A DNA stretch of 48,440 nucleotides, from positions 1-48,440 of IMG/VR virus record IMGVR_UViG_3300037501_000009; one strand, given 5' to 3'. A program made the position numbers and the translations under genes. The DNA comes from a virus (taxonomy: Duplodnaviria; Caudoviricetes). Below, piece after piece: positions 1-48,440 of this stretch. The first letter of the stretch is position 1. The number at the start of each line of letters is the position of its first letter. The notes under the pieces were generated by a model. It was not told the origin of the DNA. It worked only from the letters and a program-made list of their open reading frames with translations, and searched no databases.

Positions 1-1
1 C

Positions 2-436
2 GAGAGGATCCCTGTCTTGTTGCAGACGAAGGCCGCTCACTACGGAGTCTCGCTCGAACCGCAGATCGGTCCAGTGGATCTGACTGAGGTACAACTCTCT
101 TCAGAGCAATCCACGAAACCCGGAGACCACTGGAAGATCAACTGCCTCACAGAACAGGATGATGAGCACTACCACAACGATCATCGAGCAATCGAGTGGG
201 TCATACAGGGGTGCGAGAGCGGGAAGGACAGACGCCCGTTCGAGATCGGATGGGCGCGGTCGGTACGAGATGCCTGCTTGTCTGCCGGGGTGGCCTACTA
301 CCTGAAGCAGGTTCCCTTGGAACTGGTCAACGATCCGGGCATCCGATCCGAAGCCTCCAAGCTGTCCCGGGGCGTCTTGCACGAACCGTGGCTGGACGGG
401 AAGAAGCACTTGTCTCTTCCGTGGGAGGACCGGTGA
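2..436 (+). CDS. DUF5131 (phage Gp37/Gp68) family protein, 5'-truncated
   Basis: C-terminal motifs SLEPQIGPVDL, IEWVIQGCESG..RPF..WARSVRDAC..GVAYYLKQ; frame is open to the window edge. Confidence 0.8.
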   Translation, partial: ERIPVLLQTKAAHYGVSLEPQIGPVDLTEVQLSSEQSTKPGDHWKINCLTEQDDEHYHNDHRAIEWVIQGCESGKDRRPFEIGWARSVRDACLSAGVAYYLKQVPLELVNDPGIRSEASKLSRGVLHEPWLDGKKHLSLPWEDR

Positions 437-440
437 CGCG

Positions 441-764
441 ATGTGGGAAGCATACGGCAAAGGGAACAAGCGGGCGTTCAAGTCGGCGGTGAACCTCGTC
501 GGACGAACGATGATCAACATCGTCGAGTACAGAAGAATGGCCGGGGCCAAGAAGTTTCGTATGTGGTCCGCCTTCAAGGCGGACAAAGAGACCGGTCGTT
601 CCCGTGTCTTCGTCCGGTTGGAGTTCCGCACCCGAGATCTGCCGGATGTCTGGACGATTGTCTTCATCGACCAGTTGGTTCACAGGGATGACGCAGATCT
701 CGTGCTCGACATGGTTCTTCGGTGCTTCCCGAAGTGCAAGGGTCCGGAGGAGAAGCATGAGTGA
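441..764 (+). CDS. hypothetical protein
   Basis: 107 aa ORF with GGAGG RBS and phage-like codon usage. Confidence 0.6.
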   Translation: MWEAYGKGNKRAFKSAVNLVGRTMINIVEYRRMAGAKKFRMWSAFKADKETGRSRVFVRLEFRTRDLPDVWTIVFIDQLVHRDDADLVLDMVLRCFPKCKGPEEKHE

Positions 765-1170
765 GTGCGAGAAGGTGTGCGAGAACTGCGACTGGTTCAG
801 GACCCGAACGTTCTTCGGAAAGCAGGATGAAGGTGCTCTTGGGGGTACTCTTTTCTTGATGTGTTCGAAGGTCTGGGGGTACGAGGCTGTCGCTTTGCCT
901 TTGCCTGACGTGGAGACCCTTGTGAAGGACACGGGGAGGCTGCTAGCGCAACGAGAGGTGAATCGAGAGGAGCAACTCGGCAAGAGCCTGTTGTCTGACA
1001 AGAGTGCGTTTCTTGCACTGCTGACGAAGCGTGTTCGGGAAGCGGTGGACAAGGAACTGCTGGCAGACGAGGCAACGAGCGGTGGTTGGTGCCACGAGCG
1101 ACCGGGGAACCCGGTTCCTGTGGCGAAGGAACGCCCGGCGTGTGGTGCGTTCAAGGAGAAGCAGTCATGA
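757..1170 (+). CDS. hypothetical Cys-containing protein
   Basis: ATG 757 (MSECEKVCENCDWF) overlaps the upstream stop; GGAGGAG RBS. Confidence 0.6.
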   Translation: MSECEKVCENCDWFRTRTFFGKQDEGALGGTLFLMCSKVWGYEAVALPLPDVETLVKDTGRLLAQREVNREEQLGKSLLSDKSAFLALLTKRVREAVDKELLADEATSGGWCHERPGNPVPVAKERPACGAFKEKQS

Positions 1171-1583
1171 AGCAGGAAGATCCCGGGAAGTGGACGCAGG
1201 CCGAAGCACTTGCTCGGTTCATGCACGACAAGTACGAACTCCTCGCCGAGAAGATGGGGTGGAAGACGCAGGATTCCTGTCGCGGGCGGCGGTGGGAGGA
1301 CCTGCCGGAGGACAACCAGAAGGTGATGGTTGCTGTTGCCGAGGAGGTGATCCTCTGGGAGCAGTTGAACCTCAACGCCACGGTTTCTTCGGCCTTGGTG
1401 TTCGACCTCGCGAACGCGCAGCGAGAGGCACTCGAAGCGCGGCAGCGGGAGACGAAGATCCGAGAGGTGTTGACCACGGTTCGGATGCAGTTCGAGAAGA
1501 TGGCCGTACTGGACGGGATCCGGGTCGAGTTCGACAAGCTGGACGATATGGACGATCTGGGCAAGTCGGTGAGGTTGGCCTGA
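1167..1583 (+). CDS. hypothetical protein
   Basis: ATGA overlap with the previous gene; begins MKQEDPGKW. Confidence 0.6.
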   Translation: MKQEDPGKWTQAEALARFMHDKYELLAEKMGWKTQDSCRGRRWEDLPEDNQKVMVAVAEEVILWEQLNLNATVSSALVFDLANAQREALEARQRETKIREVLTTVRMQFEKMAVLDGIRVEFDKLDDMDDLGKSVRLA

Positions 1584-2383
1584 TGAACTTCAACTCGCAT
1601 CGAGCGATCACTAGGATGGTGGCGGAGCGCACGAATCTCCGCCGGAAGATCGGAGACGAGGCGGTCGAGGAGTTCGTCAAGTACTCGACGGCTCCGGACT
1701 ACATGGAAGATGTTCTCTTCCAGTTCGGAGGAAAGTTGTATCCGGACTTCCTCGGGCACAGGTACGCCGCGTTCAATCACTTCGTCCGCCCAACCGGCAA
1801 CATGAAGTACATGGGCTACCTCCTCGGCAAGGACGGGTCGATCACGAAGTTCAAGAAGCCGAAGGGCCTCTGCGTGGTCGTCGTGAACGAGAGCGCGTGG
1901 AACGACGTGCTGGTCCCGGTGAAGCAGCGAACGATCCATCCTCTGCGGTCCCTGATCGAACTTCCGGGCTACACGAAGGTCCCGTGGTTGGTCACATACC
2001 CGACTGCCGCGAACATGGGACAGTGGACGTTTGACAACCGTATCCGGTCTCTGTGGTGGCGCGCTGCTGCTTGCGATGGACATGACGGGTGCGATTCGGT
2101 GGTCTATCACCACGCTCGGGGTCTGTTGTTCGACGGACACCAAGCCTACGAAGGCAGCATCGATGAGACCGTCATGAAGGACGGCGAGGCGATCTGCGAC
2201 AAGAACTGGGACAAGATCGCTGCCGAAGTGGAGAAGATCGGGTTGCTCTCGATTCGCGAGATCATCGAGCGGCAGGCAGAGATCACTGGGGCGTGGAGCA
2301 GGAAGCCGCCGACCGAGTGGTGCATCCGCTACGGCCTGAAGGTCGTGTTGCAGGTGCTCAACACACACCTTGCTGCTGCGTAG
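1583..2383 (+). CDS. putative Zn-dependent phospholipase C / S1-P1-fold phosphoesterase
   Basis: N-terminal His (MNFNSH), APD, HF, H-x3-D-x4-HH and H-x2-YE are spaced like the Zn ligands of the PLC/P1 fold. Confidence 0.45.
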   Translation: MNFNSHRAITRMVAERTNLRRKIGDEAVEEFVKYSTAPDYMEDVLFQFGGKLYPDFLGHRYAAFNHFVRPTGNMKYMGYLLGKDGSITKFKKPKGLCVVVVNESAWNDVLVPVKQRTIHPLRSLIELPGYTKVPWLVTYPTAANMGQWTFDNRIRSLWWRAAACDGHDGCDSVVYHHARGLLFDGHQAYEGSIDETVMKDGEAICDKNWDKIAAEVEKIGLLSIREIIERQAEITGAWSRKPPTEWCIRYGLKVVLQVLNTHLAAA

Positions 2384-2391
2384 GAGGATCG

Positions 2392-2679
2392 ATGCCCGCA
2401 GGAAGTACGACGGCTCCTGTTCGCACGACTTCGACGTTTGCCGGATCTGAGATTCGTCAGGGCCGGAGGACTCCACGGTATCCGAGGATCGGGGACGTGG
2501 TGTACGTGCTGATCTGGAACTACGACTGGATGTAGGCGTGCTACCAAGTCACGAACATCGACTACTCTCGCATGACCGTCCGTCTGGTAGACGGTAGTGA
2601 GGAGTCGATCCGCGCGATCTGCTTCTCGCAGGAAGAGGTCGAAGCCCGCATCGAGTGGATCAAGAGACGAGAACGCTAG
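2392..2679 (+). pseudogene. small gene interrupted by an in-frame TAG (2533-2535)
   Basis: AGGAGG RBS + ATG. Coding-like sequence continues in frame: ...IGDVVYVLIWNYDWM*ACYQVTNIDYSRMTVRLVDG...RRER*. Confidence 0.55.
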
Positions 2680-2690
2680 CCTCCTACCTC

Positions 2691-2719
2691 TTGACAACTT
2701 CTTCGTGACGTGGTACTCT
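2691..2719 (+). promoter_or_regulatory. sigma70-type promoter with extended -10
   Basis: TTGACA-17 nt-(TGG)TACTCT. Confidence 0.75.
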
Positions 2720-2739
2720 CTGGTTCGAGAGGTGGGAGC

Positions 2740-3003
2740 ATGGCCGAGAAGGTTCCAAGGGTCATCACGAAGGACTGGGTGGACGACGTTGCTCCGACCC
2801 ACGGGCGGACTTCGTGCAGCGATGCGGACCTTGCCAACGCTTCCGGCGGGTGGACCGGGGAGTTCGATGTTCGCACGGGGAAGAAGAAGATCGACTACCC
2901 CCGGTGCTCCCGGTGCTACCTGTTGGACCACGTAGGAGAGAGGATCGACAGCCTCGATTTCGAGGTCCGTGTTGCTGTTGCCTTGGACTGGAAGGAGAAG
3001 TAG
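2740..3003 (+). CDS. hypothetical protein (CxxC)
   Basis: GAGGTGG RBS; begins MAEKVPRV; contains CSRC. Confidence 0.65.
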   Translation: MAEKVPRVITKDWVDDVAPTHGRTSCSDADLANASGGWTGEFDVRTGKKKIDYPRCSRCYLLDHVGERIDSLDFEVRVAVALDWKEK

Positions 3004-3648
3004 ATGGACCGGAACAAGTACAAGTCGTCCGTACCCGCAGGCGCGAAGGGTGTCTGGAAGGTCGAGAAGTACACCGTGAGCGAGAGCGCCGCACAGTTGG
3101 ATGCGCTGCGGTCTGCCATCCACGGGTCCGGTCGATTCGTTCCTCCGGGCGAGTACACCAAGCTGTCCCGCAACGGGGAAGTGATCATGTCCGACACGCC
3201 GGACGAGTGCCACGACTTCTGGCAGTTCGAGCACAAGGCGACGGGCGTGGTGCTGATCAACGGACTCGGCCTCGGAGTCTGCGCGCAGGCGGTTCTGCGG
3301 AAGCCCGAAGTGCAGTCGGTCACGGTCATCGAGTTGTCGCAAGACGTGATCGACCTCGTGGCTCCGCACATCGCGGATCCACGCCTCACGGTGATCTGTG
3401 CGAGTGCCTACGACTGGCAGCCGCCGAAGGGTGTCCGCTACAACGCCGTGTGGCACGACATCTGGGACAACCTCTGCACGGACAACCTCGTGGAGATGGC
3501 TCGGCTGCATCGGAAGTACGCTCGCCGCTGCGACTGGCAGGGATCGTGGGGGAAGGAGATCCTCCGCTACCGCAAGCGGCAAGAGGACCGGGAGATGGAG
3601 TCCCTGCGCTACTTCCGGACGATGGCTGGTCTGCATAAGGAGGCGTAG
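3004..3648 (+). CDS. class I SAM-dependent methyltransferase, spermidine-synthase-like
   Basis: VLINGLGLG motif I, VTVIE acidic motif II, AYDW, WHDIW. Confidence 0.75.
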   Translation: MDRNKYKSSVPAGAKGVWKVEKYTVSESAAQLDALRSAIHGSGRFVPPGEYTKLSRNGEVIMSDTPDECHDFWQFEHKATGVVLINGLGLGVCAQAVLRKPEVQSVTVIELSQDVIDLVAPHIADPRLTVICASAYDWQPPKGVRYNAVWHDIWDNLCTDNLVEMARLHRKYARRCDWQGSWGKEILRYRKRQEDREMESLRYFRTMAGLHKEA

Positions 3649-3650
3649 TC

Positions 3651-4691
3651 GTGAGCAGTCTGATTGTTCCGGTCACCCGGATCTCACAGGTTCGTCCGCA
3701 TCCGGCAGCGGATCGGCTGGAGATCGCAGACGTGCTCGGGTGGCAAGTCATCGTTCCGAAGGGAAGGTACAAGGACGGGGACCGTGTGGTGTTCTTTCCG
3801 CCCGACAGCGTTCTGACGCCCGAGTTGGCGGACAGGTTCGGGGCGACGAAGTACCTCGCCAACGGTCGCGTGAAGTGCGCCAAGCTGCGGGGAGAGCCGT
3901 CCTACGGGCTGGTCGCGGATCTCGACGACCCTTCGTGGACCGAGGGAGCGAACGTTGCGGACCACTACGGGGTGACGAAGTTCGTTCCTCCCGTTCGGTC
4001 AGAGATCGATGCGGAGGAGGAGCACGTTCTGTTCGACCGCTACACGTCCATTGAGGACCTGCGGAACTTCCCCAACGTGCTTCAGACGGGGGAGGAGGTC
4101 GTCGCAACCGAGAAGGTGGACGGGACGAGTAGCCGGATCGGGCGCGTGCGCGACGTGGACAGGTACATGCTCGGGTCACATGACATGCAGAGGAAGTCTC
4201 TGCCGCCCGGATCCGAGGAGAGCATCCAGCGGGTGAACTACGCGCTGCCGATGGACCTGTTCGGCGTGCGAAATCTACTCGAAACGTGGGGTTCGTTCGA
4301 GCGCAACATCATCCTGTTCGGCGAGATCTTCGGACCGAAGTTGGGGGACTTCAACTACGGGAGGAAGGCGCGCGATTTCTTGGCGTTCGACCTGATGGCT
4401 GACAGCCGGTACTTGGACTTCGACGTGTTCAAGACCCTCATGGACCAGTACAAGATCCCGACAGTTCCCATCGTGTACCGAGGACCGTTCGACATGGCGG
4501 TCCTTCGCAAGCTGGCGGATGAGACTTCCTCTGTCGGCGGTGAGAAGTACCGCGAGGGTCTGGTCGTGCGACCGGTGAAGGAGAGGAAGCAGGAGTTCGG
4601 TAGGGACTCTTACGCCGTCCGGCGCGTGATCTTCAAGCTGAAGGGCGACAAGTATCTCACGGGAGGCCATACGGACTTCAAGGACGTGTGA
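3651..4691 (+). CDS. RNA ligase, DRB0094/Rnl5 family
   Basis: N-terminal OB domain (HPAADRLEIA..GWQVIV..GDRVVFFPPDS), adenylation motif EKVDGTS, FGEIFG, FDL, REGLVVRP, FKLK. Confidence 0.9.
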   Translation: MSSLIVPVTRISQVRPHPAADRLEIADVLGWQVIVPKGRYKDGDRVVFFPPDSVLTPELADRFGATKYLANGRVKCAKLRGEPSYGLVADLDDPSWTEGANVADHYGVTKFVPPVRSEIDAEEEHVLFDRYTSIEDLRNFPNVLQTGEEVVATEKVDGTSSRIGRVRDVDRYMLGSHDMQRKSLPPGSEESIQRVNYALPMDLFGVRNLLETWGSFERNIILFGEIFGPKLGDFNYGRKARDFLAFDLMADSRYLDFDVFKTLMDQYKIPTVPIVYRGPFDMAVLRKLADETSSVGGEKYREGLVVRPVKERKQEFGRDSYAVRRVIFKLKGDKYLTGGHTDFKDV

Positions 4692-4704
4692 GAGGATAGA
4701 GAAG

Positions 4705-4908
4705 ATGAAGCGGTTTGTGGTCTGCGGGTACAACAACGAACTGATTCTGGCGAAGGTCGAGGCCGTTACGGCGGAGTCGCGGGAGAAGGCCGTCGACAAG
4801 ACGGACGGGGTGAAGGCTTGGGACTACCAGACCGTGATCGTGATGACCGAGGCCGAGGCCCGGAGGATCGGTCGTTGCGGTGAGACGAAGAAGAGGAGGA
4901 AGGCATGA
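4705..4908 (+). CDS. hypothetical protein
   Basis: 67 aa ORF with RBS. Confidence 0.55.
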   Translation: MKRFVVCGYNNELILAKVEAVTAESREKAVDKTDGVKAWDYQTVIVMTEAEARRIGRCGETKKRRKA

Positions 4909-5196
4909 GCGGAAAGAAGACGAGGGGACGGAATCTGGCATCCGACATCAGCCTCTTGGCCGACTTCTACGAGAAGGCGGACAAGAAGCGTAGGTTGGAC
5001 ACCGATCGCATGTGGAAGCGGGTCGAGGCCGGGAAGGACAAGCTGCCGTGCGAGCACGGTCGGTTCATGAACGACCCTCGTCTGCGTGTACTACTCGGAA
5101 CTGGTTCGTGGTCCTGCCTTCTACGACCACTTCAAGGATTGCCCCGGGTTGGTCATCCGTGAGAAGTTCCTCCCGTATCGGTCGTTGACAAAGTAA
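4905..5196 (+). pseudogene. hypothetical gene with probable frameshift near 5070
   Basis: After ...CEHGRFMN the GC3-rich coding signal moves to another frame (5071-5196, TTLVCVYYSELVRGPAFYDHFKDCPGLVIREKF...). The original frame then has atypical codons. Confidence 0.45.
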
Positions 5197-5219
5197 TCCC
5201 GACGCGATAGACAGAACGA

Positions 5220-5705
5220 GTGCAAGGTCGCTACCAGAACAACGAAGGGTACATCCGGGTACTGGTGGGCGGGAAGTTGGTACTGGAGCATCGTCTGATC
5301 GCGGAAAAGTCGTTGGGAAGGCGGTTGAGTAGGAGTGAGGTTGTCCACCACATCAACGGAGACAGGTCGGACAATCGACCAGAGAACCTCAGCGTGTTCA
5401 CAACCGGGAGCGATCATGGAAAGGCACACGGAAAGGTACGAACAGAGAAGTCTTTGATCCGTCTGTTGTGTCCGAAGTGCGGAAAGGAGTTCTTTCGGAG
5501 GGCCTCCAGAGTTCGCTTTGATCGGAGGCAAGGAAGAGAGCCGTGTTGTTCACGATCCTGCGCTACAGGATCGGGGCTTCCTGTTCAGCACGGAACGCTA
5601 GCAGGGTATTTCCGCTGTGGTCCTCCTCGCTGTGCTGAATGCAAGGAAGCGATGCGTCTCTACAAGAAGGCGTATCGAGATAAGCCCCAATCGGCCAGAG
5701 GTTAG
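5220..5705 (+). CDS. HNH homing endonuclease with C-terminal Zn-finger/DNA-binding region
   Basis: EHRLIAEKSLGRRL..EVVHHINGDRSDNRPENL; CPKC...CCSRSC. Upstream TTGACA at 5185. The 3' end overlaps a tRNA. Confidence 0.9.
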   Translation: MQGRYQNNEGYIRVLVGGKLVLEHRLIAEKSLGRRLSRSEVVHHINGDRSDNRPENLSVFTTGSDHGKAHGKVRTEKSLIRLLCPKCGKEFFRRASRVRFDRRQGREPCCSRSCATGSGLPVQHGTLAGYFRCGPPRCAECKEAMRLYKKAYRDKPQSARG

Positions 5706-5755
5706 GCTACCGGACCTTCAATCCGGCAACGGGAGTTCGAGTCTCCCTTGGGGCG
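5684..5755 (+). tRNA. tRNA-Glu(TTC) with non-canonical C33
   Basis: Acceptor GCCCCAA/TTGGGGC, anticodon arm CCGGA-CCTTCAA-TCCGG, T arm GGGAG-TTCGAGT-CTCCC; no encoded CCA. Confidence 0.8.
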
Positions 5756-5775
5756 CTACCCGAAACTCCAAGGAA

Positions 5776-5804
5776 CCTGCAACTGACGGCTCTTCAGTTG
5801 CAGG
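5776..5804 (+). terminator. stem-loop after tRNA
   Basis: Perfect 11-bp inverted repeat CCTGCAACTGA-7 nt-TCAGTTGCAGG; U-tract is weak. Confidence 0.45.
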
Positions 5805-5878
5805 AGAGTTTCGACATGCCTGTTTCGTCGGAATCGAGGATGCCCTAGAACTGACGTTTCTGGTCGTGTTCTTTCTTC

Positions 5879-5907
5879 TTGACAACAGCAAACCGACGTG
5901 GTATGTT
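5879..5907 (+). promoter_or_regulatory. sigma70-type promoter with extended -10
   Basis: TTGACA-17-(TGG)TATGTT. Confidence 0.75.
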
Positions 5908-5929
5908 CGGATCGAAAGGATGAGGTAGC

Positions 5930-6145
5930 GTGGCAACGGGTCGTGAACAGCAGGTGTTGAGGCGGATGGCGGTGTTGGTCCGTCGGTGCAAGGAACCGAC
6001 TCCGCACTACGAAGGGGACTTCGCGAACGGGTACGACATGGGGCAGTCTGGAGTCGGGTCCAGCATGGATGAGATCTTGACCGAGGTCTTCGGTGAGGAG
6101 TGGGAACGCGCCAAGACCGAGGTACAGAAGGAGACCGGACGATGA
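5930..6145 (+). CDS. hypothetical protein
   Basis: GAGG RBS, 71 aa. Confidence 0.6.
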   Translation: MATGREQQVLRRMAVLVRRCKEPTPHYEGDFANGYDMGQSGVGSSMDEILTEVFGEEWERAKTEVQKETGR

Positions 6146-6411
6146 AGGCACGGATCATCAGGGCTGACGGGACGGAAACCGAGGTCGAGCCGAAGAACGG
6201 GACCGACTTCTCCTTGGAGGAGATGCAGAAGATCGTCGGCGGGTACATCGAGATCGTCCACGTTCCTCGTTCTCGGGATCTCATCGTCCTGAACGAGGAG
6301 GGCAAGCTGGAAGGTCTGCCGCTGAACCAGAAGGCGACCGCTCTGTACGCGAACCCGATGGACTGCATCGTGGGCAACGTGCTGGTCTGTCCGTCCGACA
6401 TGGTGAAGTAG
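6142..6411 (+). CDS. DUF3846 family protein
   Basis: LEEMQKIVGGYIEIV...LNEEGKLEGLPLNQKAT...IVGNVLV. Confidence 0.8.
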   Translation: MKARIIRADGTETEVEPKNGTDFSLEEMQKIVGGYIEIVHVPRSRDLIVLNEEGKLEGLPLNQKATALYANPMDCIVGNVLVCPSDMVK

Positions 6412-6420
6412 GAGAGTCCG

Positions 6421-6798
6421 ATGAGTCGTTGGTTACGAGGAAACGAGGTCGAGTTCGTCACCACCATCGAGTTGCCGAAGGTCCGCGATGAGCGGGGCCG
6501 GTTCACGTCGGAGACCGAAGATGTGGAGGTCACGGTTCGTGCCTGCGTGACGCCACCGACGAAGCCGACTCTCCGTGCGGACCCCGACGACTGCGACCCG
6601 GGAGACCCCGGCGAGTTCGAGGTCCTGTCCGTGACCCGGAACGACACGGGAGAGGACATCACGAACAGCGTGGACCACGACCAGTTCGAGGACCGTGGCT
6701 TCGAGCAGGCCAAGGATGACGAACAGGGTGCCTACGAGGCTGCGATGGAAGCGCGGGCCGATGCCGCTCGCGAGCGTGCCTACTTCGGAGAGGACTGA
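6421..6798 (+). CDS. hypothetical acidic protein
   Basis: 125 aa ORF with AGGAG RBS. Confidence 0.65.
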   Translation: MSRWLRGNEVEFVTTIELPKVRDERGRFTSETEDVEVTVRACVTPPTKPTLRADPDDCDPGDPGEFEVLSVTRNDTGEDITNSVDHDQFEDRGFEQAKDDEQGAYEAAMEARADAARERAYFGED

Positions 6799-6826
6799 TC
6801 GCGCTGAGGCGCGAAGGAGGAACGAG

Positions 6827-7381
6827 ATGAAGCAGAGCAAGAGCGAGAGGGCGATGCGGGCGGTCAACGGGGCGCAGGCGGTGGCGGAGCGGGCCGAAGC
6901 CGCCACGACGAAGGCCGTGGCGAAGGCCGAGGGCATCCAGAAGGAGATCGCCACGCTCGCCGAGGGGCACGAGAAGTTCGAGACCGAGATCCGGCAGACC
7001 TTCGAGGCCGGGTGCAAGGCGCTCGACGAACGCATCGACGCTCTGACGGCTCCCCTGATCGAGGAGGGGAAGCGGATCGCTGCCGAGATCGAGAAGGTGA
7101 AGGAGGCGGGCAAGACCGCTCGGGACGAGTTCAAGGCCGCGTCCGAAGCGGTGTTCACGCAGATGAAGGAGGTCACCGACAAGCTGGTGGCGGCGAAGAC
7201 CGAGGCGCAGTCGATGACCGGCGTGTGCGAGGAGTCCGTGAAGCAGGTCCACTCCGCGAGGGGCGTGCTGAAGGACGCGGTGCTTCGCCTGAACGAGGTG
7301 ATGGGTCTGAACGGCGGAACCACGCCTCCGGTGGAGCCGCTGGCCCCGATCCCGGTCGTTCCCGAGGGCAGCGGGAGCTAG
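6827..7381 (+). CDS. coiled-coil protein
   Basis: AAGGAGG RBS; Ala/Glu/Lys-rich heptad-like sequence. Confidence 0.7.
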   Translation: MKQSKSERAMRAVNGAQAVAERAEAATTKAVAKAEGIQKEIATLAEGHEKFETEIRQTFEAGCKALDERIDALTAPLIEEGKRIAAEIEKVKEAGKTARDEFKAASEAVFTQMKEVTDKLVAAKTEAQSMTGVCEESVKQVHSARGVLKDAVLRLNEVMGLNGGTTPPVEPLAPIPVVPEGSGS

Positions 7382-7383
7382 TA

Positions 7384-7611
7384 ATGAAGGTCACGTTCGA
7401 GGTCAAGCGAGCGTCTGTACTCACGGGAGACGGATCGGACAAGATCCTGTTGACCGTGGAGGCTGCTTCCCCGATCTGGCCGTTCGATGCCGGAACCGCG
7501 CATCTCAGCATCGATGCAGCCCACGGGATGGGTAAGCAGTGGCTCGACGAGAACTTCCCCGAACTGGGCACGATGGCAGAGGTCATCCGCACGAGAGGGG
7601 GACCCCGGTGA
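7384..7611 (+). CDS. hypothetical protein
   Basis: Begins MKVTFEVKRAS; tightly packed with neighbours. Confidence 0.6.
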   Translation: MKVTFEVKRASVLTGDGSDKILLTVEAASPIWPFDAGTAHLSIDAAHGMGKQWLDENFPELGTMAEVIRTRGGPR

Positions 7612-8123
7612 GTAGCTACTTCGATGCGATCATGGCGCAGTTCCGGGACATCTCCTTTCTGCCGGAAGAGGACTTCCTCGAACGAGCGGTGGAGATCGAG
7701 ACGCAGGTCATCCGCGAGGTGTCACTGACGACCGGCGACAAGGAGTTCCCCGACGACCTGCGAGAGAAGATCCAGTCTTGCATCGCGGTCTGGTCCTACG
7801 ACTACGAGCAGTACGCTTCGGGTGGTCACCCGCGCGAGCGGAAGATCCCGATCAACGAGAACGCGAAGCACTGGCTTCTGACCATGCGCTACTCGCGCAT
7901 GTGCGAGTCCCTGCACACGCTCTTCCACGAAGTCGCGGTCCGGAAGATCGAGCATCGGTTCGGCGGGTTCTTCTCCGACAGCCCGGAGGGGTTCCTGAAG
8001 GTGCGGGATTCCTATCTCGCGGAGCACGGTGCGTCCCTGCACTACGCCACGGAGGAGAAGCCCCGGTGCCCGGCGTGCGAGGCCGAGATCCCGACGCGCC
8101 CGGGAAAACCGTCCGACGGTTGA
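7608..8123 (+). CDS. hypothetical protein with C-terminal CxxC
   Basis: GTGA overlap start; typical codon usage. Confidence 0.65.
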   Translation: MSSYFDAIMAQFRDISFLPEEDFLERAVEIETQVIREVSLTTGDKEFPDDLREKIQSCIAVWSYDYEQYASGGHPRERKIPINENAKHWLLTMRYSRMCESLHTLFHEVAVRKIEHRFGGFFSDSPEGFLKVRDSYLAEHGASLHYATEEKPRCPACEAEIPTRPGKPSDG

Positions 8124-8166
8124 CCGGTCTTGACAATCTGAACCGATCATGGTACAGATTGCCTTC

Positions 8167-8577
8167 ATGAAGATTCTCGTCGATGCTGACTCGTGGGATG
8201 CGATGCGGGATGCGGCGGAGATCGCCATCGAGGGGGGAGAAGCCTCCCGGTTCTCGGACGTGGTGATCGAGACCTTGGAGCAGAGGATCGACGGGATTCA
8301 GACGGCGTTCTCGAAGAAGGGCCGGGGAGACGTGAGCGAGGAAGTCGAGTCGTTCGTTGTCGACTGGCTGGAGGAAGGATCAAGCAACGCGCCGGAGAAG
8401 CTGATCGACGCGCTGATCAAGTACATGAAGGAAGCCGGGGTCCTCCTTGTCGTTCCGTCCTCGAAAGAGGATGATGGCAAAGATGAGGAAGAGGACTCGG
8501 CGCTGGAAGATGATGAACTGTTCGGGGAAGGTGAACTGGACGAAGACGACGAAGTGCTGGACGACGACGATCTGTAG
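8167..8577 (+). CDS. highly acidic hypothetical protein
   Basis: D/E-rich tail; TTGACA at 8130 just upstream suggests a near-leaderless mRNA. Confidence 0.7.
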   Translation: MKILVDADSWDAMRDAAEIAIEGGEASRFSDVVIETLEQRIDGIQTAFSKKGRGDVSEEVESFVVDWLEEGSSNAPEKLIDALIKYMKEAGVLLVVPSSKEDDGKDEEEDSALEDDELFGEGELDEDDEVLDDDDL

Positions 8578-8848
8578 GCGTGGTCCGTCCTGCGGGACGG
8601 GGTGATACCACTGATCGACAGGATGCAACGATGAGGAGTGAGGTACAGCATGATGCGTTGTCGATCGCCTCCGTGAATGGGACTGATTTGAAATCTTTGA
8701 CGTGCTCGGCTGTGTGCAGGATTGGATAGTACGATGTGGAGTTCAGTCGTTCGAAACCCAGAACTAGGCTCGGCATGGTGCCGGACCGTTCTGGAAGGCA
8801 CTGGCCGGGCAAATACGGATCAGGGGGCGGCGCATGGTCGCCCCCGCT

Positions 8849-8932
8849 GCCCGAGTGGCGGAGCAGGCAGACGCGCCGGATTCAAAATCCGGTGCCCGCA
8901 AGGGCATGAGGGTTCGACTCCCTCCTTGGGCA
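8849..8932 (+). tRNA. tRNA-Leu(CAA)
   Basis: GCCCGAG/CTTGGGC acceptor, CCGGA-TTCAAAA-TCCGG anticodon arm, long variable arm, GGTTCGACTCC T loop. Confidence 0.95.
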
Positions 8933-8954
8933 CTGAGGTCGTGATGTTCGATAC

Positions 8955-9028
8955 GCCCGCATCGTCTAGCGGCCTAGGACCTCGGATTCTCGATCCGAAG
9001 ATCGCCGGTTCGAATCCGGCTGCGGGTG
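8955..9028 (+). tRNA. tRNA-Glu(CTC)
   Basis: GCCCGCA/TGCGGGT acceptor, TCGGA-TTCTCGA-TCCGA anticodon arm, GGTTCGAATCC T loop. Confidence 0.9.
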
Positions 9029-9251
9029 CCGATGGGGAAGCAGGGAGACGCTCGCGACTCCGTGCTTCCAACAACGAGACGTTTGCGACTCCCATCGCCC
9101 GTTCCACGTCGCGGGTCATCGGCGTGGTGGTGGAGACGGCTGGAGGAGTTGCCGGGTGACCGGTCGCTTCGACATGCCCCCCTTCCGGGCCGAGTGATCG
9201 GCCCGAAGGTCTGTTCCCGAGGGCCTCGACCCTCGTTGTTCGTTGATAGTT

Positions 9252-9609
9252 GGGGGTGACACGGTTTCGACGTTTGACTTGATGCGGAGGAGTGCGTGTA
9301 CGAGGGCTGCGGCTCGACAACGCGGAACCTGATAAGAGCGGACGAAGAGTTCGTTCCCCTCCCCGCAGCCGCCTAGAGCGGTTCGCGAGGACGCTCGCTG
9401 GAACTGACCCCGCCTGTGGTCGTCCAGCGGGTGCAATCAAAGCAGGCTGGTTGGTCCCACCTGCCCGAGAGTGGGAGACGAGAAACTGAAGGGCTTTGGT
9501 TCGAGGTCCCCTGCTGGCCGACGCCTCGATTCCGAGATGATGACCAGAAACGCACGTAGTACTCACCGTTGATGTCAGGCGGACGGGGGTTCGACTCCCC
9601 CCACCTCCA
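9252..9609 (+). ncRNA. ssrA: tmRNA
   Basis: 5' GGGGGTGACACGGTTTCGAC; 3' GGGGGTTCGACTCCCCCCACCTCCA; G3.U70 alanine identity pair; tag frame 9338-9376 reads ADEEFVPLPAAA*. Confidence 0.93.
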
Positions 9610-9623
9610 CTACGGAGTAACGG

Positions 9624-9815
9624 ATGGTTTCGAAGCACGAGTGTTGGATCACGAAGAAGGTCGCGAAACTCTCGCGCTGCTTGCGTCGGACGATCTACGA
9701 AGAGTTTCAGGCGGGGGACTCCATCCCGCATCTTGCCCACAAGTACCATTCCCCGGTTCTCGTGATCGAGGAAGTGATCCGCAGGATCATGAACCGCAAG
9801 AGGAGACGAAAGTGA
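9624..9815 (+). CDS. small HTH-like protein
   Basis: 63 aa with pattern [24 protein letters not shown]. Confidence 0.5.
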
Positions 9816-10692
9816 CGGATGTTGTTCGAGCGACAAAGCCATTCGTGAAGTGGCTCGGAGGGAAGCGTCAGCTTCTTTCTCAACTGCTGAACCACGTACC
9901 TGAGCACTTCGACCGGTACATCGAACCGTTTGTTGGTGGTGGAGCACTGTTCTTCGCTCTTGCTGCGAAGATGCTGAACCAGAAACAACCCGAGAGCAGT
10001 CAAACCGAGGAGTGGGAGTCCCCGATGCTTCGGCAGGGGCTGCTGTTCTTGGGGATACAAACGAGCACCTGATCGACACCTACGTCGCGATTCAAGACAA
10101 CGTGGAAGAAGTGATCCGTGTCCTTCAAGGGCATAGGTACGACCCTGCCATCTTCCAGAAGATGAGGGAAACGGATCCAGAGAGCCTGTCTCTGCATGAG
10201 AGGGCTGCGTGGTTCATCTACCTCAACAGAACTTGCTACAACGGGCTGTGGTGAGTGAACTTGAAAGGTAGGTTCAACGCGCCTTTTGGTAAGTACGTCA
10301 ACCCCAAGATCTGCGATTCTGACAACCTTCGGGCTTGCGAGGCTGTTCTACGGAACGCCTTGATGATGGCAACGGACTTCTCCGCTCTTCTGAATGGAGC
10401 GCGGAAGGGAGACTTCATCTACTGCGATCCCCTCTACTACCCGCTATCCGCTACTTCGAACTTCGTGGCGTTCACCAAGCGCGGCTTCTCGGCAGACGAC
10501 CATGTTCGCCTGCGAGACCTTCTCCTCCGGGCTAAGAAGCGTGGGGCGAAGGTCCTGCTGTCGAACTCGTCCGCACCCCTGATCTACGACCTCTACCGAG
10601 ACGGCTTCCAGATCGAAGAGGTCCAAGGCCGACGAGCCGTGAACTCGAAGACCGACCGGCGGGGTTCGGTGAAGGAACTGCTGATCTGGTAG
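9812..10692 (+). pseudogene. dam: DNA adenine methyltransferase (Dam/D12 class), disrupted
   Basis: [35 protein letters not shown]. Frameshift at about 9970-10040, in-frame TGA at 10252, and catalytic DPPY reads DPLY. Confidence 0.9.
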
Positions 10693-10711
10693 GTCTCGTG
10701 ATACGATCCCT

Positions 10712-10770
10712 GACGGTTCCGCCCGCGAACGGGAGTTTTCCCCCCGACCCTCGTCGTGGGCGGGACCGTC
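10712..10770 (+). other. long GC-rich stem-loop
   Basis: GACGGTTCCGCCCGCGA pairs with TCGTGGGCGGGACCGTC (17 bp including G.U pairs). Confidence 0.6.
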
Positions 10771-10782
10771 CGGTCCTCCCAC

Positions 10783-10811
10783 TTGACAACCATCTAACCT
10801 TGTGGTAGCGT
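10783..10811 (+). promoter_or_regulatory. sigma70-type promoter (hen1 operon)
   Basis: TTGACA-17-(TGG)TAGCGT. Confidence 0.7.
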
Positions 10812-10831
10812 CCGGACCTGCGAGGTGTTGG

Positions 10832-12247
10832 ATGTCGCTGGTTTCGATTTCCGTTCAGGGCACGCCAGAGCAACCGGCCACGGATCTCGGGTTCGTTCTG
10901 GTCAAGCACCCGGACAGGATCCGTGAAGTCGAACTACCGTTCGGCAAGGCGTTCGTGTTCTTCCCCGCAGCCGGGATAGAGAAGACGACCGTCTGTCTCC
11001 TGCTGGACGTGGATACCGTGAAGCTGGTTCGCAAGGGGCGAGTGCAGACGATCTTCGACTACGTGAACGACCGGGCGTATACCGCGTCGTCGTTCCTCAC
11101 CGTGGCGCTTTCGAAGGTCTTCAACTCCGCCATCGCAGGGACGTGCAAGGACAAGCCCGAGTTGGTGGACCGCGTGTTCGACATGACCGTGAAGATCCCG
11201 GTCATCGCGAGCAAGGGCGGGGAGGACTCGTTCCGTGAGCTGTTCGAACCTGTGGGGTACACGGTTTCCTGCGAGCGGTTGACGCTGGACGAGAAGTTCC
11301 CCGAGTGGGGCCAGAGCAACTACTACCGGCTGACGCTGACTGGGAAGCAGCGGATCAGGGACGTACTCGAACACCTGTACGTCATGATCCCCGTTCTCGA
11401 CAACCTGAAGCACTACTTCGTAGGCGAGGATGAGATCGAGAAGCTGGTCCGTCACGGAGGGGCGTGGCTCGACAAGCACCCGAAGAAGGTGATGATCCTC
11501 GCCCGGTACTTGGAGTACAAGCGGCACCTCGTTCGCGAGGCCGAGGTACAAGTCGAGGCCGCAGCCCCGCCGACCGAAGACGATTCCGCACCGCTGGTCG
11601 AGGAAGAGACCGAGAAGAAGGAGTCGGAGGTTGAGGTTGAGAAGAGACTGAGCCTGCAAGAGCTACGGACGAAGGCCATCCTTCAATCCCTGACCGAAGA
11701 AGCCGTGACCACGGTGATCGATCTGGGCTGTGGGGACGGGAAAGTTCTGGCCGCGCTTGCACGCGGGAAGGTCTTCATGAAGGTCGCCGGACTGGATGTG
11801 TCTCTCCGCTGTCTTCGGATTGCGAAGGACCGGGTGAAGAGGACCGGATACCCGATGGATCAGGTGACCCTGATCCACGGTGCCCTGACCTACCGTGACC
11901 GGCGAATCGAGGGGTTCGACGGTTGTGTGCTGGCGGAAGTCGTCGAGCATCTGGATCCGCACAAGGTAGAGGCGCTCGAACGTGTGGTGTTCGGGGAAGC
12001 GCGTCCCCGAGTCGTGATCGTCACGACTCCCAACCGGGAGTACAACACGCTGTTCCCGTTCCATTTGCCCAACGGACTCCGGCATAAGGACCACCGTTTC
12101 GAGTGGACGCGAGCGGAGTTCGAAGCTTGGTTGTCTCGTGTGGCAAAGACGTACCGGTACAGCTTCATCGTTCTGGGCGTTGGTGATCCGGACCCGGAAA
12201 AGGGTTCTCCGACGCTCATGGCCCGGTTTGTCCGGGAGAAGGAGTGA
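10832..12247 (+). CDS. hen1: bacterial-type Hen1 3'-terminal RNA ribose 2'-O-methyltransferase
   Basis: N-terminal PATDLGFVLVKHPDR, YVNDRAY, FPEWG, HLYVMIPVLDNLKHYFVG; MTase domain VIDLGCGDG, EVVEH, TTPNREYN, RHKDHRFEWTR. Confidence 0.95.
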   Translation: MSLVSISVQGTPEQPATDLGFVLVKHPDRIREVELPFGKAFVFFPAAGIEKTTVCLLLDVDTVKLVRKGRVQTIFDYVNDRAYTASSFLTVALSKVFNSAIAGTCKDKPELVDRVFDMTVKIPVIASKGGEDSFRELFEPVGYTVSCERLTLDEKFPEWGQSNYYRLTLTGKQRIRDVLEHLYVMIPVLDNLKHYFVGEDEIEKLVRHGGAWLDKHPKKVMILARYLEYKRHLVREAEVQVEAAAPPTEDDSAPLVEEETEKKESEVEVEKRLSLQELRTKAILQSLTEEAVTTVIDLGCGDGKVLAALARGKVFMKVAGLDVSLRCLRIAKDRVKRTGYPMDQVTLIHGALTYRDRRIEGFDGCVLAEVVEHLDPHKVEALERVVFGEARPRVVIVTTPNREYNTLFPFHLPNGLRHKDHRFEWTRAEFEAWLSRVAKTYRYSFIVLGVGDPDPEKGSPTLMARFVREKE

Positions 12248-12250
12248 CAG

Positions 12251-12763
12251 ATGTTGCGAGAGAAGTTGGATCAGTTGGCCGAGAAGTTCACGAAGGACGT
12301 GCTGGCGGAAGTCGCGGTCTTCTGTCAGGAGTTGGCGGATCTGTCAGGGGTCTTCAACGGAGGCCCTGATGGGATTCCCGAGAAGACTGCCGCTCCAGTG
12401 AAGTACAAGGAACGTCGCCTTCCTCCGAAGTGGCGCGACCCGAAGATGCAGTCGGCCTGCGCGAGGTTCGGCGCGCTCCTGCGGAAGATCCCCGACGGGA
12501 AGGTGCGGGAGACCCTCCGCAGCATCGCGAAGGAGAAGGGCGTCAAGGCGGCTCTGGCGGAGGCGAACAATCCTCTGGACCAGAACAAGCCGAAGTCCAT
12601 CGACAAGAAGACGGAGGACCGCCGGGCGCTTCAGAGGCAGTATCTCGGGATGACCCGGCACGCCCCGAAGAAGGTGAGCGAGATCACCAAGCGGATCAAC
12701 CGCCCGCACGGCATGAAGAAGGCGGTCGCGTACCTCAGCCGCTACTACAAGACCAAGGCGTAG
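12251..12763 (+). CDS. basic hypothetical protein
   Basis: 170 aa, AGGAG RBS, two similar basic helical segments. Confidence 0.65.
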   Translation: MLREKLDQLAEKFTKDVLAEVAVFCQELADLSGVFNGGPDGIPEKTAAPVKYKERRLPPKWRDPKMQSACARFGALLRKIPDGKVRETLRSIAKEKGVKAALAEANNPLDQNKPKSIDKKTEDRRALQRQYLGMTRHAPKKVSEITKRINRPHGMKKAVAYLSRYYKTKA

Positions 12764-12766
12764 ACC

Positions 12767-13924
12767 ATGCTGCGCCGAAGCCTGCCGCCAATCCCGGACT
12801 GCCCGCCGGTTCCGGGGAAGGTCGTGTACCGCGTCGTGTCCGGCAGCCATGCCTACGGGACGGCTACGCCCGAATCGGACGTGGACGTGCGCGGAGTGTT
12901 TCTCCCCTATCAGGAGTACATCCTCGGGTTCCTACATCACGTCGAGCAGGTCGAGGCTGACGAGGAGACGCAGTTCGAGTTCCGCAAGTTCATGTACCTC
13001 GCCTCGCAGGCGAATCCGAACATTCTCGAACTGCTGTTCGTGCCAGAGGACTGCCTGATCGAGACCAGCCGCACCGGGAGAATGCTGCGAGCGTACCGGC
13101 ACCTGTTCCTGTCGAAGAAGGTGCTGTTCACGTTCACCGGCTACGCGCATTCGCAGTTGCATCGCATTCGCACGCATCGGAAGTGGCTGTTCAACCCGCC
13201 GACGCACCAACCCGAGCGGGCGGATTTTGGTCTGCCGTCCGAGACGCTGATCTCTCGTGAGCAGAGGGGCGCGTTCTACGTCCTGCTGGCGCATCTTCTT
13301 CGGGACAACCCGGAGATGGAGGCTCTCTTCGAGGCCGTGAAGGAAGTGATCGAGGCCGAAGAGTTCCCCGGGTGGGAAGGCATCGTCCAGAAGCGAGGCA
13401 TCCCGGACGAAGCGATGCCCTACGCACAACTACTGACCGGCGCGTCGGACAACTTCATCGCGGCTCTCCAGCGGGAACAGGCGTACCACCGTGCCGTTGA
13501 CGAGTGGTCGAAGTACAACGACTGGAAGAAGAAGCGCAACCCGGCGCGTGCCGAGTTGGAACGCAAGTTCGGTCTGGACACGAAGCACGCTTCGCACCTC
13601 GTCCGCCTCATGTGGATGGGAGAGGAGATCCTGCGGACAGGGACTCTGACGGTTCTGCGTCCGGATGCGGACAAGCTGCTGGCGATTCGCAACGGGACGT
13701 GGATCGACGGGACCCCGGTCTGTCCCGACACGTTCAACGTGATCGAGCAGTGGGCGCAGGATCAGGAAGTGAAGATGCGCGAGGTCTACGACTCGAAGAC
13801 CTGCGAGCTACCGAAGAAGCCGCGCATGAACGAGATCAACGACCTCTGCCTCGCGGTCATTCGGAACCATCTCGGTCTGCCGAGAGAAGAGAGGCACGAG
13901 AGGTGGTTCGAGGGGATGGACTGA
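12767..13924 (+). CDS. RlaP-type (PF10127-like) DNA polymerase beta-family nucleotidyltransferase
   Basis: GSHAYGTATPESDVDVRGVF, NPNILELLF, DTKHASHLVRL, LLAIRNG. Confidence 0.85.
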   Translation: MLRRSLPPIPDCPPVPGKVVYRVVSGSHAYGTATPESDVDVRGVFLPYQEYILGFLHHVEQVEADEETQFEFRKFMYLASQANPNILELLFVPEDCLIETSRTGRMLRAYRHLFLSKKVLFTFTGYAHSQLHRIRTHRKWLFNPPTHQPERADFGLPSETLISREQRGAFYVLLAHLLRDNPEMEALFEAVKEVIEAEEFPGWEGIVQKRGIPDEAMPYAQLLTGASDNFIAALQREQAYHRAVDEWSKYNDWKKKRNPARAELERKFGLDTKHASHLVRLMWMGEEILRTGTLTVLRPDADKLLAIRNGTWIDGTPVCPDTFNVIEQWAQDQEVKMREVYDSKTCELPKKPRMNEINDLCLAVIRNHLGLPREERHERWFEGMD

Positions 13925-14475
13925 TGTCTGTCAAGAGGCTGCCACTGGCGTTCGGAGACTTGGTAGAGGTCCGTGCTGTCATCGAGCGCCGACGCGAAGG
14001 ACCGGACGGTCGCTCCATCAAGCACGAGCGAGTTTCGTGCGAGCCGTTCGAGGCGTGGGTCGTGGGCAGACGGGCAGTCTTCGACGGCCACATCTCGGGC
14101 GACCCTCCCCGGAGACTCGGCCTGTTCAAGGGGGTTTTCGGGGAACCGAGCGACTACGACCCACGGTGGATGCGGAAGCAGTCCTCGATGAACGTGGTTC
14201 TCGTTCGTCGAGGCATGGCAAACAGGGAGGTCATGGTTCGTGAGGATGACTTGAAGGTCGTCCGTCCGGTGCTGGTTGCCAACTACATCGGACCGTCGGA
14301 AGACCTCATGAACTACCGGCAGAGGACCAAGATGTTCTTCTGCGTTCGTGATCGTCCTCCACCCTACCAGTACGCGAACCGGTACAAGTGGACAGACAGG
14401 GATCGGAGCGAAGAACGACAGAGGATCTACCGAAGGAAGAGGGACGCTCGCGGACGCCTCTTGACAACTACCTAG
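13924..14475 (+). CDS. hypothetical protein
   Basis: TGATG overlap; begins MSVKRLPLAFGD. Confidence 0.6.
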   Translation: MSVKRLPLAFGDLVEVRAVIERRREGPDGRSIKHERVSCEPFEAWVVGRRAVFDGHISGDPPRRLGLFKGVFGEPSDYDPRWMRKQSSMNVVLVRRGMANREVMVREDDLKVVRPVLVANYIGPSEDLMNYRQRTKMFFCVRDRPPPYQYANRYKWTDRDRSEERQRIYRRKRDARGRLLTTT

Positions 14476-14489
14476 CAACGTGGTACGTT
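14461..14489 (+). promoter_or_regulatory. sigma70-type promoter upstream of the tas-HNH-TIGR unit
   Basis: TTGACA-17-(TGG)TACGTT. Confidence 0.8.
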
Positions 14490-14554
14490 TCTTGATCATG
14501 GGGCGGTAACTTTTCGACCGCTTCGAGGAACAACTAGGTAGAAGGAGGCACCCG

Positions 14555-15535
14555 ATGAGCGAGAAACCCGAGAACCCCAAGGACGAGATCCAGCGAACGA
14601 AGGAGGAGTCGCGCGAGGGCCTGAAGTGCAAGGTCCGCATGTTCTACGACCTGCAACGGATCCGCATTCAGGTCGCAGGCAGAACCTACGACAGACCCGA
14701 GGGGCAGGAACTCCACCTGCACGCGGCGGACGTGGAGATCCTAAAGCTGCGTTCCGGTGCGCTGGAGACGGCGGAAGGGCTGGCGTTCAAGGACGTGCGT
14801 GACCACCTGCGGACGATTCCGTTCTACCGCAAGGTTCTCTCGGACAAGGACCGGTTCAAGGGCGTGGGTCCCGCGATGGCGGGAGTCATCCTTTCCGAGT
14901 TCGACATCAACCGGCTCGACACGCCGAGCAAGATGTGGGCGTTCGCCGGGCTGGCTCCGGTCGCGGCCAAGCGTTGCCGGTCCTGCCACGCTGTCGTCGA
15001 GTTCAACGCGGACACCAACACGTACCACCACACGCGAGAAGCGCCCCGGAAGCGGGACAAGACCGGGGCCGAGATCGAACCCAAGCTGCCGAAGTGCCCG
15101 AGGGCGAAGGATGCTCTGTCCGAGGCCGACGTGTACGCCTCCGGCAAGGCGATGCGCCCGACGAAGGGTCAGAAGTTGCCGTACAACTCGTGGCTGCGGA
15201 CCAAGCTGGTCGGCGTTCTCGGGTCGGTGCTTCTGAAGGTCGGGTCGCCGTGGCGCAAGTTCTACGACGACTACAAGCACCGGAAGCAGAGCGAGGGGTG
15301 GGGTCGGTCGGACGCGCATCGGCATCAGGCGGCGATCCGTTTCATGGTCAAAGCCCTTCTTCTGGAAATCTGGAAGGAGTGGAGGTTCTTCGAGGGTCTT
15401 CCTGTTCGACCGTCGTATCAGGAAGAGTACTTGAAGCACCAACACCACTCGATTGCCGGATCAAGCGAAGGTGGGGGGTACGAAGAAGCGAGTCCGGAAG
15501 TTGCTTCCGAGTTGGCTACGTTGGAAACTGCGTAG
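14555..15535 (+). CDS. tasA: TIGR-associated Nop-domain protein, TasA type (no fused nuclease; IS110 C-terminal-like)
   Basis: Coiled coil (YDLQRIRIQ), KGVGPAMAGVILSE helix-hairpin, SKMWAFAGL, GQKLPYNSWLRTKL, YDDYK, HRHQAAIRFMVK..W..WR..EGLP. No DEDD RuvC N-terminus. Lies next to a dual-spacer array. Confidence 0.85.
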   Translation: MSEKPENPKDEIQRTKEESREGLKCKVRMFYDLQRIRIQVAGRTYDRPEGQELHLHAADVEILKLRSGALETAEGLAFKDVRDHLRTIPFYRKVLSDKDRFKGVGPAMAGVILSEFDINRLDTPSKMWAFAGLAPVAAKRCRSCHAVVEFNADTNTYHHTREAPRKRDKTGAEIEPKLPKCPRAKDALSEADVYASGKAMRPTKGQKLPYNSWLRTKLVGVLGSVLLKVGSPWRKFYDDYKHRKQSEGWGRSDAHRHQAAIRFMVKALLLEIWKEWRFFEGLPVRPSYQEEYLKHQHHSIAGSSEGGGYEEASPEVASELATLETA

Positions 15536-15538
15536 GAC

Positions 15539-16156
15539 ATGATCCTCGGGAAGCCGTGCCGATTGTGCGGGGTCACGCTGACCGAGGAAAACCACTACGA
15601 ATCGTCAACGAACTTACTCTGTAAGAAGTGCTACGGAGAACGAGCAAAGTCTCCTGAGCAACGACGGAAGCAGAAGGAATGGCGAGAGCGAAATCGAGAT
15701 CGACGGCGGGAAATACTGAGGTCGTACAACCGATCTGAGCGCGGGAGAGAAGTACACCGAAGATACATGAAGTCCGCGAAGGGTCGGACACTGATCGCAA
15801 GGTGGAACAGAAGCAAGAAAGCACAGGAAGCCCTTCGTCGGTATCAGGATAAGTACCGACGAGAAAACCCCGGTCCTGTTCTAGCCCGCAGACTGTTGAA
15901 GCTGGCCGAGTTCCTTGGGTACATTCATCGACCAACTACTTGTCAGGTCTGCGGAGAGGCAACAAGACGACTGGAGGCTCATCACGCAGACTACACAAGG
16001 CCATTGGACGTGGAGTGGCTATGTAGGAGATGCCACTTGAACGAAGGACACGATGGATGTTTTCGTAACCTGCCGAGAGCCGTGGTTGATCAGTCACCCA
16101 AACAGCAGCAGCGAGCCGTCACGCGGAAGTCCCCCGTTAGGGCCAAGCGAGTCTAA
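15539..16156 (+). CDS. HNH-family endonuclease with N-terminal Zn finger
   Basis: CRLC..CKKC, basic helix, CQVC..EAHHADYTRPLDVEWLCRRCH. The last ~27 codons run through the first array units. Confidence 0.8.
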   Translation: MILGKPCRLCGVTLTEENHYESSTNLLCKKCYGERAKSPEQRRKQKEWRERNRDRRREILRSYNRSERGREVHRRYMKSAKGRTLIARWNRSKKAQEALRRYQDKYRRENPGPVLARRLLKLAEFLGYIHRPTTCQVCGEATRRLEAHHADYTRPLDVEWLCRRCHLNEGHDGCFRNLPRAVVDQSPKQQQRAVTRKSPVRAKRV

Positions 16157-16442
16157 AAGTCAGAGATGCCCGTGGCGTTCGAGCGAGCCGATGTCCTTCA
16201 GACACCCGATGAAGATGGGCGAGCCGTTCTGTGCAGGTCAACCAAGCGGCCTAAGCGAGCCAGAGTTGTCGTGTCACCCGGAGTTCGTGTGCGAGCCGAG
16301 GTAGTCGAAACACCCGAAGTTCAACAGCGAACCGAAGGTTCAGAGGCAACCAAGTAGTCCAAGTGATCCTACTGCGTAGAGACAACCGGAAACGGCAAGC
16401 GAGCCGATGATGTTGGGTCACCCGGGCAAGAAGAGCGAGCCG
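16074..16442 (+). repeat. TIGR array: 10 x 36-nt units, each edge repeat / 9-nt spacer A / loop repeat / 9-nt spacer B
   Basis: GCGAGCC-like cores at exact 36-nt intervals (16075, 16111, 16147, 16183, 16219, 16255, 16291, 16327, 16363, 16399, 16435), alternating with G(T/A)CA(C/A)CC cores 18 nt later; the sequences between them are unique. Confidence 0.92.
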
Positions 16443-16457
16443 TGCTAGAATGCGTTC

Positions 16458-17252
16458 ATGAGCTACCAACTGATCCAGATCCACAGCAAGGAGAAGGGGG
16501 CGAGTGGACCGAGGCCCCCGGGGAAGGCAGTCGACACCCTCGTCATCCACACGACGGACACGATGGGCATGTCCCGGTGGACCTCATTCGCCACGATGAT
16601 GAAGTACATCAAGTGGGCAGAGGACCATGACGACGGAATCGACCACGAGACCGCAACACGGCTGCGGGAGTTCATCTCCGGAGGGAAGGAGATGCCGGAC
16701 GGTCTGCGGCTCTGCACGACCGCTTCGTACACCCCGGCAGAGACCTCGTGGCACTACTGCGTGTCGTCCGTGACCCAAGCGACTCTCGTGTGCGTTGGGG
16801 AGATGGTGCCTCCCGAGTTGCAGGCCCACCACATCGGGCCGATCTGCCCTACGGGGAACACGAACAAGAGAAGCATCGGGATCGAGAACTGCTACCCCGG
16901 AGCGGTGGCGACTGCACCGAACCCGAAGCGACCGCAGGACCCGTGGGCACGGAACATCGTCGAAGCGAAGACGATCTACCACGGATGGGGATGGGAGGAT
17001 GACCCGGTTCTCCTGCCCGATCCGAACGGGAAGAACCGCTGGTACGTTCCGTACCCGGAGACCTCGTTCCTCGCTCTCCGCGATCTGTGCATCGACCTCT
17101 GCAAGCGTTTCCCCATCGCGGCGATCTGCAACCACTGGCAGTTCGCCAAGTCAAAGCGGATCGATCCGGATCCACCGATCAGCCTCGTCCGCCTCCGGGA
17201 TGAGGTGGGGAAGGCCGTCGGCAGGACGTTGCAGGACATGCCCCCGAGGTGA
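16458..17252 (+). CDS. N-acetylmuramoyl-L-alanine amidase (Amidase_2), endolysin-like
   Basis: LVIHTT, SWHY, AHHIG, NKRSIGIE, H..KRIDP Zn-ligand pattern. Confidence 0.8.
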   Translation: MSYQLIQIHSKEKGASGPRPPGKAVDTLVIHTTDTMGMSRWTSFATMMKYIKWAEDHDDGIDHETATRLREFISGGKEMPDGLRLCTTASYTPAETSWHYCVSSVTQATLVCVGEMVPPELQAHHIGPICPTGNTNKRSIGIENCYPGAVATAPNPKRPQDPWARNIVEAKTIYHGWGWEDDPVLLPDPNGKNRWYVPYPETSFLALRDLCIDLCKRFPIAAICNHWQFAKSKRIDPDPPISLVRLRDEVGKAVGRTLQDMPPR

Positions 17253-17452
17253 AGATGACCGCCGATCAAGTTGCTGCTGTGAAGGAGGCTGTCCGAGCGA
17301 TTCGACGGACGGCTCCGAATGCTTTCATCGCTACGTGCTGTGGAAGAGTTTTCGTCGGGGCGTTCCAGCCGAAGAAGTGCCGCACCTGCGAGAAGATCCC
17401 GCAAGCAGTAGAAGTCACCTCAGCCGCAGAAGTCGATTCCGCCATCCTGTGA
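17249..17452 (+). CDS. small Cys-rich protein
   Basis: CCG...CRTC; GTGA overlap. Confidence 0.55.
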   Translation: MKMTADQVAAVKEAVRAIRRTAPNAFIATCCGRVFVGAFQPKKCRTCEKIPQAVEVTSAAEVDSAIL

Positions 17453-17495
17453 TCGGAACGAAGAACTGCTGTTCTAGGCCCCGATCTTTTCCTTC

Positions 17496-17524
17496 TTGAC
17501 AACCTCGTTCCTACGTGGTACGAT
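17496..17524 (+). promoter_or_regulatory. sigma70-type promoter
   Basis: TTGACA-17-(TGG)TACGAT. Confidence 0.75.
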
Positions 17525-17601
17525 GCAGCTAGGAGGATCGGGGTGGTCGTGGCTTCTATGGTTTCTATGGACCTCGGTCGGTTTTCGGAGGATGCTTAGG
17601 T

Positions 17602-18165
17602 ATGACCTCAGTACCTCAACCGAGCATCAACATGCCTTGTCCAGAAGGTTGCGGAAGAATCCTCCGTACACGACAGGGGGTACGAAAACACCTACGAGTT
17701 GTACACGGTATCGTCGAGTACGAACGAGAGTGTACCTCTTGCGGGAAGAAGAAGCCCGCAGGTTGTTTCGGAGTTACCGGAAGCCAGAAGAGAAGCGATG
17801 GTAGTGTGGCTTTCTACTACCGTTCTATCTGCGATGAGTGTCGGACGGAGGAGAATCGAAAGAGACTGGAGAAGACAGCCAATCGTCCAGAAAGCCATAG
17901 AAGACGGGACAAGAAGAAAGGAGTCGCGCTCCAGTTTGGACTGTCATTAGCCGAATACGATGCCGCATGGAGAGACTTCCTGATCAAGCAGGGAGGGGTG
18001 TGTGCGGTCTGTAACAAGAGGAAACCGGAGGTCTTGGATCACTGCCATACGACAGGAAGGTTGAGAGGCGTTCTCTGTCGGCAGTGCAACTCAGCGGCGG
18101 GGTTCCTCATGGATGACTCGAAAGTCGCAGAACGACTTTCGAGGTACTTGAAGGGAGGGCAGTAG
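17602..18165 (+). CDS. endonuclease VII-like nuclease with N-terminal Zn fingers
   Basis: QGGVCAVC...LDHCHTTGRLRGVLCRQCN; C2H2-like CPEGC..HLRVVH. Confidence 0.85.
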   Translation: MTSVPQPSINMPCPEGCGRILRTRQGVRKHLRVVHGIVEYERECTSCGKKKPAGCFGVTGSQKRSDGSVAFYYRSICDECRTEENRKRLEKTANRPESHRRRDKKKGVALQFGLSLAEYDAAWRDFLIKQGGVCAVCNKRKPEVLDHCHTTGRLRGVLCRQCNSAAGFLMDDSKVAERLSRYLKGGQ

Positions 18166-18167
18166 CC

Positions 18168-18848
18168 ATTTGGATCTTCACACGAGTCGGGTTCTTCAGC
18201 GTGGTTCAGAAGCCGAATGAGGTGCTCCTGACCGTCCGGGCAAGGGCGGAGGGCGACTTGGAGAGGCTCCGGGAGAGGTTCATGCCCGAGTTGGGCGAGA
18301 CCATTGCGTTGAAGGTCTCGGACTACCCGTTCCGGGCAACGATCTCCCGGGAGGCGTTCGCGCAGGGCATGGTCAAGGTCGTGATGGACCTGACCTACTC
18401 GAACTTCAAGGACATGATCCACAAGGAGCCGGGGCAGGGTCACGAACGGGCGGCGGTCTACATGAAGATCTGGGGCGTCTTGCTCGCTCTGGAACCGAAG
18501 TGGAAGCGGCAGCCGATGTGGGGAGGTTCGCAGCAGACGACTATGCCCTTTCGCGAGCCTGTGGAGTCGTGGGGGTTCGGACGCGGCGATCCCTTCGTTG
18601 AAGAGTTCGACGAGGATGTCGTGGAACGACGAGGTGCTCGCAGCGGAGGAGAACGCCCGGACGAAGCGTACCTCGTCGATCACTACATCACGGACCCTGA
18701 TTCCCTTCCCGATGTCGAGGACGAGGAAGAAGGTCTGACCGCAGAAGATCGACAGGCCATCGAGGCGGAGTTCGTGCAGTTGCAGAACACCTACGGACGC
18801 GAGCGAGTGAACGAGGTGGTCATCGACATCCTCGACGAACAAACCTGA
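18168..18848 (+). CDS. conserved phage protein, apparent ATT start
   Basis: GGAGG RBS, then ATT TGG ATC TTC = (M)WIFTRVGFFSVVQK..LTVRAR..DL..DYPFRA..YSNFK. Confidence 0.65.
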   Translation: MWIFTRVGFFSVVQKPNEVLLTVRARAEGDLERLRERFMPELGETIALKVSDYPFRATISREAFAQGMVKVVMDLTYSNFKDMIHKEPGQGHERAAVYMKIWGVLLALEPKWKRQPMWGGSQQTTMPFREPVESWGFGRGDPFVEEFDEDVVERRGARSGGERPDEAYLVDHYITDPDSLPDVEDEEEGLTAEDRQAIEAEFVQLQNTYGRERVNEVVIDILDEQT

Positions 18849-18875
18849 CCTAGGAAGAAACGAGTCCGACCCTTG

Positions 18876-18904
18876 TGGACAATGACGTTGGTGTGTGATA
18901 TTCT
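18876..18904 (+). promoter_or_regulatory. sigma70-type promoter
   Basis: TGGACA-17-(TGA)TATTCT. Confidence 0.55.
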
Positions 18905-18927
18905 CCTCTACTGATGGAGGAGAACTG

Positions 18928-19155
18928 ATGCATTTGCGATGCGCCGGTTGCGGCAAACCACTTCAGCGTGGAGATCACATCGTTCGGATCATCAAGGGAA
19001 CAGTCGTCGGAGAAGAAGACGTTCGGTTGGGCAAGACGTGGGGAGACCTGCACCTCGCGTGCTTCGCTCGGGCAGTTGACAGTCCAGAACTGGCACTGGC
19101 CGAGATTCGAGCCGCAGCCGACACGGGTCGATCTGTTGCCAAGCAAGCTGGATGA
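18928..19155 (+). CDS. small Zn-finger protein
   Basis: GGAGGAG RBS; CAGC...HLAC. Confidence 0.65.
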   Translation: MHLRCAGCGKPLQRGDHIVRIIKGTVVGEEDVRLGKTWGDLHLACFARAVDSPELALAEIRAAADTGRSVAKQAG

Positions 19156-19372
19156 GATCCTCTACCGGGTAGAGGTGCTTGAAGGTCTTCGACCCGGGAC
19201 TCCGGAGCACGACCTACGTGTACGCATTCTGAAGGCCACTGCCTGTCAGGAAAAGATGAACGTGCCGGAGTGTTCGCTTTGCGCGTTTTCACCGTTCTGT
19301 GAACTGACGCAAAGCATCCAACGTGATGTTCTACAGATGAAGGAGCGTGACGGTGTTCCGAAGCCTCCGTAG
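19136..19372 (+). CDS. small Cys-rich protein (start uncertain)
   Basis: C..CSLC..C motif; overlaps both neighbours. Confidence 0.45.
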   Translation: MPSKLDEILYRVEVLEGLRPGTPEHDLRVRILKATACQEKMNVPECSLCAFSPFCELTQSIQRDVLQMKERDGVPKPP

Positions 19373-19718
19373 ATGGATGAGAAGGAAGTTCTCCAGAAAG
19401 CCTGTGATGAAGGTTTGTCTCTACCTGCCAACAGAGATCTACGAGGAGTTGGACAAGATCGCGAAGAATCGTGGTCTGTGTGTTGGTTCGCTTTCGGAGA
19501 AGGTGCTGACCGAAATGCTCCCGAGGATTCCACGAGGCGGCTGCGCGTTCCTCGGAGAGTTCCCTGAAAACTACCCGAAGGAACTTGCGGACGCTGGTGG
19601 TCGTGGTGCTTGTCGAGCGCCAGAAAACGAAGGCCACCCCTGCTACTGGCCGAAGAGCATCGAGTCCCGGTGTCACTACTTCCGAGAGAAGGTTGAGGAC
19701 CCAGAACAAGGTCCTTGA
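19347..19718 (+). CDS. possible ribbon-helix-helix protein with Cys-rich tail
   Basis: KVCLYLPTEIYEELDKIAKNRG pattern. Confidence 0.5.
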   Translation: MTVFRSLRRWMRRKFSRKPVMKVCLYLPTEIYEELDKIAKNRGLCVGSLSEKVLTEMLPRIPRGGCAFLGEFPENYPKELADAGGRGACRAPENEGHPCYWPKSIESRCHYFREKVEDPEQGP

Positions 19719-19743
19719 CAAGTCAGCCTGTTTGTGGTACGTT
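19715..19743 (+). promoter_or_regulatory. sigma70-type promoter
   Basis: TTGACA-17-(TGG)TACGTT. Confidence 0.8.
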
Positions 19744-19816
19744 CGGATCCGAGATGGGAGATCCGCCACGGTCCTTCGGGCGTCCCGACGGAGTTGGCGG
19801 ACGAAAGGAGCCGATC

Positions 19817-20320
19817 ATGAACATCCAGAAGTACGTCGACTTTGCCCGCGACTTCATCAACGACAAGGCCGTGTTCAAGGAGAACCTCCTGAACCTCGGC
19901 TTCGTCGAGCGCGCCGCGATCTGGAAGACACTCGACGTGGCGGAGAAGGTGCTGACCTCCAAGGAAGGGCGCAAGGCCAACCTGCGTCAGTCCTTGCTGG
20001 ACGACGCCGAGTCGCAGGGCACGCCGACCGAGAAGGGCGGGCAGATGATCGAGGACAAGGAGTCCGGGTTCAAGGTCATCCGCGAGCGCCGCGAGGGCAA
20101 GCTGCCGGAGATCAAGCCGCTGATCGCCCTGCTCAAGAAGAAGGAGATCCCGGTGGTGAAGGCGTTCGACGAGGTGAAGGAACTCGTTCCCTCGCCTTCC
20201 AAGATCGAGTACCTCGTGCAGACCGGCGTGCTGACGCAGGAAGAAGTCGACGCCTGCAAGAAGGTCACGTTCGCGCTGCGCGTGGACGCGCCCGAAGCCT
20301 TCGACCTGCTGACCGAGTAG
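19817..20320 (+). CDS. hypothetical protein (strongly biased codons)
   Basis: AAAGGAG RBS; begins MNIQKYVDF. Confidence 0.75.
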   Translation: MNIQKYVDFARDFINDKAVFKENLLNLGFVERAAIWKTLDVAEKVLTSKEGRKANLRQSLLDDAESQGTPTEKGGQMIEDKESGFKVIRERREGKLPEIKPLIALLKKKEIPVVKAFDEVKELVPSPSKIEYLVQTGVLTQEEVDACKKVTFALRVDAPEAFDLLTE

Positions 20321-20362
20321 AACGCCACCATCTCCCCGGGAGGGGATGAAGGGAGCCTCCTC

Positions 20363-21208
20363 ATGGAGATCGAGCGCCTTCCATCGTCCGAGTTCCAGCC
20401 CAAGTCCGTCGTGTTCGAAGACGTGTTCGGTCTACTTCCACTCTTCGATGCCATCGCGTTCAAGGCCAACGTGATTCTCAGCGGACCAAAAGGCGTGGGC
20501 AAGTCGCTGGCCGTCTTGGCATTCGCGAAGTCCAAGGGGTGCCCGGTCGTGACATGCGACTGTTCGGAAGACCTGCGGAGAACGAACCTGTTGGGCACGT
20601 TCGTTCTTCGTGGGAAGGAGACTCCCTTCATCCTCGGTCCGGTTCCGACTGCGTTCGAGATCGCAAACGAATGCGGTCAGTGCGTCCTCTGTCTCGAAGA
20701 GATCAACGCACTCACCCCGCAGTTGCAGAAGGTCTTCAACCCTGTAACCGACTTCCGACAGCGGATCGAGATCCCCGAGTGCAAGAGGGTCTTTCGACTG
20801 ACTCCCGGAACCAAGCTGTGGGTCGTGGGCACGATGAACACCTCCGTCTACGGAGGCGTGTACGCACTGAACGAAGACCTCAAGTCCCGGTTCCGGATCG
20901 TCGCCCTGAACTACCCGAGTCAGGACGCGGAGCGGAAGATCGTTCTGACGGTTCTGTCCGCTGCGGGTGTGCAGGTCGTACCGAACGACGTGGAACAGGT
21001 TCTTCTTCTCGCGAAAGAGAGTCGGGCAGGCAACGCCTTGGAGTACGCCTTGTCCACTCGTGACGTGATCCAGATCCTCGAAGACATCGCCTTCGTGGGC
21101 CGGAAGAAGGCCCTGTGGATCGCTCGGGGAAAGTTCGAGGACGCGGATCGAACAACCATCGATGCGCGTATCCGGTCCATCTTCGGAATCGACTTCACGA
21201 AGCCGTAG
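20363..21208 (+). CDS. MoxR/CbbQ/CobS-like AAA+ ATPase
   Basis: GPKGVGKS Walker A, LCLEEIN Walker B, GTMN, LNEDLKSRF, STR sensor 2. Confidence 0.9.
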   Translation: MEIERLPSSEFQPKSVVFEDVFGLLPLFDAIAFKANVILSGPKGVGKSLAVLAFAKSKGCPVVTCDCSEDLRRTNLLGTFVLRGKETPFILGPVPTAFEIANECGQCVLCLEEINALTPQLQKVFNPVTDFRQRIEIPECKRVFRLTPGTKLWVVGTMNTSVYGGVYALNEDLKSRFRIVALNYPSQDAERKIVLTVLSAAGVQVVPNDVEQVLLLAKESRAGNALEYALSTRDVIQILEDIAFVGRKKALWIARGKFEDADRTTIDARIRSIFGIDFTKP

Positions 21209-21217
21209 GAGGCCGCT

Positions 21218-23188
21218 GTGGCGAAGGTCAAGCGGTCTATCTTCCAACGTCGGCTGAGGTCCATGCAGGAAAGGCCCCCGCTCACCACAGAAGATGGCCG
21301 GGAACTGGCGGAGCGCAAGACCTCCATCTACAAGGCCGTCGAGATCTTCTCGGGCATGTTGCGGAAGCGACTGTGGGTGAAGGATGGACCTCTCCCGTGT
21401 ACGGACGGTCGAGAGATCCAAGTTCCGTTCAACAACCCTGATGCCTACCTGCTGACTGAACACGAGTTGGCGCACAACCTGTTCCGGTCGAACCCGCAGG
21501 CGAAGGAGCGGTTCGTCACAGAGTACACGGGGAAGGTAACGGACCTCGCGAGTAGCACCAACGTCAAGTTGGAGAAGGATTCAGTCCGGGCACTGGTCGA
21601 GGGAATCGTCCAGACGATGGAAGACTACCGCGTGGAGTCCCTATGGCAGGTGCTCTATCCGGGGTCGTTTCACCTGCGACAGGAGTTGGTCAGGCGGTGG
21701 ATTGCCGAATCCGACGTGATGGAGGGTGTCCAACCGAAGACCCTGATTCATGCCTTCCTTCGCCTGTCCTACGGAGTCCCGATTCCGGACGGGGAGTACA
21801 AGAAGTTCGAGCCGACCCTAGTAGAAGCCTTGTCCAAGGTCCGCCGACGGGGGTTCCCGGCCATGCTGGTCATGAGCCGGTGGCTCATCACCGAACTGGT
21901 CAACGACCTCATCCGGGAAGCGGAGAAGGCTTCCAAGGCCCCTATTCCGCCCCCAGATGACGGTATTCTGGCAGCCCTTGTCGGACCACCACCCCCCGGG
22001 TGGGGAAGCGGTACGAGCGACGAGAGCACTCCGGACAAGGAAGAGACCTTGGGACCTGTTGCGGGTACGGGTGACATCGAGTTCACCCGGGACCCGAAGG
22101 CCCGTTCGGAGGTCCTCCGGAGGTTGTTGAAGATCGCCAACGCGCTCGGGGCGCGCTCGGAGATCGACAAGCGGGACGACCTGAAGACCTCCAAGTTCCT
22201 GAGCGACAAGGATCGGCAGAACGCGGAAAACATCGTCGAACAGGCGGTTCGCTTTCCTGTCCACGACGGGAAGACGCTGGCCGACTTCCTCGACAAGAGC
22301 GAGCGGCGGATGCAGGAGATCGTGGACTGGGCACGCGACGTGCTCTTCAAGCAGATGAAACCTGAAGAAGTTCTTCAGAAGGGCGCGATGGCGAAAGTCG
22401 TGGTTCGGGACGCTCTTCCGGAACCGGACCACAAGCCGCTGACATGTTCAGAGCGAGAAGCAGTACGCAGGTTGCAGACGCAGTTCCTTCGGCAGATGGG
22501 GCGATCTCGGATGATGCTCGACAACGCCGGAGCCGAAGTGGACAACGAGGCCCTGATCCAGAACGTGGCGTTCGACGGCAACGAGCCGTGTTTCCGCAAG
22601 GAGGTACTCGGGCGCGGGTTCCGTGGTCTGGTTCTCATCGACCGATCCGGTTCCATGTCTTCTCGGCAGGAGGCTTCGGAGGAGGCGTGTCGCGTTCTTG
22701 GAGAGGCGCTGCTTCTTCCGTTCGTGGTCTGCGAGACGTGGGGGTGGCAATCGCTCAACGATGGGCAGATCGACGTGACCCGGTTCGGGAAGCGTGTTCG
22801 GTCGTTGACCAACCGAGGTGCTGGCGAGATCCACGGTACGACTCCGTTGCACATCGCCATCCGACTTGGCGTTCGGCACCTGATGGCTCAGGGTGCCGAT
22901 GCCAAGCACCTGTTCGTCGTGACCGACGGAGAGCCTGTGTACTCCACGAAGGCAGGCGTGCTGAGTTCGGCTGCCTTGGTGCGGTTCGTCCACGACGAGG
23001 TTCGGTTCGCGCGCTCGCACGGTGTTGACATCGTGGGCGTGATGATCGATGCGCTCATCCAAGACGACGTTCTGGGCTACATGTTCGGAGACAGGCGTCA
23101 CTGGAAGAGGGTGCGATCCGAGACGCTCGCGGCGGACTTGGTTCAACTGATCTCTTCCAGCTTCCTCCAGTACCTCAAGAACAGGTGA
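21218..23188 (+). CDS. vWA-domain partner protein with N-terminal HExxH
   Basis: HELAH; MIDAS motif LIDRSGSM, GTTP, VVTDGEP. Confidence 0.85.
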   Translation: MAKVKRSIFQRRLRSMQERPPLTTEDGRELAERKTSIYKAVEIFSGMLRKRLWVKDGPLPCTDGREIQVPFNNPDAYLLTEHELAHNLFRSNPQAKERFVTEYTGKVTDLASSTNVKLEKDSVRALVEGIVQTMEDYRVESLWQVLYPGSFHLRQELVRRWIAESDVMEGVQPKTLIHAFLRLSYGVPIPDGEYKKFEPTLVEALSKVRRRGFPAMLVMSRWLITELVNDLIREAEKASKAPIPPPDDGILAALVGPPPPGWGSGTSDESTPDKEETLGPVAGTGDIEFTRDPKARSEVLRRLLKIANALGARSEIDKRDDLKTSKFLSDKDRQNAENIVEQAVRFPVHDGKTLADFLDKSERRMQEIVDWARDVLFKQMKPEEVLQKGAMAKVVVRDALPEPDHKPLTCSEREAVRRLQTQFLRQMGRSRMMLDNAGAEVDNEALIQNVAFDGNEPCFRKEVLGRGFRGLVLIDRSGSMSSRQEASEEACRVLGEALLLPFVVCETWGWQSLNDGQIDVTRFGKRVRSLTNRGAGEIHGTTPLHIAIRLGVRHLMAQGADAKHLFVVTDGEPVYSTKAGVLSSAALVRFVHDEVRFARSHGVDIVGVMIDALIQDDVLGYMFGDRRHWKRVRSETLAADLVQLISSSFLQYLKNR

Positions 23189-23641
23189 GTGATGCTGTTT
23201 CCACGGTTCACAGGTGAAGGCAGATGTTCCGGATGCAACCAGATCGTTCCTATCAAGCGCATGTACCTTGCCGGGGAAGACGTTTCCAAGCAGTGGACGA
23301 TTCCGAATGAGGCGCTGATCACGGTTCTTCGGACGATTCTTGCCAAGTGGGATGACTGGAAGATCTGCCTCGAATGCGGACAGACACGTTGGCAGGTGGT
23401 GTGGGTAGGTCCGTCGTCGGACACCTTGCACGGTCCGTACTGTTACCCGTGTTCCGTGAAGCAACTGCGGATGATGGGTTCTGACGAGAGGGTCCCCGAC
23501 TTCTACGCTGTGTGCGTCCACTACGGAGCACAGGCAGAGAAGAGGATCAAGGCGCTCGCGAGAGCCTACGAGAAGGCTTCGGACGTGCGGAAGATCTCGA
23601 TGCCGAACGGCGGCGATGGCTCGGGCCAAGTGCTCTTCTGA
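23189..23641 (+). CDS. Cys-rich hypothetical protein
   Basis: Three CxxC motifs. Confidence 0.55.
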   Translation: MMLFPRFTGEGRCSGCNQIVPIKRMYLAGEDVSKQWTIPNEALITVLRTILAKWDDWKICLECGQTRWQVVWVGPSSDTLHGPYCYPCSVKQLRMMGSDERVPDFYAVCVHYGAQAEKRIKALARAYEKASDVRKISMPNGGDGSGQVLF

Positions 23642-23650
23642 CCGGTTCGC

Positions 23651-24151
23651 TTGTTCCAACAGACCGACGGTGCTACGTTCGTCAGGTTCGAGTGGGACCC
23701 GGGAGCGAAACTCGCGATGAGCGCCTTGATACCTGCCCCCCACATCCACGTACCTCTGCCGGTCCTCTTCGACAGCAGGGTAGAGATGGGGTCCAAGATG
23801 GTCCTTTTTGCTGTAGCGGCTCGTGGGTGGGTGGCGGAACTGCTAGACCTCAAGTACGCTGACATCGCACAAGAACTTGGGCTACTGGAAAAGGAAGTTC
23901 GTGCCCACCTTGATTCTCTGTGCGGTGTTGGATGGCTGAAGGTTACGAAGAAGACCGATTCGAGTTTCTGTGTGACTTTCTCTTCGCCCGGTCCTTCACA
24001 CAACGAGGTTCTCTCCCGATGCGCGGAGTACTTCCTCCGACCGGTTAGAACCGAGGACGAACTTCGGATGTTGAGATCCGAGATACCTCTGACTGATGCA
24101 GTAGCCGAGGCTGCCGAGAAGTGGTTCGACTCGTTCCTTGGAGAAGAGTGA
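23651..24151 (+). CDS. winged-HTH-like protein
   Basis: YADIAQELGLLEKEVRAHLDSLCGVGWL. Confidence 0.55.
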   Translation: MFQQTDGATFVRFEWDPGAKLAMSALIPAPHIHVPLPVLFDSRVEMGSKMVLFAVAARGWVAELLDLKYADIAQELGLLEKEVRAHLDSLCGVGWLKVTKKTDSSFCVTFSSPGPSHNEVLSRCAEYFLRPVRTEDELRMLRSEIPLTDAVAEAAEKWFDSFLGEE

Positions 24152-25626
24152 TGTCGCAGGACAAAGAGAGAAACGAGGAAATCCCTGTTCCTCCCTACGT
24201 TCAGAACCACCTTGCTCTGATCTACGACGCAAGACTAAGCAGCGAAGAGAAGGCATTTCTTCACTCCTTAGCATCTTGGTGTGGTCGTAGGAAGGCGACC
24301 TACGTCTCGGAAGAGAGGATCGCGGAAATGCTCAACATCAGTCGGTCTTCTGCCTACCGACTGATGTCCTCTCTTGTGAAGGCAGGGAGAATCAGGGTAG
24401 TTCGACGAGGGAACGGAAAAACGGCGCTCCGAGAGGTGGTTCCTCCGGAGGAGATCTACCCTATCGAGGTACTGCACTTCCCCTACTTCTTTCTCCGGTA
24501 CGGTGCCTCTCCGGAGGAGAAGTCGATCATGCGCTCGCAGGCCCCGATGACCTTGGAGGTTCGTGAGAGGGTGAAGAAGTGGGTCGAGGACCGAGAGAAG
24601 AAGAAGTACGACGACGACTGGGAAGAACTGAACGGAACAGAGGTCCCAAAAATGAGACCTCTGAACGATACCGAGGGGACCAGAGGTCCCAAAAATGAGA
24701 CCTCTGAACCCATCAGAGGTCCCAAAAATGAGACCTCTGAACCCATCAGAGGTCCCAAAAATGAGACCTCTGAACCCACCAGAGGTCCCAAAAATGAGAC
24801 CTCACACATGTCAGAGGTCCCAGAAATGAAGCCTAAAGTAGATCCAGATCCGGATCTAGTAGATTCAGTCCGGAAAGAAGTAACGTCAGTCGACGACGTT
24901 GACGTGACGGGACCCTCGTGTGAGTTGGGGACCGCCGGAATACCTCAAGACATGAGTAAAGGAGATTCCGCCGAAGTAGGTGGTATGCCTTCATTGTCAA
25001 GCGGAGAGGACCGGACGGTCCCTTCTACTTCGACTCCGGTGGTGCGAGTTCAGGTTGTAGACGCGGCTGTGCAAACGGCAATCGCGAAGGGCAAGGCAGT
25101 ACAGGCAGAGAAGCTGAAGAAGGTGCTGGATCGTGGTCGTCGCAAGGAGGCAGCGAGAGTAGCTGCAAGGGAGACGCCTACGGAGGTACGAACGCAAGGA
25201 CCGGAGGACGTGGTGCTGTCAGGCAAGTGCGCCAAGATTGCCGAGGCGGAGGCGCTGTGGAAGGCCGAAATGACGGCCAAGTACCCTACGTTCGAGCACG
25301 CTCCGTGGACAGGTCGAGAGGTGGGTCAGATCAGTACCCTCCTTGACAAAGTGTCTGGACAACTGGTCTTGACTGTGCTACGGTATGTGGTACGGAACTG
25401 GGAGGACATCGAGGCTCGGTATCTCAAGAAGAACGATGGGTGTCCGGGACTTGGTTTCGCAGTGAGGTTTTTCAGTTCCCTGTCTTTGGAGGCGCAGAAG
25501 TGGAACGAGAGCCGGGGGACGGAGAGCGTGGAGCAGGAGTGGAAGCGGTGGTTCAAGGAGAACCCCGGCAAGAGTCCTCCGTCGGAGTTGGTGTGGAGGT
25601 ACGATCAGGCGAAGCAGGCCCGGTAG
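24151..25626 (+). CDS. phage replication initiator (N-terminal wHTH, internal iterons)
   Basis: SEERIAEMLNISRSSAYRLMSSLVKAGRI; RGPKNETSEPI repeats; directly upstream of the DnaC- and DnaB-like genes. Confidence 0.75.
   Translation: MSQDKERNEEIPVPPYVQNHLALIYDARLSSEEKAFLHSLASWCGRRKATYVSEERIAEMLNISRSSAYRLMSSLVKAGRIRVVRRGNGKTALREVVPPEEIYPIEVLHFPYFFLRYGASPEEKSIMRSQAPMTLEVRERVKKWVEDREKKKYDDDWEELNGTEVPKMRPLNDTEGTRGPKNETSEPIRGPKNETSEPIRGPKNETSEPTRGPKNETSHMSEVPEMKPKVDPDPDLVDSVRKEVTSVDDVDVTGPSCELGTAGIPQDMSKGDSAEVGGMPSLSSGEDRTVPSTSTPVVRVQVVDAAVQTAIAKGKAVQAEKLKKVLDRGRRKEAARVAARETPTEVRTQGPEDVVLSGKCAKIAEAEALWKAEMTAKYPTFEHAPWTGREVGQISTLLDKVSGQLVLTVLRYVVRNWEDIEARYLKKNDGCPGLGFAVRFFSSLSLEAQKWNESRGTESVEQEWKRWFKENPGKSPPSELVWRYDQAKQAR
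24638..24834. repeat. iteron cluster, probable replication origin
   Basis: CAGAGGTCCCAAAAATGAGACCTC(TG) at 24638, 24681, 24714, 24747, 24780 and a degenerate copy at 24812; internal palindrome CAGAGGTC/GACCTCTG. Confidence 0.8.
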
Positions 25627-26240
25627 GGAGCGTTCCTCTTCGTAGGAAGCTAACTGTAGCGGACTTGGAGCACATGAACCTCCCGGAGAACATGTGGCGG
25701 TCCAAGGTTCAGTTCGTATCTGAGTTGGTTCGTCCTGTTGTCGAACGGTTCCTACAGAACATCGACCTTCACGTCACGCACGGGCATGGTCTTCTGGTTT
25801 CCGGTGCTCCGGGGATCGGAAAGACCGGTGTAGCGGCGTTGGTAGCGAAGGAAGCGCGTTGCCGAGGGTACTCTGCGTTCTTCATCACGGTCTGGGATCT
25901 TCGTGAGGCGGTCCGCAGTCGCATCGAGTTCGACGAGGACATGTCGGTCTTGGAACGTTGCCGTGAGGTGGACGTGTTGGTTCTCGATGGGCTTCGTTCC
26001 GATGACGCGAAGGATCCGTTCTTTGGTGCGCGAGCAATCGAGGAGTTGGTTGCCGGTCGCGGTGTTCGGAAGAAGATGACGGTTGTGACGACCCAGATGG
26101 GAAAGAATCTCCTCTGGCAGGAGTTTCGTTCGTTCATGAATTCGACCCGTGGGACCTTGGCGGTGTTCGTGATGGATGGTCCGGATCTTCGTCAGAACCA
26201 AGAGAAAGCCTTGGAGAGCGTGGTTCTGGGGAGAGGATGA
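25593..26240 (+). CDS. DnaC/IstB-like helicase loader ATPase (start uncertain)
   Basis: GAPGIGKT, VDVLVLDGL, VVTTQ, GPDLR. Confidence 0.85.
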   Translation: MEVRSGEAGPVGSVPLRRKLTVADLEHMNLPENMWRSKVQFVSELVRPVVERFLQNIDLHVTHGHGLLVSGAPGIGKTGVAALVAKEARCRGYSAFFITVWDLREAVRSRIEFDEDMSVLERCREVDVLVLDGLRSDDAKDPFFGARAIEELVAGRGVRKKMTVVTTQMGKNLLWQEFRSFMNSTRGTLAVFVMDGPDLRQNQEKALESVVLGRG

Positions 26241-26254
26241 GGGCGGAGGGGTAG

Positions 26255-27619
26255 TTGGACCTCGACAAGGCGTTCGTGTCCTCCCTCGTCTTCGGGGGGC
26301 CGGTTGCTCTCCGAAGGATGAAGGAGAAAGGGGCTTCCCCCGAGTTCGTAGCCGGAGAAGGTCGGAAGGCCCTCGACTTCGTTCTCGACTACTACGGGAA
26401 GTACGGAAGCGTACCGGACGCGAGTGTTGTTGAAGGTCGGACAGGGATTCACCTCGATCCTGCCCCTGCGCCTGCCGAGTTCTTCATCGACGAGATCCTG
26501 AACCGCAAGCTGCACGCTCGACTACAGAAGGCTGTTCTTCGAGTGACCGGTCTGTTGGAAGACACGAAGCCGGTCGAAGCGTATCGCGCCTACGAAGAAG
26601 AACTCCGGGAGATCCGTCAAGAGCAGGCAGTTCCTTCGAAGGTGGTCAGTCTTCCTTCGATGGCTCCGGAGGTTCTGGCCCTCTACGAGAAGATCAAGGC
26701 CGGTGAGACCGGCGTCTTGACTCCGTGGCCGACGATCAACGACCTGACGCTCGGGTTCTGGCCGCAGGATCTCGTCCTGTTCGTTGCCCGTCTCGGCATC
26801 GGAAAGACGTGGACGCTGATCTTGCTCATGCAGCATGCATGGGCGGTTAAGAAGAAGCGAGTGCTGTTCGGCACGACCGAGATGTCCGTCTTGAAGATCG
26901 CCTCGCGTTGGTTGTCTAGGCATCTCAACCTTTCGTACCGGGACCTTCGCAAGGGCACGCTCGGCGTCTTTGCCGAGAAGCGTCTGGTCGAGAGTGTTGC
27001 TGAGGTTCAGGGAATGGAGGGGTTGTACTCCGTCGGAGGCAACTTCGACTTCCGAATCGAATCGTTCGAAGCAGCCATCGATGAGTGCGCTCCTGATCTA
27101 GCGATCCTCGACGGTGCGTACCTCTTGAAGATGCCGGGCAAGGACCGCTTCGAGAGGGCATCTGAGGTTTTCAACGAACTGAAGCGTGTCGCGATTCGCA
27201 AGAACCTGCCCATTGTTGTTTCGATGCAGTTCAACCGCGATGTGAAGGCGAACAAGGCGAAGACCGTGAAAACCGAGAACATCGCGATGACCGATGTCGC
27301 CGGATGGAACGGAGACATGATCTTTGCCTTGGACCAGACGGATGAGCAGAAGCGCGACAAGAGGATGCGGATCTCTCCGTTGAAGTTCCGCGAGGGTGAG
27401 AACGGGGAGCCGTTCGAGATCAACTGGCGAATCGATGAGGGTAACTTCTCGGAGATCCCGAAGCCCGGATCGCAGTCGATGATGGACCCTGTTCTGGCGA
27501 TGGCAGGGCAGTCGCCTTCGGTTGCCGCAGCGGATGACTTCGATACGGGTACGCCTCCGGCGGCTGGCGATGGGAAGACGCCACCGAAGGATCCGAATCA
27601 GGAAGACGTTCCCTTCTGA
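26255..27619 (+). CDS. dnaB: DnaB-like replicative helicase
   Basis: ARLGIGKT, TTEMS, ILDGAYL, SMQFNR, KFREG. Confidence 0.9.
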   Translation: MDLDKAFVSSLVFGGPVALRRMKEKGASPEFVAGEGRKALDFVLDYYGKYGSVPDASVVEGRTGIHLDPAPAPAEFFIDEILNRKLHARLQKAVLRVTGLLEDTKPVEAYRAYEEELREIRQEQAVPSKVVSLPSMAPEVLALYEKIKAGETGVLTPWPTINDLTLGFWPQDLVLFVARLGIGKTWTLILLMQHAWAVKKKRVLFGTTEMSVLKIASRWLSRHLNLSYRDLRKGTLGVFAEKRLVESVAEVQGMEGLYSVGGNFDFRIESFEAAIDECAPDLAILDGAYLLKMPGKDRFERASEVFNELKRVAIRKNLPIVVSMQFNRDVKANKAKTVKTENIAMTDVAGWNGDMIFALDQTDEQKRDKRMRISPLKFREGENGEPFEINWRIDEGNFSEIPKPGSQSMMDPVLAMAGQSPSVAAADDFDTGTPPAAGDGKTPPKDPNQEDVPF

Positions 27620-27627
27620 GGTGACGC

Positions 27628-27990
27628 ATGATTGACCTGTCGAGTGTCCCGGACATCCTGAAGCACATGACCTTGGCGATCTTCAACACGAGGGGCGTGC
27701 GTGGTCGTGGTCAGAAAGGGAAGTTCTCTGCGGCGTTTGAGATTGCTAGGCACCGACTGGTCGAGTACGGCTACCTCCGAAAGGGGGCAGAGAAGGATGA
27801 CGCGAAGGAGTTTCCTCTGACCCCCGAGGGAATGAAGAGGGAGCAGGTGCATCGAAAGGAAGGCCGTCGGAAGGCTCTCCAGTTCGATGCCTTGTTCAAG
27901 AAGGTCTTCAAGGGAGAGAAGTCCGGAGACGAGAAGGGATCCGCTCAGAACGTGAATCCGGAAGACCGGAGAAAGTCGAGTGAGTGCTGA
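27628..27990 (+). CDS. hypothetical protein
   Basis: GAGGTG RBS, 120 aa. Confidence 0.65.
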   Translation: MIDLSSVPDILKHMTLAIFNTRGVRGRGQKGKFSAAFEIARHRLVEYGYLRKGAEKDDAKEFPLTPEGMKREQVHRKEGRRKALQFDALFKKVFKGEKSGDEKGSAQNVNPEDRRKSSEC

Positions 27991-28172
27991 TGAAGACCGA
28001 TCAGAAGAAGAGGCGGGAGTTCGAGCGTGTTCTCCTGTGCAACAAGTCTTGTTGCCCGGAGGCGGAGTTCCGACGAGACAGCGTGATGCTGTTGGATGAT
28101 GGGGTGAAGATCTGCCTTCGGAAGTCTGAGGCGATCAGACTGGCCGCAGAGATCCAGAAGAGGTTCAAGTAG
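27990..28172 (+). CDS. hypothetical protein
   Basis: TGATG overlap; CNKSCCP. Confidence 0.55.
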   Translation: MKTDQKKRREFERVLLCNKSCCPEAEFRRDSVMLLDDGVKICLRKSEAIRLAAEIQKRFK

Positions 28173-28174
28173 GC

Positions 28175-28468
28175 GTGTTGCACTGGCTCCCGTTTCTCGG
28201 CTGCGTCGGGTTTGTACTGATCCTGACGTGCAACGATGCGTTGAAGCCTGTGCGTGAGGTGTGGCCGAAGTTGCTCGGATGCGCTCAGTGCTCTGGGTTC
28301 TGGGCCGGGGTAGCAACATTCTTCTGGTTCGTGGCCCGAAAGGAGGCTCCGCCGGTTGGGCTTGCGGACTCGTTCGAGCAGACGGTTGTGGCGTCGTTTC
28401 ATGGTGGGGCGAGTAGCTGCGTGAGCTACGTTCTCTTCTGCTTCATCAAGTACGTGGGGAACCCGTGA
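28175..28468 (+). CDS. small membrane protein (DUF1360-like)
   Basis: Hydrophobic segments flanking LLGCAQCSGFW. Confidence 0.5.
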   Translation: MLHWLPFLGCVGFVLILTCNDALKPVREVWPKLLGCAQCSGFWAGVATFFWFVARKEAPPVGLADSFEQTVVASFHGGASSCVSYVLFCFIKYVGNP

Positions 28469-28629
28469 GGTACAGATGCGTAGCACGCGGGTCCGTTCTG
28501 CGGGGGAAGGTGGTCGTTCGCGAGAAGAGCTGGCCTAGAGGACGGAACGGGAACGGGTTGGTTGTGATGGATGGAACGAAGTTTGTTGTGCCTCTTCGAA
28601 CGCTGAGGCGTGTGGTGGATGAGAAATGA
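28465..28629 (+). CDS. small hypothetical protein (54 aa, not in ORF track)
   Basis: GTGA and ATGA overlaps with both neighbours; VRYRCVARGSVLRGKVVV...VDEK. Confidence 0.45.
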   Translation: MRYRCVARGSVLRGKVVVREKSWPRGRNGNGLVVMDGTKFVVPLRTLRRVVDEK

Positions 28630-29774
28630 ACGAGGGTGACGTTCGGTCTCTGTTGTCCCTGCTAGGGTGTCTGAAGGTCGGGCAGATCTCTCCGAAGGGA
28701 TGGATTCGTGCTTCCTGCCCGTTTGCTCCGTGGAAGCACGGAGGAGGTCACGACACCAACCCGTCCTTCGCTGTGAAGATCGAGCCTGACGGATCTAGTC
28801 ACTTTCGGTGCTTGTCGTGCGGGGTCAAGGGATCGTTGCAGACCCTCATCTGGAAGTACGAGAGGGAGATGGGAGTGGAGTTCCCGGATCTCCGTGCGTT
28901 GATCATGCGCGGGGAGAAGGTGAACCTGAGTCGGCTTCGGGAACGGATTGCTGCTGTTTCGTACTCGCCGAGACCTCCGGTGGAGATCGGTGGGATTTTC
29001 CTTCCTCGGTCCACGGTGGACCGCACGGCGTTGGATCTCTTGGAGCAGTCGAAGCCTGCTGTTCTTCCGGAAGAGTTGCTCGAACGTTTCCGGGGTCGGT
29101 TCTCTCCGGAGGCTCTAGACTACCTCCGTGGTCCACGTCCCAAGGGCCGCGCTCTGACGGATCAGACCATCGAGGAGTGGGAACTGGGATGGCATGAACA
29201 GGCGCACCGAGTTGTCATTCCTGTTCGTGACATGCGCGGGCAGTTGGTTGGTCTTACGGGGAGAGACATCCGCGAGTACGAGGTGTGTCCGAAGTGCGGT
29301 TCGTCTCTCGCCAAGAAGGGCCGGTGTCCTCTGTGCGACTGGCGACCGCCGCCGAAGTTCCTGCACGGAGACGACTTCAAGCGGGACTGGTACTTGTTCG
29401 GTGAACACAAGGTCGAGCGGCGTTCGGACGGCAAGGCCCACGGCATTCTGGTGGAGGGGTTCTTCGATGTGATGTGGCTGTGGCAGTTGGGCTACCGGAA
29501 CATCGTTGCGATGATTGGGTCGTACCTCTCGGTCATCCAGATCGAGAAGATGGTGCGGTGGTTCTCGCAACTGACAACGTTGACAGATGGGGACCCGGCA
29601 GGGGAGGAGACGGAGCAGCAGATCCACGCGGCGATGTCACCACGGATGCCTGTCCACTGCGTTCGTCCCCCGGAAGGATCGGACCCTGACGACCTTGACT
29701 TGGAGTTTCTGGGTCCACGTCTTCCCAGTCTTGACAACGAGCGTTCGACCTGTTATTCCGTTGGAGTGGAGTGA
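28626..29774 (+). CDS. DnaG-type primase
   Basis: Zn domain CPFAPWKH..PSF..FRCLSC; VVIPVRD..GLTGR; TOPRIM VEGFFDV, DGDPAG; inserted CPKC..CPLC. Confidence 0.88.
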   Translation: MNEGDVRSLLSLLGCLKVGQISPKGWIRASCPFAPWKHGGGHDTNPSFAVKIEPDGSSHFRCLSCGVKGSLQTLIWKYEREMGVEFPDLRALIMRGEKVNLSRLRERIAAVSYSPRPPVEIGGIFLPRSTVDRTALDLLEQSKPAVLPEELLERFRGRFSPEALDYLRGPRPKGRALTDQTIEEWELGWHEQAHRVVIPVRDMRGQLVGLTGRDIREYEVCPKCGSSLAKKGRCPLCDWRPPPKFLHGDDFKRDWYLFGEHKVERRSDGKAHGILVEGFFDVMWLWQLGYRNIVAMIGSYLSVIQIEKMVRWFSQLTTLTDGDPAGEETEQQIHAAMSPRMPVHCVRPPEGSDPDDLDLEFLGPRLPSLDNERSTCYSVGVE

Positions 29775-29777
29775 CGG

Positions 29778-30128
29778 ATGAGAGAGACCAAGATTGTTCG
29801 AGTGACGTGTGATCGGTGTGGGCGGGACTTCCCGTTGGACCCGATCACGGAGAACAGGAAAGGTCCTGCGTACCTGCTTCGGCTGGACGACCGTCCGGTG
29901 ATTCAGTTCGATGACCTGTGTTCCAAGTGCAACGAAGAGGTGAACAACCTCCTCTCGGAGATTGCTGACCCGGGTGGTGGAGGCCCGGCTCCGGATGAGG
30001 AGAAGGAAGGAGAACACGCAGCACAACCAACCCAAGGATCTGAGGAAAAAACCAAGACATCGGAGGAGCCGAAGGGTGTGAAGAGGCCCGACGGCGAGAA
30101 GAGTACCAAGGACGGGTACGACTTCTAG
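29778..30128 (+). CDS. small Zn-ribbon protein
   Basis: CDRC...DLCSKC. Confidence 0.65.
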   Translation: MRETKIVRVTCDRCGRDFPLDPITENRKGPAYLLRLDDRPVIQFDDLCSKCNEEVNNLLSEIADPGGGGPAPDEEKEGEHAAQPTQGSEEKTKTSEEPKGVKRPDGEKSTKDGYDF

Positions 30129-30146
30129 GAAACCAAGGAGGAGAAC

Positions 30147-31643
30147 ATGGGTAGCTGGTACGAGACTGGGTACGACGGGACGGCGAGGGAGGACGAGAGG
30201 ATCAGCCAGATGAGCGGTCCGCGCCGCTTCTGGCTTCCGAAGGGTGCGGAACGAGACATCGTGTTCGTGGACGATGAGCCGTTCGAGCAGAGCGGCCTCA
30301 CGAGGTAACTCGTGTTGAAGAACCGCGCTAACTCAGGGAATCTCTCGACGGGCCTTGCTCGACCCGGCGAGACAATCCTGAGCGAAGCCACGATGTTGTT
30401 GCTTGACTCCAGCAAGGTGTCTAGTAACATGATCCTCGATGGGAGGTCTTCGTGGAACGTGCAGAGACTATCCCGAAAGGGAGTAGGGGCCGAGCGGCCT
30501 CGAAAAGCGCGGGGTCCGGATGTGCTGAGTGCGGTAGCTCCGATGTTCGATGTCGAGGGCTTTGTTCGCGATGCTATGGTCGCTGGTGGGCAGCGAATCA
30601 TCGTGAGCGGGTTCGAGAACTCGGACGCGAGTGCTATCAGCGAAATCGAGCAGAGCGGCGCGAGAAGTGGTCGAAGAAGTATCGAACGGATGAGGACTTC
30701 CGAAGGAAGCACAAGGAGCGGGCGTTTCGGAACAAGTACGCAGGAAATGGATGGCGTGCTTTTCAGAGAGCAGGCTTCAAGTGCGAGTCATGCGGGTATG
30801 ACCGAATCCGAGAAGTGCTTGAGATCCACCACAAGGACGGAGATCGTTGGAACAACGATCCGTCCAATCTCGAATCGCTCTGTCCGACCTGCCACAAAGA
30901 ACGGCACTACGGATCGTGATATAGTCCGACCTTCCGGGCGACCGGAAGAGAGCGTGCGGAAGCGGCACGTTCGCAACATTAGTGGCTGCATCCACGAGCA
31001 CAACCCGCAGATGAACGGGTCGTGGCAGAACTGGATGACCTGCTTGCAGGGGGTGTTGGACAAGGGCGAGTCCATCCCGTGCTGCGAGATCCTCGGGATC
31101 AAGACCCGGTACTACGTCGGGTACTACACCGTCGTCGACTGTTCGGAGTACGTCGACAAGAAGGGCAACAAGCACCAGTTCGAACTGAAACTCTTGGGAG
31201 CGAAGTTGGACTCCATCAAGCGCCTGAAGAAGATCAAGGAGAACCACGGTGCTCTCGTGGGGAAGATATTCCGCCTGTCCCGTGTCGGAGCCAAGGCCCC
31301 GTCCATCGGTGACATGTGCGACTTCAAGCGCAACGTGGGTGACCCGGGGAAGCTGTTCCCCCTCGTGAACTACAAGGGGAAGAAGCTGACCGAACTCTGG
31401 GAGAAGGCGGCATCGAATCCCGACAGCCTCAAGGCCCTGATGCGGACCTTCCAGATCGCCGTGGGATCGGATGGGAATCCGATCCCCAAGCTGGTCCCCT
31501 TCAACTACATGGAGATTCTGAAGCCGATGGAGGCTTCGGACATGCGGGCTTTGCTCCGGGGGTCGAAGATCGAGTCCGGAGATGGCAGTGGTGGCGGCGG
31601 TGGTTATGGCGAGGCGAAGGCGGACGAGGAAGTTCCGTTCTGA
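30147..31643 (+). CDS. gp32-like single-stranded DNA-binding protein, split by a group I intron (exons 30147-30282/3 and 30985/6-31643)
   Basis: Joined frame RFWLP..DIVFVDDEP(F/C)CIHEH..TC..PCC..TVVD; acidic tail DEEVPF. Confidence 0.7.
30283..30985 (+). mobile_element. group I self-splicing intron (about 702 nt, junctions +/-1)
   Basis: P1 GCCGTTC/GAGCGGC; P AACTCAGGGAA; Q AATCCTGAGC; R GTGCAGAGACTAT; S GATATAGTCC; P3 CCGCGCT/AGCGCGG; P9 CTTCCGG-GCGA-CCGGAAG; terminal G. Confidence 0.9.
30452..30919 (+). CDS. intron-encoded HNH homing endonuclease
   Basis: CESC..LEIHHKDGDRWNNDPSNLESLCPTCHKERH; GGAGG RBS; TTGACT-16-TAACAT at 30403. Confidence 0.9.
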   Translation: MERAETIPKGSRGRAASKSAGSGCAECGSSDVRCRGLCSRCYGRWWAANHRERVRELGRECYQRNRAERREKWSKKYRTDEDFRRKHKERAFRNKYAGNGWRAFQRAGFKCESCGYDRIREVLEIHHKDGDRWNNDPSNLESLCPTCHKERHYGS

Positions 31644-31764
31644 GGCCGGATGAAGCGACCCTGCGGTGTACGTGACGCCCGTCACTTTGAAACGGGCGGC
31701 TCGTTCCCCGAGCTTGACGGCATCGCGGGGGTTGCGTGAGGTGATGGATGAATCGTTTCTCCTG

Positions 31765-32120
31765 CTACGAGTGCTTCGAGATGGAAAGCCGATAAGGAGA
31801 GGGACCCCGGTGGTTCATATCGGCCATCTTCTTCCGTGCCTCTTCCAGTTGTTGTCGGAGGTCTTGGTCCTTAGATCCGCGCCTTCTGATTCGTTCGGTC
31901 TTCTTGAGGAGGTCGAACTTGCATCGTTCGAGGGTTGTTCTGAGGTGAGGACCAACGTCCTCGATGGATCGGAGGATGGGGAGTACGGAGTTCAGAGTCC
32001 ATGCCCAAGCCTTACTGTGTGTCTTCTTCCGTGGAGGGACGTTTCTGATGCACCCTCCCCACCTCTTCAAGAAGAAGAAGGGTATCTCCTGATCTGTGTT
32101 GGTGAGGGAGATCAGTCCTC
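31765..32120 (-). CDS. probable minus-strand hypothetical gene (start uncertain)
   Basis: The minus frame has phage-like codons (AAG TTC GAC CTC CTC AAG AAG ACC); the + strand ORF here reads like its shadow. Confidence 0.4.
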
Positions 32121-32149
32121 TGGTGTGCTTCTTGGATCGAGGTGAACCC

Positions 32150-32368
32150 GTGATCGAGGTTATATCTGTCGTGCTGCACCCGGGGAAGAACAAGGCTGAT
32201 GTATTTGCTCGCGGACACGATGGGGTGATCCGGGAGATCGCCTTGTCGTGGCTGACACGGGTTCCCCGGGATCGCTTGCCTGACAACTGGCTTGAGGTTG
32301 TGGAGGGGGAGGTCGTTCAACAGATCGCGAACGACGCGGCAGAGAAGGCTGGACGGACGTTGTTCTGA
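32150..32368 (+). CDS. hypothetical protein
   Basis: GAGGTG RBS; TGATG coupling to the helicase gene. Confidence 0.55.
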   Translation: MIEVISVVLHPGKNKADVFARGHDGVIREIALSWLTRVPRDRLPDNWLEVVEGEVVQQIANDAAEKAGRTLF

Positions 32369-33741
32369 TGCGGGTAGTGGTGGATTCATGGGCGTGGTTC
32401 TCGGCGGAGTCCCTTGGGGAACTCCAGAAGGAGTCCCTGCGGCGTGCTCTCACCATCATGCCGAGGAAGACCGTCGACTACGGTGATGATGTTCGCCCAA
32501 TCCCGCTGTTCATCGAGGACCCGAATCGAGGATTCGGCGTTGCTCGCCAGTTCTTCTTCGCGAAGAAGACGGGGATCCATGACGTTGTTCTCAACGTCTC
32601 CGAAGGTGATAGGAGTACTTGGCCGGGGAACGTTGCGTTCACTGCTACGCTTCGGGACGAACAACAACAGGCTTTGGGGGTTGTGGCTGAGAAGATTCGT
32701 TCGGGTGAGATCGGCGGGATTGTTCAGGCACCCCCGGGGTGGGGGAAGACGGTTTTTGCGTGTGCTTTGATTGCTCACCTTCAGGTTCCCACGCTGGTCG
32801 TTGTCCACAAGAAGTTCCTGATGACGCAGTGGAGGGACCGGATTCTCGGTAACCCGGAGAAGAAGGTTCGTTCGTTCCTTCCGAATGCTGCGGTGGGTTA
32901 CGCACAGCAGAACGTGTGCGACTACCGAGGGAAGAACATCGTGATCGCGATGGTCCACTCTCTGGTTGAGCACCCCTACCCCCCGGAGTTCTTCGACTGG
33001 CCTGGACTGATCATCTTCGACGAGGTTCATCGTGTAGCGGCGCAGACGTGGAGCCGGGTGCCTCCGAAGTTCTCTTCTCGCTGGCGTATCGGTCTCTCGG
33101 CGACTCCTCGTCGGAAGGATGGTGCGGAGAACGTCTTCCGTTACCACATCGGTCCGGTCATGTTCGCGGGGAAGGAGCGGAGACTCGCTCCGGCCATCCG
33201 GCGCGTGTACACCACCTTCCGTGTGGTTCGGACGCCGATGTTCAATCCGTCGCTGATGAAGCACAACCTCTTGCTACGCTTTATGTGCGCGAACGAGACC
33301 CGGAATAAGCAGATTATCCAGCAGCTTGTCTTGGCGGTGTTGTCTGGTCGGAAGGTTCTCATCTTGAGCGAGCGGCTGAACCACCTCAAGCGCCTACAGG
33401 ACTTGCTGATCAAGTCGTGGCCGTCTGACAAGGGGCCGGTTCCGTCTATCGGATATCACGTCGGGGGTATGTCGGAAGATGACCTCTACGCGGCTACCGA
33501 GTGTAGGGTGATCCTTGCGACAGTTCAGTACGTGACGGAGGCTTTGGACATCCCCGCGTTGGACACGCTCTTCCTCGTGACTCCTCTTGCAGACGTAGAA
33601 CAAGCAGTTGGCAGGATTCTTCGACCTTTCGAGGGGAAGAAGAACCCTGTTGTGGTGGACTTCATCGATTCGCAAGTCCAGCAGTGCGTGTCGATGGCGG
33701 AGAAGCGGGATCGCCAGTACACAAAGATGGTGAGGCAGTAG
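32368..33741 (+). CDS. superfamily 2 DExH helicase (UvsW/ResIII-like)
   Basis: LRDEQ Q-motif, APPGWGKT, DEVH, SAT, LDIPALD, QAVGRILR. Confidence 0.92.
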   Translation: MRVVVDSWAWFSAESLGELQKESLRRALTIMPRKTVDYGDDVRPIPLFIEDPNRGFGVARQFFFAKKTGIHDVVLNVSEGDRSTWPGNVAFTATLRDEQQQALGVVAEKIRSGEIGGIVQAPPGWGKTVFACALIAHLQVPTLVVVHKKFLMTQWRDRILGNPEKKVRSFLPNAAVGYAQQNVCDYRGKNIVIAMVHSLVEHPYPPEFFDWPGLIIFDEVHRVAAQTWSRVPPKFSSRWRIGLSATPRRKDGAENVFRYHIGPVMFAGKERRLAPAIRRVYTTFRVVRTPMFNPSLMKHNLLLRFMCANETRNKQIIQQLVLAVLSGRKVLILSERLNHLKRLQDLLIKSWPSDKGPVPSIGYHVGGMSEDDLYAATECRVILATVQYVTEALDIPALDTLFLVTPLADVEQAVGRILRPFEGKKNPVVVDFIDSQVQQCVSMAEKRDRQYTKMVRQ

Positions 33742-33742
33742 C

Positions 33743-34510
33743 ATGGTTTGGAACTTCAAGGAGTGGTACGACAAGAACAAGAACACCTTCAACGAATCTC
33801 GCCGAAAGAGGTACGCCGAGGATTCGGAGTATCGAGATCGGATTCGCAACTGGAACAAGCGGGTCCACGAGGCGAAGCGAGAGAAGGCTCTCTCGGAGAG
33901 GAATAAGGAGAAGGCAGCGGTCAAGATCAAGCTGCGTTCTACCGCTCCTGTCCAGAGAGAGATCGACGGGCAGACTGTTGTACTGTTCCCCATCGGTGTT
34001 CTGGCGAAGGCGGTTGGTCGTGGTGTGCAGTCTCTCCGCAGGTACGAGCGTTCAGGCCGGATTCCGAAGACTCCGTACAAGGCGAAGAACGGGATGCGCC
34101 TGTACACAGCGGAGCAGATCGAGAAGATCCGCGCCATCCTGTCGGACCAGAACAGACTCGGCTCCCAGTCCTTCCGCCCGCACGGGATCCGGATGCCAAG
34201 GCCCTCGTTCGTTCGGTTCTCGGATGGGGTAGAGAAGAGCGTTGTCTTGTTCCGTGTCGGCTACCTTGCGCTTGCGCTTGAACGGACGGTCCAGTACGTG
34301 ACCCAGATGGAGGCGAAGGGCAGGTTCCCGGAGACTTCCCTCCGTTCTCACGGGCACCGCTTGTACACCAAGGAGATGATCGAGTCCGCCAAGAGCGTAC
34401 TCGATACCCTTGGTGGGACTCTTCGTGGTGGAAACCTCGAACGCTTCTCAACTTCGGTGAAGGATGAGTGGGTCAAGTTGGGGGTTGTGGGGGCCAAGGT
34501 TATTTCTTGA
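33743..34510 (+). CDS. tandem MerR-like HTH protein
   Basis: IGVLAKAVGRGVQSLRRYERSGRIP..RLYT, repeated in degenerate form. Confidence 0.7.
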   Translation: MVWNFKEWYDKNKNTFNESRRKRYAEDSEYRDRIRNWNKRVHEAKREKALSERNKEKAAVKIKLRSTAPVQREIDGQTVVLFPIGVLAKAVGRGVQSLRRYERSGRIPKTPYKAKNGMRLYTAEQIEKIRAILSDQNRLGSQSFRPHGIRMPRPSFVRFSDGVEKSVVLFRVGYLALALERTVQYVTQMEAKGRFPETSLRSHGHRLYTKEMIESAKSVLDTLGGTLRGGNLERFSTSVKDEWVKLGVVGAKVIS

Positions 34511-34535
34511 CTACAATGGCCTGTGATGGTACGTT
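34507..34535 (+). promoter_or_regulatory. sigma70-type promoter
   Basis: TTGACT-17-(TGG)TACGTT. Confidence 0.7.
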
Positions 34536-34570
34536 CGGTCTTGCTGTGATGGATGTCAGGAGGTTCTGAG

Positions 34571-34903
34571 ATGGCCGATCCCAAGGGGAAGCACGTCCGC
34601 GAAGCGAAGGCTCTTGTCACTCGCAAGTACATGAAGGGTGGTGAAGTCATCGACTCTTCCGAAAAGGAGGAGGTGCTGGAAGTTCGGGTGTTCGTGGTTC
34701 CCCCTGCGGAAGTCGCGTTGGGGTTGGGGTTGACCTTGAACCTCAGCAACTACGAGTCGGCCCGTGTGGATGTTCATCTTTCGGAACCGTGCTACACCGA
34801 GGAAAAGGACGAAGCCTACGATCACGCCGAGAAGTGGGTGAAGGAACGCATCCAGAGAGAAGTGACGGAGATCCGGAGTCACCGGTCCAACAGTCCGTTC
34901 TAG
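34571..34903 (+). CDS. conserved phage protein
   Basis: GLTLNLSNYESARVDV motif; AGGAGG RBS. Confidence 0.65.
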   Translation: MADPKGKHVREAKALVTRKYMKGGEVIDSSEKEEVLEVRVFVVPPAEVALGLGLTLNLSNYESARVDVHLSEPCYTEEKDEAYDHAEKWVKERIQREVTEIRSHRSNSPF

Positions 34904-34913
34904 GAGGAAGGTC

Positions 34914-36074
34914 ATGCCCAAGAAGTCGAACGCCCCCGAACAGGGGCAGGAAGGCGGTCGTCTTGAACGGTTGCTGAACGGAGACCTTCTCAAGTCGATG
35001 GCGAGGTCCCACGGCAAGGGGATCATCATCCGGGCCTCGGAGTTCAGGTTTCAAGAGTTCAAGCGCCTGCCGACCGATATCTTCCAGTTCGACCTTGCCC
35101 TTGGTGGAGGATTCCCCATCGGTAGGATCAACACCGTCTTCGGTCCGAAGTCGTCTGGCAAGACGACGGTTGTCTTGAGGGCACTCGCGAGCGCGCAACG
35201 ACTCTGTTCCAACTGCTGGCTCCCTCCGACGGAAGAGGGCGAGAAGTGTGCGTGCGGCAACTTCCGGGAGTCGGTCTGCGCGTTCGTGGACATCGAGGGG
35301 TCGTGGGATGAGGGGTGGGCTGTTCGTCAGGGAGTGGATCCCAAGAGGCTTCTTCTTTCGCAGCCGGAGTTCGGTGAGCAGGCGATTGACATCGCGGATG
35401 CCATCCTACGTTCCGGAGAGTGCGACCTGCTGGCGATGGATTCCGTTGCGACTCTCACGCCGATGACCGAGATCGAGAACTCGATGTCGAAGGATCAGAT
35501 GGGCGCGCAGCCCCGGATGATTGGGAAGGGGATGCGGAAGATCGGCATGGCCTTGAACGAGTTGGCGAACAAGGCGGGCCGTCGTCCTACGGTTCTTCTG
35601 ATCAACCAGATCCGGTTCAAGATCGGTGTCATGTTTGGCAACCCGGAAACGCAGCCCGGGGGGCAGTCTCCCGGGTTCGCTGCGACGACCGAAACGAGGA
35701 TCTCTCCCGGCGAGTACAAGATGGACAAGCCGGAGAAGGGGAGCGAGGACGAGAAGGCAGGGATGATGAAGCCCCTGTACGCGGACATGAACTTCCGGGT
35801 CACGAAGAACAAGTCCTACGTAGCCCGTATCGAGGGGTCTTTCCGTCTGAACTTCGTGGACTCCCCGGTAAAGAAGATGGGGGACGTGATCGACGAACCG
35901 TTCATGGTTCAGCAAGCGGAGGCCATCGGTCTCATGGATAAGAAGGAGGGGTCGTGGCATCTTCTCGGTCAGTCGTTCGACACGAAGTCCCAAGTCGAGG
36001 AGAGGCTGATGACCGATCCGCAGTACAAGCGGGTAGTTCGAAACGCGCTGATGCAGGTGCTTCTGGCGGTGTGA
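34914..36074 (+). CDS. recA: RecA/UvsX-like recombinase
   Basis: FDLALGGGFPIGRI, GPKSSGKTT, FVDIE, DSVA, INQIRFKIGVMFGNPETQPGG, KNK. Confidence 0.95.
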   Translation: MPKKSNAPEQGQEGGRLERLLNGDLLKSMARSHGKGIIIRASEFRFQEFKRLPTDIFQFDLALGGGFPIGRINTVFGPKSSGKTTVVLRALASAQRLCSNCWLPPTEEGEKCACGNFRESVCAFVDIEGSWDEGWAVRQGVDPKRLLLSQPEFGEQAIDIADAILRSGECDLLAMDSVATLTPMTEIENSMSKDQMGAQPRMIGKGMRKIGMALNELANKAGRRPTVLLINQIRFKIGVMFGNPETQPGGQSPGFAATTETRISPGEYKMDKPEKGSEDEKAGMMKPLYADMNFRVTKNKSYVARIEGSFRLNFVDSPVKKMGDVIDEPFMVQQAEAIGLMDKKEGSWHLLGQSFDTKSQVEERLMTDPQYKRVVRNALMQVLLAV

Positions 36075-36451
36075 GGCAGCCTCTATGGCTCGACCCGAAC
36101 TACGACAAGGCACGACGGTCGAAGAAGAACGAGCGTCGGTGGGCCGAGAAACTCGGGGGGAAGCGTGTTGCTCGGTCCGGTGGTCTTCCGGTTTCCAAGT
36201 GGACCAAACGGACGGCTGGAGGTGACGTTCGTCTGCCCGACTTCTACATCGAGCACAAGATGACCGTGGGGCAGGCGCTTGGGGTGAAGAAGGCATGGCT
36301 GGAACGAATCGCGGAAGAAGCCGCTCTGCGAGGTCTCTCTCCGGCTTTGGGGATGACGTTCGAGGGCGGAATGAAGGCAGAGAAGGACTGGGTGGCGATT
36401 CCGCTGTCGATCTTCGAGGGCCTTCGCCGCTTGGTCGAGACACGGACGTAG
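36071..36451 (+). CDS. PD-(D/E)XK nuclease, Hjc-like Holliday junction resolvase
   Basis: ERRWAEKLGG..SGG..GDV..IEHK. Confidence 0.7.
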   Translation: MRQPLWLDPNYDKARRSKKNERRWAEKLGGKRVARSGGLPVSKWTKRTAGGDVRLPDFYIEHKMTVGQALGVKKAWLERIAEEAALRGLSPALGMTFEGGMKAEKDWVAIPLSIFEGLRRLVETRT

Positions 36452-36768
36452 AGGCTCGGGACATCGTTCCTGACCGTCGACGTCGGTCGGTCTTGTCGAG
36501 CAAGGTTGACGTGACCTTCCGGCTGGACTACCCCGAGATGCGTGCCGTGTTCCGATGTACGACGTGCGAAGTGGACATGGGGTGGGCAAACGGTCGTTGG
36601 GTGTGCCCTGAATGCCAGTACGAGTTCTCCCCGGCTCAAGCTGATGTGGTGCTCTCTCGGGTGAAGGATGGGTTGCGGCTTCTCCGCAAGGCTGTTCGGA
36701 GGATGCGATGGCCGACTTTTGGACGAAGGTTCTTGGCTCGGCTCGGGATACGGACCTCAAGGACCTGA
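36430..36768 (+). CDS. Zn-ribbon protein (start uncertain)
   Basis: CTTC...WVCPEC. Confidence 0.5.
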   Translation, partial: LGRDTDVEARDIVPDRRRRSVLSSKVDVTFRLDYPEMRAVFRCTTCEVDMGWANGRWVCPECQYEFSPAQADVVLSRVKDGLRLLRKAVRRMRWPTFGRRFLARLGIRTSRT

Positions 36769-37589
36769 TCGAGCGGTGGTCGCACAAGGACGTTTCCCCT
36801 CCGATCAGCAAGCGTGAGGGCTTCTGGTTCCGTGCTTCGACCTTCGCTAGTGTCTGCCCCCGCGAGGAACTTCTCTGCGACCTCTACGACGTGACTCGGA
36901 CGGAGCATCTCGATGCAGACCTGTTGTTGATCTTCCTGCACGGTAAGGCACTCCACTGGGCGTTGCAGAACGAACTGCTTCCCGAGATCGGGGTGCTTCG
37001 TGGGAAGTGGCTGTGCCTTCGTTGTGGGGAGATCTACGGGAGCGAAGAGAACCCGGTCAGAAGGCCGGGGGCTTGTGAGAAGTGCAAGAAGTCCGAGTTT
37101 CTGTATCGGGAGTTCAACTTCCGGAGCGAGCAGTACGGGATTGGTGGTCATACCGACGGCTTGCTCCTGTTCGAGTGCGGTTCGGAGTTGGAACTGTTCG
37201 AGGCCAAGAGCATCAGTCCGAGGGGTTTCTTCGAGGTCCGCGAGTCGCCGCAGGTACAGCACGTTGTTCAGATGCAGATCTACTTCTGGCTCTCCGGCTT
37301 GAAGCGTGGGCACATCTTGTACTGGAACAAGGGCGGGAACGGGACAGATGCGATTCGGTCGTTTGTTGTAGAGAGGGACGAGGAGACGATCCAGACCGTG
37401 AAGGACTTGATCGCGGAGATCCGGTTGAAGATCGGGACCGGGGAACTCATGGACCGGATCTGTCTGAACCCGAACGCACCTCGGGCGAAGAAGTGCTCCA
37501 TGACTACACCCTGTTTCGAGTGGGGCGTGAGGGTTTCTTTGCCGATCAGTGACGAGGAGAAGAAGAGATGGCAGAGACGCTACTCTTGA
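36708..37589 (+). CDS. Cas4-like PD-(D/E)XK exonuclease
   Basis: RAS..CPRE, GHTDG, EAKS, QMQIY and three C-terminal Cys. Confidence 0.8.
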   Translation: MADFWTKVLGSARDTDLKDLIERWSHKDVSPPISKREGFWFRASTFASVCPREELLCDLYDVTRTEHLDADLLLIFLHGKALHWALQNELLPEIGVLRGKWLCLRCGEIYGSEENPVRRPGACEKCKKSEFLYREFNFRSEQYGIGGHTDGLLLFECGSELELFEAKSISPRGFFEVRESPQVQHVVQMQIYFWLSGLKRGHILYWNKGGNGTDAIRSFVVERDEETIQTVKDLIAEIRLKIGTGELMDRICLNPNAPRAKKCSMTTPCFEWGVRVSLPISDEEKKRWQRRYS

Positions 37590-37924
37590 ACCCGGACCAG
37601 TTGAAGCCTCTTCCGAAGGATAGGTTGAACGGGGAGTGCTTCGCCTGTCATCAACCGAAAGCCAAGTGGGCGTTTGGGGAAAAGGAGGAGCCGATCTGTT
37701 CGCACTGCTTCCTCTACAAGTCCCACTGGGGTCACCGGCTGGCGATGAAGATCGCCGAGTTCGTTGTCGAGGTGGAGAAGGAGATCGGTCGGAAGTTCTT
37801 GCGTGATGCAGAGGGGAACCTCATCGCAGAGGAAGACTGCACGCGCATCGTCGGATCCATCGCGGTGATGTCCCGCTTGGTGATGAAGAACATGTTCCGT
37901 GTTCGAGACGAGGAGCCGTCCTGA
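37568..37924 (+). CDS. hypothetical Zn-finger protein
   Basis: CFAC..CSHC. Confidence 0.6.
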   Translation: MAETLLLNPDQLKPLPKDRLNGECFACHQPKAKWAFGEKEEPICSHCFLYKSHWGHRLAMKIAEFVVEVEKEIGRKFLRDAEGNLIAEEDCTRIVGSIAVMSRLVMKNMFRVRDEEPS

Positions 37925-38514
37925 TGTCGGATGTTCTGTTCGGGATCGATCCGGGGTTCCAGAACCTCGGATGGTGCCGGGTTACTCTAACTCCTGCCGA
38001 TCCGTGGAATGTTCTGAAGGGGAGGGTGGATGGCATTGGGGTTGTCCGAACCGAGAAGTCCAACGCGAAGCGGTGCGTGATGGCTGCCGATGACAACGTT
38101 CGTCGGGCGCGGGAGATCTACACGGAGTTGAAGAAGGCCCTGACGGAACCGAGTCGTGTGCGAGTGATCTGCGCCGAGTCGATGAGTTTTCCTCGGAACG
38201 CGGGTGCGGCTGCGAAGGTTGCCATGACGTGGGGAGTGCTGACGGCTCTGTCGCAGGAGTTCAGCCTGCCCATCGTTCAGGTCTCCCCGCAGGAGGTTCG
38301 TCGTTCCCTCTTCGGATTCTCCAAGTCGAAGGGGGTGTCGAAGAAGGAAGTCGAGGAGAACGTTCTGACCCGTTTCCCTGATGTTCCTGCGCGGCTCGCA
38401 GACCTCGGGATTGCTTGCGGCCTCCATGAGCATGTGTATGATAGCCTCGCTGCCGTGATCGCCTGTTCCCAGAGCGAAGTTGTTCGGGCGATCCGTTCGG
38501 GGAGTTCGTGTTGA
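37924..38514 (+). CDS. ruvC: RuvC-like Holliday junction resolvase
   Basis: FGIDPG, CAES, SPQEVR, SKKEV, HVYDSLA. Confidence 0.85.
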   Translation: MSDVLFGIDPGFQNLGWCRVTLTPADPWNVLKGRVDGIGVVRTEKSNAKRCVMAADDNVRRAREIYTELKKALTEPSRVRVICAESMSFPRNAGAAAKVAMTWGVLTALSQEFSLPIVQVSPQEVRRSLFGFSKSKGVSKKEVEENVLTRFPDVPARLADLGIACGLHEHVYDSLAAVIACSQSEVVRAIRSGSSC

Positions 38515-38837
38515 ACACCGTTCTTCTCACCGGGAACGTCGGAAAGATCCTCTTCGGAGAGACGAAATCCGGCAGTCCTTCATGCTCGTTCGAGTTGTTC
38601 TCGGAGAGACGAGATGGTGCCGCGATGATTTCTACGCGGACGAAGATCAACGTCTATGGTCCGCTGGTCGAGATCTGTCGAGATCGGGTGAAGACCGGGA
38701 TTCTCGCTTTCGTGGAGGGCGAGTTGATGAACCGGAAGGGGCAGATGGGGGAACTGATCGAGGTGCGTGCCCGGAAGGTCTACGCACTCAACCAAGGTGG
38801 AAGGAGAGACCGAGATGGTGAAGTCGAATCAGGGTGA
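38511..38837 (+). CDS. ssb: OB-fold single-stranded DNA-binding protein
   Basis: NTVLLTGNVGK..VYGPLVE..KTG..FVEGEL. Confidence 0.8.
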   Translation: MNTVLLTGNVGKILFGETKSGSPSCSFELFSERRDGAAMISTRTKINVYGPLVEICRDRVKTGILAFVEGELMNRKGQMGELIEVRARKVYALNQGGRRDRDGEVESG

Positions 38838-39750
38838 GTCGGCTGCGGCTGTGGTCGTGGAACCGGTCCCGGATGCGTGGACCGACAACCAGATCCAGAA
38901 GTACCGTGAGGACACCAAGACCCTCGCGACGGAGATCGACTCCGGTTACATGCGGCTGGCGGAGCGCCTGTACCAGATCTTCGACGTTCCCTGTCCGGGG
39001 GACCCTTCTGGGCGGTTCCTTTACCAGATCTGGAACTTCTCCGAGATCGGCGAGTACGTGGAGAACGAACTGGGCATTCACCGGAAGAAGGCGCAGCGGC
39101 TTCGCGGGATCTGGTATCGGTTGGGAGTCGAACTCTCGGGGATGGATCCTGCGATTCGTGCGCGGATCATCGCTCTCGGGTTTGGGAAGGTGCGCGAACT
39201 CGTTCGCGTGCTTACGGTCCAGAACGCTGCGGAGTGGCTCGACCGGGCGGAGAACTCCAACTACGAAACCCTCGTCAACGCCATCCGGGTCTACTTGCAG
39301 AACTTGGAGGCGGATCGGATGAAGGCGGCGGAGGAAGGAAAGGACCCTGAAACTGTGGAGACCGAAGTGCCTCCGGCGGAGGTCAAGAGCTACACCACGT
39401 TCGCTCTGTTCGAGGAACAGCAGAAGGTCGTGGATGCTGCACTCACGAGGGCCAGTGAACTCTCGGGTTCGGAAAAGCCCGGCCACAACCTGACGCTGAT
39501 CTGCACCGACTTCCTCGCGACGAACGACTTCCTGACGGGAGACCAGAAGCAGAAGTTGTTGTACCTCGCCAAGCTGGAACGCCTGCTTGGTGTTCGGCTG
39601 GTGGTTGGTGATCCGAAGACCAGCCGGGTCACCTACGGTATCGATAACCTCGAAGACTTCCACAAGTGGTACGGAACGGATCCGTCTTCCGAAGACGAAG
39701 AGTCCTCTGGTTCCTCCGGATCTTCTGATGCTACTGGGGAGAACTTCTGA
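38815..39750 (+). CDS. hypothetical protein
   Basis: AAGGAG RBS, about 311 aa. Confidence 0.7.
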   Translation: MVKSNQGESAAAVVVEPVPDAWTDNQIQKYREDTKTLATEIDSGYMRLAERLYQIFDVPCPGDPSGRFLYQIWNFSEIGEYVENELGIHRKKAQRLRGIWYRLGVELSGMDPAIRARIIALGFGKVRELVRVLTVQNAAEWLDRAENSNYETLVNAIRVYLQNLEADRMKAAEEGKDPETVETEVPPAEVKSYTTFALFEEQQKVVDAALTRASELSGSEKPGHNLTLICTDFLATNDFLTGDQKQKLLYLAKLERLLGVRLVVGDPKTSRVTYGIDNLEDFHKWYGTDPSSEDEESSGSSGSSDATGENF

Positions 39751-39986
39751 TGGCTCTTCCTGTTTCGAAGAAGACGCTGATTCGTGAGATCTCATCGATC
39801 CGGAATAGGCTCGGAGAACTCGAAGACACGCTCAAGAGGATTCCCGATCACGACAACCCGGTCGATGGCAACGATCCAGAATCCGTGCAGGATCCGGAGA
39901 TCTTCCTCTTCCAGCTTCGCGGCGAGTTGAAGGTATGCGGGGACAAGTGTACTATTCTTGCCGACGTGCTGGAGGATCAGCAGTAG
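39750..39986 (+). CDS. hypothetical protein
   Basis: TGATG coupling. Confidence 0.6.
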   Translation: MALPVSKKTLIREISSIRNRLGELEDTLKRIPDHDNPVDGNDPESVQDPEIFLFQLRGELKVCGDKCTILADVLEDQQ

Positions 39987-40003
39987 GAAGAACGTGGATC
40001 GGC

Positions 40004-40336
40004 ATGAGCAGTCCCATCTCCCAAATGTGGGCGAACGCCCTTCGAGAAGGTGGAACGCTCAACCAAGTAGCGTTTGATGAGCACTGCGTCGTCGTCGTAC
40101 CGTCTTCTCGCGTTTCTCCTGATCGATTCGAGACTGTTCTGAACGAGAACCGTGTGCCCTACCGACTTGTTGGTCGTGGTTCTGGTCCGGTGATCGATGG
40201 CGGGGCGGTGATCGATGCCATCCACATTCTGGCTGTGCCTTCGGTCTACTTCCGTGTGCTCTATCTTCTGTCTCGCCTGTGCGCTGTTACCCTGCTTCCC
40301 ATTCAACGGGACTACGGGAAGAAGGAGGAGACGTGA
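40004..40336 (+). CDS. hypothetical protein
   Basis: Overlaps the GTG of the next gene. Confidence 0.5.
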   Translation: MSSPISQMWANALREGGTLNQVAFDEHCVVVVPSSRVSPDRFETVLNENRVPYRLVGRGSGPVIDGGAVIDAIHILAVPSVYFRVLYLLSRLCAVTLLPIQRDYGKKEET

Positions 40337-41649
40337 AGGTTCTGGTCATCGATCCCATCATCATGTTTGGCGCGACTGTTGCCTCGCGTCTAGCTCATGA
40401 CGGCCACGACGTTGTGTACTCTCCGATCTGGGGACCGCGAGCGCAGGAGGTCCTTTCGAGTTTCTTGTGCGTGGGGATGGACCGAATCCGCGTTGATCAG
40501 GAGGGATGGACGAACTGGGTAGACTGGGCCGATGTGGTGACCGTATCCGGTTCAGAGCATCGTGGTCCGGTTGTGGATTTCATCCGAAAGCGCGGTGTAC
40601 CTGTGGCAGGACCCGGATCGTGGGGTGCTGCGCTTGAACTGAACCGAGAGTTCGGATTCGAGATCTTCAAGAAGATGGGCATGAACCCACCGTCTTCGAG
40701 GTCCTTCGACAGCATCGATTCCCTCGTGAAGTACGTGGTGAAAAACCCCGCTCGGTACGTGTTGAAGTTGGATCAGACGTTCCGTGAGGTGGCGGAGACC
40801 TACGTCGGTAGGGATCCTGATGGCGGAGATCTGATCGGGGAGGCAAAGGCTATTGCTTCCAAGCTGTGGTACGCCGGGAATCGTCTTCGCTTCTACTTGC
40901 AGGACTTCCTTGAAGGGGTGGAGGTCGGCGTCACGGGTTGGTTCAACGGAGAGACCTTCGTCGGTGGTCTTCGGCTTGGGTACGAATCGAGACACGGGTT
41001 CGTCTACGACATGCGGGTAGACGGGTCGGCGTTGGTCGATCAACCGAAGATCGAGACTGTTCTCCGAGAAGCAGGTTTCCGTGGTCTTATCGACCTGAAC
41101 GGTATCCTTGTTGGTCGCACGTTCCGTCCCATCGAGTTCACGCCCCGATGGGGAAAGGGCATGACCGAGTTCGCCTGCTTTGCGGCTCCTGATCTCGGTG
41201 AGGTTCTTCAAGCGGTAGCGACCGGAGGAAAGGTCAATCCCTACGAGTCCGGGTTGAATGGGAAGGTCGTGGCTCTTGTGAACTCGATTGTTCACGGGGA
41301 GACGGTTCACGAGATCACGACTCCAGATGGCATTCCTGTTCTACGGAAGGACTCCGGGTTCTTCGTGGAGTGGCCGACCAGAAACTCGGAAGGTCGTTGG
41401 TTGGCTCTTCCCTGTGACGTGCTCGACAAGCGATGGAGCATGTACCTCGGGGTCGGAAAGGACCTAGACGCGGCCCTTGCCAAGGCCGAGGCGATGAGCA
41501 AAGAGGTGTACATTGCGGATTCTGGAATCGCGCCAGCGCAGTTGAAGGACGACGTAGAAGCAGGCATGGACCGGGTTCGTTCGGTTCTGAAGAAGGAAGA
41601 GTGGATTGAGGATGTGGCGAAGGAGATGAAGCACGTCTGGGGAGGATGA
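40333..41649 (+). CDS. PurD-like ATP-grasp ligase
   Basis: GPGSWGAALELNREFG..MGMNPP, YVLK, LQDFLEGVEV..WFNG, GLIDLN, EFTPRWG. Confidence 0.75.
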   Translation: MKVLVIDPIIMFGATVASRLAHDGHDVVYSPIWGPRAQEVLSSFLCVGMDRIRVDQEGWTNWVDWADVVTVSGSEHRGPVVDFIRKRGVPVAGPGSWGAALELNREFGFEIFKKMGMNPPSSRSFDSIDSLVKYVVKNPARYVLKLDQTFREVAETYVGRDPDGGDLIGEAKAIASKLWYAGNRLRFYLQDFLEGVEVGVTGWFNGETFVGGLRLGYESRHGFVYDMRVDGSALVDQPKIETVLREAGFRGLIDLNGILVGRTFRPIEFTPRWGKGMTEFACFAAPDLGEVLQAVATGGKVNPYESGLNGKVVALVNSIVHGETVHEITTPDGIPVLRKDSGFFVEWPTRNSEGRWLALPCDVLDKRWSMYLGVGKDLDAALAKAEAMSKEVYIADSGIAPAQLKDDVEAGMDRVRSVLKKEEWIEDVAKEMKHVWGG

Positions 41650-41652
41650 TCC

Positions 41653-41916
41653 TTGTCTCAGGATGACTTCATCTACATGACCTGCAACTCGATGGGTCTG
41701 TGGCTGCGATTCATCGGTGCTCTCCACCGATTCGTGCATGTGGTTCGTACAGGTCACCGGACTTCGGTTGCGGGCTTTGCTGATGGGTTGACCGTGACCT
41801 ACTGTGGGACCTGTGCTTCGGAGAAGCGGGTGACTTTCCTCGGTCTTCGCTCTTTCCCTGCGGTTCGACCGTCGGTCAAGAGGGGACCGGACGGTCCCTC
41901 GCGGAGTACGTCCTGA
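41653..41916 (+). CDS. hypothetical protein
   Basis: GGAGG RBS; coupled to the next gene. Confidence 0.45.
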   Translation: MSQDDFIYMTCNSMGLWLRFIGALHRFVHVVRTGHRTSVAGFADGLTVTYCGTCASEKRVTFLGLRSFPAVRPSVKRGPDGPSRSTS

Positions 41917-42383
41917 TGCACTTGGCTATCGACCTCGACAACACCATCTTCTGGTACGACCCGAAGATGGAGGAGGAGTTTGGTCCGTTGGTTCCCGGTG
42001 CGGATGTAGCCATCCGCAAGCTGAAGAAGGCCGGGCACATGATCCTGATCTGGACCTGCCGGTTGAACGCTAGCCGGTACACGGAGTCCGAGGTCCTTGA
42101 CCAGAGGAACAAGATCGCCACTGCGTTGATGGCAAGCGGTGTTCCGTTCGATCAGCTTGTTGTCGGCGAGCGTGGGAAGGTGCTTGCGGACTTCTACATC
42201 GATGATCGTGCGATTGGCGTTCCCATCCGGTTGTGGAAGGGAAAGGCCGTCGTTGATTGGCAACAAGCGTACAAGCTGGTATTGTTGAGAGGTGTTGCCG
42301 AACGGATTGGTCGCGTTCGGCGAGAGAGGAAGCCCCGTGACTCGAAAGCCACGCCAGTCTCGGATTCGTCTGACCAGCCGTGA
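41916..42383 (+). CDS. HAD-family phosphatase
   Basis: DLDNT motif I, IWTCR, K..ADFYIDDRA motifs III/IV. Confidence 0.85.
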   Translation: MHLAIDLDNTIFWYDPKMEEEFGPLVPGADVAIRKLKKAGHMILIWTCRLNASRYTESEVLDQRNKIATALMASGVPFDQLVVGERGKVLADFYIDDRAIGVPIRLWKGKAVVDWQQAYKLVLLRGVAERIGRVRRERKPRDSKATPVSDSSDQP

Positions 42384-43074
42384 GACTGCTACCCGGCGGT
42401 TTACTCGACTTCGTTCGCTCGGGTGCTTCAACGAGGTTTTCCAGAAGGTCATCGCGGGTCATCCTCTGCGTGAGATCGCCCGGTTCATCCAGAAGGACCA
42501 CAACGAGTACACGGAGGTCACGGAGGACAGTCTTCTTTCCCTGATCTCCGACTTCCGCCGGTCTCTCCCTTCGGGCACGATCTTGAAGGGCACGATGCCT
42601 GAGTTCTTCCACGAGAAGGCCCAAGAGGTACGTACTGGCATCGACGAGTTGGATGAACTGTCGAAGCTGTACGCGATGCAGATGGGACGGATCGCCATCG
42701 ATGCGGCCACGGAGAGGAAGATCAAGAAGCTGTTCTCCACGATGCCGAAGGAGATCGCACTCGCGAGGGAGATCCTCGAAACGTCGGCGCAGTTGAAGAT
42801 GGACCTCGGTCTGGATGAACGCCACATCGGGCGCATGGACGTGAACACGAGGGTCGTGGCGGACATCGAGCATCGGTTCGGAGTGAAGGTCTCGGAGGTG
42901 ATGGGGAACCCCGACTCGCGTAGGAAGCTGCTTGGGATCATGGAACGTCTTTCGACGCTTGCTCCGAAGGTGATCGATGCAGAGCCGGTGCTTCCTGCGG
43001 AAAGCGGCCCTGCTTCGCCTGTTTCCCCGGACACCACGAAGGCGGATCCTACGTCTGAGGCGGAGCACGTATGA
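42292..43074 (+). CDS. probable terminase small subunit
   Basis: Helical protein coupled (ATGA) to terL; called from position only. Confidence 0.45.
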   Translation: MLPNGLVAFGERGSPVTRKPRQSRIRLTSRETATRRFTRLRSLGCFNEVFQKVIAGHPLREIARFIQKDHNEYTEVTEDSLLSLISDFRRSLPSGTILKGTMPEFFHEKAQEVRTGIDELDELSKLYAMQMGRIAIDAATERKIKKLFSTMPKEIALAREILETSAQLKMDLGLDERHIGRMDVNTRVVADIEHRFGVKVSEVMGNPDSRRKLLGIMERLSTLAPKVIDAEPVLPAESGPASPVSPDTTKADPTSEAEHV

Positions 43075-46000
43075 TCGTCGAGAAGGACGGACGGTCTCGC
43101 AGCATTCGTACTGCGGATGAAGCCCGCAAGCTGTTGGAGAAGGAACTGTCGTCCCTGACTCCGGACGAACAGGCGGCGCTTCAGGCCCTTCTTTCGAACC
43201 CGGAAGCGGCTGCCTCCATCCCGTCGGCGATGGCTGAGTTGGAGTACGAGCAGGAGCCGGTCAGCATCGAGCAGTTCGTCAACGACCCCTACTACCTCGG
43301 GAACACCTGTTCGTCGCTCTTTCCTCGGCTACTCGAAGACCTCATCGAGTTGTTCGATGGGACGTACCACGAGGCGGTGTTCACGGGAGCCATCGGTTGG
43401 GGCAAGTGCGTTCACCTTGGCACCGAGATCTTCAACGTGGGAGAGGGTCGCCGGGAAACCGTGAAGCAGTCCATCGAGTCGGGGGGACCGTTGTCGGTTC
43501 CTTCTGTGGATGGCCACGGTAGGGTGCATGGCCGTTTTGCCACGGCAACTCTGTCTGGAAGGAAGCTGTGTATTCAGATCGATCTGGATGGAGGTCAGAA
43601 GATCATTCTCAGCCGAGACCACCCTGTTCTCACAGGACGTGGTTGGGTTCCTGCGGAGCAGGTTCGGCTCGATGATCTTGTGGCAACCCCGAGGTCTGTT
43701 CCGGAGCCGGTCACCACAGCGAACGTTTCAGACGACGTAGTGAAGTTGGTAGCGTATCTTCTGGCCGACGGAGGTTGTACAGGACCAACAACGTTTACGA
43801 ACGAGGCACCAGAGATCCTGTCCGAGTTCGCCAATCTGGTTGGTCGCCTAGGTGATGCCTCTCGGTACGACAAGTGTCATCAGCATGTTCGTCCGGGGGT
43901 TACGAAAGTCGAAGATGGGAACTCTGGTAAGGCAACGACCCTTCGTGCTTGTGGTGTACGGTGGGCAGTGTGGGACTACGATCTCGATGTTCCGTCCCGG
44001 GATAAGAGGTTGCCTGCCGAGTTCTACGGTCTCAGCCGGGAACAGGTAGCGTTGTTCTTGAACCGGTTCTGGTCTTGTGATGGATCGGTGTACGTGAACA
44101 AGCCTCAGAAGGCGGAGGTGACTCTAGCCTCGGAGGGTCTGATCGATGATCTCCGTTTCCTTCTTCTTCGTCTTGGGGTGTTTTCTCGGAAGTACCACAA
44201 GAAGAAGTCCTACCGAACCGAGGATGGGGAGAAACGAGAGTTCGACGCTTGGTGCCTGACGGTTACCGGGGTGGACAACTTACTACGGTTCGTTCAAGAG
44301 GTGGGACCTGTTTTTACTAAGGAAGAATCCTGCGTTGAACTGGAGAAGGTCTGCCGGGAGATCAAGTCGAACCCGAACGTAGATGTTGTTCCTGTGGGTC
44401 TACAGGAGCTTCGTGAGATCCGGAAAGAGTTGGGAAGTCGAGGGGCACGTCTTCTACGGGAGTTCGGTTGTCCGAAGGATCAGCGTCTCAGCCGCCAGAG
44501 GTTTGAGCGTTTGTGCGCGCAGTACTCTTACCGAGGGAAGTACGCTTGGCTTGCTTCCTCGGACATCTTCTGGGAGAGGGTAAAGTCGCTTGCGGATGCA
44601 GGGGAGCATCAGGTAGGCGACCTCTCTGTACCCGGTACGCACAGCTTTGTTGGGAACGGGATCATCGTTCATAACACGTTTCTTGCGTCCATCGGGGTCT
44701 GCCGCATCCTCTACGAGTTGTCCTGCCTGCGAAGTCCGCAGGAGACGTTCGGACTTGCCCCGGGGTCGAACATCTCGTTGGTCATGCTCTCGGTCAACGA
44801 GCAGTTGGCGACCAAGGTTGTGTACGAGAACATCACGGGGAAGTTGCAGGCCAGTCCCTACTTCAAGGAGAAGTTCCCGTTCGAGATCACGAAGAAGGAG
44901 ATGCGGTTTCCGAACTCGGTCTGGGTTGCTCCTCGGGCCTCGACGGACACCTCTGTTCTTGGGTTGAACGTCTTTGGTGGCGTGCTGGACGAGTGCCTTC
45001 CCGAGGATGCACGGGTTTTGATGGGGGACGGGACTGAGGTTCTCGTTCGGAACATCCCGGTAGGGCGGCAGTTCGACATCACGACGTTCGACTTTTCGTT
45101 GGGGAAGAGGGTCGTGGCTTCCGCGACGATGAAGCGAGCATCGGATCAAGAAGTGCTGGAACTGGTCTTGAGCAACAGTTCCGTTCTGCGTGCTTCGTGG
45201 AATCACCCTATCGCGGTTAGACGTTCCGAGCAGTACGAGTTCGTCCTATTCCGTGATATACTTCCCGGAGACGAGGTGGTTTGCTTTGGGAAGGAAGAGG
45301 CGGAAGCAGAGTGCGGAGACGCGACAGAAGATCGCAAGAGCGATGCGGGGACGGGTGTTCTCCAAGGAGACGCGAAGGCGGATGAGCGAGTCTGCGAAGC
45401 GTCGGGCGGCGGAAGGACGGTTGAAACCTCCTCCACCGATGCGCGGGAAGAAGAACCCGATGTTCGGGAAGCGCCTGTCGGACGAAGCCAAGCAGAGAAT
45501 CTCCAGAGCGAACAAGGGCAGGAAACACACAGTCGAAGCGCGTCGGAAGATGTCCGAGGCTTGCAGGGGGAAGAAAGTCCACGCGGAGGAGTTCAAGAAG
45601 GCGCTTGCAGAGAGGAACAGGACACGGGTGTTTCGGCATACCGAGGCGTCGAAGAAGAAGATCTCGCGTTCCAGCGTGTGGAACAGACGGAAGGGCGACT
45701 TTCGGTACAAGGGGTACGTCCAGACTACGAAGGGAGGGCGGATCGGATTTCGGAGCCTGTGGGAACTTCGGGCGGTGGAACTTCTGGAGGCCGATCCAAA
45801 GGTGGAACGAGTCGAGTACGAGACGTTGGCTGTGCCCTATCAGCGGGACGGGAAGTCCCGGTGGACTCTTCCAGACTTCCGAGTGTGGTTGACGGACGGA
45901 TCCCAGAAGGTCATCGAAGTGAAGCCAAGAGGCTTCACCTACAACGCGAAGGAACGAGCGAAGATGGGAGCCGCTCGCGCATTCTGCGAGGAGCGAGGTT

Positions 46001-48440
46001 GGGTCTACGAGGTCTGGGACGAACGCTTTCTGTGGCCCGCGTCGTGTCCAAGAGGTCGTTGGGTGTGCAGCCTACCTACGACATCTGTGTCCCCGGCTAC
46101 GAGTGCTTCGTAGCGAATGACGTTCTGGTACATAACACCAACTTTATGCCGCAGAAGACACGGCAGAAGGCGTTCCAGAAGCATTTCGGGAACACCGACC
46201 GTGCCGAGACTCTGTACGCCGCGATCCAGCGGCGTATGAAGTCGCGTTTCAACCGCTTCGGTCGGATTCCCGGCATGTTGTTCATTGTGTCCTCGAAGAA
46301 TCGGAAGGACGACTTCACGGATCGGAAGGTGAAGGGATCGAAGGGCGACTCCACCGTGTTCTGTCGAGACTACGCTCTCTGGGATGTGCGTCCGGAGGAG
46401 TACTACAGCGCCAAGAGGTTCTGGGTTCTATGCGGGAACGAGAAGACGCCTTCCCGTGTTGTTGCTGATGGCGAAGACATCACGGCACTGCGAGGGGCAC
46501 TTCCCGATGACGTGGTGCTAGTAGACGTTCCAGAGGACTTCCGTCCTGACTTCGACAGCGACCTCGAAGGGTGTTTGGTAGCAGGGACGAAGATTCCGCT
46601 TCTGGATGGTACTGAGGTTGCCATCGAAGACCTCGTGGGGAGGGACGAGTTCTGGACCTACTCGTTCACTCCTGACGGGTACTTCAAGCCGGGTAGGGGT
46701 TACGATGCGCGGTTGACGCACCGGGATGTTCCCGTAGTCGAGGTCGTTCTGGATTCCGGGGAGTCTGTTTGTTGTACGCCCAACCACCCCTTCATGCTGC
46801 GTGATGGGATGTACCGGAGAGCCGACGAACTGCGACCTGCTGATAGCCTAATGCCGCTGTACCGAAGAACGGATCGGTACGGGTACGAGATGCTCAAGTC
46901 CAACGTTGGCGGTCGTTGGATCCACACGCATTCGTTCGTTGCTCGCGAGTTCTTCTGTGAGGGGTTGAGGATTCCACCTGAAAAGGTGGTGCATCACAAG
47001 GATTGCAACCCCAAGAACAACGAGCCTCTGAATCTGGAAGTGCTACTGAAGGAAGATCACTACGATCTGCACAAGAAGTTGGGGTTGGTTCTTGTTCGTC
47101 CTGACGTGAAGGCGAAGGCAGCAGAGGCCCGACGTAGGTGGTGTGAGCAGAATCCGGAGCAAGCGGACAAGAACCGCAAGGCGGCGTTGGGTGCTGCTCA
47201 CCGAGTTTTCGGTTCCTCCTACGATCATCGTCCAGTAGCTTCTCGCATTGGGCGTGAATTCGGTTTCGGCTCCAAGAATCCAACGGATCGACAGAAGGAG
47301 TCCCGTCTTCAGAACGCTCGCCTTCTTTCCGAGTGGACGAAGAAGAACAACGCGGGAGAAAGCAATCCTGCAAAGACGCCCGAAGCCCGCAGGAATAACT
47401 CCGAGAAGGCCAAGGAGCGCATGAGTCTTGTTCCGGTAGAGGTGCTTCGGGACAGGGGGAGGCGGTCCTGTCACAAGCGTTGGGGTCATTCCGGGGAATA
47501 CGAATCTTGCCCGCTCTGTTTTCCTGCGGCTTCTAACCACAAGGTCATTGAAGTTCGTACTGCGGGACGGGCTGACGTATACGACGTTTCGGTCGAACGC
47601 TGGAACAACTTCGCGTTGTCGGCGGGAGTTGTTGTCCACAACAGCATTCGGGACATCGCGGGCGTGGCGACGGTTTCGGTCTCCCCGTTCATCAACCGCA
47701 GGGACAAGATCGAGGACGCCATCGACAAGTCCCGTGAGCACCCGTTCACGAGTTTGGAACTCGACCCGGCAGAAGGGGGTTCCTTCCGGTGGGATCTCCT
47801 TGTTGGGATTCGGCAGGAGAGAACTCCGTGGGGAGAGCGCGAGGCTGTTCCTCGACCTCTTCTTCACCCGAATGCTCCTAGGAACATCCACATCGACTCA
47901 TCTCTGTCTCAGGATGCGACCGGGTTTGCGATGGGTCATGTTGCGGGGTACGTGGAAGTCATTCGGAAGATGGAGGGCGGAGGGCAGTACACGGAGCGTG
48001 CCCCGGTGATCGTCGTCGACGTTCTCCTTCGTGTTGTTCCTCCCCTCGGAGACGAGATCATGCTGTCGGACGTTCGGCAGTTGGTCTACGACCTGTCAAC
48101 GCACGGGTTCAGTATCGCGTCGATCACGATGGACTCGTACCAGAGCGCGGACGCGATCCAGAAGTTCGGGCAGAAGGGGTTCAACGCGGAGATCCTGTCG
48201 GTCGACCGGACGATGGAACCCTACGACTGCTTGAAGCTGGCGTTGTACGAAGGGCGGCTGAAGTTCTACCGGTACGAACCTCTGATGGAAGAACTCCGGG
48301 CGCTCGAACGAGACTTGATCAAGAAGAAGGTGGATCATCCCCCGGGAGGCTGCTTCGTCGGGGGGACGAGGATCCCGGTCTTGGACGGGAGTCTTCCTTT
48401 GATCGAGACCTTGGTGGGTCAGGAGATCTGGGTCTACTCC
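43071..48440 (+). CDS. terL: terminase large subunit with at least 4 inteins, 3'-truncated
   Basis: Exteins VSIEQFVNDPYYLG, GAIGWGK|T (Walker A), GGVLDE|T (Walker B), IVSS, HIDSS..DATG, MDSYQS, KVDHPPGG. The frame is open to the window end. Confidence 0.92.
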   Translation, partial: MIVEKDGRSRSIRTADEARKLLEKELSSLTPDEQAALQALLSNPEAAASIPSAMAELEYEQEPVSIEQFVNDPYYLGNTCSSLFPRLLEDLIELFDGTYHEAVFTGAIGWGKCVHLGTEIFNVGEGRRETVKQSIESGGPLSVPSVDGHGRVHGRFATATLSGRKLCIQIDLDGGQKIILSRDHPVLTGRGWVPAEQVRLDDLVATPRSVPEPVTTANVSDDVVKLVAYLLADGGCTGPTTFTNEAPEILSEFANLVGRLGDASRYDKCHQHVRPGVTKVEDGNSGKATTLRACGVRWAVWDYDLDVPSRDKRLPAEFYGLSREQVALFLNRFWSCDGSVYVNKPQKAEVTLASEGLIDDLRFLLLRLGVFSRKYHKKKSYRTEDGEKREFDAWCLTVTGVDNLLRFVQEVGPVFTKEESCVELEKVCREIKSNPNVDVVPVGLQELREIRKELGSRGARLLREFGCPKDQRLSRQRFERLCAQYSYRGKYAWLASSDIFWERVKSLADAGEHQVGDLSVPGTHSFVGNGIIVHNTFLASIGVCRILYELSCLRSPQETFGLAPGSNISLVMLSVNEQLATKVVYENITGKLQASPYFKEKFPFEITKKEMRFPNSVWVAPRASTDTSVLGLNVFGGVLDECLPEDARVLMGDGTEVLVRNIPVGRQFDITTFDFSLGKRVVASATMKRASDQEVLELVLSNSSVLRASWNHPIAVRRSEQYEFVLFRDILPGDEVVCFGKEEAEAECGDATEDRKSDAGTGVLQGDAKADERVCEASGGGRTVETSSTDAREEEPDVREAPVGRSQAENLQSEQGQETHSRSASEDVRGLQGEESPRGGVQEGACREEQDTGVSAYRGVEEEDLAFQRVEQTEGRLSVQGVRPDYEGRADRISEPVGTSGGGTSGGRSKGGTSRVRDVGCALSAGREVPVDSSRLPSVVDGRIPEGHRSEAKRLHLQREGTSEDGSRSRILRGARLGLRGLGRTLSVARVVSKRSLGVQPTYDICVPGYECFVANDVLVHNTNFMPQKTRQKAFQKHFGNTDRAETLYAAIQRRMKSRFNRFGRIPGMLFIVSSKNRKDDFTDRKVKGSKGDSTVFCRDYALWDVRPEEYYSAKRFWVLCGNEKTPSRVVADGEDITALRGALPDDVVLVDVPEDFRPDFDSDLEGCLVAGTKIPLLDGTEVAIEDLVGRDEFWTYSFTPDGYFKPGRGYDARLTHRDVPVVEVVLDSGESVCCTPNHPFMLRDGMYRRADELRPADSLMPLYRRTDRYGYEMLKSNVGGRWIHTHSFVAREFFCEGLRIPPEKVVHHKDCNPKNNEPLNLEVLLKEDHYDLHKKLGLVLVRPDVKAKAAEARRRWCEQNPEQADKNRKAALGAAHRVFGSSYDHRPVASRIGREFGFGSKNPTDRQKESRLQNARLLSEWTKKNNAGESNPAKTPEARRNNSEKAKERMSLVPVEVLRDRGRRSCHKRWGHSGEYESCPLCFPAASNHKVIEVRTAGRADVYDVSVERWNNFALSAGVVVHNSIRDIAGVATVSVSPFINRRDKIEDAIDKSREHPFTSLELDPAEGGSFRWDLLVGIRQERTPWGEREAVPRPLLHPNAPRNIHIDSSLSQDATGFAMGHVAGYVEVIRKMEGGGQYTERAPVIVVDVLLRVVPPLGDEIMLSDVRQLVYDLSTHGFSIASITMDSYQSADAIQKFGQKGFNAEILSVDRTMEPYDCLKLALYEGRLKFYRYEPLMEELRALERDLIKKKVDHPPGGCFVGGTRIPVLDGSLPLIETLVGQEIWVYS
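43407..44675 (+). mobile_element. intein 1 (423 aa, LAGLIDADG endonuclease)
   Basis: GK|CVHLGTEI ... HPVLT ... AYLLADG ... FWSCDG ... GIIVHN|T. Confidence 0.92.
44994..46136 (+). mobile_element. intein 2 (381 aa) with out-of-frame endonuclease
   Basis: DE|CLPEDARV ... SWNHPI ... TYDICV..FVANDVLVHN|T. Confidence 0.92.
45286..46113 (+). CDS. NUMOD3-repeat + TnsA-like PD-(D/E)XK endonuclease in the +1 frame inside intein 2
   Basis: GAGGTG RBS + TTG; repeats SAETRQKIA / SKETRRRMS / NPMFGK / HTVEARRKMS; FRSLWE..YE..PDF..IEVKP. Confidence 0.85.
   Translation: MGRKRRKQSAETRQKIARAMRGRVFSKETRRRMSESAKRRAAEGRLKPPPPMRGKKNPMFGKRLSDEAKQRISRANKGRKHTVEARRKMSEACRGKKVHAEEFKKALAERNRTRVFRHTEASKKKISRSSVWNRRKGDFRYKGYVQTTKGGRIGFRSLWELRAVELLEADPKVERVEYETLAVPYQRDGKSRWTLPDFRVWLTDGSQKVIEVKPRGFTYNAKERAKMGAARAFCEERGWVYEVWDERFLWPASCPRGRWVCSLPTTSVSPATSAS
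46572..47642 (+). mobile_element. intein 3 (357 aa, HNH endonuclease)
   Basis: LEG|CLVAGTKI ... TPNHPF ... VVHHKDCNPKNNEPLNL ... GVVVHN|S. Confidence 0.92.
48351..48440 (+). mobile_element. intein 4, N-terminal part
   Basis: DHPPGG|CFVGGTRIPVLDG..IETLVG block A. Confidence 0.8.

Follow-up and report, generated by a model that had tools for sequence, protein, structure and literature searches.

A probable homing endonuclease gene, accompanied by a tas 3' end of foreign codon bias, between tasA and the TIGR array of a phage

Analysis of the window, that is the whole stretch of 48,440 nucleotides of phage DNA under study and the entire assembly, indicated that the HNH nuclease gene lying between tasA and its TIGR array probably encodes a free-standing homing endonuclease that travels with a recoded tas 3' end, as a cassette aimed at tas and resembling the WHO elements of yeast. 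The layout of the locus, the codon shift at the 3' end of tas, the varied genomic contexts of the nuclease family and the same architecture in a pair of related loci with and without a nuclease were all observed. Coordinates are given in Table 1.

Table 1. Features of the tasA-HNH-TIGR locus and of its immediate flanks
Feature	Position	Strand	Remarks
Promoter-like site 5' of tas	14461-14489	+	TTGACA ... TG-extended -10; regex match
tasA	14555-15535	+	stop TAG ending at 15535
tas 3' segment after the RFM motif	15347-15535	+	foreign codon bias; left boundary uncertain, about 15317-15347
HNH ORF	15539-16156	+	ATG at 15539, TAA at 16154-16156; 205 aa
HNH-type (His-Me finger) nuclease proper	15539-16078	+	N-terminal zinc finger, long helical arm, C-terminal AHHxDY...WLCxxCH domain
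Dual-repeat TIGR array	16076-16457	+	truncated first edge repeat, 10 full 36-nt units, one trailing half-unit
HNH ORF tail	16079-16156	+	25 residues and stop; reads through array units 1-2, dual coding/repeat
Full array units (n=10)	16080-16439	+	unit 1, 16080-16115; unit 2, 16116-16151
Amidase_2 gene	16458-17252	+	PF01510, E 1e-11; directly 3' of the array, neighbour outside the system

The TasA protein is a Nop-domain Tas lacking an N-terminal nuclease and carrying a Cys/His-rich insertion (C141, C144, H159 and C181). Its profile matched TaTasR (9MTY, 6e-18) and SpTasH (6e-9), both matches being confined to the Nop part, and the ten best Foldseek matches of its predicted model (pLDDT 88.8) were all Tas structures. 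A fused RuvC or HNH domain is absent: the alignment to TaTasR pairs profile position 35 with residue 119, and the coiled coil of the model begins at residue 16. Residues Y288 and H295 align to Y289 and H296 of SpTasH, which are described as processing residues (PMC13421893). No Tas homologue was found when genome contigs were searched with the close profile, and none of the 14 Tas homologues inspected by eye, the longest included, out of 120 listed carried an HNH domain. In two Tas proteins of the collection, P0063 and P0018, the reading frame continues through their own arrays. Since a nuclease-free TasA has been shown to bind DNA and to repress transcription (Xu et al., preprint 10.64898/2026.09.09.750476), the TasA of the window needs no cutter, and TasA and array alone would serve for RNA-guided DNA binding or repression.

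The array was parsed as box C, a 9-nt spacer, box D and a 4-nt gap, with 36 nt per unit, which is the spacing used by TIGRFinder. Box C read CCG in 15 cases, CCA in four, and CCT and TCT in one each; the half-units of the array began with CC in 20/21 cases, compared with at most 8/21 anywhere else in the window, and box D was AG in 14/20. The 36-nt units, alternating edge and loop repeats and 9-nt spacers are those of a dual-repeat TIGR-TasA system. The solo Nop-domain protein, the unit length and the truncated first edge repeat likewise agree with the TIGR-TasA loci described by Faure et al. (2025, PMC12045711) and in the Xu preprint, from which the window differs in having a separate nuclease gene between tas and array, in having a neighbouring frame that reads array units and in having a box D that is mostly AG and not UG. 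The 10 units, taken in both orders, had no match with three or fewer mismatches in the window outside the array; among the fetched loci a single match with two mismatches was seen and is taken as chance.

The original prediction that the HNH ORF starts 3 nt past the tas stop was confirmed (TAG, GAC, then ATG, position 15536 being the first base beyond the stop), as was its claim that this frame runs through the first two array units, both of which lie wholly inside the ORF. The spacing is less special than it appears because 3-nt in-frame gaps occur at four junctions among the 41 listed genes of the window, and the same holds for units 1 and 2, because guide units within coding sequence are already known for tas itself (Xu et al., preprint 10.64898/2026.09.09.750476). 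The ORF ends in unit 3, in a degenerate box C that supplies the T of the TAA. This stop region (16152-16156) derives from the sole box C without CC and looks like a repeat decayed into a stop; past it, the next in-frame stop lies 66 codons downstream. The codons of the HNH gene are indeed richer in A than those of tas, with A at the third position in 55/205 codons compared with 25/326 (p=4e-9), its GC3 is about 0.57-0.58 compared with 0.82, and its codon usage is foreign to the genome. Judging from the promoter-like site upstream of tas, a single transcript likely covers tas, HNH and array; the site is one of eight copies of the pattern found in the window by regex, of which a consensus scanner listed the 17496 copy only. 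The eight copies of the TTGACA...TG-extended -10 pattern are at 2691, 5879, 8130, 10783, 14461, 17496, 19715 and 29731.

In its gene content, which includes helicase, primase, RecA, RuvC-like and RNA-repair genes, three tRNAs and a tmRNA, the window resembles part of a large phage genome; an RNA-repair and translation cluster (3651-13924) holds an RNA ligase, the three tRNAs, the tmRNA, Hen1 and a RlaP-like nucleotidyltransferase. Three further mobile-type nucleases are present in this phage. An EndoVII-like free-standing nuclease (17602-18165) has the same GC3 as the HNH gene, 0.57, and its own promoter-like site at 17496; an HNH ORF (30452-30919) lies inside a probable group I intron (30308-30986, read by eye, with no Rfam match) that splits a gene whose second part resembles phrog_17226; and an ORF at 45190-46113 combines NUMOD3 repeats with a TnsA-like nuclease domain. 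Upstream of the helicase, the HTH-containing ORF 24121-25626 contains a tandem repeat (24681-24829) of about 4.5 units, each 33 nt long, nearly identical and with an inverted repeat inside; these are possibly origin iterons.

The HNH protein matched phrog_2340 over residues 5-169 (E 2e-23). Its model (pLDDT 96.8) found its closest viral fold matches in phage HNH/EndoVII-like proteins, and Foldseek returned no match in the PDB at E<=0.001. The closest relative, P0130, is 55% identical and comes from a contig of 1286 bp; a viral scan with P0130 found no close locus. The P0130 alignment stops at R180 and the first repeat starts at precisely this point, so that the 25 residues of the tail are read from the array. 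The window protein has 39 residues after the CxxCH motif, compared with a family median of 11, and at least 39 are found in 11/118 members. The first truncated repeat directly abuts the tas stop codon in 12/81 tas loci; the window HNH gene has AGA where such a repeat-abutting stop would sit, so that loss of a stop is plausible, but P0130 likewise has R there, which counts against certainty. The tail over units 1 and 2 is likely a by-product of the join between the nuclease gene and the first repeat. The last His of the HNH motif has the spacing H-x4-H, found in 5/118 family members compared with 85/118 for x3, and because this spacing is atypical the activity of the protein is not assured.

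The family is large, with 15,186 clusters at E<=0.001, and its members lie in varied contexts. Among 68 scanned ORFs upstream of family members there were 11 SSB, six major head, five exonuclease, three RecT/Erf, two DNA polymerase and two terminase genes. In Bacillus phage Moonbeam, where the protein is annotated as a homing endonuclease, and in Staphylococcus phage RuSa1, where the CDS is joined, members have pieces of DNA polymerase on both sides; one further member is embedded in a DNA methylase. Because Rfam gave no intron match in loci L100, L105 and L126 or in the window, introns were called from annotation or by visual reading. The nuclease domain with its own DNA-binding region, the homing members of the family, the patchy presence and the foreign composition of the gene are those of a free-standing homing endonuclease, and the suggestion that the HNH gene is a selfish endonuclease invading the locus thus gained support; such an endonuclease may, as also suggested, spread the TIGR cassette.

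The codon shift is not limited to the nuclease gene. Over the last ~60-70 codons of tas the usage moves toward that of the nuclease, GC3 falling from 0.90 in the 143 codons before the RFM motif to 0.62 in the 36 after it (p=3e-4). This drop ranked first among 77 distinct loci, with the nuclease-bearing loci L033, L069 and L028 at ranks 2, 4 and 11; the rank test (p=6e-4) is partly circular, the RFM breakpoint having been picked from the L023/L033 pair described below, and by hand count gives ~0.01 without L033. No drop of this size occurred in an independent set of 88 further tas loci (maximum 0.26), and that of the window is the largest in 165 distinct tas loci, tied with L033. A free changepoint fell at about codon 254, with 0/1000 permutations as strong, and among 24 genes of the window the shift was strongest in tas (0.87 to 0.57, p=6e-7). 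The GC3 of the segment, 0.60, matches that of HNH, 0.57. From its composition the segment would be a substitute end carried by the cassette, and it retains Y288 and H295. Drops were also seen in the nuclease-free tas loci L397 (0.26), L056 (0.24) and L066 (0.22), which may be cassettes having lost the nuclease, or noise. An orphan tas end is absent behind the window HNH gene (best score -1.5 bits, compared with 4.6 bits for the L033 control); therefore the downstream homology for homing would be the array itself, or the orphan has been lost. No nuclease-free allele of this phage was found, and no read joint skipped the HNH gene in X1, which is the only region-spanning sequencing run and possibly the source of this DNA, while runs X2-X4 cover short pieces.

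The same architecture was seen directly in the loci L023 (without nuclease) and L033 (with nuclease), which are 95% identical (342/359 nt) up to RFM and retain only 16-19 of 30 identical nt per 10 codons past it. The order in L033 is tas, recoded end, a HNH_3+HTH gene, 30 nt, and an array of the same type as in L023; those 30 nt are the last codons of the L023 tas, identical, and represent the orphaned old end. The peptide of the recoded end is 64% identical to that of L023, compared with 98% before RFM. This direct proof of a state with and a state without nuclease comes from another HNH family, the L033 HNH being unrelated to that of the window, and from a Tas ~55% identical to the window's. 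In the arrays of the pair (L023:1632-1964 and L033:1000-1334) the seven units nearest to tas differ; from the eighth unit onward, as far as L023 extends, the two are identical, a hint of a conversion tract or of polar turnover.

Nucleases overlapping the tas stop were found in L028 and L033 (HNH_3+HTH) and in L069 (GIY-YIG+NUMOD3). Those of L028 and L069 have a GC3 below that of their tas; no orphan tas end was detected in L069, and the L028 contig stops 12 nt past the nuclease. The four nuclease-bearing tas genes required four changes on the tas tree and formed a single group in 0% of 200 bootstrap trees, in a tree from one search with an incompletely converged bootstrap and with 4/81 loci left out for missing the motif or enough flanking residues. 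None of 31 loci of relatives of the L033 nuclease had tas nearby. Two further loci showed unusual tas 3' regions. In L408 a low-GC3 ORF with repeated zinc fingers and no recognised catalytic domain (2413-3477) lies 46 nt behind tas, with no array seen directly behind tas; it matches only the DNA-binding parts of nuclease families and was left out of the nuclease count. In L030 a second, diverged tas 3' end (1089-1330) follows tas by ~170 nt, with a short hydrophobic ORF in between but no nuclease, while its sister L038 has a single tas end.

The frequency of nucleases behind tas was also compared with that in other flank ORFs. The first set gave 3/61 compared with 3/283 (p=0.07), and this was not confirmed by the second set, in which clear nucleases were found behind tas in none of 98 new groups (combined p=0.69). 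The Pfam scan of the second set covered 21/24 adjacent ORFs (three duplicates left out) and 129/257 other flank ORFs, from a crude gene caller that returned nothing for some high-GC loci; non-adjacent HNH genes in L361 and L399 stand outside the p=0.69 table, and their inclusion would weaken the enrichment further. With 3/159 loci overall, tas could not be demonstrated to be a nuclease hotspot and would be a target at an ordinary rate.

Replacement of a gene end has a precedent in fungal mitochondria, at atp6 of Allomyces. In the WHO elements of yeast, at FBA1, an endonuclease gene is accompanied by a resistant 3' end of the target gene lying upstream of it, and homing replaces the target's 3' end and leaves the former one downstream (Coughlan et al. 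2020, PMC7282813). The L023/L033 pair has that layout; in the window the foreign tas 3' end lies 5' of the nuclease, as judged by composition, while the orphan of the original end, present in L033, is absent. The elements further differ in the protein, which is an intein-like LAGLIDADG-type in yeast and a phage His-Me finger nuclease at tas, and cutting in the window is putative. We therefore file the window as working like a gene-end-replacing element and not as a proven member of that class. The Seg and Mob genes of T4-like phages lie between genes and encode nucleases whose cleavage target is an adjacent gene (segG/32, mobE/nrdB); they are often promoter-less and coupled to the upstream transcript (PMC2988022), and in HEG-islands different nuclease classes replace one another at one location (PMC10448857). 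Their targets are core replication or structural genes and not an RNA-guided system, and a substitute gene end with an orphan is not described for them in the accessible text of PMC2988022 and PMC10448857.

In the proposed mechanism the cassette would consist of the substitute tas 3' end and the nuclease gene. In co-infecting phages the nuclease would cleave, close to the conserved HRH-AA-R(F/Y)M codons, those tas alleles that have no nuclease behind them. With the carrier as repair template, the resistant substitute end and the nuclease gene would then be copied in between tas and array, with recombination homology provided upstream by tas and downstream by the orphan end or the array. Tas would remain whole and the array linked, and adjacent guide units could be co-converted. 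The cutting, the target site and the homing itself are inferred. A bolder and rather unlikely extension is that several homing families independently target the tas 3' end and that homing drives TIGR mobility, the array repeats serving as downstream homology and guide units being swapped between co-infecting phages, with nucleases parked in frame behind tas becoming raw material for new Tas-nuclease fusions.

The main rival to the homing cassette is a mobile-type nuclease of a generic kind that settled behind tas but does not target it; the low GC3 would then have another source, such as an embedded promoter or a co-acquired flank of a one-off recombination. This explanation agrees with the missing orphan end in the window, with the absence of enrichment behind tas, with the drops of 0.22-0.26 in nuclease-free loci and with the location of the promoters of several T4 homing genes, which lie inside the 3' part of the preceding gene (PMC2988022). 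But the GC3 shift begins at the very motif beyond which the tas end of L033 is demonstrably foreign, and the drop is extreme both across the 165 tas loci and across the 24 genes of this genome, so that we consider this explanation unlikely.

The other branch of the original prediction, a two-component system or split TasH in which the HNH protein would bind the TasA-tigRNA complex and cut guide-specified DNA in trans, fared badly and is very unlikely. Tight coupling in one probable operon, the nucleases directly behind tas in three other loci, the TIGR locus within 3 kb of one of 80 family loci (L158) and the intact appearance of the HNH motifs speak for it. The synteny check, the first of two observations that together had been proposed to refute the partner model, found close tas relatives without this HNH: in L004, L007, L008, L011 and L016 the array begins within ~40 nt of the tas stop, and the phrog_2340 family was found in 0/264 other fetched tas loci (0/94 and 0/170). 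Conversely, tas was near one of 132 family loci (1/80, then 0/52 further), and in this one, L158, where a TIGR locus lies within 3 kb, an SSB-like ORF, the commonest upstream context of the family, parts the array from the HNH gene. The nucleases behind tas moreover come from three families that are unrelated, and each family has DNA-binding modules of its own. SpTasH (Salicola phage CGphi29, PDB 9W03 and 9W04; PMC13421893) shares with the window the Nop fold, the Y/H processing residues and an HNH-type domain at the locus; its HNH is fused at the N-terminus, as is known for TasH (PMC12045711), whereas the window nuclease is separate, lies downstream of the Nop protein, carries a zinc finger and a helical arm of its own and has no sequence match to SpTasH. 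The family profile had four PDB matches at E<=10, none of them TasH, though the library contains TasH, and TasH was not among the best 50 of 139 Foldseek ranks of the HNH model, though a remote likeness is possible. With no conserved linkage to tas across relatives, a split TasH is not supported by the sequences compared.

Since tas and HNH are in frame with one stop between them, amber read-through of TAG-GAC-ATG would give a Tas with a C-terminal HNH, which we regard as extremely improbable. TAG ends 13/41 listed genes, several of them with a second in-frame stop within two codons; 3-nt in-frame gaps recur in the window as noted above; no amber tRNA is among its three tRNAs; and the L028 and L069 nucleases are out of frame at the tas stop. 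Weaker evidence comes from longer family members, where two matches among 8000 candidates, of lengths 465-2000 only, had no Tas part.

TIGR-TasA systems, free-standing phage homing endonucleases and gene-end replacement are already known separately; added here are the proposed gene-end-replacement mechanism at tas, the pair with and without nuclease and the three nuclease families. Among the main texts of the searched literature, which was largely open-access, no paper linking TIGR-Tas to homing endonucleases and no description of substitute gene ends in phages was found; supplementary locus tables, such as table S1 of Faure et al., may list such loci.

A homing cassette at tas carries a caution for the mining of TIGR loci for editors, since a nuclease beside tasA is not to be read as the missing effector. 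The L023/L033 loci provide a ready pair of putatively sensitive and resistant alleles. The origin and change of TIGR arrays is an open question (PMC12045711), and homing through tas is a possible route for moving them. The locus suggests that parasites treat the gene of an RNA-guided system as they treat a core phage gene and strike it at the helix that is most conserved; the invader's retention of the tigRNA-processing residues implies that tas is under selection in these phages.
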